Part shown: piece by piece, positions 1-52,937 of the stretch
Layout of the letters: the number at the start of each line of letters is the position of its first letter
How positions within the stretch are numbered: position 1 is the stretch's first letter
Notes under the pieces: model-generated
The model's input: the letters and a program-made list of their open reading frames with translations, nothing else
Databases searched by the model: none
Told to the model about the DNA's origin: nothing
Translations under genes and position numbers: made by a program
IMG/VR virus record: IMGVR_UViG_3300044611_001951
Coordinates: 1 to 52,937 of that record
Direction: 5' to 3' (one strand)
DNA length: 52,937 bases
From: a virus
Taxonomy: Duplodnaviria > Caudoviricetes

Positions 1-124
1 AAGGTCCATCTGGCCCTGCGCCATCTGGCCGCGCGCACCAGCGGCGAGCCCGCCAAGCTGCCCCGCGAACTGCATGTTCGCCTGCGGCGTGAAACGCCCG
101 ATGGCCGCCGCCGGGTTCACGCCG
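1..124. repeat. Terminal direct repeat, copy 1 (assembly overlap of a circular or permuted genome)
   Basis: 1-124 is identical to 52805-52928, and a reading frame continues across the join. Confidence 0.95.
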
Positions 125-444
125 AGCATGGCGAGTTGATCGCCGAGCTGCCGCTGCGAGTCGCGGAAGATCCCGCCCTGCGTGGCGAGATTCTGGCCGA
201 GCGCGCCCATCGTCGCCTCGCGGATCAGCGGGAGAGCGTCCTGCGCGTACTGCTCCACGCGCTGCGGAGCGCCCGTGGTCAGGAAGTACGGCGTCACGCC
301 CTTCACTGGAGCGCCGGGATGCCCGTAGCTCGAGTACGCGCCCGTGAACTGCCCGGAGCCCGGCGTCACAGTCGGCGCCGGCCCCTTCGGCTTGTTGACG
401 CCGTACGGGTCGAATCCTTGGGAGTAGCCGGGCTGTGCGTACAT
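1..444 (-). CDS. 5' part of a ~203-aa putative DNA-ejection/internal virion protein spanning the circular junction (continues 52804-52637)
   Basis: ATG at 444 with GGAGG upstream. MYAQPGYSQGFDPYG... is open to base 1 and joins in frame (…MDL|SAQVLNA…). Gly/Ala/Gln-rich with a C-terminal GGLLG, and first of three ejection-like genes. The 1-444 part is absent from the supplied ORF track. Confidence 0.75.
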   Translation of the reverse strand, partial: MYAQPGYSQGFDPYGVNKPKGPAPTVTPGSGQFTGAYSSYGHPGAPVKGVTPYFLTTGAPQRVEQYAQDALPLIREATMGALGQNLATQGGIFRDSQRQLGDQLAMLGVNPAAAIGRFTPQANMQFAGQLGGLAAGARGQMAQGQMDL

Positions 445-463
445 GGGAACCTCCGGGTGAATC

Positions 464-796
464 CTACACGCTCAGCGGGTACTCCAAGAGCGTCAGCGTG
501 CAGTCGATGGCCGCGGCGGCGGTTGCGATCGCCAAGATCGACGTGTCCGGCTCGAGCACCATGCGCACAGAGCCGAGGTCGTAGCCGTTCGTCGCCGTGC
601 CTACCGCGCCCAACGACTGTCCGGCGATCTGCGTGCTTCCCGCGCGCGTGCGCACGAACACCGAGCCCGTCGCGGTCGAGCCCGACTTGTTCAGCATCCG
701 CAGCGAAACGAGCACGGCCCAGCGATCCGCCGGAGCCCGGTAGAGCACCTGCTCGCCTGCGGTCAGCTCTCCGTTCAGCGTGCGCGGCGTCGGCAT
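464..796 (-). CDS. Small beta-rich virion protein (110 aa)
   Basis: ATG in a TGATG overlap with the upstream ORF. The pattern VLYRAP…SLRMLN.SG…LEPD.SILA.A…IDCTL.LLE resembles small proteins that follow podovirus tail genes. Confidence 0.7.
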   Translation of the reverse strand: MPTPRTLNGELTAGEQVLYRAPADRWAVLVSLRMLNKSGSTATGSVFVRTRAGSTQIAGQSLGAVGTATNGYDLGSVRMVLEPDTSILAIATAAAAIDCTLTLLEYPLSV

Positions 797-981
797 CAGA
801 GCACCCACGGAAGAGGATCGCTGCTCGCCATGATCGGCGCTGCGGGCGGGGCCTCCATGTTGGAGCGCTCCATCACGCGACGAATCGACGCCTCGAGCAC
901 GCGCTGCACGGCGGCGGCGTCGTACTCACGCGGCACTTGGTCGAGCTGGATGGGCTCAGGTTGGATCGGTGTCGGACACAC
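796..981 (-). CDS. Small hypothetical virion-module protein (61 aa)
   Basis: GTG start with GAGG upstream, PREYD motif, fills the gap and is coupled to the next gene. Confidence 0.55.
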   Translation of the reverse strand: MCPTPIQPEPIQLDQVPREYDAAAVQRVLEASIRRVMERSNMEAPPAAPIMASSDPLPWVL

Positions 982-3900
982 GGAACACGACCTCGATGAT
1001 CTCGAAGGGCGAATCAGACTCGAACCGGAACTTGAAATGCCGGGCGTTCAGGTGCCCGATGTCGAAGCGCGTGACGGCGCGCGCGGCGGTGTCGATCTGG
1101 CTCGCTGGCGGGTTGGATGCGTGCGGGATCAGCGAGCGCGCGGTCGCGTTGAAGTCCAGGAACGCCGACACGGTGATCGCGCCGGTCCCGAGCGTCGTCG
1201 TCACGTCCAGGTAGCGGGCGCGCTTGACGCTCTCGCTGTCCTCGAAGTCGAGCCACCGCGTCTCCCACACGCGCGGAGACACGCCCAGCTTGATCGCGTC
1301 GCCGTTGGCGGGAGGTGCGCTCGCGGGCCGATCGAGGAGGATGAGCCCTGCTTCTCCACCCAGCGCAACACCTCGCTGGTTTCCCCACGAGACAACCGCC
1401 CCGCGCGGACCCGCGAGCGCGAGATCGAGAGTACCACTCGCCACAACGATCTGCGTGGTGGTGCTGCCGACGCCGGCCACGAGCGCCGAAGCGCCGTGCG
1501 TCGCCGCGGCCCCGAGCATGAACAGCCCCGTGTCCTGGCGGTCCAGCCAGACGAAGAAGCCTTCCTCGGTTCCGCCGACGAACTCGCCGACCTCGCCCTC
1601 GTCGGTCGCGTGATCGCACAGCGCCGTGAGGTTGGGGGACTCGTACCGCGAGAAGCGCAGGCCGCCGCCGAACGGCTCCGCGCTCAGCCGGTGGCTCGTG
1701 TCCAGCGCGTCGCGCTCGCGCAGCGTCATCACGATCTGGCTGCGGCGCGGGTTCACGGCCGCCACAGCGCGCAACGCGGCGCCGGGCTCGACGCCGTTCT
1801 CGAACAACTCGCGCACGTTCGCGCCGACCCAGCGCGGGATCCCCGAGCCGTCGTAGGCGTACACGCCGCGCTTGCCCCAGAACAGCAGCACGCCCTCGTG
1901 CTCGATGAGAGCCGCTCCGCTTGACGCCCCGAACGTCTTGCTCACAACTTCGCTCTGTGCGGCCCCCTGGCGCAGCACGGCGCGGTGCATCGTGTCGCGC
2001 TTCGTGATGACCAGTCGGCCGTTGAAGTCGCGCAGGCCCGTGATGCCCTCGCGCGAAGCGTCGGGCACGGCCACGATGTTCTCGGCGGGGAACGCGAGCG
2101 GCCGGTTCGGCTTCGAGAACACGGCCACGTCCGGGAAGTCGGTCGGCTCGCCCTCGTCGCTGTTCACCCAGCGCTTCAAGTTGCCGCACACGAGCGAGCC
2201 CTGAGACACCTCGAGCACGCTGCAATCGGGCGGCGGCCAGTTGTCGAACTCCAGGGGCAACCCGCGCGCGAGCTCGTCCAGCGTCGGCGAGAACGAGGTG
2301 CTTGTCGCGCCCTTGGGAACCTCGGCGACCTTGAAGAACGAGAACGTGCCGGGCAGCGTCGCGTAGACCCACGTTTCGATCTCGCCGCGGTCGGGCGATG
2401 CGGGCAAGTCCAGGAGTTGGACTTCGATCTTGCTGCTCGTGTTGCTGGCGTCGTCGCCCGCCGGGTCGATCTCCAGTTCGGGACCGGGCGCGGACACCTG
2501 GGCCTGGGCCGGGTCGTAGAACGCGCAGCGCACGCGAAACTTCTTGCTGAGCTCGCCGCGTTCGCGCAGGAACTTCCACGTCGGCGTGGTCGCTCGCGCG
2601 CTCGAGGCCGCCGCGGTGATCGCCACCTGCATCTTCTCGTTCGGCTTGGAACTGGCCGCGTCGGCAAGTCCGTAGGGCTGCGTGTCGACCGCGGTGAAGG
2701 CGTCGGCCGCCGACTCGTTCGCGTGCAGTTCTCCGGGGCCGGCGATGCCCGCGGTGAAGATTTCCGTGTTGCCGAACAAATCGCATCCGTCGTCCGCGAG
2801 GTCGGCGTTGAGGCCGCCGCCGGTGGCGCTGTTCGACGGCTCGAAGATCGCCGGTGCCGCGCCCGCTTCCACGGTGTACGCAAACGACGCGAACTCGCCA
2901 ACGAACGGCATCACGCCGCTGGACGCATCCAGCGCAAGGTGCGAGCCGAACAGTTCGATGGGGTAGCTCGACTGGTCGACGTTCTCGCTGTCGGCGAAGC
3001 CCTCGGACTTGATGAGCTTGACGCCGGTGTAGACGCCGCCCGGATCGCTCACGAGCGTCGAAAGGTCCGGCGCCGCGCCCGTGATCGGGTCCACGACGTT
3101 CACCACCGTCGACGAAGTGAAGGCGTTGATGACGAACGACTGGCCCGCGAAGGGTCCGGTCCCTGGGCAGAACAGCATCCCCAGGAAGTCGGCGGTGAAG
3201 CACGCCGCGCTCGCCGTCACCTGGCCCGCTGCGTTGCCCGTGAAAGTGCGGTCGTTGCGCGAGACGAGGCCCGTTCCCGACGAGTCCGCGACGCTCTGCT
3301 CCAAATCGGTCGTGAACCCGACGAACTGGCGCACGCTCGAGCTCGGCTTGTAGTCCCACGTCCGGCGCAGGAAGTTCGACGCCGAGGTCTTGCGGAACCG
3401 GCGCACCAGCAGCACGTCGTTCAGCGTCGATGCCGTGAGCCCAAAGAGCGTGTCTCGCCAGCAGCCAGATCCGAGCGTCTTGCTGGGGTAGCGCTTGCGC
3501 ACATAGACGTAGTGCCAGTGGTGCGGGTCGAACACGGGCACGGAGGTTTCGATCCACACCTCGCGCTTCTGCACCGTGTCGTACCAGCCGACGCGCGCCT
3601 TGCCGTCGAGCATGTCGACGAAAATCCCGCCCGACGCTGCGCTCTCGCCCTTGCTCGAGAACAGCAGGCGTCGCCCGTTGATCGAGTGCGGCTTGACCAG
3701 GCACTTGAACGCGAACACGTCGGCGCTGCCCGGCGTGAGCGCCGTGGGCTCGAACGCCATTTCGGTATCCCACCGCTGGTAGAGGTAGGCGTTCCCGTCG
3801 GTCTGGTAGTGGAAGATCGCGCCGTCGCTCGCCGAGGACGGGCCGATGGGGTCAGCGTCGGGATTGGCGACCGATGCGTCGCGCGCGTTCGGCTTCCACA

Positions 3901-3982
3901 GCGGCGCACCGCGGCGCAGCTTGAAACGCGGCTCCGACACCGGCGGGCGCACTCCCGCGTGCTTGGCGCTAGGGACGGACAT
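956..3982 (-). CDS. Tail/nozzle-like structural protein, C-terminal unit (LamG-like N-terminus, beta-propeller-like C-terminus; P22 gp10/T7 gp12-like position)
   Basis: 1008 aa, ATG with GGGAGG 7 nt upstream. Motifs ITGLRDFNGRLVITK, GVYAYDGSG, WETRWLDF…KRARYL and ARHFKFRFES recall podovirus stabilisation/nozzle proteins. Confidence 0.75.
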   Translation of the reverse strand: MSVPSAKHAGVRPPVSEPRFKLRRGAPLWKPNARDASVANPDADPIGPSSASDGAIFHYQTDGNAYLYQRWDTEMAFEPTALTPGSADVFAFKCLVKPHSINGRRLLFSSKGESAASGGIFVDMLDGKARVGWYDTVQKREVWIETSVPVFDPHHWHYVYVRKRYPSKTLGSGCWRDTLFGLTASTLNDVLLVRRFRKTSASNFLRRTWDYKPSSSVRQFVGFTTDLEQSVADSSGTGLVSRNDRTFTGNAAGQVTASAACFTADFLGMLFCPGTGPFAGQSFVINAFTSSTVVNVVDPITGAAPDLSTLVSDPGGVYTGVKLIKSEGFADSENVDQSSYPIELFGSHLALDASSGVMPFVGEFASFAYTVEAGAAPAIFEPSNSATGGGLNADLADDGCDLFGNTEIFTAGIAGPGELHANESAADAFTAVDTQPYGLADAASSKPNEKMQVAITAAASSARATTPTWKFLRERGELSKKFRVRCAFYDPAQAQVSAPGPELEIDPAGDDASNTSSKIEVQLLDLPASPDRGEIETWVYATLPGTFSFFKVAEVPKGATSTSFSPTLDELARGLPLEFDNWPPPDCSVLEVSQGSLVCGNLKRWVNSDEGEPTDFPDVAVFSKPNRPLAFPAENIVAVPDASREGITGLRDFNGRLVITKRDTMHRAVLRQGAAQSEVVSKTFGASSGAALIEHEGVLLFWGKRGVYAYDGSGIPRWVGANVRELFENGVEPGAALRAVAAVNPRRSQIVMTLRERDALDTSHRLSAEPFGGGLRFSRYESPNLTALCDHATDEGEVGEFVGGTEEGFFVWLDRQDTGLFMLGAAATHGASALVAGVGSTTTQIVVASGTLDLALAGPRGAVVSWGNQRGVALGGEAGLILLDRPASAPPANGDAIKLGVSPRVWETRWLDFEDSESVKRARYLDVTTTLGTGAITVSAFLDFNATARSLIPHASNPPASQIDTAARAVTRFDIGHLNARHFKFRFESDSPFEIIEVVFRVSDTDPT

Positions 3983-6900
3983 ACACCGGCCTCCCGCCCG
4001 TGGTGACGAACAGAGACGCGCCGTACAGGCCCCAACTCGCCGGGTTGTCGTGCAGGCCCATTTCGTGGAAGAGGCTGATCGCCGGGTGCGATTCGATCAC
4101 TCCGTACTGCGCGCCGCCAGAGTCGAGCGTCTTGTGCCCCACGCCTTCGGGCGCCGCGAGCGCTAGGAACGTCGGGCTTGCGTCCGCGAGCGCCTCCGGC
4201 TGGAACCCCGAGGATGCGGCTCCGGCGCGAGCAGCGACGCGCGCAAGCAGCCCGCCGAGGCCATGCACGCGACCGTGCAAACGGTCAGGCCGAAGAACCT
4301 CGCCGCCGACGGCCCCGTCGGTGAATGTGCGCGCCGAGCGCGGCTCCGCGTAGGACGCCCGCGCGACGCCCAGCAGCACCGAGCAGCCCGTGATGGGCAC
4401 GACGTTCGCCAGGTCCAGCCACGATCCCGCGGCCGCGCCGTTCTCCGTCGCCAGCAGCCGCACCGACACCGGGCGCCCGTTGACGAAGCACAGCACGCCG
4501 CTCGAAATCCAGGAATTGGACTGCGCGCCGACCAGCGTGAATCGAACGTGGGTCCACTCGCCCGGCGTCAGCGCCGCAGCGCCGCGCGCGACGAACAGGC
4601 CGCCGTCGGGACGGTTCGTGCCGTCGAACGTCGCGGTCGATCCGATGGCGAGCTCCGGCGAGCCGTTCGCCAGGCGCAGCCACAGGTGAACCTTGTGCTG
4701 CCCGGCCGAGCCGCTCGCGTTGCGCATCGGGTTCGTCGACAGCGAGCCCACCCAGAGGATCGTCTGGAAGTCGGCCAGGCCGTCGAGCTTGACCCAGGCG
4801 TCGATCGAGAACTGCGTCCCCAACCGCGCCGAGGTGACCTCGAGCCCCGTCGCAGTATCGAAGCGCACGGCGTCGCCCTCGAGCGGAACGTAGGACCCCG
4901 ATTCGCGCACGCGCGTCGCGCGCATGTGCAGGCTGCGCTTGATCGTGTCGGTCGGTCCCTCGATGCGCCAGCGGTCGTCGGCGAGGTACAGAGCCCCGCG
5001 GGTCGCCGCGAACAGGTCGCCGCGGTGCGATCGCATCCCGAGCACCGGATTGCGCCGCGGAATCGAAGGAGCACGCCACCAGCGCGGCGCCGCGTCCAGC
5101 GCCACGACGGCGGGCGAATACGTGCGGATGCGCCACTCGGCGGCGCATGGCGCGATGTTGGCGAACACCTCGCGCGTGAGCGCCGCCTCGCTGGGAACCG
5201 TCACGCCGACCTCGAACGGGTCCGACATCGACGTCTGCACCGTGACGTGCGAGAGATCGTCCTCGAAGGCCGTGTAGCCGATGACTCGGAAGCTCGCCGC
5301 GGCTGCGTTCCGCATCGTCGGGCCGTCAAAGGGCCGCGAGAGCGTGATGCTCGATCCCGACGCCGAGGGCGCGTAGTAGAACTCGTCCAGCACCAGCGGG
5401 GCCGTGTCGTCTTGCCGCACTTCCAGCGTGTCGCGCGAGACGCGCAACAGCGTTTCAGCTACAGCCTCGAGCGTGTCCTCCGGCTGGCCGGCGAAGAACG
5501 CCAGGCCATCCGCCGACGTCACCGTCGCCGAGTCACGCGTCACGTTCACGCCCGGCGCCGAAGGCCCCAGCGGGCGCAGCAGGTCGGCCCGCGTGAGCTT
5601 CCCAGGAGGCAGCGCGCGGCCGCCGGTCAGCTTCCCCGTCCCGGCAGCCGTCACGCCGCCGCTCGCAGCAGGCAGCGCCCCAGGAGCCGCCACGCCGAAC
5701 ACCCGCACGTCCTCGACGATCAGGCGCGCGCTCAGCTCGTCGGCTCGCAGCGAATCCGGGCGCCACGCGCCGCCGATGGTCACGACCGAGCGCAGCAGGT
5801 CGCGCTTGGGGATCGTCAGCGTCGAGAAGTAGGCGAACTCGGCCCCAGCGGGATCACCAGCCGCCGGGCTCAGCACGCTCTTGGGCGTCGCCGCCAGATA
5901 GACGCGGTACTCGTTCGCGTTGCCCGTCGACTGCACGCCGATCTGGATGCGGATGCGCTCGCCGACCCACTCGGCCGTGGTCGAGAAGTTCGCCACCGGC
6001 CCGGTCGACCAAGGCTCGACCGCCACTGCCACCGAGCCCGTCTCGTTGTCGAGCGTGGTGTCGACCTCGAGCGTGAAGCCCTGCGGGAAGAAGAACGGAT
6101 CGGAGCCAAGCGCGAAGTCCACCACGCTCGCGTTCCACAGCCGCAACATGGGACGCGCCGCCACGTCCAGCCCCGTGTTGTCCTCGCGCAATTCCCACGA
6201 GGCCAGGACCGGCGCCCCCTGCGTTCGGCGCTGCGTCGAGCCCACAGGCACCTCGCGCCCGTAGTACGCCTGCGGGATCACGCACGAGAACTCGATGGCG
6301 AACCCCGACGAGCCGGAGCGGAACATTTCGGTCAGCTCGCGCCGGAGAACGCTGTCGTCCTCCATGTCCAGCGTCAGCGCCTCGCCCTCGCCGCTCAGGA
6401 ACAGCTTGCCCGCGCCGCGCCCGAGCGTGTACGGCGCGAGGAACGCCGTGTTCCCCAGCACGAGCTCGCGCAGCGCCGCGCCGCCCGCGTCGTCCAGCGG
6501 CCACGCGCCCACGAGGCTCGACACGTCCTGCTCGGCCAGGTCGTCCGGCAGCGAGTACGACGCCAGCGAGAAGCGCGCCCGCGCCGTCGTCAGGTCGCGC
6601 GCCGTCGTCCAGATGCGGAAGCTCGAGAGCCGCAGCGGGCGCTGATGCCAGCGGAACACGATCACAAAGAACGGCGACGACGTGAATCCCGTGACCGCCG
6701 AGAAGTTGTCGGCGCGGTTCAGCCGGAAGTTGCCCGCGACCTCGGTGTAAGTGCCGATGCGGATGCGCCCGCCGCGGACACTCGCCGGCGTCGCGCCGCT
6801 CTGGTTTCCCCACAGTGCCGCCCAGCAGTTGCGCAGCGCCTCGCTCGTGTTCGCCACAGCCTGACCCGGCACAGCGCCCGTCCCCGTGTTGAACAGGCCC

Positions 6901-8195
6901 GGCCACGGAGCGGCCGCGCTCGCCAAATCCAGCGGGTCGTAGGGGCTCGGCAGGTTCGAGGCCGTCGAGTCGTGCATCCCTCGGAGGTTCAGCCCGAGGA
7001 ACGGCGTCCCAGCCGTGTAGACGCACGTTTGCCCCGCCGGATACGCCACCGGTGGATTGATCGCCGACACGTCCACCATGCGATGTCCGGCCGAGTCCAT
7101 GTGCGCCGAGTCGAGGCCCAGCGGCGCGAACCCCTGCGTCGCCCACGGAGCGAAGCGCATCCCCAGGCCCAAGAACATCGGATCGCGCCCCGAGAACCGC
7201 ACGCCGTAGCGCGTCAGATAGTCGAAGTTGTCGGTCGGACCCTTCCACGAGAACAGGTCGGTCCCGCTCGTCGCGCAGCGCGTCACCGTGCCCGCGTCGT
7301 CGCGCAGCACGATCTCGAACGCGCCATCGCTGTTCCACGCCGCCGTGGGGTTGGAGCTCGTCGCGTCGCCCGGCGTGCCCGTGTCCAAGCGCAGCCGCAC
7401 CGCCACCTGGTACGCGCGCCCCGGCTCGATGAACGCCTTGGCGATGATCGCGCGCAGTCCCATCGTCGCTTGGCGGCCGGACGAACCGACGTTCGCGCCG
7501 CCCGCGCCCACGAGGTAGCGCATCTGGTTGCCGCCGTACGCACCCCACCCCGGAGCGTCGTACCACATGAACACCAGCGCGTAGTTACTCGGCCGGTCGA
7601 ACGCCGCGGCGCCCGTGATCGTCTCGAACTGGTCGCCCGTGTTCACCACGCCCAGCGCCCACGACATCGGCGAAAAAGCGTCCCCGCCCTTCTGCGCGAT
7701 CAGGAAGCACTCTTCGAGCGCCTCGTCGTAGGTGTTGATCTCGCTGTTCGGCGACGCCGGAGCGCCCGACCCCGCGCGCGGCGAGTAGAGCCGCTCGTCT
7801 GCCGGCAACCCGAACCCGATGGAGAACGTGAACGAGCGGCCGCGCCGCCCGTGGAACTCGTGCGTCAATGGCGACAGCGCCGTCCCCGAGAGCGCGAAGT
7901 CGCCGCCAAGATCCTGCTCGCGGCGGTACGGCACGAACACGTAGCCGCGCGACGGCACGCCGCCCAGCGCAGCCTCCGACACCGTGGTCAGCACGCCCGA
8001 GTGCGGCGCCGGCTGGTTGTTGAACTTGATCGCCCCGCCGTGCCCCGACACGCTCTCGCGGTCGAAGTCGATGTTCTCGCAAAACGGAGTCTGCCCGTCC
8101 TCGAGGAGAGCGGGGTTTAGCGCATCGTTCAGGCCGAGCGCCAGCGGCTTGATCGGATAGCGCCGGTAGTGCCGACGCCCCGGCTGGTTCGGCAT
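3969..8195 (-). CDS. Large tail/nozzle-like structural protein, N-terminal unit with LamG/concanavalin-like domains
   Basis: 1408 aa. N-terminal GLND…P..L..GQTPFCENIDF is typical of gp10-like N-termini. LVGAWPLDD, FSIDAWVK and GEWTHV are LamG-like motifs. Confidence 0.75.
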   Translation of the reverse strand: MPNQPGRRHYRRYPIKPLALGLNDALNPALLEDGQTPFCENIDFDRESVSGHGGAIKFNNQPAPHSGVLTTVSEAALGGVPSRGYVFVPYRREQDLGGDFALSGTALSPLTHEFHGRRGRSFTFSIGFGLPADERLYSPRAGSGAPASPNSEINTYDEALEECFLIAQKGGDAFSPMSWALGVVNTGDQFETITGAAAFDRPSNYALVFMWYDAPGWGAYGGNQMRYLVGAGGANVGSSGRQATMGLRAIIAKAFIEPGRAYQVAVRLRLDTGTPGDATSSNPTAAWNSDGAFEIVLRDDAGTVTRCATSGTDLFSWKGPTDNFDYLTRYGVRFSGRDPMFLGLGMRFAPWATQGFAPLGLDSAHMDSAGHRMVDVSAINPPVAYPAGQTCVYTAGTPFLGLNLRGMHDSTASNLPSPYDPLDLASAAAPWPGLFNTGTGAVPGQAVANTSEALRNCWAALWGNQSGATPASVRGGRIRIGTYTEVAGNFRLNRADNFSAVTGFTSSPFFVIVFRWHQRPLRLSSFRIWTTARDLTTARARFSLASYSLPDDLAEQDVSSLVGAWPLDDAGGAALRELVLGNTAFLAPYTLGRGAGKLFLSGEGEALTLDMEDDSVLRRELTEMFRSGSSGFAIEFSCVIPQAYYGREVPVGSTQRRTQGAPVLASWELREDNTGLDVAARPMLRLWNASVVDFALGSDPFFFPQGFTLEVDTTLDNETGSVAVAVEPWSTGPVANFSTTAEWVGERIRIQIGVQSTGNANEYRVYLAATPKSVLSPAAGDPAGAEFAYFSTLTIPKRDLLRSVVTIGGAWRPDSLRADELSARLIVEDVRVFGVAAPGALPAASGGVTAAGTGKLTGGRALPPGKLTRADLLRPLGPSAPGVNVTRDSATVTSADGLAFFAGQPEDTLEAVAETLLRVSRDTLEVRQDDTAPLVLDEFYYAPSASGSSITLSRPFDGPTMRNAAAASFRVIGYTAFEDDLSHVTVQTSMSDPFEVGVTVPSEAALTREVFANIAPCAAEWRIRTYSPAVVALDAAPRWWRAPSIPRRNPVLGMRSHRGDLFAATRGALYLADDRWRIEGPTDTIKRSLHMRATRVRESGSYVPLEGDAVRFDTATGLEVTSARLGTQFSIDAWVKLDGLADFQTILWVGSLSTNPMRNASGSAGQHKVHLWLRLANGSPELAIGSTATFDGTNRPDGGLFVARGAAALTPGEWTHVRFTLVGAQSNSWISSGVLCFVNGRPVSVRLLATENGAAAGSWLDLANVVPITGCSVLLGVARASYAEPRSARTFTDGAVGGEVLRPDRLHGRVHGLGGLLARVAARAGAASSGFQPEALADASPTFLALAAPEGVGHKTLDSGGAQYGVIESHPAISLFHEMGLHDNPASWGLYGASLFVTTGGRPVYVRP

Positions 8196-8202
8196 GGCGG
8201 CC

Positions 8203-8808
8203 TCAGTTCAGCGTGAACGTAACGGTGCAGTCGAAGTTCGCAATCGTGTCCGTGATGAGCCCGAACGGGCCGCCGAGCTGGATGTCGAGGTCGACCGACC
8301 CAAACTGGCCGACGACGCTCGCCCACGGCAGAACCGGCGTCGCCGTCGCCATGCGGTAGTCGAGGATGTGCGACGCCGCAACGCCCGTGACGGCCTTGGT
8401 GACGATCATGCGCAGCAGGCGCACCTTGGTCGAGCCCGCCAAGCAGGAGCCCGCCGGGAAGAACCGGATCGTCTCGGTCGCAGCGGGGCCACGCCCGGCG
8501 CCGCCGGAGTCGTCTTGCCGAGCGTTGCGCCACTTGTCGACCGTGATGACGCCCGTACCCGCGTTCACGTTGGTCACGGTCCCGAAGAACCCGCCCGACG
8601 TGATGGCGAGCTGGCCGTTGGCGACCGACGTGGTGGCCGTCAAGCGAGCCTGCGTTCGCAGATTCGTCACGTCCGCGTTCGGAGCGACGACCGTGGTGTT
8701 CACGACTTCATTGAGGCGCGAGCCTGCGCCGTCGCCAGGGATGCAGCGAGTGTTGTTGGTCGCGCCCGTGAGATGCACCCACTTCGCGCCGCGTTCGTAG
8801 ATCGACAT
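8203..8808 (-). CDS. Hypothetical virion protein (201 aa)
   Basis: ATG at 8808 after GGAGGT. Thr/Val/Gly-rich beta-type sequence in the structural operon. Confidence 0.7.
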   Translation of the reverse strand: MSIYERGAKWVHLTGATNNTRCIPGDGAGSRLNEVVNTTVVAPNADVTNLRTQARLTATTSVANGQLAITSGGFFGTVTNVNAGTGVITVDKWRNARQDDSGGAGRGPAATETIRFFPAGSCLAGSTKVRLLRMIVTKAVTGVAASHILDYRMATATPVLPWASVVGQFGSVDLDIQLGGPFGLITDTIANFDCTVTFTLN

Positions 8809-8812
8809 GGGC

Positions 8813-9778
8813 TCACCTCCAAAGAGGGTACTGAGTGTCCTCGGTGCGCAGAATACCCTGCGCTCCCGCCGGAAGGATCGTGTGTCGCATGTAGTACGGC
8901 TGCGCGACCTGCCGCGGCGTGATGTGCCGCTGGAAGGACGAGTATTCGTCCGCGAGCACCGCCGCAAACGCCTTCTGCTGCTCGTACTGCCCGCGCGTGC
9001 CCCACAGCGAATTCGCCGCCATGTAGAGCACGAGCTGCATGTGCTGCTCGGGGATCTCGAAGTGCAGCTCGTAGGTGTCGCCAGCCTGCGGCGCGACCGT
9101 CCACGCGCTTTCCATCTGGAGCACCGTGTAGAGCGTGCCCGCCTCGTTCTGGAAGTGCGTCGAGCCAACCACAGCGAGCATCTGGCCCGACCGCGCCGAG
9201 TTGCCCGTGATCTCGACCACCGCGTTCGTGTAGGAGCCCGCCAGCGTCTCGTGCGGGAACACCTGGGCGTCTGTGCTCGTGTCCGCGTCAAGGCGCAGGA
9301 ACGCGCCCGTCGGCGTCGCCGGGAGGTTCGCCTGCGTCGGCAGCGTGCCCTTCGTCACCGCGGCCGGGCGCTTCGCCACGGCGAGCTCGAGGTCCAGCGC
9401 GCCGCGCGTCGTCACGAGGCGCAGCCCGTTCAGTTGGGGCAGCCAGCCGCCGGTCCCGTACTTCGTCGCCAACGGCACAACCGTCGTGCGGCCGATGCCG
9501 GTCGGGTCCGTCGTGCTCGCGTTCTCGCGCACTTCCACGATGCGCTCGGTCCACGACGGCAGCGTGTAGTCGAACACGTCAGCCTTGGCCTGGCGCGCGG
9601 CCGTCTTGGCGAGCCGCACCGTCGCGTTGAAGTAGCCCTCGTCCACCTCGGCCATGCGCCGCGACAGCGACAGCGCGTGGCGGTTCAGGTGCAGGCCGAT
9701 TTGGTTGTCGCTCCAGTGCGTCGCGTCCGGCGCCTGGAGCAACTCCCGTACGGCCTCGATGGCTTTCGAGAGGCGCAT
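8813..9778 (-). CDS. Head-tail adaptor-like protein (P22 gp4/tail tubular A-like)
   Basis: N-terminal VRELL…WSDNQI…LN, central DYTLP, C-terminal EIPEQHMQLVLYMAA, and position between capsid and nozzle genes. Confidence 0.7.
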   Translation of the reverse strand: MRLSKAIEAVRELLQAPDATHWSDNQIGLHLNRHALSLSRRMAEVDEGYFNATVRLAKTAARQAKADVFDYTLPSWTERIVEVRENASTTDPTGIGRTTVVPLATKYGTGGWLPQLNGLRLVTTRGALDLELAVAKRPAAVTKGTLPTQANLPATPTGAFLRLDADTSTDAQVFPHETLAGSYTNAVVEITGNSARSGQMLAVVGSTHFQNEAGTLYTVLQMESAWTVAPQAGDTYELHFEIPEQHMQLVLYMAANSLWGTRGQYEQQKAFAAVLADEYSSFQRHITPRQVAQPYYMRHTILPAGAQGILRTEDTQYPLWR

Positions 9779-9781
9779 GGT

Positions 9782-10078
9782 TCAGGCCCCGCGGCGAGCC
9801 GTTCCGTTCGTGCGCGGGACCCCCATCGAGTCGATCTTGTCGGCCAGGCGATCCATCGCCGCCACGAACAGCTTGTCACGCTCAAGCTGCTCGGTCTGCA
9901 TCAACTGGAGCTGCTTCTGGAACTCGTCCTGCGATTCCTTTTGGCGGCGCAGAAACAGCACCACCACGGCAATCACGGCAGCAACGGACACGCCCTCGGG
10001 GATCATCTTGCCCAGAAGGCTCCAGGCTTCTGCATCTCCGGGGGTTTGCATCACGGCGAGGGAGAAAAGTTGCAACAT
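9782..10078 (-). CDS. Small membrane protein (one TM helix plus coiled coil), possible holin-like
   Basis: GVSVAAVIAVVVLFLRR hydrophobic segment followed by a Gln/Glu-rich helix. Confidence 0.55.
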   Translation of the reverse strand: MLQLFSLAVMQTPGDAEAWSLLGKMIPEGVSVAAVIAVVVLFLRRQKESQDEFQKQLQLMQTEQLERDKLFVAAMDRLADKIDSMGVPRTNGTARRGA

Positions 10079-10081
10079 TCT

Positions 10082-10609
10082 TCACTTTCCTCGTGCGATT
10101 CCACGCAGGCCCAAATCCGTGACTGCTTCGTTTCGCTCGCGCAAGGCGTCCTGAGCGGCAGCGCCGCCCATCTCCATCCGGCGCATGATCGTCGGCATCC
10201 GGCGCCGCGCCCACTGGAGGTATGCCTGCATCTTCCGCGCGATCTCGTAGCGCGTGACGATGGCGGCCTTCGCGCGCTTGCTCGCGCCCTCGGCTTCGAG
10301 GTTCGCCGCGAACTCGCGCAGCCCCACGCTCGAGCGCTGGAGGTCGACCTCGCGGAGCTTCTGGATCAGCGGCTCGGCCGTGAACGGCAGCGGCCGGTAG
10401 ACCGGCGCGTTCCACGGGCCGTCGCACCAGAAGAACACATGCGACCAGCGGCCGCTGCGGCGAAGGTGCTCCTGCACCTCCCAGACGGAGCGGCGCGTGT
10501 TGAACACGCAGCGCAGCCGCGAGTCGAAGTCTCGCAGCCCGTCTTGGATGTTCTTGGGGCACGTCGGCACTTCACCGACGCGCCCCACGCTCACAACGGC
10601 GTCGCTCAC
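10082..10609 (-). CDS. Hypothetical protein (175 aa)
   Basis: GTG overlapping the upstream stop (GTGA). Reads LRDFDSRLRCVFN…WEVQE…LREVDL. Confidence 0.7.
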   Translation of the reverse strand: MSDAVVSVGRVGEVPTCPKNIQDGLRDFDSRLRCVFNTRRSVWEVQEHLRRSGRWSHVFFWCDGPWNAPVYRPLPFTAEPLIQKLREVDLQRSSVGLREFAANLEAEGASKRAKAAIVTRYEIARKMQAYLQWARRRMPTIMRRMEMGGAAAQDALRERNEAVTDLGLRGIARGK

Positions 10610-11901
10610 ATGCGCTCCGCGTTTTCGCCGTCCTCGTAGATCAGGCGGGCACGCTCCCACGACGCGCGCGGGCGCAGCACCTCGATCGCCTCGCCGCTGA
10701 CGAAGTTGCCGCCAGTGCCGAGCGCCGCCAACACAACAACGCCCATGCCGGTCGAGTCGGCCGTGAAATCCACGGCGCCGCCGCCGACGGTGCGCTCGAT
10801 CTGAATGTTGTTCGCGTCCACAGCCAGGGCGAAGTAGATCGCAGACGTGGACAGCGCGGTGCCCGAAACGGTCGGGAGCGCCTGCAAGACACTGCCGACG
10901 TTTGCGGGTTGCAGCAAGAGCGGCGTTCCAGCCGCGATGCCGTGATTGGTCAAGCCCACCCGATCGGTGCTGGCCGTGGCCGTGGCCGTGCGCGCCGTCG
11001 CGTCCGCCGCAAGGCGGAAGCTGTTGGCGTCGACTCCGGGCTGCACGTAGTAGTTCGTGTTCAGCGAAAGCCCGGTCGGCAGGCCGTTGTCCAGCGGCCG
11101 CACTCGCACCACGTCGCCCTTGCGCAGCCCGTGCGCGGTGAGGGCTACAGACCGATCCGCGGTCGTGCTCGTGACCGCGCAGGCGCCGAGCGACACGTCG
11201 AAGTTGCGCGCGCGGCCCGGAATGGCCATCCATCCAGCGGCGTTGTCGAACTGGAAGGACGCCTGCGTAGTGCCCTGCACGGCCGCCTCCCCGGTGTCGG
11301 GGAAAAACAGCGCGCGAACCTGACTCGGCAGATTGGGGCGCATCGGCGCCAACATCCGCGACGCCTGCAAGGGCGCCTCGCCGAGCAGCGCGATCCCCGT
11401 GCCGACCCCGATCTGGAGGGCGTTGAGCGTCCCCCAGGTGCCCGTCTTGGTCCCGTGGCTGATGGACGTGATGCGGTCGTAGAAGCGCGAAGTGCGGACG
11501 TGCGAAAGCTGGATGCCGTTCGGCTGCAACAGCGTGCCGATGTTGATGGTCAACGTCTCCACCTGCGGGCTGCCGTTGAGGAAGCCGCTGACCGTAATCG
11601 GGAGCGCGTTGGTCGAGCCGGAAATGTTGGGCGTCGCCTGGACGGCCCCAGGCTTTCCGGTGGGCGACGTGCGGTTGTTCTCCAGAACGATGCTGATTTG
11701 CTGCGGCCACGGCAGCACTTGGCCGCGAGCGACAAAATCAGGGTTCAGCGTCAGATTGCCGTTCGCCGTGTTGCTCGCCAGCGCTTGGAAGAGGCAAATG
11801 TGCTGCGGGTCGCCAGGCGGGCACCAAACGTCCGTCCCGTAGTGGAATTGGCGGCCGAGAAGGCTGGCGGGGTGCAGGTTTTTGAGGCGGATGCCGGACA
11901 T
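10606..11901 (-). CDS. Virion structural/decoration protein with two HG(L/I)..G…LPT…T.YYV…DAN repeats
   Basis: 431 aa directly after the capsid gene. Two internal repeats: AHGLRKGD…LPTGLSLNTNYYV…VDANSF and NHGIAAGT…LPTVSG…IYFALAVDANNI. Confidence 0.7.
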   Translation of the reverse strand: MSGIRLKNLHPASLLGRQFHYGTDVWCPPGDPQHICLFQALASNTANGNLTLNPDFVARGQVLPWPQQISIVLENNRTSPTGKPGAVQATPNISGSTNALPITVSGFLNGSPQVETLTINIGTLLQPNGIQLSHVRTSRFYDRITSISHGTKTGTWGTLNALQIGVGTGIALLGEAPLQASRMLAPMRPNLPSQVRALFFPDTGEAAVQGTTQASFQFDNAAGWMAIPGRARNFDVSLGACAVTSTTADRSVALTAHGLRKGDVVRVRPLDNGLPTGLSLNTNYYVQPGVDANSFRLAADATARTATATASTDRVGLTNHGIAAGTPLLLQPANVGSVLQALPTVSGTALSTSAIYFALAVDANNIQIERTVGGGAVDFTADSTGMGVVVLAALGTGGNFVSGEAIEVLRPRASWERARLIYEDGENAERM

Positions 11902-11938
11902 GACTGCTCTCTTGGGCCGGATGCCACTCGGCTACTCT

Positions 11939-11986
11939 CGCGGGGCTTGGATGGGCGTGCCGGTTGCCCCGCGGCTCCGGCACGCC
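11939..11986 (-). ncRNA. Predicted H-type RNA pseudoknot downstream of the capsid gene
   Basis: Stem 1 GGCGUGCCGG/CCGGCACGCC (10 bp). Loop CGCGGGGC pairs with downstream GCCCCGCG (8 bp). Linker CAUCCAA. Confidence 0.6.
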
Positions 11987-12013
11987 TTCGTCTCACTCAG
12001 GCGACGAGAGCGA

Positions 12014-13528
12014 TCAGCTCTCCTCGATGTCCATGATTCGGACGCCGCAACGATCGCGGACGCCCACGCCCAGCGTGCACTCTTCGACCGTGCGCGCCTG
12101 GTAGCGGTCCATGTCCTGGAGGTACTGCCAGATGTTGGCGCCCTGCTCCGAAGCCCACGAGAGCGGCTCCGTGACCCAGTTCTGGAACCCGCCCTGCTCG
12201 AGCGACAACCCGTGGATGTTGTTCTTCGGGTGCAGGCGGTCGACCAGCCACGGGATGCCGCCGGGGCCGACCATCGTGCGGTCCCAGCCACCGGGCAGGT
12301 TCACCGTGTTCACGAAGCGCTTCTCGCCCGTGAGCTGCGCGCTGTACACGCGCTTCGGTGCGTAGCTCGAGAGCCACACCTGGATCTCGGCGCTGTTGCG
12401 CTCCTCCACCTCGTCGATGATCTGCATGAGCAGGTTCTCGGTCGGGGTGCGCAGCGAGCCGCTGTTGTGGTTGACGACGCCCTGGTTGAAGGCGAGCTCG
12501 CTGTTCCAGCCGGCCGCGGCCGACGTGCACGCGAGGCCCTGGAAGTAGTTGCCGGTCGTGCTGGTGCGGTCGTCGGTGCCGCCCCACTGCCACGCGCCGT
12601 TGTCCGTGCCTTCGATGCCGCCGCCGGCGAAGTCAGCGCCGACTTCCGCAGCGCGGCCGTTGCCGTCGAGCGGGCCGCCGTAGCCGAGGATGCCCAAGAG
12701 GCCCTGCGGCTCGGCGCGGAACGCCGAGTTCTGGACCATCTGCGCGTTGCTCGAGTTGTCGGTCGAGCCGGTCTTGACGACCCAATCGCCGATCACGATG
12801 GTCGAGAGATCGGTGACGCCGGACGCGCCCGCCAGGAACTCAAACGTGGCCTGCGAGGAGTCGTCGACCGACGTGATGTTGCAGATCGCCTTGGGCACGC
12901 CAGCGCCCGTCAGGACGAGCACGCGCATACCCGCGGTGAGCCACTTGGTCGGCGCTTCGTTCGCCATGCCGGTTGCGCTGGCGCCAGGCGCGTTCAGGCC
13001 CGTGCCGATGTCCTGGTTGATGCGCAGCGTGAACTGCTGCGAGCCCGCGGCCGATCCGGCCTCGGCGATCTCGCACAGGCGGCCCGAGCCGTCGCTGTAG
13101 AGCATCCGCGCGCGGTCGAGCTCGTAGTCGTCGAGGAACTGCTGGATCTCCAGCGCCATCGGCTCGACGTCGCCCGCGCCGTTCGACATGGCGCGCACGA
13201 GCTTGCCGTCGAGGATGAAGCGGCCGAACTGCTGGCGCGAGCGGTAGGCGTACCACGCCATGCGCCGCTGGCCCGGATCGGGGAACTTGCCGTTGTCGCC
13301 GACCGCGTTGAACGCGCGCGGGTTGCGACCGTACATCGCGCGTTCGCGGACGTGGCGGCCCCCGACGTACTTCGTGTTCTCGGGGATCAGGGAGAGGATG
13401 CGCGCGTTGTTGTTGCGCGTGTCGTGCAGCACGTTGCTCACGAAGTCGTGAGTCAGGTAGTGCAGGAACGGGAATTGGCTCGAGGACGAGCCGAAGCCCA
13501 AGCCCAGGTTTGCGTCGGTGGCTGCCAT
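12014..13528 (-). CDS. Major capsid protein (HK97-fold, with insertion domain)
   Basis: 504 aa following portal and scaffold. Segments G.F.LDG…A…E…RMLYSDGSG, EPQGLLGI and GIPWLVDR..P match my recollection of podoviral capsid proteins. Confidence 0.85.
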   Translation of the reverse strand: MAATDANLGLGFGSSSSQFPFLHYLTHDFVSNVLHDTRNNNARILSLIPENTKYVGGRHVRERAMYGRNPRAFNAVGDNGKFPDPGQRRMAWYAYRSRQQFGRFILDGKLVRAMSNGAGDVEPMALEIQQFLDDYELDRARMLYSDGSGRLCEIAEAGSAAGSQQFTLRINQDIGTGLNAPGASATGMANEAPTKWLTAGMRVLVLTGAGVPKAICNITSVDDSSQATFEFLAGASGVTDLSTIVIGDWVVKTGSTDNSSNAQMVQNSAFRAEPQGLLGILGYGGPLDGNGRAAEVGADFAGGGIEGTDNGAWQWGGTDDRTSTTGNYFQGLACTSAAAGWNSELAFNQGVVNHNSGSLRTPTENLLMQIIDEVEERNSAEIQVWLSSYAPKRVYSAQLTGEKRFVNTVNLPGGWDRTMVGPGGIPWLVDRLHPKNNIHGLSLEQGGFQNWVTEPLSWASEQGANIWQYLQDMDRYQARTVEECTLGVGVRDRCGVRIMDIEES

Positions 13529-13577
13529 GTGAGTTGAAGGTGGTTGGGGCAGCCACCGACGTTAGACCGGGGGCCGC

Positions 13578-14576
13578 CTAGACGGATTGATTCGTGCCGT
13601 TCAGCGCTTGGCGGAACGACGACATGAGGCCGCGGAGACCTTGCACCGCCGACCCGTCTTTGAGCGCCTTGCGCGTCGCGTACTTCGGGTCCAGGCGCGG
13701 GATCTGCGGAGCCCCGCTCGGCGTACGAGGCACGGCAGCATCAGCGCGCGATTGACGCGCCTTGCGCTCGACCTCCAGGTGACCCTCGACCAGCCGCTTC
13801 ACTTGTGCGGCGATGATCGGCGCGGCGTCCTCGGGGGTCTCGAACTCGCCAGCGGCGAGAGACGACTCCAGGAGCCTGCGGGCCACGTCCCCAGCTTCGG
13901 GGTTTTCGTTCAGGTACGCCTGGGAGGACAGTGCGCGCTCGACCCTCGTGTGACGGTCCCTCTGGTGGAGGGCCTGCTCGGTCTGGTTGTACCGGGCTTC
14001 GAGGGCGGCGATGCGCCGCTCCCATTCCGTCGGGATTTGAGCCTGCCGCGCCTGCGGCGTCAAGGGCTCATCCAGAGGATCGCCTGCGGGCTCTTCGCGC
14101 CGCGCGGGCTGGACGCCTCGCATCACGTCGAGCGCAGCCTGGAAGCGCTCCGGGTGCGTCTGGCGCAAAAGCTCCAGGTCGCGCACCACGGCGAGGCGCG
14201 CTTCGTTGTCGCGCTGCTCACGCTCGACCTGCTGGCGACGCTCCTCGAGCTTGTCGGCCGCGAGGCCCTTCTGCGCAAACTTCACCAGGTCGTCGTGCGA
14301 GAGCTCGATGTCCTGGTGACGGAACCGCACCTTGGCCTTCGGCGGAAGCGTAGGCGCGGGCGCAGCCGGGGCCGCCGGCTGTTCGGGCGCGGCCGGCTCG
14401 CCGCCTTGCTCCGGCGCCTGCGGGGCCATGCGGTTCAGGATGCTGTTCGGGCGCAGCGTCGGCGCGGCCGCGGGCTGCTCGCCGCCACCGCGACGGATGG
14501 CGTTCAGCACGTCGAACTGCGCTTGCGGCGCGGACGGTTGCCCGTTGGTGGGCTTGATGATCTGGTTCTCGGACAT
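13578..14576 (-). CDS. Capsid scaffolding protein
   Basis: Pro/Ala/Gln-rich N-terminus, KVRF….IELSHDDLVKFAQKG motif, coiled coils, directly upstream of the capsid gene. Confidence 0.75.
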   Translation of the reverse strand: MSENQIIKPTNGQPSAPQAQFDVLNAIRRGGGEQPAAAPTLRPNSILNRMAPQAPEQGGEPAAPEQPAAPAAPAPTLPPKAKVRFRHQDIELSHDDLVKFAQKGLAADKLEERRQQVEREQRDNEARLAVVRDLELLRQTHPERFQAALDVMRGVQPARREEPAGDPLDEPLTPQARQAQIPTEWERRIAALEARYNQTEQALHQRDRHTRVERALSSQAYLNENPEAGDVARRLLESSLAAGEFETPEDAAPIIAAQVKRLVEGHLEVERKARQSRADAAVPRTPSGAPQIPRLDPKYATRKALKDGSAVQGLRGLMSSFRQALNGTNQSV

Positions 14577-14579
14577 GGC

Positions 14580-15170
14580 TCAGACGACCTCCTCACCGAC
14601 AGACTCGTTGATCTCACCGGCACGACGCTCGAACTCCTCGCGGGAGCACGAGCCGAGCACGTACTCGCGTTTGACCATCACGTAGAACGTGACGTTTCCC
14701 TCGACATCCCGCTTGGGCGTCAGGTGCGGCGCCCACGGGCGCGAGTCCCCGGACAGCAAGCACTCTTGGCAGGGGATGTGATCCCGCGTCCAAATGTGCG
14801 TCGTCTCCGGCTTGACCAGCGAGAACCACTGATCGGGCCGAATCGCCCCCTCGTAGGGGCCGGTCAGGTAGGCCGCGTGGTGCTCGCGGTTCCGCGGGCA
14901 GTAGAGGAAGTGGATGTTCTCCTCCGCGTCGCGCTGGCGCTCCTCCTTGGCGCGCTGGGCGTCGCGCTCGCGCTTCTTCACGAGAAGCTCGGCGGCGCGG
15001 CCGTACAGCGGCTTGCGCGGGGCCTTGGTGGGTGCAGGCGCTTCCTGCGGGGCGGGTTCAGGCGTGCCCGGTTGGGGCGTCGCCTCGGCCTGCGGCTCCG
15101 TCGTCTGCGGCGTGGTGGCCGCCTGTGCGACGGAAGCCGCGAGGGCCTCCTTGTTGATGGTCTTAGCCAC
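14580..15170 (-). CDS. Hypothetical protein with putative Zn ligands
   Basis: Low-complexity N-terminus, then CPRNREH and CQEC. Start overlaps the portal stop region. Confidence 0.65.
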   Translation of the reverse strand: MAKTINKEALAASVAQAATTPQTTEPQAEATPQPGTPEPAPQEAPAPTKAPRKPLYGRAAELLVKKRERDAQRAKEERQRDAEENIHFLYCPRNREHHAAYLTGPYEGAIRPDQWFSLVKPETTHIWTRDHIPCQECLLSGDSRPWAPHLTPKRDVEGNVTFYVMVKREYVLGSCSREEFERRAGEINESVGEEVV

Positions 15171-17298
15171 GGGTGGCTCCTTGGGATGCCTTCGGTTTCG
15201 GCTTCGAGGGTTGGCCCTTGTTGGCCCTCCCCCCCGGCTGGGTCATCTGCTGCAACTGGAGTTGCTGCAACATGGCCTGCTGGAGTTTCTGCTGGTGCTC
15301 CTGGTAGTGCTGGATCACCAGCTGGCGCGCGATCGGATCGAGCCGGCGGAACTCGTCGGTGCGCATCCGCCGCGACATGACGCGCATGTGCGCATCGTCG
15401 TCGTCGAACGGGTTGGTCTTGTAGTCGAGCATCGGCTCGCCAAGCTGGCTCTGCACGACGAACTTGAGCGGGTCGGCGACCATCTCGTCCCACTCGCGTT
15501 CCTGGTTCTCCTCTTCGACGAGGCGCTGCGCGAGCACGTCCTCGGCGCCGCCGTAGGCCAGCGTCTTGAGCACGCTGAGCTTGTCCTCGGGGTTGTTGAT
15601 CGGGTCGAGCACGCCCGCCTGCACGTACTCGAGGATGCGCGCCCGCTCGACGCTCCGGCTCTGGAAGAAGTCGGGCTCGCCGACGATTCGAATGTCCTCG
15701 CGGATGTCCGCGGCCTCGAAGCGCTGCACGCGGTAGGCGTTGTCGGCGCCCACGTAGGTCATCGTGCGCTGCGTCGTGTAGAACTTCCGCGCCGTGGCGA
15801 GCATGATGCGCCCGCCGAGCAGCGTCGCCCGCAAAGCGCTGCGCGCCGCCGGCGTGAGCGCCTTGTTCTTCTCCTCGATCATCGCGTCGAGGCCGGGCCG
15901 CGAGCGGATCTGCCCCGGCAGCTTGCTCATATCGGGGTCGGCCTGGCTCGAGATCATCTGCATCTCGGCGAGCGCGCGGTTCGCCCCGTCGGCGAGCTCC
16001 TTGGGGATCATCGGCACCGGGCCGGGCATCATCGGCTTGCCGCCGGTTGCGAGCAGGTCGCACTCGTACACGACGCCGGGCTCGATGGCGAGCTGACCCT
16101 TGGGCAGCCCCGAGCGCTTGTCGACGAACATCGGCGGCGTCGAGTGGACGTTGGCGACTTCGGTTTGCTTGCCGCGCGCGTTGTTGTACTGGAACTGCGG
16201 ATTGCGCAGGTCGTCGATGAGCGGGTGCCCCATGAACGAGCCCGGCTTCTTCTGCCAGTCGACCTTGATGAAGGGCAGCGGGTACTTCGTCGCCTGCATC
16301 GGGTTGTCGCGGTTCACCAGCACGGTGTCGCCCGCGATCACGATGTAGCGGCCTTTCCAGTTGTTGCGCCGCATCGGGCGCTCGAAGAAGCGCGTGAGCA
16401 CCGTGCGATGGCGGTTCTTGTCGCGCGGCTGCATGTTCGCGTGCGGCGTGTTCGCGCCGCCCTGCATGAACGAGAGCAGCTCGTCCCACCACAGCGACGT
16501 GGTGCGCGGCTCCGCGGGCTTGATGTCCTTGACCGCGGCGAACCCGTAGGTGTCCTCGAGCGTCGAGAGGTCGACCATCTCGTTCGTGCCGCACCACGAG
16601 CAGGAGTCGTCCTGGAAGTCCGTGCGGGAAGTCCAGTCCCAATGCACGCGCAGCGGCGAGTGAACGCGCGCCGTCACTTCGCCCGGCGGGATGTCCTCGA
16701 AGCGCCCCTCGTCCTCGGCGACGCGTTGCTGGTCGGGCGTCAGGCCCACCACGGTCTCGCCGTTGTCGCCCAGGTAGAAGCGATCCGGCGAGCCCGCCTC
16801 CGGGTTCCAGCCGATCTCGATGAAACCAGAGCCGCACGCGGCCGCCCAGGTGAGCGCTTCCTCGAGAAGCTCGCTCCAGTTGACCACGTTGTCGCGCAGG
16901 TGCTCGAACAGCTTTTCGCTGACGAAAGCCTTGTCGCGCTCGGCCTTGGTGTGGTCCCTGGTCGGCGCCCGGAACACCGACGAACTGGCGAGCACGGTGC
17001 TGATCGCGCGCGTGACCAGCGTGCGCACGAAGTTGGCCCGGTACAGAACCTTGTGCGGCGGAAGCTGCGGCGTGCGGAACGCGATTCCGTCGTCGACGAA
17101 GTGCTGGTTCCCGTTGAGGAACGCGAGGTTTTTCACCCACTCGCGTTCCATCGGGTTGCGGTGCTGATCGTTCAGCTTCGGGCTGATCCGAGAGCGCACG
17201 TACTGCATGGCGTCGCTCTTGGTGAGCTTGCCGCGCGGTACGACCAGCGAGGGGCCGGATCCTTGCGTCTGGGAGTTGCGCGAGAGCTGAAACTGCAT
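15163..17298 (-). CDS. Portal protein (P22-like)
   Basis: 711 aa after TerL. W..NLAFLNGNQ, CGSGFIEIGW, YPLPF, GHPLIDDLRNPQ.QYN and a Gln-rich C-terminal helix. Confidence 0.9.
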   Translation of the reverse strand: MQFQLSRNSQTQGSGPSLVVPRGKLTKSDAMQYVRSRISPKLNDQHRNPMEREWVKNLAFLNGNQHFVDDGIAFRTPQLPPHKVLYRANFVRTLVTRAISTVLASSSVFRAPTRDHTKAERDKAFVSEKLFEHLRDNVVNWSELLEEALTWAAACGSGFIEIGWNPEAGSPDRFYLGDNGETVVGLTPDQQRVAEDEGRFEDIPPGEVTARVHSPLRVHWDWTSRTDFQDDSCSWCGTNEMVDLSTLEDTYGFAAVKDIKPAEPRTTSLWWDELLSFMQGGANTPHANMQPRDKNRHRTVLTRFFERPMRRNNWKGRYIVIAGDTVLVNRDNPMQATKYPLPFIKVDWQKKPGSFMGHPLIDDLRNPQFQYNNARGKQTEVANVHSTPPMFVDKRSGLPKGQLAIEPGVVYECDLLATGGKPMMPGPVPMIPKELADGANRALAEMQMISSQADPDMSKLPGQIRSRPGLDAMIEEKNKALTPAARSALRATLLGGRIMLATARKFYTTQRTMTYVGADNAYRVQRFEAADIREDIRIVGEPDFFQSRSVERARILEYVQAGVLDPINNPEDKLSVLKTLAYGGAEDVLAQRLVEEENQEREWDEMVADPLKFVVQSQLGEPMLDYKTNPFDDDDAHMRVMSRRMRTDEFRRLDPIARQLVIQHYQEHQQKLQQAMLQQLQLQQMTQPGGRANKGQPSKPKPKASQGATRG

Positions 17299-17310
17299 GG
17301 CGGCCTCGGG

Positions 17311-17628
17311 TCAGGTCTGGAGGTTGTTCGGCAGGTCGTAGCCGTCCGCATCCTGCTGGTACGTCGGCTGCATCGGAATCCGCGTGAACTGCGGTTGCGC
17401 GGGCTCCTGCGGCTGACCCATCGTAGCAACGAGGGGCGCCTGCGCTCGGATCGCGGGATCGGCGGCGCCGGAGAGGTGCGTCACCACGAGCAGCTTCTCC
17501 ATGTCGGCCTGGCGCCGCATGGCTTCGCGCGCCATGCGCGCCGTGCTCGAGATCGAGTAGATCGCGGCCGCCAGCGCGAGCACCACGACCACCAGGGCGA
17601 ACCAGTCCATCGTTCCGTTCATCGTCAC
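17311..17628 (-). CDS. Small membrane protein between TerL and portal
   Basis: N-terminal TM helix WFALVVVVLALAAAIYSI. Start overlaps the TerL stop. Confidence 0.65.
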   Translation of the reverse strand: MTMNGTMDWFALVVVVLALAAAIYSISSTARMAREAMRRQADMEKLLVVTHLSGAADPAIRAQAPLVATMGQPQEPAQPQFTRIPMQPTYQQDADGYDLPNNLQT

Positions 17629-19592
17629 AGTCCTTGCCCGTTCGGGGCGGTGTCCCAGCGCCGTTTGGTGTTGAGCCCGTCGTCGCCGCGGCGCTCGTTG
17701 CGGCGACGCCAGAAATCCTCATCGGAGCCAGTCGGCGGAAGCCGATCGGGCTCCTCGTGCGTGGCCTGTTCCGCGGCCGTCAGCTCGAGCAGCTTGAGCG
17801 CGATGCCGTAGGCCATGATGCAGTCGTTCCTGCACTTGCGGTCGATCTTCTCCTTCTCGTCGAGCTGCGCGTCGAGGCACTCCTGGAGCAGTCGCTTCGA
17901 GGGCGTGTCCGCGTCGGGGTTGGCGAGCGCGATCGCCACGCGGTCGATCACGAGGGCCTTCCCGCTCGTGCTCATGATCCAGCCCTTGCGCGGCACGAAC
18001 TTGCCTTCGCGGTCCTCCCAGCGCTGTTGCACGAACAGGCGTTCGCAGCCCGCGGCCTCGGCGGCTTCGTACACGGCGAGCCCGTGCTGCGAGGGATGCG
18101 TCTCGACTGCGACGGTGGCGCGGTACAGATCACTGAGCAGCTTCACCGTGCGGCCGAACAGGTGCGGAGGCTCCCATCCGTACCACTCCGCGACCACAGC
18201 CTCGGTCTTGCAGTCGATCACGCACGCGACGCACGGGTCGCCGCCGCGCACGCCCGCCGCGGTGTCCACGCCGATCACGTAGTTGCGCCCGGCCGCCGGC
18301 CAGCGCCACACGCTCACCTCGCCGTGGCGGTCCTCGAGGATGCGCGGCTCGCCGGCGTCGTCCACGATGCGCCCCACCTGGATCGGCGGGCGAACGTGCG
18401 CGGTCATTTTGTGCTGGACGTGCTCGAGGTTGAACGCGCTGCGCCCCGACGCGAGCAGCGCCTCCTCGGGGAACGCCGGGCACTGTTCATGGAACGTCTG
18501 GATGTTCCCGTTGCACTTCTCCGCGATGTAGTAGCGGCGCCATGCCAGTTGGTCGTAGTCGACGTTCTTCGGCGGCGCCCCGCGGATGTGCACGCGCTGC
18601 GCGAGCAGGATGCGCTCCTCCGGCGTCAGCGTGCGCTCGATGCGCGCGCGGATGTCGCTCGGCAGCGCGCTCGGGTTCGAGCCGATCTTCGTCCAGCGAT
18701 ACTCCTCGTGGAGAAACCACGGGATGAACATGGCGGCCCAGCCGATGCCGTAGTCGACGCCCGAACCGTCCTCGCGCCGCAGGTCGTCGGGCATCGCCAA
18801 GCCCTGCTGCTTGTACCAAGCGCGCCGGAACTTGTCGGCGAAGTAGCCCGTGTTCCCCTTGGCCTGGGAAACGTCGATGGCGAGCGACTCGGGGACCTCG
18901 GGCAGCGCGAGCTCGATGCCCTTGCCCTTTTCCTCGGCGTCCGGCCACTTCGAGGTTTCCTCCATGTCGACGTAGAGGTTCGTCTCGCCGAAGCCTGGGT
19001 TCGGCGTGTTCGCGCTCACGACCTGGATGCGCGAGTTGAACGGCGGCCCCATGACGATCATGTCGCGGTTCGACTTGTCCGGCGTGAGGCTCCACGACGC
19101 GCCGCTCGACATCCGCAGCCGGGTGAACATCAGCTTCACGCGGCCGAGCAGCGTCTCGCACAGCTCCTCGCGGTCCGTGACCACGCGGAGGTTCAAGTTC
19201 GCCATCGTGAGCATCGCGTGCAGGAACACGGCCAGCGTGTAGGTGCTGATCCCGTTCTGGCGCACCTTGAGGATCACGACGCGCCGCGGGGCGCCGCGCC
19301 GCTCTTGCCTGAGCAGGATGGCCTCGAGGTTGCGCTGCGACTGGTTGTAGACGAACGGAATCGGGCGGGCCTTCTTGTCGACGATCACCACCAGGCGCTC
19401 GATCCACTCGCGGCGCGACATCCGCCACTGGTTGCCCCGCCGGTCGCCGAACACGCCGCGCTCGCGGTTGTAGAGCAGGAAGAAGTGATTGAGCCGCTGT
19501 TGCTCCGGCGAATCGCCGGCCGCCTCGTAGGCGCGGCGCTTGGCGTCCGTGAGCAGCGCCAGCAGGCGCGGATCGTCCTCGCGGAACCGCAC
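17625..19592 (-). CDS. terL: Terminase large subunit
   Basis: PFVYNQSQ, Walker A-like ILKVRQNGIST, FIPWF, RNase H-like nuclease YVIGVDTAAG…D…NDCIMA. GTG start 1 nt after the upstream stop. Confidence 0.93.
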   Translation of the reverse strand: MRFREDDPRLLALLTDAKRRAYEAAGDSPEQQRLNHFFLLYNRERGVFGDRRGNQWRMSRREWIERLVVIVDKKARPIPFVYNQSQRNLEAILLRQERRGAPRRVVILKVRQNGISTYTLAVFLHAMLTMANLNLRVVTDREELCETLLGRVKLMFTRLRMSSGASWSLTPDKSNRDMIVMGPPFNSRIQVVSANTPNPGFGETNLYVDMEETSKWPDAEEKGKGIELALPEVPESLAIDVSQAKGNTGYFADKFRRAWYKQQGLAMPDDLRREDGSGVDYGIGWAAMFIPWFLHEEYRWTKIGSNPSALPSDIRARIERTLTPEERILLAQRVHIRGAPPKNVDYDQLAWRRYYIAEKCNGNIQTFHEQCPAFPEEALLASGRSAFNLEHVQHKMTAHVRPPIQVGRIVDDAGEPRILEDRHGEVSVWRWPAAGRNYVIGVDTAAGVRGGDPCVACVIDCKTEAVVAEWYGWEPPHLFGRTVKLLSDLYRATVAVETHPSQHGLAVYEAAEAAGCERLFVQQRWEDREGKFVPRKGWIMSTSGKALVIDRVAIALANPDADTPSKRLLQECLDAQLDEKEKIDRKCRNDCIMAYGIALKLLELTAAEQATHEEPDRLPPTGSDEDFWRRRNERRGDDGLNTKRRWDTAPNGQGL

Positions 19593-19593
19593 G

Positions 19594-19989
19594 TCAGACG
19601 GACGCCTTTCGCGTGAGCTTGAGCCGGTTGATGAGGCTCGCCACCGCCCAGGGCTCGATCTCGAGCGCCCGCGCGATCTGCACATGGCTCATGCCCACGT
19701 CGAGCAGCGCCCGCAGCTTCTTCGCCTCGAGCTGCGCCAGGTCGCGCAGGTTCCGGTTCTTGCGGCGGAACGTCTTGTTCCGGTTCCACTGGAATTGGCA
19801 CGCCGGGCACACGCGCACGCGCCGCCCCTCGGGGCCGCCGTCGACGACGAACTTGCCCATGCCGGGATACTCGCCGCACACGAACACGGTCGTTCTCACG
19901 ACCCGCCCCGACGGGTATCGGTACTCCCACGGAGCCCCGCACGCCTCGCACGTCGACGGGACTTCGGCGTCCGGTTTTCGCTTTGCCAT
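19594..19989 (-). CDS. Zn-ribbon plus C-terminal HTH protein (regulator or terminase small subunit)
   Basis: CEAC…CPAC and GMSHVQIARALEIEPWAV HTH. First gene of the late operon, directly upstream of terL. Confidence 0.65.
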   Translation of the reverse strand: MAKRKPDAEVPSTCEACGAPWEYRYPSGRVVRTTVFVCGEYPGMGKFVVDGGPEGRRVRVCPACQFQWNRNKTFRRKNRNLRDLAQLEAKKLRALLDVGMSHVQIARALEIEPWAVASLINRLKLTRKASV

Positions 19990-19995
19990 GCGCGG

Positions 19996-20025
19996 AGCAT
20001 AGAGCCCACGTATCTCTCTGCGCAA
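19996..20025 (-). promoter_or_regulatory. Putative sigma70-type promoter, probably leaderless, for the virion operon
   Basis: TTGCGC-N18-TATGCT, 6 nt before ATG 19989, with no SD. Confidence 0.5.
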
Positions 20026-20106
20026 GCCCCTGTTTCCGCGCGAGTTGCGGAAAAGGCGCGAGCCCCGCCGGTGTGCGATGCAAGACGCACACCGAGCAGG
20101 GCTCGC

Positions 20107-20135
20107 TTGACCCTCACGCGGGCGAGGCGTACAAG
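20107..20135 (+). promoter_or_regulatory. Putative sigma70-type promoter for replication genes
   Basis: TTGACC-N17-TACAAG in the divergent intergenic region. Confidence 0.5.
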
Positions 20136-20259
20136 GGGCGCTCACGCGCGAGGAGTTGGAGTCTCCCCGGCGGAACTTTTCACCCAACTGGAGTCAGCAG
20201 TCGATGAACGAGACACATCGTAGCCGCTTGGGCGGCCGGCGCAATACCGGGGTTCGCCT

Positions 20260-21138
20260 ATGAGCGCGCCCCAAAGTCGGGAGCCTCTCCCGTGGTTTCG
20301 GTTCGACGTGGCCGAGGTCGCCACAGCCCGCGGCGGGATGCGCGTGCTCGGCGATGACGCCGCGCTCGCCGCGATGATGCGCTTCGCCTGGCGCTCCTGG
20401 CGCGAGGGTCGTCTCACCGAGGACGACGCGCGCCAGACGTGCGGCGCCGGGTTCGAGACGCTGCTCGCCGCCATGCTCGAGCGCGGACCCGACGGGCTGC
20501 TGTCGCTGCCCTGGATGGAGGCCGCTCGGACCGAGGCCGACGCCTACCGGCTCCAGCAGCGGGAATCCGGCCGTAGGGGCGGCATGGCGAAGGCTGCTAA
20601 TGCCAAGCGACCCTCTAGCGACCCTACAGGCTCGCTTAGCGACCCACTAGCGAAGTCTACCCAGGAGAGGAGAGTAGAGGAGAGTAGAGATTCAGCCCTA
20701 CAGAGTGCTTCGCACTCTTCCGGGCTGGAGCCGGCGCCTCGCGGCGCGTCTCCGGGCGAACTCTTCGAGAACCCGAAGAGGCCCAAAACCGAGGCGAAGA
20801 AGGGCGAGCACGTCCAGGCGGTGGAAATGTTCCAGCGGGCTTGGGCTCGCATCCGGCACGGCGACCTCACGGTGACGGTCAAGACCGACCCGAAGGACAT
20901 CCCGCCGGCTGAGCGGTACACGCCGACCGCAGCGGACTTCATCCACGCCGCGAGGCTCTGGAAGCGCATTGGCGGCGACACGGCCCTCCTGCGCGAGCGG
21001 ATGAGCAACTTCTTCCAGAGCGATGCGCCCTGGATTCGGGCGGGCGGCTTTGCGCTGTTCGCCACCAAGTTCGATCTCCTGACCGACCCGATCATGGCGC
21101 TGAACGGCAGCAGCAGCGCCCAACACACCGAGAGCTGA
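20260..21138 (+). CDS. Phage replication initiator (lambda O/YdaU-DUF1376-like architecture)
   Basis: N-terminal LPWFRFDV, then SGRRGGMAKA, an internal iteron tract and an ERRVEESR linker. Confidence 0.75.
   Translation: MSAPQSREPLPWFRFDVAEVATARGGMRVLGDDAALAAMMRFAWRSWREGRLTEDDARQTCGAGFETLLAAMLERGPDGLLSLPWMEAARTEADAYRLQQRESGRRGGMAKAANAKRPSSDPTGSLSDPLAKSTQERRVEESRDSALQSASHSSGLEPAPRGASPGELFENPKRPKTEAKKGEHVQAVEMFQRAWARIRHGDLTVTVKTDPKDIPPAERYTPTAADFIHAARLWKRIGGDTALLRERMSNFFQSDAPWIRAGGFALFATKFDLLTDPIMALNGSSSAQHTES
20605..20690 (+). repeat. Putative replication-origin iterons inside the initiator gene
   Basis: WAGCGACCC at 20605, 20616 and 20637, TAGCGA at 20648 (about 11-bp phasing), then purine-rich AGAGGAGAGT x2. 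Confidence 0.65.
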
Positions 21139-21141
21139 GCC

Positions 21142-21810
21142 ATGCCCCTTCGCTACTGGACCGAATCCGAAGTCCCCGAGGCCATGCTTCGCGGGCACAA
21201 TCTCCACGCCCACGAAGTCCTGAGCCTTGCGCACATCGCCTGGTTCTGGCTGGTCGGCCCCGGCTCGAGCTCCTTGCTCGGCCCGGTGTTCTACGAGGGC
21301 TCGCGCCATTGGGACGTCGCCGTCGAGCGCAAGAAGTCGCACCTCGACTGCCGCTCGCGGGGCTGGACCGCGGACACCTTGCGCGAGGTTCACACCTTCG
21401 TCGAGCGATTGCGCGCCCGCAAGAAGGCCGTGCAGCCAACGCAGCAGGCCCGCCCCTCGCGTTCGAGGGCTCGACGCGACATCGACGTCGACGGCTCCGA
21501 CGACGTGCAGCAGGCGCTCTCCCAGAGCGATCTGGGGCCAGGGCGGATTTTGCCGACCGTCGAACGTGACTGGCCGGAGACGTTCCACATGACCGACGAG
21601 GAGCGCGCCGAGAAGTGGCGAGCCGTGCAACGCGCATGGTCGCCCCGCGGTGCGCCGCCGCCCGAGCGCAACGACCGAGACCCCGACCAGCCGCGCGAGC
21701 GCATGAGCCACGTCAAGGCGCAAGTGCTATTCGCCGGCGACGACCAAGGCAACGATCCCGTCCGCGAGCCCACGGCCGCGGAAATCCACGCAGACGAGGA
21801 GTACTTCTGA
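21142..21810 (+). CDS. Hypothetical protein (helicase-loader position)
   Basis: 222-aa ORF directly after the initiator, coupled to the next gene by TGATG. Confidence 0.65.
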   Translation: MPLRYWTESEVPEAMLRGHNLHAHEVLSLAHIAWFWLVGPGSSSLLGPVFYEGSRHWDVAVERKKSHLDCRSRGWTADTLREVHTFVERLRARKKAVQPTQQARPSRSRARRDIDVDGSDDVQQALSQSDLGPGRILPTVERDWPETFHMTDEERAEKWRAVQRAWSPRGAPPPERNDRDPDQPRERMSHVKAQVLFAGDDQGNDPVREPTAAEIHADEEYF

Positions 21811-22253
21811 TGACACTGAACGAATTGATTTTGAACGCTGACGGAGACGATCCGATGGACAAGTTCATGAAGAGTTCCGACCTGGACGGGCGCGATTTGG
21901 CGTGTCTCGAGCAGGGCGTAAACGACACTTTGCGTCAAGCAGAGTCTCGCTTTGGGATGCTTCCGTTCAGAGTCGACGCCTGGACCGAAGGCGTGGATAT
22001 TTTCGCTGGCGGCAGCGTCTCCGCACGGCATGGACCCGTACCGATTGAGTCTCCGGTCAGAGCGGTGCGCGTGGATCCGGGCGGCGTGATCTTCGCTAGG
22101 GGCCACAGCAACCACTCCCCCGAGATCCGCGTTCTCGATGCGCCGCTGCATTGGCGCATCGCGGCCGTCACCATGCTCCCCGCTCTCGCGCAGGCCCACG
22201 CGGAGAAGATCGCGGCTCTTGTGGCCGCCGCCAAGAAAGCGCTGGGCTCGTGA
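21810..22253 (+). CDS. Hypothetical protein (147 aa)
   Basis: ATG with GAGGAG upstream and TGATG overlaps at both ends. Confidence 0.6.
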   Translation: MTLNELILNADGDDPMDKFMKSSDLDGRDLACLEQGVNDTLRQAESRFGMLPFRVDAWTEGVDIFAGGSVSARHGPVPIESPVRAVRVDPGGVIFARGHSNHSPEIRVLDAPLHWRIAAVTMLPALAQAHAEKIAALVAAAKKALGS

Positions 22254-22582
22254 TGGATACCAAGCCCGACCCCACCTACGACAAGCTCCCCAAGGACGAC
22301 GCAATGCCGGATGGCTTCACAGCCTGGCCCAAGTTCCCCGGCGATCCCGCACTGCTCGAGATCAGCCCGCAAGCCACACGTAAGCCGCGGAACATCCGGC
22401 GCCTGCTCGGCGAGAACCCGGTCAGCACCGAGTCTCTGCGGGCCGATATCTACGCCGCCGGGCGCCGCGCGCAGAAGCTCCACCGAGAAGCGCTCGAGCG
22501 TGAGGAACCCGAGCGTCCGGCCGCCCAGGCCCGCGAGAATCTGCACCCGGACGCCTTCGTCGATGACTTCGACGACGAATAG
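22253..22582 (+). CDS. Hypothetical protein (109 aa)
   Basis: MDTKPDPTYDK…, coupled start, strongly GC3-biased codons. Confidence 0.65.
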   Translation: MDTKPDPTYDKLPKDDAMPDGFTAWPKFPGDPALLEISPQATRKPRNIRRLLGENPVSTESLRADIYAAGRRAQKLHREALEREEPERPAAQARENLHPDAFVDDFDDE

Positions 22583-22595
22583 GCGACTAGGCGCG

Positions 22596-23006
22596 CTACA
22601 TCAGCCCGGCGTTGGCGTCCAGGCCGTTCGCCTTGCGCATCTTCTTCTCGTCGCCCTTGCTCAACAAGAGGCCCTTGAGGCGCAAGTACGCCTCTCGTCC
22701 ACGCTGGGCCACGGTCTGCCGGTCGCTGAGCATCATCTCCAGCACGCACATCAGCGCGAGCTTCTGCTCATCGTCCGGCAGAGCCTCCAGCCTGTCGAGC
22801 TCACGCTCCACCAGCCGCGAAATGCCCTGCACGGCACGCAGCCTTTGAGGATGGGCCGCCCCACGCAGCTCCGCGTTCATCGCCTTCGATGTCTGCGCTC
22901 CGTACGGCCGCGAAGGACGCGAACGCGGAGGCACGTACCGCCCTTCCGCCCGCGCGTCCAGCACCGCGTCGTGGCCGTTCACGCCACCATCGAAGCTCGA
23001 CCCCAC
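22596..23006 (-). CDS. Hypothetical helical protein (start uncertain)
   Basis: Protein-like C-terminal part (LVERELDRLEALPDDEQKLALMCVLEMML), convergent with the upstream plus-strand genes. Confidence 0.55.
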   Translation of the reverse strand: MGSSFDGGVNGHDAVLDARAEGRYVPPRSRPSRPYGAQTSKAMNAELRGAAHPQRLRAVQGISRLVERELDRLEALPDDEQKLALMCVLEMMLSDRQTVAQRGREAYLRLKGLLLSKGDEKKMRKANGLDANAGLM

Positions 23007-23025
23007 GAGTCAGCCCTCAGCGACC

Positions 23026-23220
23026 TCAGCGCATCCCCAGGCGCCGGCCCTTGATGCTCGGCACCTTGCACTCCCCGCCAGCCGCAGGGCCGCTCGTCAC
23101 CTTCGTCTTGCCCTTCATCACCACGCCGCCAGCCTCCTTGTGACCGCTCGTCCCCACGATCTTCGCCGGGCTCCGCTGCACGCTCGGGCTGATGACACGC
23201 CGCTGAATCTGCTTCTTCAT
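23026..23220 (-). CDS. Small basic protein (64 aa)
   Basis: ATG with AGGAGG upstream, Lys/Gly-rich. Confidence 0.6.
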   Translation of the reverse strand: MKKQIQRRVISPSVQRSPAKIVGTSGHKEAGGVVMKGKTKVTSGPAAGGECKVPSIKGRRLGMR

Positions 23221-23276
23221 CTCGAGGAATCCTCCTGCTCCCCAGCTTCGCGCCGCAACTTCTCCCGCGCAAGCCC

Positions 23277-23306
23277 TTGCCACGCGCATAGCACACGCGC
23301 TATTCT
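23277..23306 (+). promoter_or_regulatory. Putative sigma70-type promoter with overlapping GCAAG-CC-CTTGC palindrome
   Basis: TTGCCA-N18-TATTCT, 9 nt before ATG 23316. Confidence 0.5.
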
Positions 23307-23315
23307 CTGTGCACC

Positions 23316-23741
23316 ATGGAAACCACCAACACCACCGCGCCCAAACCCACCGAACCCTACGACGTGAAGATGCGCACGATCCCTCTGCGCATCAAACCGA
23401 AGGGCCAGCCCGCGCCGCAGAACGCCGACGCCGAGGACCCCTTCGAGGAAGCCGGCGACGCACAAGCGGACAGCCCGCCGCGCGCTCGCGTCCGGGTCCA
23501 CCCTTCGGAGCGCGTCATCCGTGAGCTCGGCAAGTGCTCCGTCGAGGAAATCGACGCCGTGGCGTACCACCTCGCCATCTACCGGCCGGCCCTCGCACAC
23601 TTCCTCCACGCCAGCCTCGAGAACTGCGCCCGCACCATCGCCGCCGAACGCAACCGTCAGCTCGAAGCCAGCGCCCGCGCCGCACAGCGCGCCACGAACG
23701 ACCCGCCCAGCGAGACCAGCGGGCAAGCCCGCGTACACTGA
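23316..23741 (+). CDS. Hypothetical protein (141 aa)
   Basis: ATG start behind a promoter-like sequence, GC3-biased codons. Confidence 0.65.
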   Translation: METTNTTAPKPTEPYDVKMRTIPLRIKPKGQPAPQNADAEDPFEEAGDAQADSPPRARVRVHPSERVIRELGKCSVEEIDAVAYHLAIYRPALAHFLHASLENCARTIAAERNRQLEASARAAQRATNDPPSETSGQARVH

Positions 23742-23752
23742 CCACCGCACAC

Positions 23753-23825
23753 CGCAGGCGGTCCTGGTGACCCCCGACGGCTCATAACCGACGGGAGCGG
23801 GGTTCGACCCCCCGGCCTGCTACCA
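23753..23825 (+). tRNA. Atypical tRNA with CAT anticodon (Met/fMet/Ile2 identity unresolved)
   Basis: Acceptor GCAGGC/GCCTGC with a C1xU72 mismatch, anticodon loop CTCATAA, T arm CGGGG-TTCGACC-CCCCG, discriminator A and encoded CCA. D region is shortened. Confidence 0.85.
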
Positions 23826-23862
23826 CCACAAGCGCCGCGCGCTCCTGACCAGCGCGACGCCC

Positions 23863-23909
23863 AGGCCCGACGCTCGAGACCAACTCCCTCGACGCCGGGC
23901 CTTCTTCGT
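23863..23909 (+). terminator. Putative intrinsic terminator after the tRNA
   Basis: AGGCCCG…CTCGAG-loop-CTCGA…CGGGCCT followed by TCTTCGT. Confidence 0.55.
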
Positions 23910-24090
23910 GCCCATGGGACCCAGCCCAAATTTCCCGGCGCGGGCAAAACGATACGGGACTCCAGCGAGCCTCTGCATGGGACCCAGAGCGGAGGATGGC
24001 GGGAGAGGAGGGATGAGGGATCACCCTACGCCCTCCACCGCCAAAACCCCCCGGCCACCCCTCCCCGCCCCGGTCGCGCGCGCCCCGACG

Positions 24091-24185
24091 GTCCAGGATC
24101 TGGATTCCAACTCTTGGACTCGCTGTCTGGAAGCTGGACGGACGGGCTGTCCAGCGGTTGGACGCGAGCGGTCTGGGGATTGGAC
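24091..24185. repeat. Array of five 15-bp palindromic boxes, consensus GTCYR-N5-TGGAC
   Basis: Copies start at 24091, 24105, 24125, 24149 and 24171 in the long non-coding region. Confidence 0.65.
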
Positions 24186-24696
24186 GGGTTGCGGGCTGGC
24201 GATGGGCGAGAGGGGAGAGCGGGCGGGCTGGTGGATGATCCGTCCCGCCATCCCGTCCTCCGATCCGATCATCCGCTCCGAGGCTTGCGCACCGGTCGAT
24301 CCGATGCGAGCAGCGGTCCACGCTCCGAGCATCCGTGCGCAGGATGCGAGCGACGGAGCGGCGCAGTGTGCGGAGTGTCGTAGGTGGACACGTTCGGCCA
24401 CGCTGCTTCGCCGTGCCAGCGTGAGGACACCCGGCCTCGCTGCGCTCAGCGCCGCCCGGCTAAGACAGCGCACTGTCAAGAGCCCGTGTCAAGAGCGGAG
24501 AGAGCGGCTCGCGTGGACGCTCAGGCCCGGCCCGAGGTTACGGATTGTTTGCGGCGTGTAAGACAATGGCGCACTAGCAGAGAATCACAAGAAAGTCTGT
24601 GCGCTCGCGCCTCGTTCGCCGATATACAGGTTGCGCCGCCAGCGGAGCAACCGAGCGACCGAGCGGCGCACCCACCCGAACCCGAAGGATGACTAG

Positions 24697-24933
24697 ATGC
24701 AAACTCTCTCTATCACTGCGCAGACTCTCGCGCAGGCCCGGCGCAACATCGCGCAACGTGTCGCACGGCGGCGCGCTTCTCGCTTCGCTGCGATGGGCGG
24801 AATGATCCGCCGGACGCCCGGCCGCGTGCTCAGCCGACTGTGCGCAACGTGCCTCGCGGCCGAGCTTCCCAGCGTCACGAACGCCGCCGAGGTTTACAGC
24901 CTCGCCTTGAGCCGTCGGAGCGTGCAGCCGTGA
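24697..24933 (+). CDS. Hypothetical protein (78 aa)
   Basis: ATG with AAGGA upstream, one CxxC, GTGA overlap with the next gene. Confidence 0.45.
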   Translation: MQTLSITAQTLAQARRNIAQRVARRRASRFAAMGGMIRRTPGRVLSRLCATCLAAELPSVTNAAEVYSLALSRRSVQP

Positions 24934-25238
24934 AGCTCGACAAGCAAACGCTGGCGTTCACACGCCGCATGGAAGCCGGCCGCGCACGCCGCGCCGCATC
25001 CGCTCGGCTCGAACTTGAAGCCAACTCTTGGATGATCGGCGCGCGCCCGATCGAACGCCAATCGACGGCCGCGCCGAGCGAGTGCGCGAATTGCGCTCGG
25101 CCGCTTCTGGCCGCGCGCGTTGAAGTGACGTACCGCGCCGACAAGGGCCGGGAATGGCGCGAGCACGTATGCCGCCCTTGCTGGAACGCTGACGTGTCCT
25201 TTGAGTTCCGCGCCTCGAACCGGGAGCTTGGACCGTGA
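24930..25238 (+). CDS. Putative Zn-finger protein (102 aa)
   Basis: CANC…CRPC, with GTGA overlaps at both ends. Confidence 0.55.
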   Translation: MKLDKQTLAFTRRMEAGRARRAASARLELEANSWMIGARPIERQSTAAPSECANCARPLLAARVEVTYRADKGREWREHVCRPCWNADVSFEFRASNRELGP

Positions 25239-26701
25239 GCCATCTTCCCTACAGCGCGCAGCCGCGCCGCTACGAGCGCTCGCGCTTCCCTGGCGACTGC
25301 TGGACGTGCGGTCAGAAGTACCCCGAAGGCTCGGACGTTCTCTGTCTTCCCGAAGGCTACGAGTACCCGAAGGGCCACGCCAAAGCAGGCAAGCGCGTCG
25401 GAGTCTACGCGCACCACGCCTGCGGCTTGCCCCTCGTTCCGACGCCGCCGAAGGAACGCGAAACACCTATCAACACCACGCCCACGCCGAGCACGCCCGC
25501 CCCGATGACGACGACCACACACCACGCCCACAACGGCACGCCGCAGCGCGCGCCCGCAGCGCCGAGCACTGGAGGTAACGCGCTCGACGCGCTGGCGCAG
25601 GAGCTAGCGTCGCGCATGGGAGGCTTGCTCCCGCCGCCCGCGCCGAGCACGGACCCGGCGCAGGTTGAAGAGATCGTGCGCCTCGTGAACGCGCCGCTAG
25701 AGTCGCGCCTCGCCGCGGTCGAAGCACGCCCGCAGTACGACAGCGAAGCGCTCGAAATGCACGCGCGCCGCGCCGCGTTCGACGAAGCACGCGCGGCCCT
25801 GGTCGAAGTCACGGCCCGCGCCAAGGGCGGACCCGTCGCGCTGGTTGGCGAGATCCCGACGCCGGACCCGCTCTACCACGACGCGAGCGACACGAGCGCC
25901 GAGATTCGAGCGATGCTTGCGCGCCAATCTCACGCGCTGGTCAGCGGCCCGAGTGGTAGTGGCAAGACCTACCCGATCCTCCAAGAGTGCGCCCGCGCAG
26001 GCCGCCGCGCCGTCCTGGTCAGTTGCGCGGACGGAATCACCTACAGCGCGCTTGCGTGCCGGCCCTCGCAGACAACGCCGAGTCTCGAATACCGCTACGG
26101 CCCGTTGCCCCTCGCCATGAAGGCCGGCGCAGTTCTCGTCTTGGACGAGTGCGACAAGCTAGACCCGTTGCTCGCCGCACTGTTTCACGCGCCGCTCGAG
26201 CCCGACACCACGCGCAGGACTCTGTATCTGCCCGAGACGGGAGAGACAATCACGGCCGCGCCCGGCTTCCAAATCGTCGGCACTTGCAACGGATTGAGAG
26301 ACGAGTCGGGAAGCTACTCTTCGCACCGGATCGACGCTGCGTTTCTGACTCGCTGCCGAGGGATCGCAGCCGACTACCTTTCACAATCGGAAGAGGCTGC
26401 GCTGTTTGAGCGCGCCGGCCTGGACGCTGCCCGCTCGCGCAAGCTCGCCGAGACGCTGGCGAAGCTCCGCGCCGAGCACCTGAAAGGGAACCTCACGATC
26501 CCGCCGAGCACGCGCCTCGGCGTCCAATGGCTGCGGATGGTGCTCGGACGCGATGACGCCGGCCGCGCTGGCGTGGACGCCATCCCGCCCAAGACCGCTT
26601 GGCGCCTCGGCATCCTCAACTTGCTCACGCCGGGACAGGCAACGAACGCGGCCGCCATCATCAAGCCCGAAGATGCAGGCTGGAAGGTAGGCGCCACGTG
26701 A
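25235..26701 (+). CDS. MoxR/CbbQ/CobS-like AAA+ ATPase with N-terminal Cys/His domain
   Basis: Walker A GPSGSGKT, YGPL..AMKAG, Walker B LVLDECD, FQIVGTCN, IDAAFLTR, STR. N-terminal CWTC…H.AC. Confidence 0.9.
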   Translation: MSHLPYSAQPRRYERSRFPGDCWTCGQKYPEGSDVLCLPEGYEYPKGHAKAGKRVGVYAHHACGLPLVPTPPKERETPINTTPTPSTPAPMTTTTHHAHNGTPQRAPAAPSTGGNALDALAQELASRMGGLLPPPAPSTDPAQVEEIVRLVNAPLESRLAAVEARPQYDSEALEMHARRAAFDEARAALVEVTARAKGGPVALVGEIPTPDPLYHDASDTSAEIRAMLARQSHALVSGPSGSGKTYPILQECARAGRRAVLVSCADGITYSALACRPSQTTPSLEYRYGPLPLAMKAGAVLVLDECDKLDPLLAALFHAPLEPDTTRRTLYLPETGETITAAPGFQIVGTCNGLRDESGSYSSHRIDAAFLTRCRGIAADYLSQSEEAALFERAGLDAARSRKLAETLAKLRAEHLKGNLTIPPSTRLGVQWLRMVLGRDDAGRAGVDAIPPKTAWRLGILNLLTPGQATNAAAIIKPEDAGWKVGAT

Positions 26702-27918
26702 AACTCACGCCCCTACAGCGCCGCCGAACGCTCTACCGTCTCGCAGACCTCTACCAGAAGGCGCAGCGCGAGCACCCGACCGAGACGCCGGCGCAGCACC
26801 ACGCGCGCGCCTTCGCGTGGATCGGCTGCGAGCAAGACTTCGCCAACCACGCCGCGCGGATGCGCCTTAACCAAGCCGACCGACTGGCGAAGTGGACGAA
26901 CGAACAGGCATCGCCCAAGACGTGGAAGAAGCCGAAGAACGGCCGGCCTTTCACACTGCCCGAGTTTCCCGGCCTGGACAGCGCCCCGAAGGGACGCACG
27001 CCCACGGTTCGCGTTGTCGGCCAGATCGACGGCCACGGCCAGACGTTCCAAGCAAGCCCGAACGCGCTGCCCGATGGCGCGAACGTGCTTCAACTCACGA
27101 ACGCGAAGGTCAACGGAACCTCGCCGCCCGCAATCGTGCTCGACCCGCTACAGGCTGGACCGCAGCCCGGCGCAGCCGTGGACTACACCGGAGAGCCGAC
27201 GCTTCGCGCCGCGCTGGTCGATGCACTGCGGGAGCGCCGACGCGGGCGCGAACTGCGCAACCAAGACGCAGGCGAGCTCGACCTGTCACGAATTGCCCCG
27301 ACCGCGCTCGGACTGGACCTTGACCGCGCGTTCGCGCGCCGCATCCGACCCGACGTGCGCGGCGTCGCCGTGCTAGTGCTGGTCGATGCCTCTTCGAGTA
27401 TGCGAAAGGATGGGCGCGGCGTCGCAGCGAAGCGCGGAGCGTGCCTCGCATATCGGGCGCTGACGCGCGAGCGAATCGCCGTTAGCGTTGCTCAGTACGG
27501 CGCGCGCGAAGAGACAAGCGATCCAGCATTTGCAGTAGTCGCCGCGTTCGGCGCTCCACAGTCCCAAGCGATGGCGGATCTACACGATATGCCCGAGTGG
27601 CGTTTTGTGTGGACGCTCGCGCCCAGAGCGACCGAACGCGCCGCCGAGATCCTCGCTCGCCGCAGCGAGCCGAGGCGCGTGCTCATGTTCCTTTGCGACG
27701 AGGACGTGACCGCCGATGATCCCGCATGGAAAGCGGCGCGCGCCGCTGGCCTGGAGCTTTGGCCGATCCTGCTCGGAGTGCAGGCCGCCGCCGGGCGCGA
27801 GAAGATCGACGCGGCCGGATGGTCAAGCATCCCGCCGATTGTCGCCGAAGATCCCGCCGAGCTTGTCCCGACATGGACCCGAGCGATGCGCGCCCACCTG
27901 GGCCGCGTCGCAGTGTGA
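26698..27918 (+). CDS. VWA-domain protein (CobT/NorD-like partner of the AAA ATPase)
   Basis: GELDLSR, MIDAS VLVDASSSM, RRVLMFLCD. Coupled to the AAA gene. Confidence 0.85.
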   Translation: MKLTPLQRRRTLYRLADLYQKAQREHPTETPAQHHARAFAWIGCEQDFANHAARMRLNQADRLAKWTNEQASPKTWKKPKNGRPFTLPEFPGLDSAPKGRTPTVRVVGQIDGHGQTFQASPNALPDGANVLQLTNAKVNGTSPPAIVLDPLQAGPQPGAAVDYTGEPTLRAALVDALRERRRGRELRNQDAGELDLSRIAPTALGLDLDRAFARRIRPDVRGVAVLVLVDASSSMRKDGRGVAAKRGACLAYRALTRERIAVSVAQYGAREETSDPAFAVVAAFGAPQSQAMADLHDMPEWRFVWTLAPRATERAAEILARRSEPRRVLMFLCDEDVTADDPAWKAARAAGLELWPILLGVQAAAGREKIDAAGWSSIPPIVAEDPAELVPTWTRAMRAHLGRVAV

Positions 27919-27955
27919 ACCGACCGACCGCACCACCTACCTAACACCCGACACG

Positions 27956-28555
27956 ATGACCACGCAACGCAGCACCACAGGCCCCGACCTCGTGACCGAC
28001 CAGCACGCCTACGAAGTCAAGACCGCCGCCAGCGACGCCGAGAAGCGCGCGAACATGCAAGCCCAGATTGCCCACGCCCGCGCAGTGATCGACGCACAGC
28101 ACGACGAGGAGACAGATGATCGCGGAGTGCCCACAGATGCAGCTTGGGAACGCGAAGAGGCTGCGATGCGCAGCGCCCTTCCGATCGTGGACGCGAACCG
28201 GCTCGCCCGAGAAATTGTTTACTTGCTGGAAGAGAACCAACCCGTGGGCGCCGCCGCCAAACTCGCCGGCCTGCCCGCCTCGCAAGCGCTCAGCGTCGCG
28301 CTCGCGCTGGACTGCGCGCGCCACCAACGCGCCGCGCTCCGAATGGCCTACGACGCCAACGAACGCGAGACGCTGGAGAGCGAGGAAGAGCACGCGGACG
28401 CGCTCGCCGCAATTGCGAACGACATCGCAGACCGACTCGCGCAGGACGATTGCGACGAGGCTCGACTCGTCGAGGACATCGGAGACCAACTCGCGTCGAT
28501 CGGCTACACCGTCACGCCGCCGAGCGATTTCTTCGCCGAACCGCCGAGCGCCTAG
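27956..28555 (+). CDS. Hypothetical acidic helical protein (199 aa)
   Basis: ATG after a C/A-rich leader, protein-like composition. Confidence 0.6.
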   Translation: MTTQRSTTGPDLVTDQHAYEVKTAASDAEKRANMQAQIAHARAVIDAQHDEETDDRGVPTDAAWEREEAAMRSALPIVDANRLAREIVYLLEENQPVGAAAKLAGLPASQALSVALALDCARHQRAALRMAYDANERETLESEEEHADALAAIANDIADRLAQDDCDEARLVEDIGDQLASIGYTVTPPSDFFAEPPSA

Positions 28556-28557
28556 CG

Positions 28558-28674
28558 ATGCCGCGCGAACCGTTCGACCCGATGGAGCACGTAGCGCGCG
28601 GAGCGCTAGAGCTCGCCGCTTGCGCAGTGCTCGCGCTCGCCTTCGCCGCAATCGTGGGGTGCTGCACGCAGTAG
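28558..28674 (+). CDS. Small membrane peptide (38 aa)
   Basis: MPREPFDPMEHVARGALELAACAVLALAFAAIVGCCTQ. ATG 2 nt after the upstream stop, and lies before a terminator. Confidence 0.45.
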   Translation: MPREPFDPMEHVARGALELAACAVLALAFAAIVGCCTQ

Positions 28675-28705
28675 CGTCAGGCTGAATACTTCGCCCTCCC
28701 ACGTT

Positions 28706-28752
28706 GGCCCGTTGCCGTCCGAATCCCGGACCGCAGCGGGCCTTTTTCGTTT
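28706..28752 (+). terminator. Intrinsic terminator
   Basis: GGCCCGTTGC…GCAGCGGGCC stem followed by TTTTTCGTTT. Confidence 0.75.
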
Positions 28753-28974
28753 GGCCTGGCGCCGTCCAAATCCTGGACATCGGGGCCGGCCGCCCCAAAC
28801 CCCAAACCACCAAGCCTCAGACCACAGCCGCGGCGCAGCTACCTGTCACACATTCCCCCCGCTCGAGAACGACACCGCCGCACAGATTCTCGGTTTTTCT
28901 TGTTCCCTCGGCTGTGCTGCGCGGCTACACTCGCAGAGCGCGATCCAACCCACGCGCCGCCCGAGGATGACCCG

Positions 28975-29241
28975 ATGACGAACACTCCCGCCAGGATTCG
29001 CGCAGGCTTCAAGTACCTGCTGAACGACGGCTTCACAGAAGCTTGGATTGCTGGCCCCGCCAAGTGCGCGCCTTTCGATGGCCTTGCCGTTTTTTACTCC
29101 GTGCAAGGCGACTGGTTCCTAGAAGATGGTCGGCGACTTGGATTGCGCGCTGATTTGGACGGCGCGACAACTCGGATGGTGTTGTCTGCGGACAACTGGC
29201 GCTCGATCAATCTCGCCACCGAATCGGAGCGCGATCAATGA
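28975..29241 (+). CDS. Hypothetical protein (88 aa)
   Basis: ATG with GAGGA upstream, ATGA overlap with the next gene, TACACT -10-like box upstream. Confidence 0.55.
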   Translation: MTNTPARIRAGFKYLLNDGFTEAWIAGPAKCAPFDGLAVFYSVQGDWFLEDGRRLGLRADLDGATTRMVLSADNWRSINLATESERDQ

Positions 29242-29618
29242 CGACCACCGAACAACGCGACTCCGTTCGCGTCTACGCATTGTGCTGCCTGATCCGCCGC
29301 GCCGACGGCTCAGTCGATGAAGTGATTGGCGCGCTGGCTGGATTCCAAGAGCGTGAGGCTCGCGGCGTCGCCAGCGTCACGCCCGAGTACGCACGCCGGA
29401 TGCTTGCCACCGACGAGAAGCGCGACGAGCAGACTCTCTACTACGGCGTGTGCGAAGTGGATCTGTTCGAGCCGACGCCGGAATCTCCCAGGCTCGAGAT
29501 CGCCTCGCTCCGCGAGCCCTTCGGCCGCGCCCCGCTCGACGTGCTGGCGCACAACCTCGACAAGATCCCCGCACCTTGGCGCGAGTTCACGCTGCGCCGC
29601 ATTGAGACCTCGAACTGA
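29238..29618 (+). CDS. Hypothetical protein (126 aa)
   Basis: Coupled ORF with GGAG upstream. Confidence 0.6.
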   Translation: MTTTEQRDSVRVYALCCLIRRADGSVDEVIGALAGFQEREARGVASVTPEYARRMLATDEKRDEQTLYYGVCEVDLFEPTPESPRLEIASLREPFGRAPLDVLAHNLDKIPAPWREFTLRRIETSN

Positions 29619-29619
29619 C

Positions 29620-30576
29620 ATGACGCTGCAAATCTTCAGCACCACCGCAGAGTGGCTCGCTGCGCGCAAGCACTCAATCGGCGCTTCGGAGTCTCCCGCG
29701 CTGATGGGCGCTAACCCGTGGCGCGGATCGTTCGCTGTGTACGCCGGCAAGGTCGGCGAGCACGAAGAGGAAGAGACGAGCAAGATGCGCGCGGGCCAAG
29801 TGTTCGAGCGCGCCATCGCCGAGTTCTACGCCATCGAGCGCGATCTCCAGTTGCTCACTCCGCTGGATCGTGCGCGGCGAGACGATCCCGAGCTTGAGGC
29901 TGCGCCCTACGAGGCGCGCGTGATGTGGCGGGCTCCTGGCTCGGTGCTGGCGTGTACGCCCGACTTCTTCGTCAGCGATGGCGCAGAGGGCGAGTGGCCC
30001 GTCGAAGTGAAGCGCGTGGACCCGGACCAATCCCCGAAGTGGAAGGAAGGCCCGCCGCTGTACTACGTGCTCCAGGTGCAACACCAGCTCGGCGTGCTGC
30101 GCGCGTGCGGTATGCAGTACGACGAGGCTGTGCTTGTTGCGGACTTCGGGGGCGATGACGTGCGGCCGTACTACATCCGCTTCGACGCCGAACTGTGGGA
30201 GCTGATCGTTCGGACGTGCGAGTCGTTCTGGCTCGAGCACGTCGGACCGAAGAACCCGCCGGCGGTCGATCACCTGACGACGCCGGAGGACGTTGGCCGA
30301 CTCTACAAGCGCGCCGTTGTCGGCTCGACGGTCGAAGTACCTCTCACGCTGCTTGCGCGCTACCGCGACCTCAAGGCGCAGGAAAAGGCGCTGAGTGAAG
30401 CGCTGGAGCAAGCCCAGGCTGCGCTCAAGGCCGCCATCGGCGAGCACGAAGGCGCGACAGTCGGCGGCGTGCTGTGCGCAACGTGGAAGGAGCGCGTCGC
30501 CAACATTCCGGCGAAGGCCGCCACGGTATCGAAGTCTCGCCCGCTGCTGCTGACGAAGGCGGCGCAGGGCGTCTAA
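29620..30576 (+). CDS. YqaJ-like (lambda-exonuclease family) recombination nuclease
   Basis: EWLAARKHSIGASE…MG.NPW, G..FE..IA, ACTPD, VEVK, YY.LQVQHQL. Confidence 0.92.
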   Translation: MTLQIFSTTAEWLAARKHSIGASESPALMGANPWRGSFAVYAGKVGEHEEEETSKMRAGQVFERAIAEFYAIERDLQLLTPLDRARRDDPELEAAPYEARVMWRAPGSVLACTPDFFVSDGAEGEWPVEVKRVDPDQSPKWKEGPPLYYVLQVQHQLGVLRACGMQYDEAVLVADFGGDDVRPYYIRFDAELWELIVRTCESFWLEHVGPKNPPAVDHLTTPEDVGRLYKRAVVGSTVEVPLTLLARYRDLKAQEKALSEALEQAQAALKAAIGEHEGATVGGVLCATWKERVANIPAKAATVSKSRPLLLTKAAQGV

Positions 30577-30615
30577 CCACCAACCCACCACCACGACACG
30601 AACGAGAATCTCCCG

Positions 30616-31824
30616 ATGGAACAGACCGACAAGATCCAGACCCAACAGGCGCAGGCCCCGCGCGTGGACCTGAGCATGATGGGCTTGCAGCCGACGACCT
30701 TCGACCAGCTTTGGGCGGCGTCGCAGGCGCTCGCCAAGAGCGACGTTGTGCCCGTCGCGTACCGCGGCAAGCCCCACAACGTCCTGGCGGTCGGGATGCG
30801 CGGCGCCGAGATGGGCGTCTCGTTGCTCGTGGCGCTCGGCGAAATGCACGTCATCGACGGCAAGGTCGGGATGAGCGCGGACCTGCTCGTTGCGCGAGTG
30901 CGCGCTTCGGGGAAATGCTCCTACTTCAAGCTGCTCCAGGTCACGGACGAGATCGCCAAGTACGAGGGCAAGCGCTCGGACACGGGCGAAGTCCAGGCGA
31001 TGGACTACACGCTCGCCGAGGCGCAGGCCGCGGGGCTGCTCGGCAAACAGAACTGGAAGGGCAACCGGCGCGCGATGCTGATGGCCCGCGCTTCGGCCCG
31101 CTTGGCGCGCGAGCTCTGGCCGGACGTGTGCGTCGGCCTGTACGTCCGCGACGAGCTCGACGAGATCCGCTCGCAGACGCCCGACGCCGCCGTGCAGGCG
31201 ACCTCGCGCCCGACGACGATCGACGCCGTGAAGGCGCAGGCCCGTGAACGCCTTGGGATCGCTCAGGCTGCGTCTGCGCCGCAGGCGACCTCCGAGCCGC
31301 GTCAGGCAGAGATCGTGCAAGGCGCGCAGGCGCAGGCGTTCCCGCCGCCGCCGGACGACCACGAGGACGCCGAGGCGTTCTTCGGCGACGCGCCGCGCAA
31401 CGAGGAGCCGGATGGCTCCAACGCTGGAGACCTGCCGGATCAGGAGCCGCGCACGCCGGCGCATCCGCTGGTGAGCCCGGCGAACTGGTACGCGCCCGAC
31501 ATGGGCGGCGTGGACGTGAACGACGGCAGCGAGCTCGAGCTTCGCCTTCCCGCGCGCATCGACAACTTCGGCGCGCTGATGCACGAAAACGTCTGGAGTT
31601 CGGGACCGCTCAAGGCGTGGACTCCGGCTCAGGCGCTCCAGGGCGGCGAAGGCGGCGGGCGCCACACTCTGCTGCGCAAGGCCGTGGACTTCGCCGTCTC
31701 CAAGCGCTTCGAGCCTCACCTGATCCCGCGCGGCGCGCTGGTCGCCGACTGGTGCCTCGCGCTGCTCGAGCGGCGCTACGCGCTGATGCGCGCGGCCGGC
31801 CTCGCCACGAGCGACGAAGCCTAG
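30616..31824 (+). CDS. recT: RecT/Redbeta-family single-strand annealing protein
   Basis: SDVVP.AYRGKP…G.EMG…MHVIDGK, A..AGL..K.NW…ML.ARA…WPDV..GLY..DE. Adjacent to the YqaJ nuclease. Confidence 0.85.
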   Translation: MEQTDKIQTQQAQAPRVDLSMMGLQPTTFDQLWAASQALAKSDVVPVAYRGKPHNVLAVGMRGAEMGVSLLVALGEMHVIDGKVGMSADLLVARVRASGKCSYFKLLQVTDEIAKYEGKRSDTGEVQAMDYTLAEAQAAGLLGKQNWKGNRRAMLMARASARLARELWPDVCVGLYVRDELDEIRSQTPDAAVQATSRPTTIDAVKAQARERLGIAQAASAPQATSEPRQAEIVQGAQAQAFPPPPDDHEDAEAFFGDAPRNEEPDGSNAGDLPDQEPRTPAHPLVSPANWYAPDMGGVDVNDGSELELRLPARIDNFGALMHENVWSSGPLKAWTPAQALQGGEGGGRHTLLRKAVDFAVSKRFEPHLIPRGALVADWCLALLERRYALMRAAGLATSDEA

Positions 31825-31848
31825 CCACGACAACTACACCCGCGACAA

Positions 31849-31907
31849 CCCCGGAGCACGGGTTGGCTCGCGCTGCTGCTCCGGGGGTCATCCATGCAGC
31901 GCGGGCC
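31849..31907 (+). ncRNA. Predicted H-type RNA pseudoknot downstream of recT
   Basis: Stem 1 CCCCGGAGCA/UGCUCCGGGG (10 bp). Stem 2 GGCUCGCGCUGC/GCAGCGCGGGCC (12 bp, one G-U). Linker GUCAUCCAU. Confidence 0.65.
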
Positions 31908-31947
31908 GCTACCTGTCACAAATCAACACCAACCCGAGGGACATGAC

Positions 31948-33120
31948 ATGAACGGGCACGAAAAGAAACTGCGGGAGGCGTGGGCCGGAGCGAGCGAGAC
32001 GGCGCGTAACTGGTTCGCTGTGGTGGACGAAGGCCGCAACATCTACGGCATTTGCTCCGCAGTCCGCGCCTTCTGCGAGAGCGAGCCGAGCGCCGCCGTG
32101 CTGGTTGCGGGCGACGGCACCTTGTGGGCCGACGATCGCCGCATAACCGCTGCCGCCCCCGCCGTGGTCGAGCCCGAGGCGCTGCGCAAGGTGCGGGAGG
32201 CGTGGGCTGGCCACAGCGCGAAGGCTAAGGCAAGGGCGCTGCGGGGCTTCCGGGGTGCCAGCGGCTACAGGCCGAGCGACGAGCTTTTCCGCGCCCTCGC
32301 CGACCTCCTCGAAAGCGCGCCGGTGGAGGGGGGCGAGACACAGCGCGCCCTGTTCGCCGACTTGCAACGTGCGTTGGTCGCCGAAGATGAGCGCGACAAG
32401 CTGCGCGCCAAGCTCGCCGCCGCCGAGAAGGAGCGGGACGAGGCGCGAAGCGAAACGAACATCATGCGGACGCAGCTTCGCGATCAGTCCGATATGTGCA
32501 ACAAGGCAGCGTCCAGGCGCGACTATCTGCGCGATTGCTTGCAGCGAGCCGAGAACGCCCGCGACGAGGCAATCTCGCACATCGCTCAGTTCCAAGATAT
32601 TGCCCGTCAGCGCGACGCGGCCAAGCGCGAGGCGGAAGCGATGCGCGCGGAGCAGGGCGGAATGCGTGCGATGGCGGACGCTTCCAACCGCAGCTACAAG
32701 GCGCAGCTCGCCGACCTGCAACGCGCGCTGACCGAGGAGAAGAAGGCGCACAACGAGGCGCTGGCCCGCGCCTGGCTCGCCGCGCCGCTGTCCGCGCCCG
32801 ACGCGCCCGACGAGTACACGCGCGCTGCGGTGGAGTTCGCGGAGGCGTCGGTTGACGATCGCGTTAGCTACTCGAACTTCGAGCCGATCGAGGATGCGTG
32901 GAAAGCGCTCTACGATGCCCGCCAACGCGGCGAGCCGAGCGCGCCCGTGTCCTCGCCGCCGCCCGCGCGCGTGCTGGAGTGCTGGGTCTTGCAATATCAC
33001 GGCGCTTCGGCGCGCATTGTCATTGGCGACATTGAGGCCGCGCGCAAGATCGGAACGCACGCTGAATGCTTCCACCGCGTCGCCCTGCCGGTCATCGAGA
33101 CCGTGGAGCGTGGGGCGTGA
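31948..33120 (+). CDS. Hypothetical coiled-coil protein with internal repeats (390 aa)
   Basis: K(L/V)REAWAG x2, ADLQRAL x2, ERD-type heptads. Confidence 0.7.
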   Translation: MNGHEKKLREAWAGASETARNWFAVVDEGRNIYGICSAVRAFCESEPSAAVLVAGDGTLWADDRRITAAAPAVVEPEALRKVREAWAGHSAKAKARALRGFRGASGYRPSDELFRALADLLESAPVEGGETQRALFADLQRALVAEDERDKLRAKLAAAEKERDEARSETNIMRTQLRDQSDMCNKAASRRDYLRDCLQRAENARDEAISHIAQFQDIARQRDAAKREAEAMRAEQGGMRAMADASNRSYKAQLADLQRALTEEKKAHNEALARAWLAAPLSAPDAPDEYTRAAVEFAEASVDDRVSYSNFEPIEDAWKALYDARQRGEPSAPVSSPPPARVLECWVLQYHGASARIVIGDIEAARKIGTHAECFHRVALPVIETVERGA

Positions 33121-33368
33121 GCAAGCACAACGACGGCGGCGCGGCGTATCCGAGCGACGCGCACACTGGATGGACCGACGCGGGAGTGCCTATCCGCACG
33201 CCATGCGACCGTGGCCTCACCAAGCGCGAGCTGTTCGCGGCGATGGCGATGCAGGGGATGCTGGGCAACGCAAATTGCACCTTTGGCGATGCGGCCCGGT
33301 GCGCGTCCGAAGCGACGAGGATCGCCGACGCCCTACTCGCCGAGCTTGCGCGCGAGGTGTCCCAATGA
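33117..33368 (+). CDS. Small conserved-type phage protein
   Basis: DGG.AYP…GLTKRELFAAMAMQG…ADALLAEL, a motif I recognise from common phage hypothetical proteins. Confidence 0.75.
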   Translation: MSKHNDGGAAYPSDAHTGWTDAGVPIRTPCDRGLTKRELFAAMAMQGMLGNANCTFGDAARCASEATRIADALLAELAREVSQ

Positions 33369-33688
33369 CCGCGTGGACTAGCGAGCCGCCGCGCGAGGGG
33401 GCGTTCATCGCAAACCCCATCATCGGCACCATCACCGTCGCCGCTCCGTTCGAGCGCGATGGGCGACGCTACGACGCGACCGTCACGTTCGACTTGCACG
33501 CGGACGGCCAGCGCTCGTTGCGCAAGCAGGACGTCACGAGCGGAGTCTACATCGTCAACGACCAAGACTTCGAGGAGGACGCCTACGCGCTCATGCACAA
33601 GTGGAACACGCGCGAGCTTGAGATCGAGGTCGAGCAGTTGAAGGCGGAACTTCGCGCCGTGCGTGCGATGGAGGCGAGCCGTGGCTAG
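33365..33688 (+). CDS. Hypothetical protein (107 aa)
   Basis: ATGA overlap, GAGG upstream. Confidence 0.6.
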   Translation: MTAWTSEPPREGAFIANPIIGTITVAAPFERDGRRYDATVTFDLHADGQRSLRKQDVTSGVYIVNDQDFEEDAYALMHKWNTRELEIEVEQLKAELRAVRAMEASRG

Positions 33689-33962
33689 CGACTCCGCAGA
33701 CATGTGGCGCGACGTACGCAAGCACGCTCAGGCCAAGCGCGCGAGCAATCGCCAAGGGAGCGCGGACGTACTGCGCCGCGAAGGCATCGCGTTCGAGGCT
33801 CGCAACGACGGCGCGCACCTGATCGTCAGCGTGGGCGAGCGCGTGGCTGATTTCTGGCCGGGCACGGGGCTGTTCCAAGTGCGCGGCGGGAAGCGTGGGC
33901 GTGGCGTGTGCAACCTAGTGAAGCAGCTCCGCGCCCTAGAGCGCGGCGAGGAAATCAAATGA
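33681..33962 (+). CDS. Small conserved-type phage protein (93 aa)
   Basis: N.G.HLIV…DFWPGTG…RGV.NL motif, GTG with GGAGG upstream. Confidence 0.7.
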   Translation: MASDSADMWRDVRKHAQAKRASNRQGSADVLRREGIAFEARNDGAHLIVSVGERVADFWPGTGLFQVRGGKRGRGVCNLVKQLRALERGEEIK

Positions 33963-34300
33963 AGCACCCGATTGAACGAATCCGCGACGCCTTCGACCGC
34001 GCGCATCGACGCATCATGGGCGGGCCTGGGAGCGTGCACTACATGACGATCCCGCCGAACCGCGAGCGCGACGTGGACCTGATCCTGACGGACGCGATCG
34101 ACGAACTGGAGTCGCTGCGGGCCGACGCGCTCAAGATCAAGCTCGCCGCGTACCGCGCTGGCGTGGAGGCGGCGGCGAAGGCGTGCGATGACGTGTCCGC
34201 AGGCTACTACCCGCACGCGAAGGGACCCTACAACCACTGCATGAGCGCCATCCGCGCCCTGCCCGACCCCACCCCCGAGACACTGGAGCAAATCAAGTGA
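33959..34300 (+). CDS. Hypothetical protein (113 aa)
   Basis: ATGA overlap, GAGG upstream. Confidence 0.65.
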   Translation: MKHPIERIRDAFDRAHRRIMGGPGSVHYMTIPPNRERDVDLILTDAIDELESLRADALKIKLAAYRAGVEAAAKACDDVSAGYYPHAKGPYNHCMSAIRALPDPTPETLEQIK

Positions 34301-34770
34301 GCACCGAACTGGACCTGGGCGCGCTGCGGGCGCATGCACACGAGTTGCGCGACTGGTACTTCGACATCGACGAGGGCGACGACTCGATCTACGCGACCAA
34401 CAGCGGTCCGCACGATCACCCGCTCGCAGAGATGCGCCGCAAGCCGAAAGAGGCCGTGTGCGCTGCGCTCAACGCCTTCCCCGCCCTCCTCGCCGCCGCC
34501 GGCGAGCGGGATGCGCTGGCGTCTGTCCGCGATGCGCAAATCAACGTGATCGAAATCGTGCGCGCCGATCTCGAACGCACGCTCGCCCAGACCGCCGCGC
34601 TCCAGGCCGAGGTCGAGCGGCTGCGGGCGGTGCTAATGCGCGCTGGCAGCACGCTCGATTACATCAACGACCCCCATGCGCTCAGCCCCAGCGACTCCAA
34701 TCGCGTCGATGACTCGCTGCGCGTGATCCGCGCCGCCCTCGCCCCCGCCGCAGCGAAGGAGGTGCGGTGA
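34297..34770 (+). CDS. Hypothetical protein (ead/Ea22-like pattern)
   Basis: LDL.ALRA…W…AALNA.PALL…AEVERLR. Confidence 0.65.
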   Translation: MSTELDLGALRAHAHELRDWYFDIDEGDDSIYATNSGPHDHPLAEMRRKPKEAVCAALNAFPALLAAAGERDALASVRDAQINVIEIVRADLERTLAQTAALQAEVERLRAVLMRAGSTLDYINDPHALSPSDSNRVDDSLRVIRAALAPAAAKEVR

Positions 34771-34982
34771 TGGCCGGTTCGTACCAGCACTGCATCGACG
34801 AGAGCGGTCAGCTTCTTGAGGAGCCCCTTCTCGACCACATGGGCGACGCGCGCGAGGCGATCGAGCACATGCACTACATGATCCAGGTTCTATCGGAAGG
34901 CGACGGGGCGCGAATCAAGGCTGCGTCCGAGGAAGCCTACGCGCGAATCGCCGCCGCCCAGGAGCCCCACGATGCCCGCTAG
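34770..34982 (+). CDS. Hypothetical protein (70 aa)
   Basis: AAGGAGG upstream, TGATG overlap. Confidence 0.6.
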   Translation: MAGSYQHCIDESGQLLEEPLLDHMGDAREAIEHMHYMIQVLSEGDGARIKAASEEAYARIAAAQEPHDAR

Positions 34983-35172
34983 GGACTGGGCCGACGAGGA
35001 AGCGGACAAGGTCGTGCGCGCCTACGCTGCGCTGTCGGTGACTCGCCGCGATGTCGCACGAGCCCTTCGCGCGGCCGACGCACGCGGGTACAAGCGCGCG
35101 CAGGACGAGTTCAAGCGCATCACGGACGCGGTGTGGCCGATGGTGGAGGAGGACGACAAGGAGCAGGCATGA
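34972..35172 (+). CDS. Hypothetical protein (66 aa)
   Basis: AGGAG upstream, overlaps both neighbours. Confidence 0.6.
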   Translation: MPARDWADEEADKVVRAYAALSVTRRDVARALRAADARGYKRAQDEFKRITDAVWPMVEEDDKEQA

Positions 35173-35444
35173 AGTTTCGAGCTGGTGACTGGGTACATCA
35201 CGCGCCCACTGGTGAGGACTGGATTCTCGCCACGGACGAAGAGGGCGGCTACGTCAACTGGTGCGGCTGGCCCGATGGCATCGCGCGCGCCGACGAATGC
35301 ACGCTCAAGCAGCGCGCATCGGACGTAGACCGCGCGAACGTGCTGCGCGACGTGGCGAACATGCGCGAGGACAACGGAAGCGTGAGCCGCCGCGCGCTGA
35401 TCGCTCAGCGCCAGCTTGCGCAGTCCGACGGGGGCGCGACGTGA
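35169..35444 (+). CDS. Hypothetical protein (91 aa)
   Basis: FRAGDWVHH.PTGEDW…CGWP, AAGGAG upstream. Confidence 0.65.
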   Translation: MKFRAGDWVHHAPTGEDWILATDEEGGYVNWCGWPDGIARADECTLKQRASDVDRANVLRDVANMREDNGSVSRRALIAQRQLAQSDGGAT

Positions 35445-35602
35445 GCAGGCGAGCCATCCTGTCGCGCTGGCGTGGCGCCACACTGCACCCGCCCTACTCG
35501 CCATTGCGTCGCCCGCAGTGGGTCGGCGACCTTGGACTCACCCGCGCCTCGATCAATAAAAGGCGACGGCACGCGAAGAAACACGGGAGGAAATCATGTT
35601 GA
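35441..35602 (+). CDS. Small basic hypothetical protein (53 aa)
   Basis: GTGA overlap, fills the gap in a coupled gene array. Confidence 0.45.
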   Translation: MSRRAILSRWRGATLHPPYSPLRRPQWVGDLGLTRASINKRRRHAKKHGRKSC

Positions 35603-35928
35603 AGGAACTCGACGACTACGACTGGAAGGAAGCGTTCAAGTACGCGCAACCGGATCGCGTCCCTGGGGCCACGGTCTCGGGCGACACGTTCACGCGCGAC
35701 AACGTGGCCGAGATCGCTGGCCTCGCGCTTGGCGACAACGACGGCCCAGATTGGATCGTCTACGGACGGCTCGCCGATGGACGCTGGTTCTCGCTTGCGG
35801 CGGGCTGCGACTACACCGGCTGGGGGTGACAGGAGGGCGGGCGATCCGCAGTTGCGGATACACGGGAAGCGATCGAACGCTTTGGACTGGACGACGAAGA
35901 ACGCGAGCGACTTGGAGTGAAGCTATGA
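35596..35928 (+). CDS. Putative selenoprotein (110 aa, in-frame UGA at codon 78); 77 aa if UGA terminates
   Basis: GGAGG-ATG start. …GCDYTGWG-TGA-QEGGRSAVADTREAIERFGLDDEERERLGVKL stays open and its stop overlaps the next ATG (ATGA). A SECIS-like hairpin follows the UGA. Confidence 0.7.
35844..35859 (+). promoter_or_regulatory. Bacterial SECIS-like hairpin
   Basis: AUCCGC-AGUU-GCGGAU, with 20 nt between the UGA (35827-35829) and the loop, and G-U in the loop. Confidence 0.55.
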
Positions 35929-36449
35929 CACAGGACCGCATCGAGCAGGCGGCGCGCGAGTGCTTAGACGAGGCCCGCTTCGACGGACCTTCGCTGATGG
36001 TGCGCGCTGAGGCCCGCCAGCGAGCCGTTGAAGCCATCGCCGCCCTGATCCGCCGCGAGCGCGAGGATGCGGCGCGGATGGAGCGGGAGCGCCTACAACT
36101 CGCCGAGCTTGACGCCGAGCAACGGCGCATGTGCGCGCACTGCTACGACGCAGGGAAAACGCCGCCGCACACGCGCGAGCAGGCCGAAGAAAACGCGCCC
36201 GTGATTTGCCACAACCCGATTACGTGGCCGATCGCGGACACGGGCGAGTACGACGTGGACTGCGGATGCGCGCCGGTGCCATGCGAGCACTGCGACAAGG
36301 GGCGCGTGCTGATGCTCCAAGACGAGATCTATCGCCTCCAGTTGCGTTTGACGGCTTGCGGAAAGCGAACCGTAGGTGGATTCCTTTCGGACTCGATAGA
36401 CAACCTTCGCGTTAACCCGCGCGCAGAGGCAGAGCGAGGCCCCCAATGA
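35925..36449 (+). CDS. Hypothetical Cys-rich (Zn-binding) protein (174 aa)
   Basis: CAHC…C.C…CEHC, GGAG upstream. Confidence 0.6.
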   Translation: MTQDRIEQAARECLDEARFDGPSLMVRAEARQRAVEAIAALIRREREDAARMERERLQLAELDAEQRRMCAHCYDAGKTPPHTREQAEENAPVICHNPITWPIADTGEYDVDCGCAPVPCEHCDKGRVLMLQDEIYRLQLRLTACGKRTVGGFLSDSIDNLRVNPRAEAERGPQ

Positions 36450-36700
36450 CCCCGCGCGACTTGGAGAGGGCGAGGGAGATCGTGGCGAGCGTCTCCGCTG
36501 CGGGCTACGCGATCGAGTTCGGACACTGCGCGAACACGGCGCTCGTTGCCGCCATCGCCAACTTGGTTCACTCTGAAACCTCGATGCTTCAGCGCAAGCT
36601 TTACGACGCGCACGCGGACCTCAGCGCGGACGGAGGCGTAACGGAGCGCGAATGCGAGTGCGACGACTGCCGAGCCTATCGAGGTGGTCGAGGCGAATGA
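36446..36700 (+). CDS. Hypothetical protein (84 aa)
   Basis: MTPRDLERARE N-terminus, C-terminal CECDDC. Confidence 0.6.
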   Translation: MTPRDLERAREIVASVSAAGYAIEFGHCANTALVAAIANLVHSETSMLQRKLYDAHADLSADGGVTERECECDDCRAYRGGRGE

Positions 36701-36915
36701 CACGCGAGCACACTGATAGCGCCGAGTGCTGGTGCGAACCGTACCTGTACCATCGAAGCGATGTCACGGGACGCGAAGTGTGGGTGCATCGCGCAGCGAA
36801 GCGCATCTCGTCCAACGGCTTACACCTTGGGCTCATGGACAACCCCGCGCCCGAAGTGCTCAGCGCGGCGATCGAGATGGCCGAGAACGACGACGAAAAT
36901 GGAGACCCGCGATGA
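36697..36915 (+). CDS. Hypothetical protein (72 aa)
   Basis: H….CWCEP…VWVH motif, ATGA overlaps. Confidence 0.6.
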   Translation: MTREHTDSAECWCEPYLYHRSDVTGREVWVHRAAKRISSNGLHLGLMDNPAPEVLSAAIEMAENDDENGDPR

Positions 36916-37133
36916 ATCTTGACGACAAGCTCGAAGGCTGGGACGCAGGCTTGCTCGCGCTGATATCGAAGCTCGAAGCGTACAAGTCGTCGCAAGCCAA
37001 CCTCACGCCGAAGGAGACTATCGACGGGTGGGGCGACGCCATCCACGCCGCGCGCAAGCTGATCGGCGACGCACGCACGCAGAAGGGCCTCCTTGCTAGG
37101 GCGCGTGGAGTGGAGCACCGTTATGACCTCTAG
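36912..37133 (+). CDS. Hypothetical protein (73 aa)
   Basis: GGAG upstream, ATGA overlap. Confidence 0.55.
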   Translation: MNLDDKLEGWDAGLLALISKLEAYKSSQANLTPKETIDGWGDAIHAARKLIGDARTQKGLLARARGVEHRYDL

Positions 37134-37419
37134 GGACTTGGAGAGGGCAAGGGAACTCATGCACGAGTGGCACCAGAGCTATCCCCGCGGTGAAGCCTCG
37201 CTAGAGCGCGCCATCGCCGCCGCCATCGCGGACGAGCGCGAGGCAAATGCAAAGGTGTGCGACGGGCTTGCGCAGCAGGCCATCGACGAACGTGAAAGAA
37301 GCGCGCGCGACCAAGGAGCGAGTGGTTACTCCAACCGCCCGCTGCTTGCGATGCACACAAATCAGGCTGAAGCGCTCACTGAGGCCGCCTCGGCCATCCG
37401 CGCGCGAGGTGAATCATGA
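37123..37419 (+). CDS. Hypothetical protein (98 aa)
   Basis: MTSRDLERARE…EREANAKVCD…A.AIRARG. Confidence 0.6.
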   Translation: MTSRDLERARELMHEWHQSYPRGEASLERAIAAAIADEREANAKVCDGLAQQAIDERERSARDQGASGYSNRPLLAMHTNQAEALTEAASAIRARGES

Positions 37420-37571
37420 TCGCCGCCGTCGCCGTCGTGTGCCTGCTCGCTTGGGCCGCGTTGCTTCTTCGCGCGCGTCTCCAGCGGCGAGAAAGGCAGC
37501 GCGAGCAACTTGCGCAGCTTGACGCGCTATTCCAAGAAGCGAAGCGCGAACGCGCGCGAGGTGGGGCGTGA
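37416..37571 (+). CDS. Small membrane protein (51 aa)
   Basis: MIAAVAVVCLLAWAALLL TM segment, GAGGT upstream, 4-nt overlaps at both ends. Confidence 0.55.
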   Translation: MIAAVAVVCLLAWAALLLRARLQRRERQREQLAQLDALFQEAKRERARGGA

Positions 37572-38278
37572 GCAAGCCGCTCGCTGTGGACCTCTTCTGC
37601 GGCCTCGGCGGCTGGTCGGAGGGACTGCTCGCCGAGGGCTACGACGTAGTGGGCTTCGACATCGAGCGCCACGTCTACGGCGAGCACCGCTACCCCGCGC
37701 AGCTTGTGCTGCAGGACGTGGCCACGATTCACGGCGCGCAGTTCAAAGACGCCGCGCTCATCGTCGCAAGCCCGCCGTGCCAGGCGTACAGCTACCGCGC
37801 GATGCCGTGGAGTCGAGCTCGCGCGCTGCCCCCGCCCGACAACACGCTCTTTGAAGCGTGCTTCCGCATCCAACGCGAGGCGTGCGAAGCGGCGGGGCGT
37901 CACATCCCGATGGTCGTCGAGAACGTCCGCGGCGCGCAGAAGTGGGTCGGCCGCGCGCACTGGCACTTCGGCTCGTTCTACCTGTGGGGCGACGTGCCGG
38001 CGCTCATGCCGATTGCTCGCCGCGCCCACAAGAACCCAGGCTTTCGCTTTGACGGCAGCGGCCGATCGTTCCAGTCTGAGAGCGTGAACCGCGCCACGAA
38101 GAACACCGGCGGCTCGTGGTTCAACGTCGCGCACAACACGACGAGCGGCAAGGGGCGGAATCCTGATGGGCGCAAGACTGGAGCGCCCCGCAAGTTCGCC
38201 AGCGCGATGATCGCCAAGATCCCGCTCGTGCTGTCGCGCCACATCGCGCGCACGTACAAGCCCAAGGCGAGCGCGTGA
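37568..38278 (+). CDS. Short C5-cytosine DNA methyltransferase-like protein
   Basis: Motif I DLFCGLGG, motif IV ASPPCQ, motif VI VENV. Confidence 0.85.
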   Translation: MSKPLAVDLFCGLGGWSEGLLAEGYDVVGFDIERHVYGEHRYPAQLVLQDVATIHGAQFKDAALIVASPPCQAYSYRAMPWSRARALPPPDNTLFEACFRIQREACEAAGRHIPMVVENVRGAQKWVGRAHWHFGSFYLWGDVPALMPIARRAHKNPGFRFDGSGRSFQSESVNRATKNTGGSWFNVAHNTTSGKGRNPDGRKTGAPRKFASAMIAKIPLVLSRHIARTYKPKASA

Positions 38279-38463
38279 TCACCCTCCTCTACCGCTGGCT
38301 CGACCGCAGAGGCCGCATCCCGCGCTGGGTCCGCTGGATCTACCCGAGCGCGCATTGGTGCGACGCACTGGACTACGCGCTCATTCTCAACGGCGATTGC
38401 TGCTGCGAACTACGCAACGGCGCGCATGACCACGAACCGAAGGACGCGAGGTTTCCGTTTTGA
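38275..38463 (+). CDS. Hypothetical protein (62 aa)
   Basis: Coupled at both ends, HWC…CCC. Confidence 0.5.
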   Translation: MITLLYRWLDRRGRIPRWVRWIYPSAHWCDALDYALILNGDCCCELRNGAHDHEPKDARFPF

Positions 38464-38936
38464 GTACGTCACCCACCATCATCGGCATCGACCCCGGCCT
38501 CGACGGCGCGCTCGCATGGCGCCACGAAGCGTGCTGGTTTTTCGACGTTGTGCCTGTCATCGGCAGCAGGAAGGGCGGGAGAGCGTACGACCTTGGCGCG
38601 ATCCTCGAACGCTTCCAGCGCTCGCCGTATCCCGTGCGCATCTACATCGAAGGCTTCGCGTCCTTCGGCCTCGGCACTTCGGCGGTTCACTCGCTCGTGC
38701 GCTGCATCACGGCGTTCGAGTGCGCTGCGCTCGTGAGCGGCACGCCCATCGTCGTGGTCCCCTCGCAGACATGGCAAAAGGTCATGCTCGCCAACATCGA
38801 GCCGAAGGACCTCAAGCCCAAGGCGAAGGCGAAGATCGCGTGCGAACGCCTGTGGGGCGCGCAGACAGCGAAATGGAGCGAAGGCCAGCGGGACGCAGCG
38901 CTGATCGCCGAGTACGGGTGCAGTGCGCTACATTGA
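38460..38936 (+). CDS. RuvC-like Holliday junction resolvase
   Basis: IIGIDPGLDGALA, YIE, V.SQTWQK, RDAALIAEYG. Confidence 0.85.
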   Translation: MSTSPTIIGIDPGLDGALAWRHEACWFFDVVPVIGSRKGGRAYDLGAILERFQRSPYPVRIYIEGFASFGLGTSAVHSLVRCITAFECAALVSGTPIVVVPSQTWQKVMLANIEPKDLKPKAKAKIACERLWGAQTAKWSEGQRDAALIAEYGCSALH

Positions 38937-38941
38937 CCCCC

Positions 38942-40123
38942 ATGAAGCACAAACCCCACCTGCTGCTGTACCTGCTCGCGTCCCTGTCACTTTTCCTCGC
39001 CGGCTGCGGAGCGCCGAAGGACACGAGCACCGCGGAGGAGCCGCCGGGCTCCGTCATCGAGTCGGGCCACGAGGAGCCGCCGCCGTACGACTTCCCCGTC
39101 GAGGAGCTCGAGGTCGAGCCCTCCGACACGCCGCAGGCGATTGCTCGAGCAATGGCGCAGACGCCGGCGTGGCTGCCTGTGTGGGAGCCGCCGAAGCTGC
39201 GGCCGCACACCAAGGTCGTTTCCAGCATCTCGGCACCGAAGGCCGGCGCGCACGGCTGGCTGATCTCGCGGCTCATGGTGGCCTACACCGGCTACTGGGG
39301 TGCGCTGGTCTCGTTTGACCAGCCGCACACGCGGGTCTCGATGGAGGACGTCGAGATCAACTGCATCAACGGCTCCGACAAGTTCACGCAGAGCAAGTGG
39401 ACGGTCCGGTTCTACCAGTGGCTGGGCAGGATCATCCGCTTCGTCGGGCGCGGCGCGTGGTGGGAGCACATCCTCTACGGCAGCTACGGCTCACTGGCTG
39501 ATGCGGTTGGCGAGCTGCTGATTCAGGACGCTTGGCTGGAGGGCGCTGGAGCGCAGGCGTTGCAGATGCGCCACACGCTGAACCGCGCCGACCCGCAGTG
39601 GCTCATGCCACGGCTCATCACGCTGCGCCGCGTCTTTGCCGTCGAGTGTGGGCAGGCGCGCGGCATCGGCCGGGCGGGATCGGCCATCACGCTGTTCGAC
39701 GCAGGCCCCCTCACCGACATCGTGTTCGAGAAGGTCGCTGTCCGCACGATCAACCAGACCGCGACGAAGGTCTACAACGGCAAGACGTTCGACTCGTTCG
39801 GCGGGGTGTGTGTGCAGTACTGCCGGTCCTTCACCTGGAAGGACGGCTGGGTGCAGATGAAGAACCCCGATCGCCCGGCGATCATGCTGTTCGATTTCGG
39901 GCGCAGGGAGCCGACGCGCACCGGCCCCGCCATCATCGACATCGAGGGGCTGCACCTGGAGAGCGGAATCCTGGCGCTGCGTGTCGGCGACGGCGAGCGC
40001 ATCGAGATCAAGGGCTGCACCGGCAACGGCTGGATTCAGTGCTACCGCTGGAACGGGAGCGACTGGAAGCTCGACCCGTCGATGACGGCGCCGATCGGGC
40101 AGGGCTTCTTCTGGGTGAAGTGA
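38942..40123 (+). CDS. Lipoprotein with possible right-handed beta-helix (polysaccharide-lyase-like) domain
   Basis: Basic/hydrophobic signal with lipobox LAGC, acidic Pro-rich linker, then repeated beta-strand/turn segments (WEHILY, G.GAQALQ, G.AI). TACATT 7 nt upstream of the ATG. Confidence 0.65.
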   Translation: MKHKPHLLLYLLASLSLFLAGCGAPKDTSTAEEPPGSVIESGHEEPPPYDFPVEELEVEPSDTPQAIARAMAQTPAWLPVWEPPKLRPHTKVVSSISAPKAGAHGWLISRLMVAYTGYWGALVSFDQPHTRVSMEDVEINCINGSDKFTQSKWTVRFYQWLGRIIRFVGRGAWWEHILYGSYGSLADAVGELLIQDAWLEGAGAQALQMRHTLNRADPQWLMPRLITLRRVFAVECGQARGIGRAGSAITLFDAGPLTDIVFEKVAVRTINQTATKVYNGKTFDSFGGVCVQYCRSFTWKDGWVQMKNPDRPAIMLFDFGRREPTRTGPAIIDIEGLHLESGILALRVGDGERIEIKGCTGNGWIQCYRWNGSDWKLDPSMTAPIGQGFFWVK

Positions 40124-40140
40124 GCAGGAGCACAAATCAC

Positions 40141-40416
40141 ATGGCAAAGCGTGGATGCGCGAAGGGCAGTTCCAGAGACAGCTCTGGAGACTGCCGCAAC
40201 TACAAGAAAGAGACCGCCTACGCCGCTCGCCCGGAGCAGGTGAAGAACCGCGTCGAGCGCAACCGCGCGCGGCGTGAGGCCGGGCTCAAGGTCGGCGATC
40301 CTCGGGAGGTCGACCACATCAAGCCGCTGGCGCAGGGCGGCTCGCACGACAAGAGCAACCGGCGCGTCACGTCGCGCGCGTTCAACCGCAAGCGTGCAGC
40401 GCAGGCGCGCGGCTAG
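40141..40416 (+). CDS. Small HNH endonuclease-like protein
   Basis: RNYKKE…RNRARR…EVDHIKPLAQGGS…N.R…FNR, AGGAG upstream. Confidence 0.85.
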   Translation: MAKRGCAKGSSRDSSGDCRNYKKETAYAARPEQVKNRVERNRARREAGLKVGDPREVDHIKPLAQGGSHDKSNRRVTSRAFNRKRAAQARG

Positions 40417-41474
40417 CTGAGCAGCGACTTCCAGCCGAGGCCCCGGACCCAGCGGACGAGATCGAGTTCCGCGTCCGGGACCAAATCGTTGTTGGCCCCC
40501 TGCGGGTTGTCGTCCTTGCCGCCCCAGATGGTGCGGACCTTGACGCCGCGGCTCTTGAGGGCCTTGTCCCAGGGGTCGGCCTGGAAGTAGTGATGCGGGT
40601 CGTAGAACGCGGCCGGTTCCACATTCTGGATCGTGCCGGGCGACCACATCGCGGGCGTGAGATCGCGGCCCTTGCCAGCCGAGGGGCGACGGCCCCACGA
40701 GCCCCAGAAGCGCGTGCGCTCAGGCTCGACGTAGTTGAGCCACCACCAGGGCGACGCGGAGCGCTTCACCTGCTCGGGGAGCGCGGTGTTCGTCAGCGTG
40801 CTGTTGAGGCCAAAGAAGTATTGGCGCGTGTCGAAGCGGAACGGCCCCGAGGTTTCGGTGGGATCGTTGGCGAACTGCGTCCAGTCGATTTGCCCGATGA
40901 ACCCGGCCACGGCGTCGGGGCGGTGGTCCTCGTCGTCGTTGCGCGCGCCGAGCTGCGTGCCACGGCCGAACGGCGTCGCCTGGGGCGGGATGCACGCGGC
41001 GAGCAGGCTCAGCGTGTTGCCGGAGCTCGAGCCCATGAGCACGATGTTCTGCGGCGAGATGGAGCCGTTGGCGCCCCAGAGCGCGGTGTTCTTGCGGTTG
41101 CGCCGCAGGAAGCGCATGGCCTTGATGACGGAGAGGATCTGCCCAGGCCAAGGGCGCTTCCCGAACGGCTCGCGGCGCGGCGACGAGGCGCTGTAGGGCG
41201 GCCGGATCTCGAGGCTGACGATGGGCCAGCCGAGCGTGTCGGAAATCTCGTCGATGGCGTCGCCGAGCGCGGGGCTCGAGGACGTGTGCGGGTCCATCAC
41301 CCGCTCGCCCATGTTGAAGGTGTCGCCCGGCTTGATGTAGACGATCAGCGGCATGTCCTTCTGCGGGTTGACCGAGTTCCACCCGAAGAGGTGCTCGTCC
41401 TCGTTCTCGCCGTAGTAGACGCGGCCGGACGTGCCAGGGAACGAGGACGTTGCTCGAGTCGTGACGACGGGCAT
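40413..41474 (-). CDS. Alpha/beta-hydrolase (esterase-like)
   Basis: PLIVYI, VSLEIR, I.PQNIVLMGSSSG nucleophile elbow, RPDAV, ASP, DPHH. Confidence 0.75.
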   Translation of the reverse strand: MPVVTTRATSSFPGTSGRVYYGENEDEHLFGWNSVNPQKDMPLIVYIKPGDTFNMGERVMDPHTSSSPALGDAIDEISDTLGWPIVSLEIRPPYSASSPRREPFGKRPWPGQILSVIKAMRFLRRNRKNTALWGANGSISPQNIVLMGSSSGNTLSLLAACIPPQATPFGRGTQLGARNDDEDHRPDAVAGFIGQIDWTQFANDPTETSGPFRFDTRQYFFGLNSTLTNTALPEQVKRSASPWWWLNYVEPERTRFWGSWGRRPSAGKGRDLTPAMWSPGTIQNVEPAAFYDPHHYFQADPWDKALKSRGVKVRTIWGGKDDNPQGANNDLVPDAELDLVRWVRGLGWKSLLS

Positions 41475-41478
41475 GGGC

Positions 41479-42342
41479 TCAGGCTCCGGGGAACAGGAAG
41501 CAGGACGCGGCGCCGACCTTGACGTAGACCTCGGAGCCGTCCTGCGCGGCGCCGCCGGCGGTTCCGATGGCGTCAACGGCGATGGCGGTGGAGCGGCGCG
41601 CGGCGAACAGGAAGCCGAGCTCGCCGCCCGTCGTGTCCATGTCCGGGCCGGTTGCCGTCAGGTCAAGCTCGAACGGGCCGCGCACGAGGTCGAGCGCCGG
41701 GTTTGATGTTCCGGGGTTGGTCTGCGCCGCGACGCGCAGGCGGGCTTCCCAGAGGCTCCTGCGCGGTCCAATCGGCTGGCCCTCCACGGTCAGAGAGAAT
41801 CCAACCTCGTTCGCGCCCAGGTTGCCCAGGGGCAGGCGGATGGCGACGTGCTTCCCAGCGACGAGCGTGGTGGTCGGTAGCGCCGTCACGAGGTCGACGG
41901 GCAGGATCAGGTCGAGGACGTTGGCGGCGTTGGTCGCCTTGAGGCGGCCGAACAGGCGGAACGCCAGCAGGCGGCCGTCGGAGCCGAACATGCGCGGCGC
42001 GAGGCGCACGCAGCGGCGGTAGTGGTTGATCCCTTCCTTCGAGCGGCAGGCGGGGAAGTACCCGGCCGGGCTCAGGTTCGAGCGCATCGTCGCGCCCAGG
42101 TTCATGAACGGCCAGACGTGGCCGGGCTCGGTGTCCAGCGGGTCGCCGGTCGCGTGGTACGCGCCGCCGTCGACGTTCGTGCCATCCGGCGCGGCGCTCG
42201 TCTCCCCGGCGATCTGCCAAGGATCGTGCGGGTCGCTGCCGACGGTCAGCGGGATCTCGGCGCAGGTCTTGACGCCGAGGACGTAGAGCCGTCGGTCGAC
42301 CGGATCGAAGCCGTCGTTCGGCTCCAGTCCAATGACGCTCAC
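41479..42342 (-). CDS. Hypothetical protein (287 aa), probably virion-associated
   Basis: GTGA-coupled ORF at the end of the late operon, beta-rich. Confidence 0.65.
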   Translation of the reverse strand: MSVIGLEPNDGFDPVDRRLYVLGVKTCAEIPLTVGSDPHDPWQIAGETSAAPDGTNVDGGAYHATGDPLDTEPGHVWPFMNLGATMRSNLSPAGYFPACRSKEGINHYRRCVRLAPRMFGSDGRLLAFRLFGRLKATNAANVLDLILPVDLVTALPTTTLVAGKHVAIRLPLGNLGANEVGFSLTVEGQPIGPRRSLWEARLRVAAQTNPGTSNPALDLVRGPFELDLTATGPDMDTTGGELGFLFAARRSTAIAVDAIGTAGGAAQDGSEVYVKVGAASCFLFPGA

Positions 42343-42800
42343 TGAGCGGCTCCCGCGGGCACCGTGTCGCCGGGGCCGGGGTTGCCCGGAGGAGCCTGGA
42401 ACTGGAGACCCCAGGCCGCTTTCTCGTTCTCGGTGAAGAGTTGCGCCGCTCGAGCGGGGAGCGCCTCACCGGGGAACGTCCCGCTCCACTTGAAGTCCTG
42501 CGAGCGCTGGAACACGACGGCGCGGCCGGCCGGCATCACGGCCTGGTAGAAGGGCACGCCGCCGATCTTCGGCTCGATGCTGGCGACGGCGTTCGTGCTC
42601 GCCCAGCCGACGAACAGGTCGCCGTCGAAGCGCGCCAGGATCGGAGGCGTTTCGGTGCTGCCGAGCACGGTGGTCGCGTGGAACTTCGCCACGGCGAAGC
42701 TCTGGCTCGACTTGCAGCCCGTGACGGCCAGGGCCAGCAGGGCGAGGGCGACGGCGTAGACGATGGTGCGGGCGCAGCGCTGGAATCGAACGATGGTCAT
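42339..42800 (-). CDS. Lipoprotein (153 aa)
   Basis: Signal IVYAVALALLALA followed by lipobox-like VTGC. Confidence 0.65.
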   Translation of the reverse strand: MTIVRFQRCARTIVYAVALALLALAVTGCKSSQSFAVAKFHATTVLGSTETPPILARFDGDLFVGWASTNAVASIEPKIGGVPFYQAVMPAGRAVVFQRSQDFKWSGTFPGEALPARAAQLFTENEKAAWGLQFQAPPGNPGPGDTVPAGAAQ

Positions 42801-42804
42801 GGGT

Positions 42805-45800
42805 TCACCTGCGGAGAAGGGCTTGGTTGAGTGCGGGACCGCCAGACAGCTCCGGCTTGATGCCTCGGCGGCGCAGCGCGGCGGCTGCGTCGTCGGTCAG
42901 GACGCCCGGCTTGTAGCCGTAATCGTACAGTCGGCGTAGCACCTGCTCCCACTGCTGGAAGCGCACCGTCCCAACAGTGGGTTGCTGCACGGCGCCGAAG
43001 AAGATCGCGGCGTAGTCGTGGACGGCCTCGCGGTCAGGGGTCTTGCGAACGACCTCGCGGTCAAGCCAGTTCAGCATGGCCTGGCCGGACGGGTCGCGCA
43101 TGGCGTTGGTGATCGCCTGGCGGAAGAAGTCGGGCCGCATCGCCCGGCGACGCGCGAGCTCGAGCGACGTGCTGGCGACGCGCGACCACTCGTCAGAGCC
43201 GACGAAGCGCGTGAAATACTCGCTCATGCGCTGGCGCTTCTCGGGGTCCGGCTCGCGGCGGATCAAGGTCTGCATCGCGCCCTGCTCGCTGAACATTTGC
43301 GGCAACAGCCAGGCGTCGAACGTGGACATGGAGCGTCCACCGCGCAGCCACGAGTCGTAGGCCCCGGAGAGAACCTCGCTCATCTGGTAGTGGATGTCGG
43401 CCTGCGCCGCTTTGAGCTTGTCCCAGAACGGGCCATCGGAGCGCGTGCTCTCGGGGAACAGGCGACCGACGATGGCCTCGAGGGCTTCGCGCTCGGTCAC
43501 GCCGCCCATCTGCGGCTGCACGAGGCGCTGCGAGCGCCACAGCGACGAGAACAGCAGTTCGCCGACGTTGCGCGCCGGGTCCGGCTGGTCGACCTGCACG
43601 ATGCCGCGCGCGTACTCCTCGATCTTCTGCCCGTTGAGCGCCGCCACTTCGATCATGCGCTGGCCGTCGCGCGAGGCGAGGAAGAACGGCGAGATCGCCG
43701 GCAGCGCGTCGCTCGCGGCGTCGCGCACGTTCTTGAGCGAGTCGAGCCACGCCTGCGGCCCTTCGCTCGTCAGCAGCTTGAGCCCGCCGAACGCGCCGTG
43801 AGCCATCGCAATCGAGAGCTCGCCGGCGCGAAGGCTCATGGCGTCGAACAGCGAGGACGCGATCTGCTCGGGCGACTTCGACGCCGCGCTTTGCAGTGCG
43901 TGGCCGGCGCCGATCCAGTTGCCCCAGCCGGGCGCGAGATCCTCGAGCGAGGACACGCGGGTCTCGTCGCCACGCGACGGCGCTTGGAAGATCAGCGAGC
44001 TTCCGCCGAGCATCGCCTTGTAGGTCTCGTTCAGCAGCGAGCGCGCCTCGTGCGGCACCATCGCGCCGCCGGTGACGTTGGGCCAGACCATCCCGATCTT
44101 GGACGCGGCCTCGAGCGTCGCCGAGTCGATGATGGGCGTCCCAGCGCGCGCCATCGAGCCGCGGAGCGCCTCCTGGAAAGACGCATCCTCTTCGGGGTCT
44201 TGCGTGCTCAGACGGTGCAAGAGGCCCGCCATCGTCGCCATGACGGCGGCCGAGCCGGCGGCGCGGATCGGGTGAGCCCCGACGCTCGCCATGAGCGGCC
44301 CGGTCATCGTGCTGGTGTACATCCAGAACCGGCCCTTGAGCGCCTCGCGCATCAGCGCGCGCGACCAGCGGCCGCCCTCGCCTTCGGCCTTCTTGAACAG
44401 CGGGTTCGAGAAGCTTGAGTAGCTCGAATTGAAGGACCGCATCAGCGGGCTGGTGTTCGCGTAGTCCGCGGTGCCGACGGCGGCGTAGCGAACGGCGTGC
44501 TCCAGCGAGATCGCCTCGGGCTGCGTGTCGATGGTGCGCAGCGTGGCGGCCCATTTGAAGGCCATTTCCCAGAGCTGGTAGAAGCCCGTGAAGTTCGCCA
44601 TCGCGCGGGCGCGCTCGTTCGCGTCGTGCGACCCGCCCAGCTTGGCGAGCGTGCGGTCGAACTCGGTGAGCCCGCCGGTCATGCGGCGCACGGTGTCGAC
44701 AGCGGCGACGCGCCAGGCCGCTTGCGACTCGACGGGCACGCCGGAGTTGCGGAGATCGCGCAGGAGCCCCGCCGTCGTGATGTCGGGCGTGACGGCTGCG
44801 CTCATCGCGTCTGTGACGACGCTCGCCTCGATGCCGACGCCGGTGAACGTCGTGCCGTTCAGCGTGCGGAAAGCCTCTTGGAGAAGCTGCACGCGCTCCC
44901 ACTGCTCGTTTGTCCACTTCTCCGGCTTCACGTTGAGGTTGCCGGTCTTGACCAGATCCAGCAGCCCCTTGATGTCGCGCTGAGCGTCCGCGAAATACCC
45001 GCGCCCGGTGAGCACCGACTTCGCCACGTCCCACATCGGCAGCCGGTTGAGCGCGTGGTTCGACATCACGCTCGTCGTCAGGTTCAGCGTCCAGTGCTTC
45101 GGGCGCCCGATGGTGAGCCCGCGGCGGAACCCGCGCGTCGCCTGCTCGTAGGCGTACACCGCCTTGTCGACGATGGTGTCCATCTCCGGCGCGTTGAACG
45201 TCTGCCGGGTAAGCCCGTCCAATTCCCAGACGAGTTGTCGGGGCAGGTACAGCTTGCCGTCCTGCGACGGCTTCATGTCCTGGTCAAGACCCAAGTACGC
45301 GAGCAACGTGTCGGTGACTTGCTTGCTCTTGGGGCGGCCGCTCGCGGGGTCGAGTTGCTCCTTGAGCAAGTTCCCCATGACGATCGACTGAGCGCGCGCC
45401 GGACCGTTGCTGAGGTTGGCCTCGGACGGGCTCGCGCCGACCACCTCGAGCGTCACGGGCTCGTAGACGTTCTGCGAGTACGGGTCGAGCTTGCTCCACT
45501 GGCGCTCGGTGATCGCGTAGCCGCCGTTCTTGAGGTCTTGCAGCACTCCGAGGTACTGAATCGCCTTGGCCTCCTGGTGCGTCACCACAGAGAGCCACAC
45601 GAACGGATCTTCGATTTGGACGCGCGTGATCCCGTCTTTGGACTCGGGGCCGCGCGCCATATTGCGGCCGGCGAACGAGGGCAAACGACCCTCGCGCAGT
45701 TCCTTCACGATGTCCTGGTTCTCCAGCGACAAGTAGAGGTGCGGGACGTAGCGCCCGGCGTTCTTCTCGATCTGCTTGGGGTCGAGGTAGCCGAAGCGCG

Positions 45801-48800
45801 CGGCGGCCTGGCCGAGCCGCGTCATGACGTCGCTGACGTCGCGCGCGAGATCGAAGAGGTAACCCGAGCCCTTGCGGTAGCGCTCGAAGTCCTGCGGCCC
45901 CTTCATTTCGGCGAAGCGCCCACTCTCGATGGCCCACTGGAGCAGCTTCATGTCGGCCGACGGCGGCGCACGGAACCCGAAGCGCTCGGACAGCGCCGCA
46001 AGTGCATCCTCGCCGCGGGCGCGAAGCATGTCGGAGAACTGTTCGCGCGAGCCGAACACGCGCATCGCCGCGGACTGGATCGTCGCGTTGTTCACGCGGC
46101 CGACGAAGTTGCCGCTCCACATTTGCCCGTAGAGCGCGCCGACCTTGAGCAGCGCCTTGTCGAACGCGGGCGAGATCCACTTCTTCTCGCGCAGTCCGTC
46201 CATGCGGCGCTGCAAGCTGAACGCGCGTTCGAGCGGCGTCTGGCGGAACTCCCACGGCGAGCGGTTGAAAGCGATCCACGGCAGCGCGGCGCCCTGCGGC
46301 GCGTTGAGGCGATGCTCGCCGACGTGCTCCAGGGCGCGCAGCGCCATCTCGTTCTGCGCGTGCGAGCCCAGCGCCGCCGACGCGAGCAGGTCCATGCGGC
46401 CCTTCGCGTCCGTGAGTCCGGCGGCCTTCATCCGCTTGAGAAGCTCAGGCGAGATCGGCTCGGTCCCCTGGCGCGCGTCGGCGTACTCGAACGCCAGCGG
46501 CATCCGCTCGCGGATCTTGCCCTCGGGCAGCGAAGAGAGGATCGCGTCACGCGTCTGCGCCTTGGCGCGCTGCGCGGCCTCCACGGCGAAGGTGAACGCC
46601 TCCAGCGATCCACGCGCCTCGAAGTGCTGGCGGTACGACTCGCCTCCACGCGCCAGCTCGATGACGGCGTTGTGCACGTCCGGGCTGTCGTAGGGGATCT
46701 GCGACTCGAGCGCGCCGTGCAGCTTCATCACGTCGACGGCGGTGCGCACCGAATCGCCGGCCTGCGCGATCTTGATGGCGGGCGTGATCCGTGCGGGCGT
46801 CGGCAATCCGCCGCGCAACTCGTGCGCAACGACCTCGGGCTCGGACAGGCCGACGTACTGCGGCTTGTTGCGGTTGGCGGCGAAGATCGCGCCGCGCTCC
46901 TTGGGGCCGAGCCGCGCGAGCCGAGCCTGGAGCGCCACGTCCTCGCCGATCGGGCCGGCGTCGAAGAGGCCCTCGAGCGCCTTGCGCACGTCGGCGGGAA
47001 TCTCCACGTCGAGCCCGGTCCCACGGATGCGGCGGTAGAGCGAGCGCATCCACTGGCCCATCTGCTCGAACACGCCCTTGAGGCCCGGCGTCGGCGCGCG
47101 GCCCTGGCGGAACCAACGCTCGGCCGCATTGGCCCACTTCTCTTCCGCTCCGCGCGTCCAGTTCCCGCCGGCGGCGCCGGCCCACTTCTCGACCGCCTCC
47201 AGCGCCTTGCCTTGCAGGTCGCGTCGCCAGACGTGCGCGAGCTCGTGCACGATGTCGGAGATACGCGGCTTGTTCAGCGCGTGCAGTACGGCGCGGCCGT
47301 CGTTCAGGAACGTGACCGCGGAGCGCGCACCCTCGGGCGGCGGCAGCGGCGTCGTCGTGTTCGTGAAGCCCGCGATGCGCTGCGCGTACCAGTCCTCGGG
47401 CTTCGCTCCGCGCGACCTCGCCCAGACCTCGGCGTGCGCCTCCATGAGCTGCACGGCGGCCTCGGCTTCCTTCGACGGGAGGCCCGCCTTCGTGACGAGC
47501 TGCTCGACCAGCGCCTTGACGCGCTCGTTCCGGTACTCGCTCGGCGGGAACAGCGCCCCCTGGAGCTTGCCGAGCCACGCGCGCTCGACCTCCGGCGTCA
47601 GCGGCTCGACGGGGCGGCGGTCCTCGGGGAACCCGATTCTCTGCTGGCCTCGGCTGTAGGCGTTGGGGTCGGAGAAGAGGCTGGGGCCGGTCGGCTGAGC
47701 AGGAGCTTGAGGCCCTGCGCCACTGTCGCCAAAAAGACGGCCCTGTTGCGCGAGGGCTTCGAGTTCGCGGAGGGCGGATTCGGCGATCCGCTTGCGCTCG
47801 CCGGGGAGCTTGCCGAGTTCATCTGCGTGTCGGTTGAGGAGTTCATTGATGAGTGTCCCGCGTTTGCCTGCCTGCATCTCGATTGCCGAGAGCAAGGCTC
47901 CTTGGTCGTTCGCCAGCGTGCGCGCCGTCTCCGCGTCGAGCTCGCCGATGTTCTTCTCGCGCGCCACGTCGGCGTTCTTGGCGAGCGCCTTCATGGCGCT
48001 GGCGAGGCGCTTCACCTGCGGCCGGAGCTCGCTGACGATTTCCGTGCGCAGCTCGAGCATGGTTTTCACGTCGGAGCCGCCGAACAGGTCGGTCTGGCGT
48101 CCCGCGAAAACGTCCTCCGTGGCGACGCCGCGCGCGATGCTCTCGGCCATCTCGACGTTCTTCGCCGTGCGCTGGATCATCTGCGCCGCGGCAAGCTGAC
48201 GGGCCTCGTCGCCGCGCGGCACGAACCGCCCGATCTCGGCCGCAAAGTTCGCCGGGATCTGTTCGTTCACGACCTGCGCGAACACGGGATCAGAGAGCTG
48301 CGAGAGGCCGATCGCCTGCTTGGCGAAGGCGCCGCGCGCCCCAAGCTGCTCGACCTGCTCGGCCGTCCATCCCAGGTCTCGGATGACCTTCGCCACGTCG
48401 AGCGCCTTGCCGGTTCCGGCCCGCGTGTTGAGGATCGCGCCGAGCGCGCGCGCCTGGCCCGCCGTGATGCCGTCCGACTCGCGCACGACAAAGGCGTTCA
48501 GTTCGATCGGCTCGCCGCCCTGGCTGAGCCGCTTGGCTGCGTTCGTGCGCTGGTGCCCGTCGACGACCACGCGCTCACCGCTTGCGCGTTCGTAGACGAG
48601 GACCGTGCCTGCGGAGATTTCCGACCACTCGTCGCGGGACTTGAGCTTGCTGAGCGCGCCCTCGGGATCGCGGCCCGTCTTGGGGTCCGTGCCCGACTTG
48701 TACTGCATCTCCTCGGGGGCGAGCACGAGCTCGGTGGCGGGGATGCGCTCGAGCTCGGCGACGCGCTCGATGGAGCGCATGAGGTCCGGCCCCTCGCCTG

Positions 48801-50934
48801 CGACCTGGCGCGGCTCGCGTGCGCGCGGCGCCGGAGCCTGGACTCCAAGGCGTCCCAGCGCGGCCTCCGGGTTGCTGAGGATGTCGCCAGCGAGAGCCTC
48901 GGCCCATTCCGCTTGCGAGAAGCCCTGCGGCGCGCGCGCGGCGGGCTCGCCCTGGCTCTCGGGTCGAACCGCGCCCGGCGCTGCGCCAGGCCCTCCTGCG
49001 GGCTCCAGCGGGCCAGGGTCCGGGAACGCCGCCGGACCGGCCGGGGGCTCGGTGTCGGGCGGCCGCTGCTGACGCGGGCCGTTGAGCGACTCGGCGCGAG
49101 CCTCCCAGCCCGCCATGAGCGCGTCGCGCTCGTAGGGCGTCTCGAAGGTCTGGTAGTCGGCCCACTCCTTCGGCGACGCCTTGCGGTACTCGTCGAACGC
49201 CTTGCGGAACGCCTCAACGTTCTCGTAGTTGCGTGGCTGCGCGATCTCGCGCGTGTAGGTGGCGATCTGCTTGTCGATCTGCGCTCGAGCTGCGGGCGGG
49301 GCCTTCTCCCACTCCTTGCCCCACTGGAACTTGTGGGCGTAGCCCGTGGCGAGGACGTGGCCGGCAAACGCGACCGCGCCGCCGATGGCCTCGGGGCTCG
49401 TGAGCCCGTCGATCATGCGCTTGGTCTTTTCCCACGGGTGCAGGTCGTCGTAGCCGGGGCTCGCAATCGCGCTGTGGTACGCGCCGAACACGATGCCGAG
49501 CGCGGCCGAGTCCATCGTGTTCTCGACCATCTTCGCGGCTTCGGTGCTCCAGCCTTGCCGCGCCAGCGTCTCGCGCAGCCCGCGCCCGCCCGCCGACAGC
49601 GCCGCCACGCGAGCCGTCATCTCGTCGACGCCCAGGGGCATCCCGATCTTGGGATCGGCGCCGCGAGCCGTGTGGTAGATCCCCGCCGCAGCGCGACCGA
49701 GCGGGCCAAGCTTCGACGCCGCGCGCCCCGTCACCGGGTCGTACTCGCCAGCGAGCTTGCGCATGAGGTTCGAGCGCACCAGGCGCACGACCTGGCTAGC
49801 GCCGGCCATCACGGCGCCGTCCTTCGCGCCCGTGAGTGCGCTTCCCGCCAGGTCCGAAGCGGAACCGATGCGCCCGTAGACGGCATCGTTCATCACCTGG
49901 TAGCCCACGAAGTCGCGGATGGTCTGGAAGCCCTGCGCGAACGGCGTCGCCGTCACAGCGCCGGCCGCGTCCGTGCGCGTCACGTTCTCGGCGGCCTTGA
50001 GCGTCTCGCCGACGTTCGAGCCCAACGCGCCAGTCACGCGCAGCGCCCCGGCCTTCGCCAGTGTCCCGGCCGCCTTGAGGTAGCCGCCCGTCGCCGCGAA
50101 GTCGGCCAGGAACCCAGCCGTGCGAACGATGTGCCCGCCGATGCCGATGTCGAGCGCGCCCTCGGCGTTCGCCTGCGCGAGCACCTCCTGCATGGCGCGG
50201 AGCTCCACCGGGTCCTGGAGCAGCGCGTAGGCTTCCTCGCGGTCGGCCGCGCTCAGCGCCGAGTCCCCGTCCGGCGAGAACGACGGCAGCGTCGCAAACG
50301 GCATGTCGGGGTCGGCCGTCGGCACGTCGAAGATCGGCGTCGTGTCCTCCCACGCGCCATCGCCGAGCGCCCACTCCGCGGTGCGCAGCACGGCCTCGCC
50401 AGCCTTCGCCATCGTCGAGATCGAGCCGAGCGGGATGCCCGTCGTCGGCAGTTCGCCGCGGTAGGCGCGCACCAGGCGCTCCTTGAAGGGCTCGTACTTC
50501 TCGACCGGGATACGCACCGGCACGCCGCCAGCGTCTACGTACAGCCCGCCGTCGGGGCCGCGGTAGCTCTCGCGGCGCGAGCGCCCCAGGAGATCCACGC
50601 GCCGCTCGCCCTCGTAGGCGCTCGAGTCCAGGTCGAAGTCGCCGAACTCAGGCGCAAGCTGCACCTGCGGAACCGGCACCATTTCGCCGCGGTTGCGCGC
50701 GTCGTAGTAGCCCTGGAACTGCTGACGTACCTGTCGCGCTTGCACGCCGACCGCATCCGGTCGCATCGCAGCGGCTTCCAGCCTGCGCGAGAGTTGCAGC
50801 CCTGCGGGGCCAGCCTCCGGCACGCCGCGCTCGTGGTCCTGAATGGCGAGGCTCAGCGCCTCAACCAGCTTGCGTCCGGTTCGTCGATTACCGGCGTCCG
50901 CGCCGCTTTGCGCGATCCCGTTGGGCTCGTTCAT
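42805..50934 (-). CDS. Large polyvalent/ejection-type virion protein with ParB-like and zincin-like (HExxH) domains
   Basis: 2709 aa. ParB-like segment MQYK…W…AG…VVVDGHQR. IVHELAHVW…EEKWANAAERW…G.AP…L..VF…W…Y metallopeptidase-like segment. Last of three ejection-like genes. Confidence 0.8.
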   Translation of the reverse strand: MNEPNGIAQSGADAGNRRTGRKLVEALSLAIQDHERGVPEAGPAGLQLSRRLEAAAMRPDAVGVQARQVRQQFQGYYDARNRGEMVPVPQVQLAPEFGDFDLDSSAYEGERRVDLLGRSRRESYRGPDGGLYVDAGGVPVRIPVEKYEPFKERLVRAYRGELPTTGIPLGSISTMAKAGEAVLRTAEWALGDGAWEDTTPIFDVPTADPDMPFATLPSFSPDGDSALSAADREEAYALLQDPVELRAMQEVLAQANAEGALDIGIGGHIVRTAGFLADFAATGGYLKAAGTLAKAGALRVTGALGSNVGETLKAAENVTRTDAAGAVTATPFAQGFQTIRDFVGYQVMNDAVYGRIGSASDLAGSALTGAKDGAVMAGASQVVRLVRSNLMRKLAGEYDPVTGRAASKLGPLGRAAAGIYHTARGADPKIGMPLGVDEMTARVAALSAGGRGLRETLARQGWSTEAAKMVENTMDSAALGIVFGAYHSAIASPGYDDLHPWEKTKRMIDGLTSPEAIGGAVAFAGHVLATGYAHKFQWGKEWEKAPPAARAQIDKQIATYTREIAQPRNYENVEAFRKAFDEYRKASPKEWADYQTFETPYERDALMAGWEARAESLNGPRQQRPPDTEPPAGPAAFPDPGPLEPAGGPGAAPGAVRPESQGEPAARAPQGFSQAEWAEALAGDILSNPEAALGRLGVQAPAPRAREPRQVAGEGPDLMRSIERVAELERIPATELVLAPEEMQYKSGTDPKTGRDPEGALSKLKSRDEWSEISAGTVLVYERASGERVVVDGHQRTNAAKRLSQGGEPIELNAFVVRESDGITAGQARALGAILNTRAGTGKALDVAKVIRDLGWTAEQVEQLGARGAFAKQAIGLSQLSDPVFAQVVNEQIPANFAAEIGRFVPRGDEARQLAAAQMIQRTAKNVEMAESIARGVATEDVFAGRQTDLFGGSDVKTMLELRTEIVSELRPQVKRLASAMKALAKNADVAREKNIGELDAETARTLANDQGALLSAIEMQAGKRGTLINELLNRHADELGKLPGERKRIAESALRELEALAQQGRLFGDSGAGPQAPAQPTGPSLFSDPNAYSRGQQRIGFPEDRRPVEPLTPEVERAWLGKLQGALFPPSEYRNERVKALVEQLVTKAGLPSKEAEAAVQLMEAHAEVWARSRGAKPEDWYAQRIAGFTNTTTPLPPPEGARSAVTFLNDGRAVLHALNKPRISDIVHELAHVWRRDLQGKALEAVEKWAGAAGGNWTRGAEEKWANAAERWFRQGRAPTPGLKGVFEQMGQWMRSLYRRIRGTGLDVEIPADVRKALEGLFDAGPIGEDVALQARLARLGPKERGAIFAANRNKPQYVGLSEPEVVAHELRGGLPTPARITPAIKIAQAGDSVRTAVDVMKLHGALESQIPYDSPDVHNAVIELARGGESYRQHFEARGSLEAFTFAVEAAQRAKAQTRDAILSSLPEGKIRERMPLAFEYADARQGTEPISPELLKRMKAAGLTDAKGRMDLLASAALGSHAQNEMALRALEHVGEHRLNAPQGAALPWIAFNRSPWEFRQTPLERAFSLQRRMDGLREKKWISPAFDKALLKVGALYGQMWSGNFVGRVNNATIQSAAMRVFGSREQFSDMLRARGEDALAALSERFGFRAPPSADMKLLQWAIESGRFAEMKGPQDFERYRKGSGYLFDLARDVSDVMTRLGQAAARFGYLDPKQIEKNAGRYVPHLYLSLENQDIVKELREGRLPSFAGRNMARGPESKDGITRVQIEDPFVWLSVVTHQEAKAIQYLGVLQDLKNGGYAITERQWSKLDPYSQNVYEPVTLEVVGASPSEANLSNGPARAQSIVMGNLLKEQLDPASGRPKSKQVTDTLLAYLGLDQDMKPSQDGKLYLPRQLVWELDGLTRQTFNAPEMDTIVDKAVYAYEQATRGFRRGLTIGRPKHWTLNLTTSVMSNHALNRLPMWDVAKSVLTGRGYFADAQRDIKGLLDLVKTGNLNVKPEKWTNEQWERVQLLQEAFRTLNGTTFTGVGIEASVVTDAMSAAVTPDITTAGLLRDLRNSGVPVESQAAWRVAAVDTVRRMTGGLTEFDRTLAKLGGSHDANERARAMANFTGFYQLWEMAFKWAATLRTIDTQPEAISLEHAVRYAAVGTADYANTSPLMRSFNSSYSSFSNPLFKKAEGEGGRWSRALMREALKGRFWMYTSTMTGPLMASVGAHPIRAAGSAAVMATMAGLLHRLSTQDPEEDASFQEALRGSMARAGTPIIDSATLEAASKIGMVWPNVTGGAMVPHEARSLLNETYKAMLGGSSLIFQAPSRGDETRVSSLEDLAPGWGNWIGAGHALQSAASKSPEQIASSLFDAMSLRAGELSIAMAHGAFGGLKLLTSEGPQAWLDSLKNVRDAASDALPAISPFFLASRDGQRMIEVAALNGQKIEEYARGIVQVDQPDPARNVGELLFSSLWRSQRLVQPQMGGVTEREALEAIVGRLFPESTRSDGPFWDKLKAAQADIHYQMSEVLSGAYDSWLRGGRSMSTFDAWLLPQMFSEQGAMQTLIRREPDPEKRQRMSEYFTRFVGSDEWSRVASTSLELARRRAMRPDFFRQAITNAMRDPSGQAMLNWLDREVVRKTPDREAVHDYAAIFFGAVQQPTVGTVRFQQWEQVLRRLYDYGYKPGVLTDDAAAALRRRGIKPELSGGPALNQALLRR

Positions 50935-52606
50935 TGGCTTGCGTCTCGCGCAGAGGTTTCACCGCCGCTTCGGAGATGAGACCCTGCGAGATCGCCAAGG
51001 TAGCGATCCGCTCGAAGTCCGACGAGCCGCGACTCGCGTGCTCCCGCAACTTCTCGCGGATCATCGCGCGGCCCTGCGGCGAGTTGAGCGTCTCGGAGCC
51101 GCCGCCGTTGACGCCGCCCACCAGCTTGTGCAGTTCGTCGACCGGACGCACGACGCGCGCGGCGGGGGCCTGCGGACGCGCCGGAGCCTGCGGCTGCGGG
51201 CGAGCGCCACGCATGGACTGCGGAGCCTCCTGCATCCCGCCGCGCTGCGGTGCGGCCTGCGGTTCAGCTTGCGGGGGAGCCTCGACGGGAGCGGAGCCCG
51301 CGCCGACGCGGCCGAAGTACGCCTGCTCGGCCGCCTGCGGTTCCATCACCGGCTGCGCTTGCTGCGCGCCCGGAGCCGTCGGTTCCTTCATCGTGAGGAA
51401 CGACATCGACGACGCGAGATCGGGCGGCGGCGGGGGCGGCGGCGGGGCCGACGCGGCGCCGGGACCGGACATCCCGGACATCAACGCTTGCCCGGCCTCG
51501 CGCTGCTCCGTTGGAAGCCCGTAGGCAAGCGCGCTTGCGCCCGAGAACGCTGCGCCGAGCCGCTGATCGCCAGCGATGGCGGCCTCGATGCGCGAGCGGA
51601 CGTCAGGCGTGAGATTGCCACCCACGATGCGGCCGCGCCTGGCGTCCCACATGACCGGCACGCCGTTCGTCGACGCGGCCTCGAGGTCGGCCTTGAACGC
51701 CGAGCGATCCGACGCCGAAACCGTGTAGGTCTTACCGAGCGCGTCAAGCGCGCCGGGAGACACGGGAAACACGGGCTCGCCTTGCAGCATGAAGCCGCCA
51801 TCGCCCTGTATCGCGCCGACCGCGCGCATCCGATCCGTCTCGGCCCCAGCGGCGCCCGTTGCCATCTGCTGCTGCTGCTGGACTTGGCCCATGAACGCCT
51901 CGGTCGCGCCAGCCTGGAACCCGTCGCCCGGCTGGAACTGGCCCGGACCCGGAGGCCCGACCTGCGGCCCCTGCATCGACTGGAGCGTCTGCTGGAACGC
52001 CTGGAACTTCTCGGGGTCGAACCGCCCGAAGGCGTCGACGGGGCTGCCCATCGAAGCTACGAAGCGCGTCGCGGCGTCCCGGCCCGCGCGAATCTGGCGC
52101 TGGTAGCTGTCGTTCTCCCGCGCACGCGCCATGTCGTCGGCCATCTTCTGGCGCGACGCCTGGCTATCTGCCTGCATGATGCCGAGCTGCTCGCGCTGGA
52201 GCCCCTCCATCACGCCGCGATAGCGCACGTCCTCGCCGAACTGGCGTTCGTTCAGGCCAAACGCGCGGTCCGCGTTCGCCTGGTCCATCGTGCGGCCTTC
52301 ACGCCGGAACGAGAGATCGGCCCCGAACTCCGTACGTCGCTGCTCGAGCTCCGCGTTCGCGCGCCGATCCGCCGCCGCCTGCCGGATCTGCTCGAGCGTG
52401 CTCTGCGCTTCGATCTCGCGGAGCTGCTCGTCCTTGCGCTGCCGGATCTGGAGGCCGAACTGCAAGCCCTGCACGGCCTGCGCGACGGCTCCCTGGATCG
52501 CCGCAAGCTGCGACTCGGCCGCACGCGACTGCGCGCCGATCAACGACGACATCGCGCCGCCGGTGTCCTGCGGGTTGGGAGCGCCGAAGAGTTGCGGAGT
52601 CGCCAT
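50888..52606 (-). CDS. Putative DNA-ejection/internal virion protein (572 aa)
   Basis: Gln/Ala/Gly-rich coiled-coil N-terminus and Pro-rich linker, between the small and giant ejection-like genes. Confidence 0.7.
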   Translation of the reverse strand: MATPQLFGAPNPQDTGGAMSSLIGAQSRAAESQLAAIQGAVAQAVQGLQFGLQIRQRKDEQLREIEAQSTLEQIRQAAADRRANAELEQRRTEFGADLSFRREGRTMDQANADRAFGLNERQFGEDVRYRGVMEGLQREQLGIMQADSQASRQKMADDMARARENDSYQRQIRAGRDAATRFVASMGSPVDAFGRFDPEKFQAFQQTLQSMQGPQVGPPGPGQFQPGDGFQAGATEAFMGQVQQQQQMATGAAGAETDRMRAVGAIQGDGGFMLQGEPVFPVSPGALDALGKTYTVSASDRSAFKADLEAASTNGVPVMWDARRGRIVGGNLTPDVRSRIEAAIAGDQRLGAAFSGASALAYGLPTEQREAGQALMSGMSGPGAASAPPPPPPPPDLASSMSFLTMKEPTAPGAQQAQPVMEPQAAEQAYFGRVGAGSAPVEAPPQAEPQAAPQRGGMQEAPQSMRGARPQPQAPARPQAPAARVVRPVDELHKLVGGVNGGGSETLNSPQGRAMIREKLREHASRGSSDFERIATLAISQGLISEAAVKPLRETQANERAQRDRAKRRGRR

Positions 52607-52636
52607 GACGGATCAGGAGAAGAGGTTGCCGAATCC

Positions 52637-52804
52637 CTACGCTGCGCCGCCCGCGCCAAGCAGGCCGCCCGCCAGCGAAGCGAAGCCGCCGATCCCGGCC
52701 GCCTTGCTCGACGCCTTCGCCGCCTTGTCGGCCGCCCACTTCTGCATCCCCACCGAGTCGTAGTACGCCTCGATCTGGTTGAGCGCGTTGAGCACCTGCG
52801 CCGA
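52637..52804 (-). CDS. 3' part of the junction-spanning ejection-like protein
   Basis: In frame with 444-1, ends …LAGGLLGAGGAA-TAG. Confidence 0.75.
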   Translation of the reverse strand, partial: SAQVLNALNQIEAYYDSVGMQKWAADKAAKASSKAAGIGGFASLAGGLLGAGGAA

Positions 52805-52928
52805 AAGGTCCATCTGGCCCTGCGCCATCTGGCCGCGCGCACCAGCGGCGAGCCCGCCAAGCTGCCCCGCGAACTGCATGTTCGCCTGCGGCGTGAAACG
52901 CCCGATGGCCGCCGCCGGGTTCACGCCG
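52805..52928. repeat. Terminal direct repeat, copy 2
   Basis: Identical to 1-124. Confidence 0.95.
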
Positions 52929-52937
52929 CAGGCGAAC

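Follow-up and report, generated by a model that had tools for sequence, protein, structure and literature searches.

Results

A structured spacer follows the major capsid gene

The window analysed here is the whole of IMG/VR record IMGVR_UViG_3300044611_001951, a stretch of 52,937 bases with a G+C content of 68.4% and a 124-base direct repeat at both ends; its source is an uncultured lake-water phage. The genes that bear on this study are arranged as follows.

about 20187 down to 464, minus strand: late block, with large terminase, P22-like portal and major capsid protein
17625-19685, minus strand: large terminase, late block
15163-17298, minus strand: P22-like portal, late block
12014..13528, minus strand: major capsid protein, 504 amino acids (phrog_14242 major head protein, E 1.1e-18)
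12016-12014, minus strand: UGA stop codon of the capsid gene
10606..11901, minus strand: gene 3' of copy A, 431 amino acids, without a family; ATG at 11901
20260 to about 40400, plus strand: block with AAA ATPase, RecT-like annealing protein and C5 methylase
30616..31824, plus strand: RecT-like single-strand annealing protein, 402 amino acids (phrog_561, E 1.3e-36)
31822-31824, plus strand: UAG stop codon of the RecT-like gene
31948..33120, plus strand: gene 3' of copy B, 390 amino acids, coiled-coil-like; probable start at ATG 31948, after GAGGGA
further minus-strand block: encodes a protein of 2709 amino acids

Homologues of the capsid protein number 19 in a set of 5.8 billion proteins; the capsid homologue P0002, 87% identical, lies on a 53-kb contig. 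The third-position GC of its gene (0.94-0.95) is the top of the late block; the RecT-like gene, at 0.91, holds the same rank in the plus-strand block. Both gene products are probably needed in bulk. The 431-residue protein has no Pfam or PHROG match, and Atlas returned viral hypothetical clusters only; a homologue with the same N-terminus also trails the capsid gene in relatives. It bears no relation to the 390-residue protein, whose counterpart in the related phage G001 is alike in its C-terminal part only (50% identity over residues 150-390). A search for the host found no relatives of the capsid or RecT-like proteins in genome_contigs and no match in the phages collection.

Genes of the late block are densely packed, and the 112-base gap 3' of the capsid gene is one of its few real spacers. 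The original prediction had placed the capsid stop codon in a hairpin, followed by a pseudoknot and by a small GCCG...CGGC hairpin before the next start. The stop hairpin was read on the minus strand at 12022-12006 and the small hairpin at 11932-11916, ahead of ATG 11901, and the pseudoknot, which we call copy A, was found again by an independent H-type scan. In the order of transcription the features are these.

12006..12022, minus strand: stop-codon hairpin GAGAGC-UGAUC-GCUCUC, 6 bp, UGA (12016-12014) in the loop; read directly, and in the predicted minimum free energy (MFE) fold
11986-11939, minus strand: copy A, GGCGUGCCGG-AGC-CGCGGGGC-AA-CCGGCACGCC-CAUCCAA-GCCCCGCG
11986-11977 (5' arm) and 11963-11954 (3' arm), minus strand: copy A stem 1, 10 bp, GGCGUGCCGG/CCGGCACGCC
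11976-11974, minus strand: copy A loop 1, AGC
11973-11966 (5' arm) and 11946-11939 (3' arm), minus strand: copy A stem 2, 8 bp, CGCGGGGC/GCCCCGCG
11965-11964, minus strand: copy A loop 2, AA
11953-11947, minus strand: copy A loop 3, CAUCCAA
11916..11932, minus strand: small hairpin GCCG-AGUGGCAUC-CGGC, 4 bp, in the leader of the next gene; absent from the MFE fold

Copy A is an H-type pseudoknot that begins 27 nt 3' of the capsid stop and ends 37 nt before the next start, and this exact sequence occurs nowhere else in the window. Its two stems share no bases and can therefore form at once, and in our judgement the loops look long enough to span the grooves. Stem 1 alone gives -20.9 kcal/mol and stem 2 alone -16.1 kcal/mol; the nested-only fold of the 48-mer, which consists of stem 1 and a 3-bp inner helix, reaches -27.6 kcal/mol. 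The nested fold alone is unexceptional: over the 151-nt region its energy has a z-score of -1.79, and 14 of 200 shuffles fold equally well.

The stop-codon hairpin and the small hairpin are, on their own, no more than is expected by chance. Both are unchanged in two close lineages, which is conservation and not covariation; for the stop hairpin the identity to the G001-like and L071 lineages takes in the 5' arm GAGAGC, the loop and the 3' arm. The small hairpin lies where distant relatives have a hairpin of 5-6 bp between AGUAUCC and a GGGG or GGAG ribosome-binding stretch. As a translation switch we considered base pairing between the 3' arm of the stop hairpin, GCUCUC, and a GAGAGC at the next ribosome-binding region; this was rejected, as L071 has lost that GAGAGC but kept all the rest.

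A second knot of like design follows the RecT-like gene

The original prediction had spoken of the capsid-gene knot as a copy, and the word proved apt, since a second pseudoknot of like design, copy B, lies at 31849-31907 on the plus strand.

31849-31858 (CCCCGGAGCA) and 31877-31886 (UGCUCCGGGG), plus strand: copy B stem 1
31859-31864, plus strand: copy B loop 1, CGGGUU; there is no loop 2
31865-31876 (GGCUCGCGCUGC) and 31896-31907 (GCAGCGCGGGCC), plus strand: copy B stem 2
31887-31895, plus strand: copy B loop 3, GUCAUCCAU

Copy B begins 24 nt past the UAG that closes the RecT-like gene, leaves 40 nt to the probable next start and is the sole other knot of such strength that the H-type scan found in the window. 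The copies occupy opposite strands of the DNA, each in the sense of its own flanking genes, and have a common register made up of CGCGNNGC, 12 nt, CAUCCAW (W being A or U) and GCNNCGCG. Their stem 1 sequences are unrelated, and MAFFT achieved no alignment between them. The spacer that holds copy B is G-poor, with 3 G in the 24 nt and 7 G in the 40 nt on its two sides, and is C/A-rich in both genomes that carry it; no such shortage of G is seen around copy A.

Watson-Crick knots with a stem 1 of at least 9 bp and a stem 2 of at least 8 bp occur twice in the window, against a mean of 0.145 in 200 dinucleotide shuffles, 3 of which hold two. The knot pair is not due to chance; both members occupy rare spacers in the sense orientation and carry a six-base loop motif in one register. 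Two extensions of the pattern were rejected. CAUCCAA is not a genome-wide motif (5 copies against 2.39 expected, with 13 of 100 shuffles reaching 5), and a third CAUCCAA that follows a 13-bp hairpin (10587-10544) falls within a coding region poorly conserved in G001. A direct-repeat search found no repeat family covering the knots, of which there are two copies in the window and two in G001.

Close relatives keep both copies

G001 is a 50,940-base phage record with direct terminal repeats, rated 100% complete, whose capsid protein is 79% identical to that of the window and in which both copies are present. The original prediction had called for a comparison of capsid 3' untranslated regions in related phages; copy A is kept in G001 and in L071. 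Between the window and G001 the copy A spacer is identical at 109 of 112 bases and the knot at 47 of 48, compared with 382 of 504 (76%) at third positions of the capsid gene and with 67 of 100 in the gene that follows. Set against 53 changes in 200, the 3 changes in the 112 bases of this spacer give p = 1e-8 in Fisher's test. The three differences lie in loop 2 and in the flanks, and the sequence adjoining the spacer has diverged more on either side. Close by, at 10701-11210, a nearly identical tract marks a recent exchange between the window and G001 lineages. In the L071/L072 lineage, whose capsid has 84% protein identity and 77% identity at third positions, an inserted U pairs with the A before stem 1 of copy A and lengthens that stem to 11 bp, and CAUCCAA is intact.

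The copy B spacer is identical between the window and G001 at 71 of 123 bases only, and its knot differs by five compensatory pairs, four in stem 1 and one in stem 2, with one more pair changed to G-U. Loop 3 reads CAUCUU in G001, so that CAUC alone is kept. Across the two sequences 97.7% of cells are paired, against 37-50% with the partners slid; 16 of 500 column shuffles reach the same values, which is the limit of the test with two sequences. U-G pairs are present in both genomes and G-U in G001; read from the opposite strand these would become A-C mismatches, and this points to the sense RNA as the folded form. The independent lineages number three for copy A, where there is conservation only, without covariation, and two for copy B. 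Judged by comparison of these genomes, the knot pair is under selection.

Contigs from runs X4 and X5 contain the same phage, and those from X6 contain a variant of the G001 type, which shows the same three differences in the spacer. Among the 24 runs listed none holds the phage as RNA: the RNA-labelled run X16 gave a single 36-nt piece, of under 90% likeness and inside the capsid gene, which does not show the phage.

Distant relatives have a plain hairpin at the same place

Among relatives whose capsids are 30-45% identical, the position of the knot is taken in 10 distinct lineages (L005, L006, L008, L009, L015, L023, L075, L077, L087 and L096) by a plain, strong GC hairpin, which in most of them has no U-run. 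The order in these relatives is GC hairpin, pyrimidine-rich linker, small hairpin and then the homologous downstream gene. In L005 and L023 the hairpin arms (GCGGGGC...GCCCCGC) are similar to stem 2 of copy A, and L015 has, besides its strong hairpin, a weak hairpin and then UUCUUUUUCU right 3' of the capsid stop. Relatives of low GC content have just UGAAAGGAGG...AUG. The occurrence of a GC hairpin after the capsid stop in 10 lineages, with arms like those of copy A stem 2 in two of them, indicates that structure at this site is old, and the knot looks like an elaboration of an older hairpin. RNAalifold gave no consensus across the leaders of the downstream genes.

Searches for further members were carried out at several levels of stringency. 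Rfam 15 gave no match at gathering score over the whole window, and a permissive Rfam search of both spacers returned only weak, implausible hits, the best being PtaRNA1 at 20.4 bits (cut-off 47, opposite strand) and F6 at 19.6 (cut-off 46). A strict fixed-gap pattern had three matches in IMG/VR, all three in G001-like records; in genome_contigs, which covers the genomes of 185,579 species, it had 93 loci, 28 of them with complementary NN and none with a stem 1 of at least 8. A 15-mer from copy B had 68 matches in IMG/VR, of which G001 alone is real. A knot scan of 150 loci (773 kb, mostly capsid relatives) found only the window's own locus (L004), L001-L003 and L071-L073. Apart from the 10,006 candidate viral RNAs listed in PMC10690425, which could include the knot, our literature search turned up no paper on a phage capsid gene with a pseudoknot at its 3' end and none on a phage exonuclease-resistant RNA. 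The knot pair is previously uncatalogued and is found in one small clade of uncultured freshwater phages.

Intrinsic termination, frameshifting and readthrough

According to the original prediction the capsid gene is followed by no U-tract terminator, and a terminator scan of 9000-15000 indeed lists nothing at copy A. The knot supplies the GC-rich hairpin of an intrinsic terminator, its stems being 10 bp and 8 bp, and has no U-run: CAUCCAAGCC follows stem 1 and AGAGUAGCC follows stem 2. Directly 3' of copy B there is likewise no U-run. Canonical terminators show no excess in the window (19 against 27.9 expected from shuffles). Relatives do have hairpin-plus-U-run terminators elsewhere, at 3426-3462 in G001 and 11329-11296 in G003; the absence of a U-run at the knots is therefore a real difference, and it favours a post-transcriptional role over plain termination.

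All frames were also said to stop before 11901, as they do: frame 0 closes at 12016 and again at 11995, frame +1 at 11934 and frame +2 at 11999, which excludes an extended capsid product. Pseudoknots that stimulate -1 frameshifting have a slippery heptamer 5-9 nt upstream, within an open frame, and yield an extended product in the new frame. Such a role was rejected, there being no X XXY YYZ sequence before the knot, which lies 27 nt past the stop, with the other frames closing at 11999 and 11934. Pseudoknots of the retroviral gag-pol readthrough type lie about 8 nt past a leaky stop and have an open frame beyond. A readthrough role was rejected on the spacing of 27 nt (24 nt for copy B) and on the second in-frame UGA, at 11995-11993, that precedes the knot.

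Discussion

Two parts of the original prediction, that the region holds no intrinsic terminator and that no frameshift extends the capsid protein, stand after this analysis. Its interpretation, that the region may set a high ratio of capsid to downstream expression, fits the position, the orientation and the relatives of the knot and is carried forward here as an interpretation. The evidence would fit termination, RNA stabilisation and control of the downstream gene alike. We tentatively favour the reading, which we hold to be plausible if somewhat short of probable, that the knots are 3' boundary elements stabilising the upstream message. Each knot would form the untranslated 3' end of the mRNA for a product needed in abundance, capsid or RecT-like protein; the polycistronic transcript would be cut or ended in the unstructured stretch 3' of the knot, and the compact two-stem fold would then block 3'-to-5' exonucleases. 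The upstream message would in this way outlive the downstream one and yield more capsid or annealing protein than product of the next gene. The fold, its duplication, its sense orientation, its place after stop codons, its conservation and its covariation are what the analysis shows; a part in the decay or processing of RNA, and which way it would act, we infer.

The position after the stop codon, the sense orientation, the replacement of the knot by simple hairpins in relatives and the absence of a U-run are all consistent with 3' boundary elements. The leading rank in third-position GC of the genes before both copies, each within its own block, is a weak proxy for expression that points the same way. 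Against this, a plain hairpin would be enough as an exonuclease barrier, and that fact, together with the conserved loop 3 (CAUCCA) and the near-perfect 112-nt spacer of copy A, suggests a more specific partner. The G-poor spacer of copy B would equally well suit a site for Rho loading or for ribosome standby.

The possibility that the knot is a leaky attenuator, which pauses and partly terminates RNA polymerase without a U-tract, alone or with Rho acting on C-rich, G-poor flanks, is in our estimate unlikely; if it were so, fewer polymerases would arrive at the downstream genes. Its position matches that of the leaky terminators after the capsid genes of other phages, such as T-phi of T7, and the weak hairpin and UUCUUUUUCU right after the capsid stop of L015 would suit such a role. 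Copy B has flanks poor in G and rich in C and A in both genomes, but copy A lacks such G-poor flanks. Canonical terminators are not in excess in the window, so another signal may serve in their stead; however, neither copy is followed by a U-run, and relatives use hairpin-plus-U-run terminators elsewhere. We know of no bacterial pseudoknot terminator, and none turned up in our literature search.

We consider it distinctly unlikely that the knots are operators, each read through its CAUCCA loop by a phage protein that controls translation of the following gene in the manner of T4 gene 32. A common ligand would demand what is seen, namely that loop 3 and the register are common to both copies and the stems differ, and an operator would better explain why the whole spacer of copy A is conserved far beyond structural need. 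Copy B, moreover, adjoins the gene for a protein that binds single-stranded nucleic acid, and its unstructured G-poor tract reaches the next start; the T4 gp32 operator is itself a pseudoknot 5' of the regulated gene (PMC10690425). The proteins encoded downstream of the two knots are, however, unrelated, and the knots stop 37-40 nt short of the start codons, leaving the ribosome-binding sites outside. Loop 3 of copy B in G001 is just CAUCUU, and no candidate RNA-binding protein was found.

That the knot halts a 5'-to-3' exonuclease, for example RNase J, and in the manner of an xrRNA protects the downstream message or frees a stable small RNA with its 5' end at the knot, appears very unlikely. 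The pairing of a hairpin loop with 3' sequence is the topology of the plant-virus xrRNAs (PMC6299227), but with a 10-bp stem 1 and loops of 3 nt and 7 nt there is no sign of a ring around the 5' end. Nor did any Rfam model match, and a plain hairpin suffices in distant relatives.

A DNA-level feature (protein-bound interleaved inverted repeats or a recombination junction) or a neutral relic is extremely improbable, for although interleaved inverted repeats can serve as protein sites and the nearly identical tract at 10701-11210 attests recent exchange between lineages, stem 1 differs wholly between the copies of one genome and would be unreadable by one protein, copy B keeps complementarity and not sequence, its G-U pairs make the fold strand-specific, the orientation of the knots follows the genes and the copy A spacer has more diverged sequence on both sides.

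To return to the favoured 3' boundary elements, a barrier to exonuclease or polymerase at these sites would reveal a way for phages of high GC content to divide polycistronic messages with no need of canonical terminators, and would represent a small portable RNA-stability module of 48 nt. A bolder claim, of which we are distinctly doubtful, is that the knots are a new, self-sufficient form of phage RNA punctuation in which the conserved loop 3 docks on stem 1 and stops exonuclease or RNA polymerase without a U-tract. Were this true, they would be to bacterial viruses what exonuclease-resistant RNAs are to the viruses of eukaryotes, and their use twice per genome would cut long transcripts into messages of unequal abundance.

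Comparison with known systems

Structures that skew expression after capsid genes are well known in model phages, but these are hairpins. In T7, T-phi is a leaky terminator after gene 10, a hairpin with a U-run read by the phage's own RNA polymerase, which lets the capsid message exceed the tail-gene messages. The phage described here resembles T7 in that its capsid gene, within a long late transcription unit, is followed at once by a strong RNA structure. It differs in that the structure is a two-stem pseudoknot without a U-run, in that no phage RNA polymerase was found and in that a second copy stands after an early recombination gene.

The REP sequence in malEFG, the hairpins of the puf operon and the 3' stem-loop of the Bacillus thuringiensis cry gene are intercistronic 3' stabilisers or positive retroregulators, which shield the upstream segment from 3' exonucleases and set unequal protein ratios. 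They offer the mechanism that we favour for the knots, and they too are stable folds after a stop codon within an operon. Such elements are, however, plain hairpins and often dispersed repeats, whereas here an H-type pseudoknot with a conserved loop occurs twice per genome. REP- or MITE-like dispersed repeats were themselves rejected as an identity for the knots, there being only two copies per genome, with unrelated stem 1 sequences.

The translational operator of T4 gene 32 is an autoregulatory pseudoknot, bound by the product of the gene that it precedes (PMC10690425). It is like the present case in being a pseudoknot in phage mRNA beside an unstructured tract and a gene for a single-strand-binding protein; it differs in that our knots, which are predicted from sequence, come after the capsid and RecT-like genes and not before them. 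The plant-virus xrRNA-D has helices P1 and P2, loops L1 and L2B that are more than 97% conserved, and a loop-to-3' pseudoknot that makes a ring round the 5' end, and it stops a 5'-to-3' enzyme at the base of P1; plant-virus xrRNAs also occur intergenically and depend on the pseudoknot (PMC6299227). Both xrRNA-D and the present knots are small viral pseudoknots of a hairpin loop with 3' sequence, but in a comparison by these features the loop-to-3' pairing is all that is evidently common to them, and no internal-loop architecture is visible in ours. What is new here is a compact pseudoknot in two paralogous copies, with a conserved loop, compensatory changes and no U-tract, at the site where relatives have a hairpin.

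Sequences surrounding the capsid gene and its downstream leader

Distant relatives of the phage, with capsids 30–45% identical to its own, have a common leader located approximately 50 nt upstream of the start of the post-capsid gene (loci L008, L009, L015, L023, L075, L087 and L096). The order of elements in this shared leader is AGUAUCC, a hairpin, GGGG or GGAG, AACUAUCC and the AUG; the stem of the hairpin is 5–6 bp long, and its arms differ between lineages. The counterpart in the window lies at 11937-11899, where the small GCCG...CGGC hairpin occupies the equivalent position. In G004 and G005, two other virus records, the AGUAUCC/ACUAUCC pair is found only at the post-capsid leader locus. 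Analysis of a MAFFT alignment of the post-capsid leaders with RNAalifold returned no consensus fold. Immediately 3' of the capsid stop, further stops in several frames are seen in L005, L006, L008, L023, L075, L078 and L098; UGACCUGACUG is an example of such a cluster.

The 431-aa gene encoded downstream of this leader is followed by a further reading frame:

10082-10609, minus strand: probable gene, with a GTG start at 10609

Within the sequence ATGTGA, the start of this frame and the stop codon of the 431-aa gene overlap, and the region of the probable gene is weakly conserved in G001, the related phage of about 51 kb. A 13-bp hairpin (10587-10555) and the CAUCCAA that follows it both lie within the probable gene. 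Positions 10701-11210 share approximately 99% identity with G001, against about 80–85% for the rest of the 431-aa gene; this tract looks like the product of a recent exchange between the two lineages.

A terminator-like element in Caballeronia and Burkholderia

Fourteen loci (L365, L368, L372, L374, L386, L388, L391, L392, L396, L399, L411, L415, L432 and L447), derived mainly from Caballeronia/Burkholderia genomes (L365 and L447 are of other or unlisted origin), carry a conserved element composed of GUAAACAAGG followed by an 11-bp hairpin, CGCGCCGCAUG...CAUGCGGCGCG, with a U-run in most copies. The element has the appearance of a conserved terminator of the Caballeronia/Burkholderia genus. 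Its match to the degenerate pattern used in the search for further pseudoknots arose by chance.

Genome organization and record ends

Two further features lie towards the right-hand end of the record:

40142-40417, plus strand: small open frame where convergent gene blocks meet
42805-50934, minus strand: gene for a 2709-aa protein that is weakly ParB-like over residues 776-955

The small frame terminates within a few bases of where the opposing gene stops (40413), and neither a spacer nor a terminator is present between the convergent blocks at about 40413. By eye, the His/Asn pattern of the small frame looks HNH-like. The 2709-aa protein matches very long phage proteins without known function.

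The left and right ends of the record carry an exact direct repeat of 124 bases (1-124 and 52805-52928), which reflects terminal redundancy or, alternatively, circularity of the assembly. Direct terminal repeats are the class assigned to the relative G001.

Follow-up and report, generated by a model that had tools for sequence, protein, structure and literature searches.

A probable pseudoknot RNA conserved downstream of recT in two phage lineages

Introduction

Does the spacer that follows the recT gene of a high-GC phage carry a structured RNA, what might such an RNA do, and does it have a second copy in the same genome? These questions were raised by a sequence-only reading of the genome, which had noticed two interleaved helices after recT and a similar arrangement after the capsid gene, and had proposed that both belong to one RNA family with a CAUCCA linker. 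Conserved long-stem pseudoknots between the cistrons of DNA phages are hardly documented, and among the papers listed on phage intergenic and intercistronic pseudoknots and on structured RNAs of phages and metagenomes, no title or abstract opening mentions such an element after recT.

The window, by which we mean the whole analysed stretch of 52,937 bp, is a complete IMG/VR virus record with a GC content of 68%, and few of its genes have family matches. The public runs that contain this phage genome carry the label lake water.

Results

The genes that frame the two loci are the following.

29326-30576, upstream of recT: gene for a YqaJ-type exonuclease (Pfam PF09588, E 1.6e-15)
30616-31824, plus strand: gene for a RecT-like ssDNA-annealing protein of 402 aa (phrog_561, E 1.3e-36), stop codon TAG at 31822-31824
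31908-31947, plus strand: G-poor, C/A-rich leader of 40 nt, with the Shine-Dalgarno sequence GAGGGA at 31936-31941, ahead of the ATG at 31948
31948-33120, plus strand: downstream gene for a protein of 390 aa, coiled-coil-like by eye
12014-13528, minus strand: major head (capsid) protein gene (phrog_14242, E 1.2e-18), 79% identical to that of the relative

Neither the RecT-like protein nor the capsid protein was matched in the Pfam search. The portal and the large terminase were also identified in this genome, while a tRNA gene search of the window returned none and no phage RNA polymerase was recognised among its genes. The 390-aa protein belongs to no Pfam or PHROG family, and in the ESM Atlas it was matched by unnamed phage clusters only, below 0.9.

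The only related lineage found was G001, a complete IMG/VR genome of 50,940 bp with terminal repeats. The DNA of this relative runs collinear with that of the window in a mosaic of blocks that are ~69-88% identical, and short islands of 88-100% identity occur in the early region. The RecT proteins of the two phages are 56% identical by tblastn and 60% by pairwise alignment, and the DNA block that holds the spacer after recT is 68.8% identical.

The extent of that spacer depends on where the downstream gene starts. The ATG at 31948 is most likely its true start, since the Shine-Dalgarno sequence GAGGGA lies 6 nt upstream, since AUGAAC is conserved in the relative, and since the longer frame from the ATG at 31894 has a poor third-position GC content and is not conserved. 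The ATG at 31894, which lies in the linker described below, was rejected as an alternative start: the linker of the relative has no AUG, and the nucleotides that the two linkers share stand in different codon phases. An antisense open reading frame from the complement of CAUCCA was likewise discarded, as it runs into a stop after three codons in the relative. With a start at 31948, the element after recT would lie entirely within a non-coding spacer of 123 nt.

Reading of the sequence together with an inverted-repeat finder placed this element at 31849-31907 on the plus strand, where two stems, S1 of 10 bp and S2 of 12 bp, are interleaved as an H-type pseudoknot of 59 bases. Its parts are, from 5' to 3':

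31825-31848, plus strand: C/A-rich spacer of 24 nt between the recT stop codon and S1, containing ACACCCG
31849-31858, plus strand: 5' strand of S1, CCCCGGAGCA (inverted repeat I2)
31859-31864, plus strand: loop 1, CGGGUU, 6 nt, invariant in the relative
31865-31876, plus strand: 5' strand of S2, GGCUCGCGCUGC (inverted repeat I1), inside the S1 loop
31877-31886, plus strand: 3' strand of S1, UGCUCCGGGG
31887-31895, plus strand: loop 3 (linker), GUCAUCCAU, 9 nt, which reads GUUGUUCAUCUU in the relative
31896-31907, plus strand: 3' strand of S2, GCAGCGCGGGCC

All 10 pairs of S1 are complementary (100%), and the 12 pairs of S2 include one U-G. The S1 loop of the window's element measures 18 nt and contains the 5' strand of S2, which is followed without any intervening nucleotide (0 nt) by the 3' strand of S1. 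The stem lengths, the 24-nt offset from the recT stop codon, the zero-nucleotide junction and the linker were thus all found in the sequence as they had been described. In the window as well as in the relative the strands follow one another in the H-type order, S1 5', S2 5', S1 3' and S2 3', and because these four strands do not overlap, the two stems do not exclude each other at the level of sequence. Loop 1 spans the 12-bp S2 with 6 nt, and loop 3 spans 10 bp with 9 nt. By general pseudoknot geometry, a 6-nt loop 1 across a 12-bp S2 is feasible but tight. The ACACCCG of the spacer before S1 recurs near the downstream ribosome-binding site.

How readily such an arrangement arises by chance was assessed with a scan for compact pseudoknots on both strands of the whole window. 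Perfect helices of at least 7 bp were accepted with G-U pairs allowed, the three loops were limited to 10, 4 and 15 nt, and the score was the sum of the stacking energies. The recT element ranked first (-48.3) and the capsid element second (-40.9), while the best unrelated locus scored -32.7. In dinucleotide shuffles of the whole window, -48.3 was reached in 0 of 59 and -40.9 in 7 of 59. The recT element is clearly unusual in this genome, whereas the capsid element is not unusual genome-wide. Both elements lie in non-coding spacers, of which the genome has few, and both are in the sense orientation of their operons, as the sequence-only reading had stated.

The nested folding energy of the recT spacer was no better than that of shuffled sequences in either phage (z of -0.55 in the window and 0.08 in the relative), and that of the capsid spacer (z of -2.33) was not unusual either. 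Nested prediction picks S2 as a plain hairpin, to which it adds 6 more pairs in the window only. A crude pseudoknot energy, computed as the stacks plus a penalty of 9.6 kcal/mol and 0.1 per unpaired nucleotide, was set against the best nested fold. For the recT element of the window, the pseudoknot came to -43.9 and the nested fold to -32.5; for that of the relative, the two values were -34.8 and -23.5. By this crude estimate the pseudoknot is favoured over the nested fold by ~8-11 kcal/mol in all three elements.

The relative carries the same element at the same place, directly after the recT stop codon. When the 22 pairs were imposed on the alignment of the two phages, 97.7% of the cells were paired, compared with 37-50% in six slid registers, and five pairs (four in S1, one in S2) had changed on both sides, compared with 0-1 in the slid registers. 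A shuffle control gave 17 of 500, a control that has little power with two sequences. The two stems differ in how they have changed. The 5' strand of S1 is CCCCGGAGCA in the window, and its counterpart in the relative is GGCUAGGGC; 4 of the 10 S1 pairs changed on both sides and one on one side (C-G to G-C twice, C-G to U-A, G-C to A-U, and A-U to G-U), and all 9 aligned pairs were kept. In S2, one pair was lost and another was replaced on both sides, U-A by G-C; the other 10 of the 12 pairs do not vary. The two phages are identical over the 18 nt that make up loop 1 and the S2 strand next to it (GCACGGGUUGGCUCGCGC), and also over the 3' strand of S2 and its 3' flank (GCGCGGGCCGCU). The relative has kept AUGAAC and ACCCGAG as well. 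On the alignment of two sequences, the comparative support is strong for S1 and thin for S2.

Two kinds of wobble pair occur, a U-G in S2 of both phages and a G-U in S1 of the relative. Read on the opposite strand, these pairs would turn into A-C or C-A mismatches, and they thus indicate that the selected molecule is a plus-strand sense RNA, plus-strand ssDNA being less likely. Taken together, the compensatory changes in both stems of one homolog uphold the proposal of a conserved structured RNA candidate, which is probably a pseudoknot.

Parts of the element could also pair with the initiation region of the next gene. In the nested consensus of RNAalifold, S2 is extended in both phages by a pairing of CGGGU in loop 1 with ACCCG beside the Shine-Dalgarno sequence, and these nucleotides show no variation; in the window the alternative partner of loop 1 lies at 31932-31936. 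Furthermore, CGGGUUGG is perfectly complementary to CCAACCCG at 31929-31936 of the window. The 5' strand of S1 pairs with its own initiation region at -10.3 and -12.9 kcal/mol in the two phages, compared with -4.6 and -5.9 kcal/mol when the partners are swapped between them; in 2000 trials per phage, shuffled initiation regions attained the observed energies 90 and 60 times, respectively. A 10-nt direct repeat (ACACCCGAGC) stands on either side of the relative's element without a mismatch; in the window, 7 of its 10 positions are left. The motifs ACCCGAG and CACCCGMG were not enriched. We regard these pairings as weak, post hoc hints of a conformational switch, which we do not dismiss.

The second element described by the sequence-only reading was found after the capsid gene on the minus strand, with a 10-bp S1 and the same topology, although its S2 is just 8 bp long.

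11939-11986, minus strand: capsid-downstream element
11986-11977 with 11963-11954, minus strand: S1, 10 bp
11973-11966 with 11946-11939, minus strand: S2, 8 bp only
11953-11947, minus strand: linker, CAUCCAA

Its loops measure 3, 2 and 7 nt. Between the window and the relative, the capsid spacer differs by 3 substitutions in ~115 nt, none of them in the stems, and two further IMG/VR contigs (L010 and L011) are identical to the relative at this spacer. This conservation says nothing about structure, because the neighbourhood has many stretches of 60 nt with 100% identity. An alignment of 17 capsid proteins led to four more distant loci (34-45% identity), two of which are identical, so that three distinct lineages are represented. 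Each has a strong, GC-rich plain hairpin (11-12 bp, loop of 4-5 nt) located 10-24 nt after the capsid stop codon; the next gene, preceded by a Shine-Dalgarno site, lies beyond a G-poor spacer. No interleaved second helix was seen and no CAUCCA was present at these four loci. The S1 of the capsid element would therefore be the local version of a widespread post-capsid hairpin. On this comparison, we consider the capsid element to be the positional equivalent of the distant hairpins and not a homolog of the recT element; by analogy it probably does the same kind of job as they do, and its 8-bp loop pairing and the shared CAUCCA may be a coincidence.

The proposal of one family with a conserved CAUCCA linker did not hold up. 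In the relative, the linker of the recT element (GUUGUUCAUCUU) reads CAUCUU at this position, and only UCAUC is common to the two phages. A relationship between the two copies in the window also found no confirmation, as a covariance model of the recT element (R1) does not match the capsid copy. The model found only its two training copies (93.6 and 92.3 bits), and among the 17 matches that it gave in 155,027 bases at E up to 10, the capsid copy was absent. The two elements are accordingly best treated, as far as their sequences tell, as analogous at most and not as one family. The presence of CAUCCA in both elements of the window would be rare by chance, CATCCA occurring 27 times in 105,874 strand positions. 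This count exceeds the expected 14.9 and was reached in 0 of 100 shuffles; we attribute the excess, putatively, to codon structure. A rule of a hairpin followed by CAUC was rejected, because hairpins of at least 9 bp with CATC within 8 nt occur at 23 places in the window and at 22 in the relative, many of them intragenic. A strong hairpin at 10555-10587 on the minus strand was set aside as an intergenic structure since it lies within a gene.

Searches for further lineages with the recT element yielded no third one. A blastn search of a collection of phage GenBank entries with 30577-33120 gave 0 matches. In IMG/VR, the RecT protein found one relative, a two-sequence RecT alignment found five loci, four of them distant (29-42% identity), and the 390-aa protein found two loci, one of which is G001. 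An exact 17-mer of loop 1 and S2 occurred in three IMG/VR stretches, one of them G001; we read the other two as chance matches, as no such pairing surrounds them. The pattern of the S2 arms occurred in at least 117 stretches, 117 of which were scored for a flanking S1. In the best 25 of the at least 117 stretches, loop 1 and its context were shared by G001 only, and nine other stretches with a flanking helix of at least 9 bp, among the matches listed, were judged unrelated.

With the RecT alignment, 5 relatives were obtained among 186 stretches of JGI metagenomes, all at 29-35% identity, and 0 among 34 stretches of GTDB genomes; the capsid alignment gave 0 among 87 stretches of GTDB genomes. 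At the protein level, the capsid search revealed additional relatives with identities of 87, 64 and 42-57%, most of which had no contig among the matches from the collections scanned. Nine distant RecT loci (L014-L022), one of them at a contig end, had no comparable element after recT, and the best compact-pseudoknot scores anywhere in these loci ranged from -8.6 to -27.0. Contigs of four public DNA runs covering 31500-32200 had 0 differing letters at the recT element.

The statement that the element matches no known Rfam family was borne out. No covariance model of Rfam 15 matched the whole window at the gathering score, and at E up to 10 the region 31750-32000 (251 nt) was hit by the F6 sRNA only, on the opposite strand and with 19.6 bits against a cut-off of 46. 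Canonical terminators, consisting of a hairpin and a U-tract, were not above chance in the regions scanned (4, 8 and 6 compared with 6.0, 9.7 and 8.0 expected), so that structures such as those described here are the only visible candidates for elements at transcript 3' ends. The consensus terminator scans reported neither the recT nor the capsid element, whose hairpin loops measure 13-19 nt. The sequences that follow the helices are GUCAUCCAU after S1 and GCUACCUGUC after S2 of the recT element, and CAUCCAAG after S1 of the capsid element. In the window, no U-rich tail follows S1 or S2 of the recT element, which therefore does not qualify as a canonical intrinsic terminator.

Discussion

Our analysis points to a conserved, probably pseudoknotted RNA in the spacer after recT. 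That S1 and S2 form simultaneously, and that the element has a function, is what we infer from its architecture and conservation. We tentatively propose that it is a stable intercistronic decay barrier and/or attenuator in the sense transcript of the exonuclease and recT genes, a reading that we hold as plausible rather than probable. S1 with its 10 bp and S2 with its 12 bp would stack end to end into a quasi-continuous helix of ~22 bp. After cleavage or termination, such a helix could keep 3'-to-5' exonucleases from degrading the upstream exo-recT message, and/or it could act as an attenuator of read-through into the downstream genes that is independent of a U-tract. With a barrier or attenuator, the recombination genes would be expressed at levels independent of that of the next gene, which has its own leader and Shine-Dalgarno sequence. 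The barrier or attenuator would explain the position, the orientation and the stability of the element as well as the parallel with the post-capsid hairpins, but not the frozen sequence of loop 1 and S2. The near-invariance of loop 1 and S2 goes beyond the needs of a simple hairpin and therefore suggests an additional, sequence-specific partner.

A terminator follows the capsid gene of T7, and stabiliser hairpins or terminators are found after highly expressed phage genes. Like these, the recT and capsid elements are sense-oriented, closely follow a stop codon, and are very GC-rich and stable. Unlike terminators, neither element has a U-tract, and unlike a plain stabiliser hairpin, for which one helix is enough, the recT element carries two conserved and interleaved helices. 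The xrRNAs of flaviviruses and plant viruses block the 5'-to-3' exonuclease Xrn1 by a ring-like fold with a three-way junction; we know of no bacterial or phage example. The recT element resembles them as a compact pseudoknotted fold in a viral sense RNA, for which an exonuclease block is a proposal, and differs from them in having no three-way junction and no sequence similarity.

The near-invariance of loop 1 and S2, while S1 drifts, is what would be expected of a recognition site, and the element could accordingly be viewed as a translational operator or riboregulator of the 390-aa gene, either as a protein-bound pseudoknot or as a conformational switch at the ribosome-binding region. An architectural precedent is the operator of T4 gene 32, a pseudoknot that precedes the initiation codon by 67 nt and is followed by an unstructured A+U-rich stretch overlapping the ribosome-binding site; it is described as possibly the only viral example of a pseudoknot in translational autoregulation (PMC3014915). 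No Rfam model of the gene 32 element exists (PMC10690425). The operators of T4, T2 and RB69 and the recT element are alike in being H-type pseudoknots with coaxially stacked stems, putatively so in our case, in a phage mRNA leader (PMC3014915), in lying tens of nucleotides upstream of a start codon with a stretch, presumably unstructured in our phage, up to the ribosome-binding site, and in having genes for DNA recombination or replication as neighbours. In both of our phages the pseudoknot would end 40 nt upstream of the AUG, with a G-poor leader after it. The CGGGU/ACCCG consensus pairing next to the Shine-Dalgarno sequence in both phages, and the better pairing of the S1 5' strand with its own than with the other phage's initiation region, would agree with a switch. 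[quoted passage not shown] The leader is C/A-rich and not A+U-rich, and G-poor, C/A-rich leaders are generic here, similar ones following the post-capsid hairpins of the relatives; the sole 28-nt plus-strand stretch of the genome with at most one G is the leader of recT itself. Moreover, the CGGGU/ACCCG pairing never varies, and the complementarity between S1 and the initiation region was singled out post hoc among several pairings tried and is unusual at a level of 3-5% per phage. An operator is, in our judgement, unlikely. We are equally doubtful that there is no pseudoknot at all, S1 being an ordinary conserved hairpin and the arms of S2 being kept for another reason, such as a DNA inverted-repeat site, a recombination boundary or an alternative hairpin that takes the place of S1. 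The 10 of 12 S2 pairs that never vary leave almost no covariation test, nested prediction prefers S2 as a plain hairpin, the structures after the capsid genes of the relatives are plain hairpins, and the genomes are mosaic with short islands of 88-100% identity in the early region. Against this stand the one replacement in S2, from U-A to G-C, in which both partners changed, and the strand specificity of the conserved U-G. In addition, the variable S1 3' strand and linker interrupt the conserved blocks, unlike a recombination patch, the combined arrangement of S1 and S2 was reached in 0 of 59 shuffles, and their non-overlapping strands do not make them sequence-exclusive alternatives.

T7 RNase III sites are intercistronic, and the position of the recT element recalls them. 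A processing element, be it a self-cleaving ribozyme, an RNase III site in the ~22-bp helix, an RNase E/P site in the linker or a released small RNA, would also suit the compact, conserved pseudoknotted architecture and the invariant unpaired nucleotides (loop 1 and the UCAUC of loop 3). We nevertheless find it very unlikely, as no Rfam ribozyme or sRNA matched the whole window at the gathering score and as the abutting S2 5' and S1 3' strands leave no room for the extra helices of an HDV-like fold. In the window, no stop codon interrupts the recT frame between its TAG and the downstream gene, which lies in that same frame across the spacer; the element might then promote stop-codon read-through or frameshifting and so give rise to a fusion of RecT with the downstream protein. 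Such a role is virtually ruled out by the relative, where this frame relation is not conserved and the downstream gene lies in a different frame (end of recT at 4182, next start at 4301). The element also begins 24 nt past the stop codon, no slippery heptamer precedes S1, and GC3 of the spacer in the recT frame is low (9 of 17 codons).

Beyond the decay barrier or attenuator that we propose, a bolder and quite unlikely reading is that the recT element is the first member of a new class of pseudoknots between phage cistrons, as a bacterial counterpart of the exonuclease-resistant RNAs of viruses or as a three-state riboregulator, and that the capsid element is a convergent second member sharing a functional single-stranded CAUC(C) linker. 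In the three-state version, the 5' strand of S1 and the invariant loop 1 would alternately take part in the pseudoknot and pair with the region around the next gene's ribosome-binding site, and RecT or another phage protein might read the element. For a catalogue of candidate structured RNAs from IMG/VR (the DNAVirus_N set), at least three unique IMG/VR 3.0 regions were needed per motif (PMC10690425). The recT element resembles these candidates as a conserved intergenic structure in an uncultivated phage, and it differs from them in occurring, among the matches listed, in two IMG/VR lineages only.

The recT element is at present a well-supported candidate from two lineages rather than a characterised system. 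If it acts as a barrier, an attenuator or a switch, it would show by what means an uncultivated freshwater phage of high GC content, lacking canonical terminators, adjusts the relative expression of its recombination module, and it would represent a compact, portable RNA insulator.

Ends and completeness of the record

The first ~124 nt of the window (1-124) are repeated at the end of the record (52806-52928), and both ends map onto neighbouring, overlapping positions of one related IMG/VR phage genome of 50,940 bp (hereafter the relative). Because of this end repeat and the adjacent, overlapping map positions, the window has the appearance of an assembly that is circular or terminally redundant, and the record may therefore be complete, in contrast to the 73% estimated by CheckV. 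An 18-bp hairpin at 52880-52937, which is created by the last 9 nt of the record, looks like an assembly artefact.

Surroundings of the element downstream of recT

The recT locus of the relative (L002) carries a perfect 10-nt direct repeat, ACACCCGAGC, on both sides of the pseudoknot-capable RNA element that follows recT (L002 4192-4201 and 4290-4299). The two copies are spaced 98 nt apart, and the second reaches the start codon of the next gene. The counterpart of this repeat in the window is decayed, with 7 of 10 positions retained. The repeat could be a duplication scar left by insertion of the element or, alternatively, a pairing partner of loop 1.

A segment of the window at 31883-31896 on the plus strand, GGGGGUCAUCCAUG, resembles a Shine-Dalgarno site followed by an AUG that shares the reading frame of the downstream gene, and it is buried within the 3' strand of stem S1 and the linker of the element. 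Sequence comparison showed that this segment is missing from the relative, and it is therefore likely unused. The recT-like gene and the next gene share a reading frame in the window (31822-33120, plus strand), with a single TAG between them and a spacer containing no other stop. Since this common frame is not conserved in the relative, it is probably a coincidence in a high-GC genome.

Conserved segments and additional genes

In the early region, where the window is ~70% identical to the relative or unalignable, short islands on the plus strand are 97-100% identical (32403-32447, 33367-33403, 34728-34761, and 35562-35592). At least the island at 32403-32447 falls inside a called gene; that at 35562-35592 has a terminal GGGAGGAA with an ATG directly after it. 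Two further coding regions were recorded:

40141-40416, plus strand: small ORF located where the plus- and minus-strand gene blocks converge
10079-10605, minus strand: gene whose start coincides with or lies close to the stop codon of the 10606-11901 gene

Judged by eye from ...DHIKPLAQGGSHDKSN..., the small ORF looks like a candidate HNH-endonuclease. Inside the coding sequence of the minus-strand gene, which was not picked up by the GC3 filter in gene calling, CAUCCAAG comes after a conserved 15-bp hairpin at 10555-10587.

Initiation regions

A hairpin was found at the start of the gene for the major head protein (capsid gene):

13512-13562, minus strand: hairpin at the capsid gene start, 14-15 bp with a 21-nt loop

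Its 3' strand consists of the opening capsid codons AUG GCA GCC ACC GAC G, and the leader, CCAACCACCUUCAACUCACAU, which is without an obvious Shine-Dalgarno site, forms the loop. Sequence comparison with the relative showed that 13 of 14 pairs are kept despite loop divergence with indels. The hairpin may be a translational control structure of the capsid gene.

The leader between the YqaJ-type exonuclease gene and recT, UCUAACCACCAACCCACCACCACGACAC (30572-30599, plus strand), is the only 28-nt plus-strand stretch of the window with at most one G. Initiation regions in this phage seem to be kept unstructured by strongly G-depleted, C/A-rich leaders.
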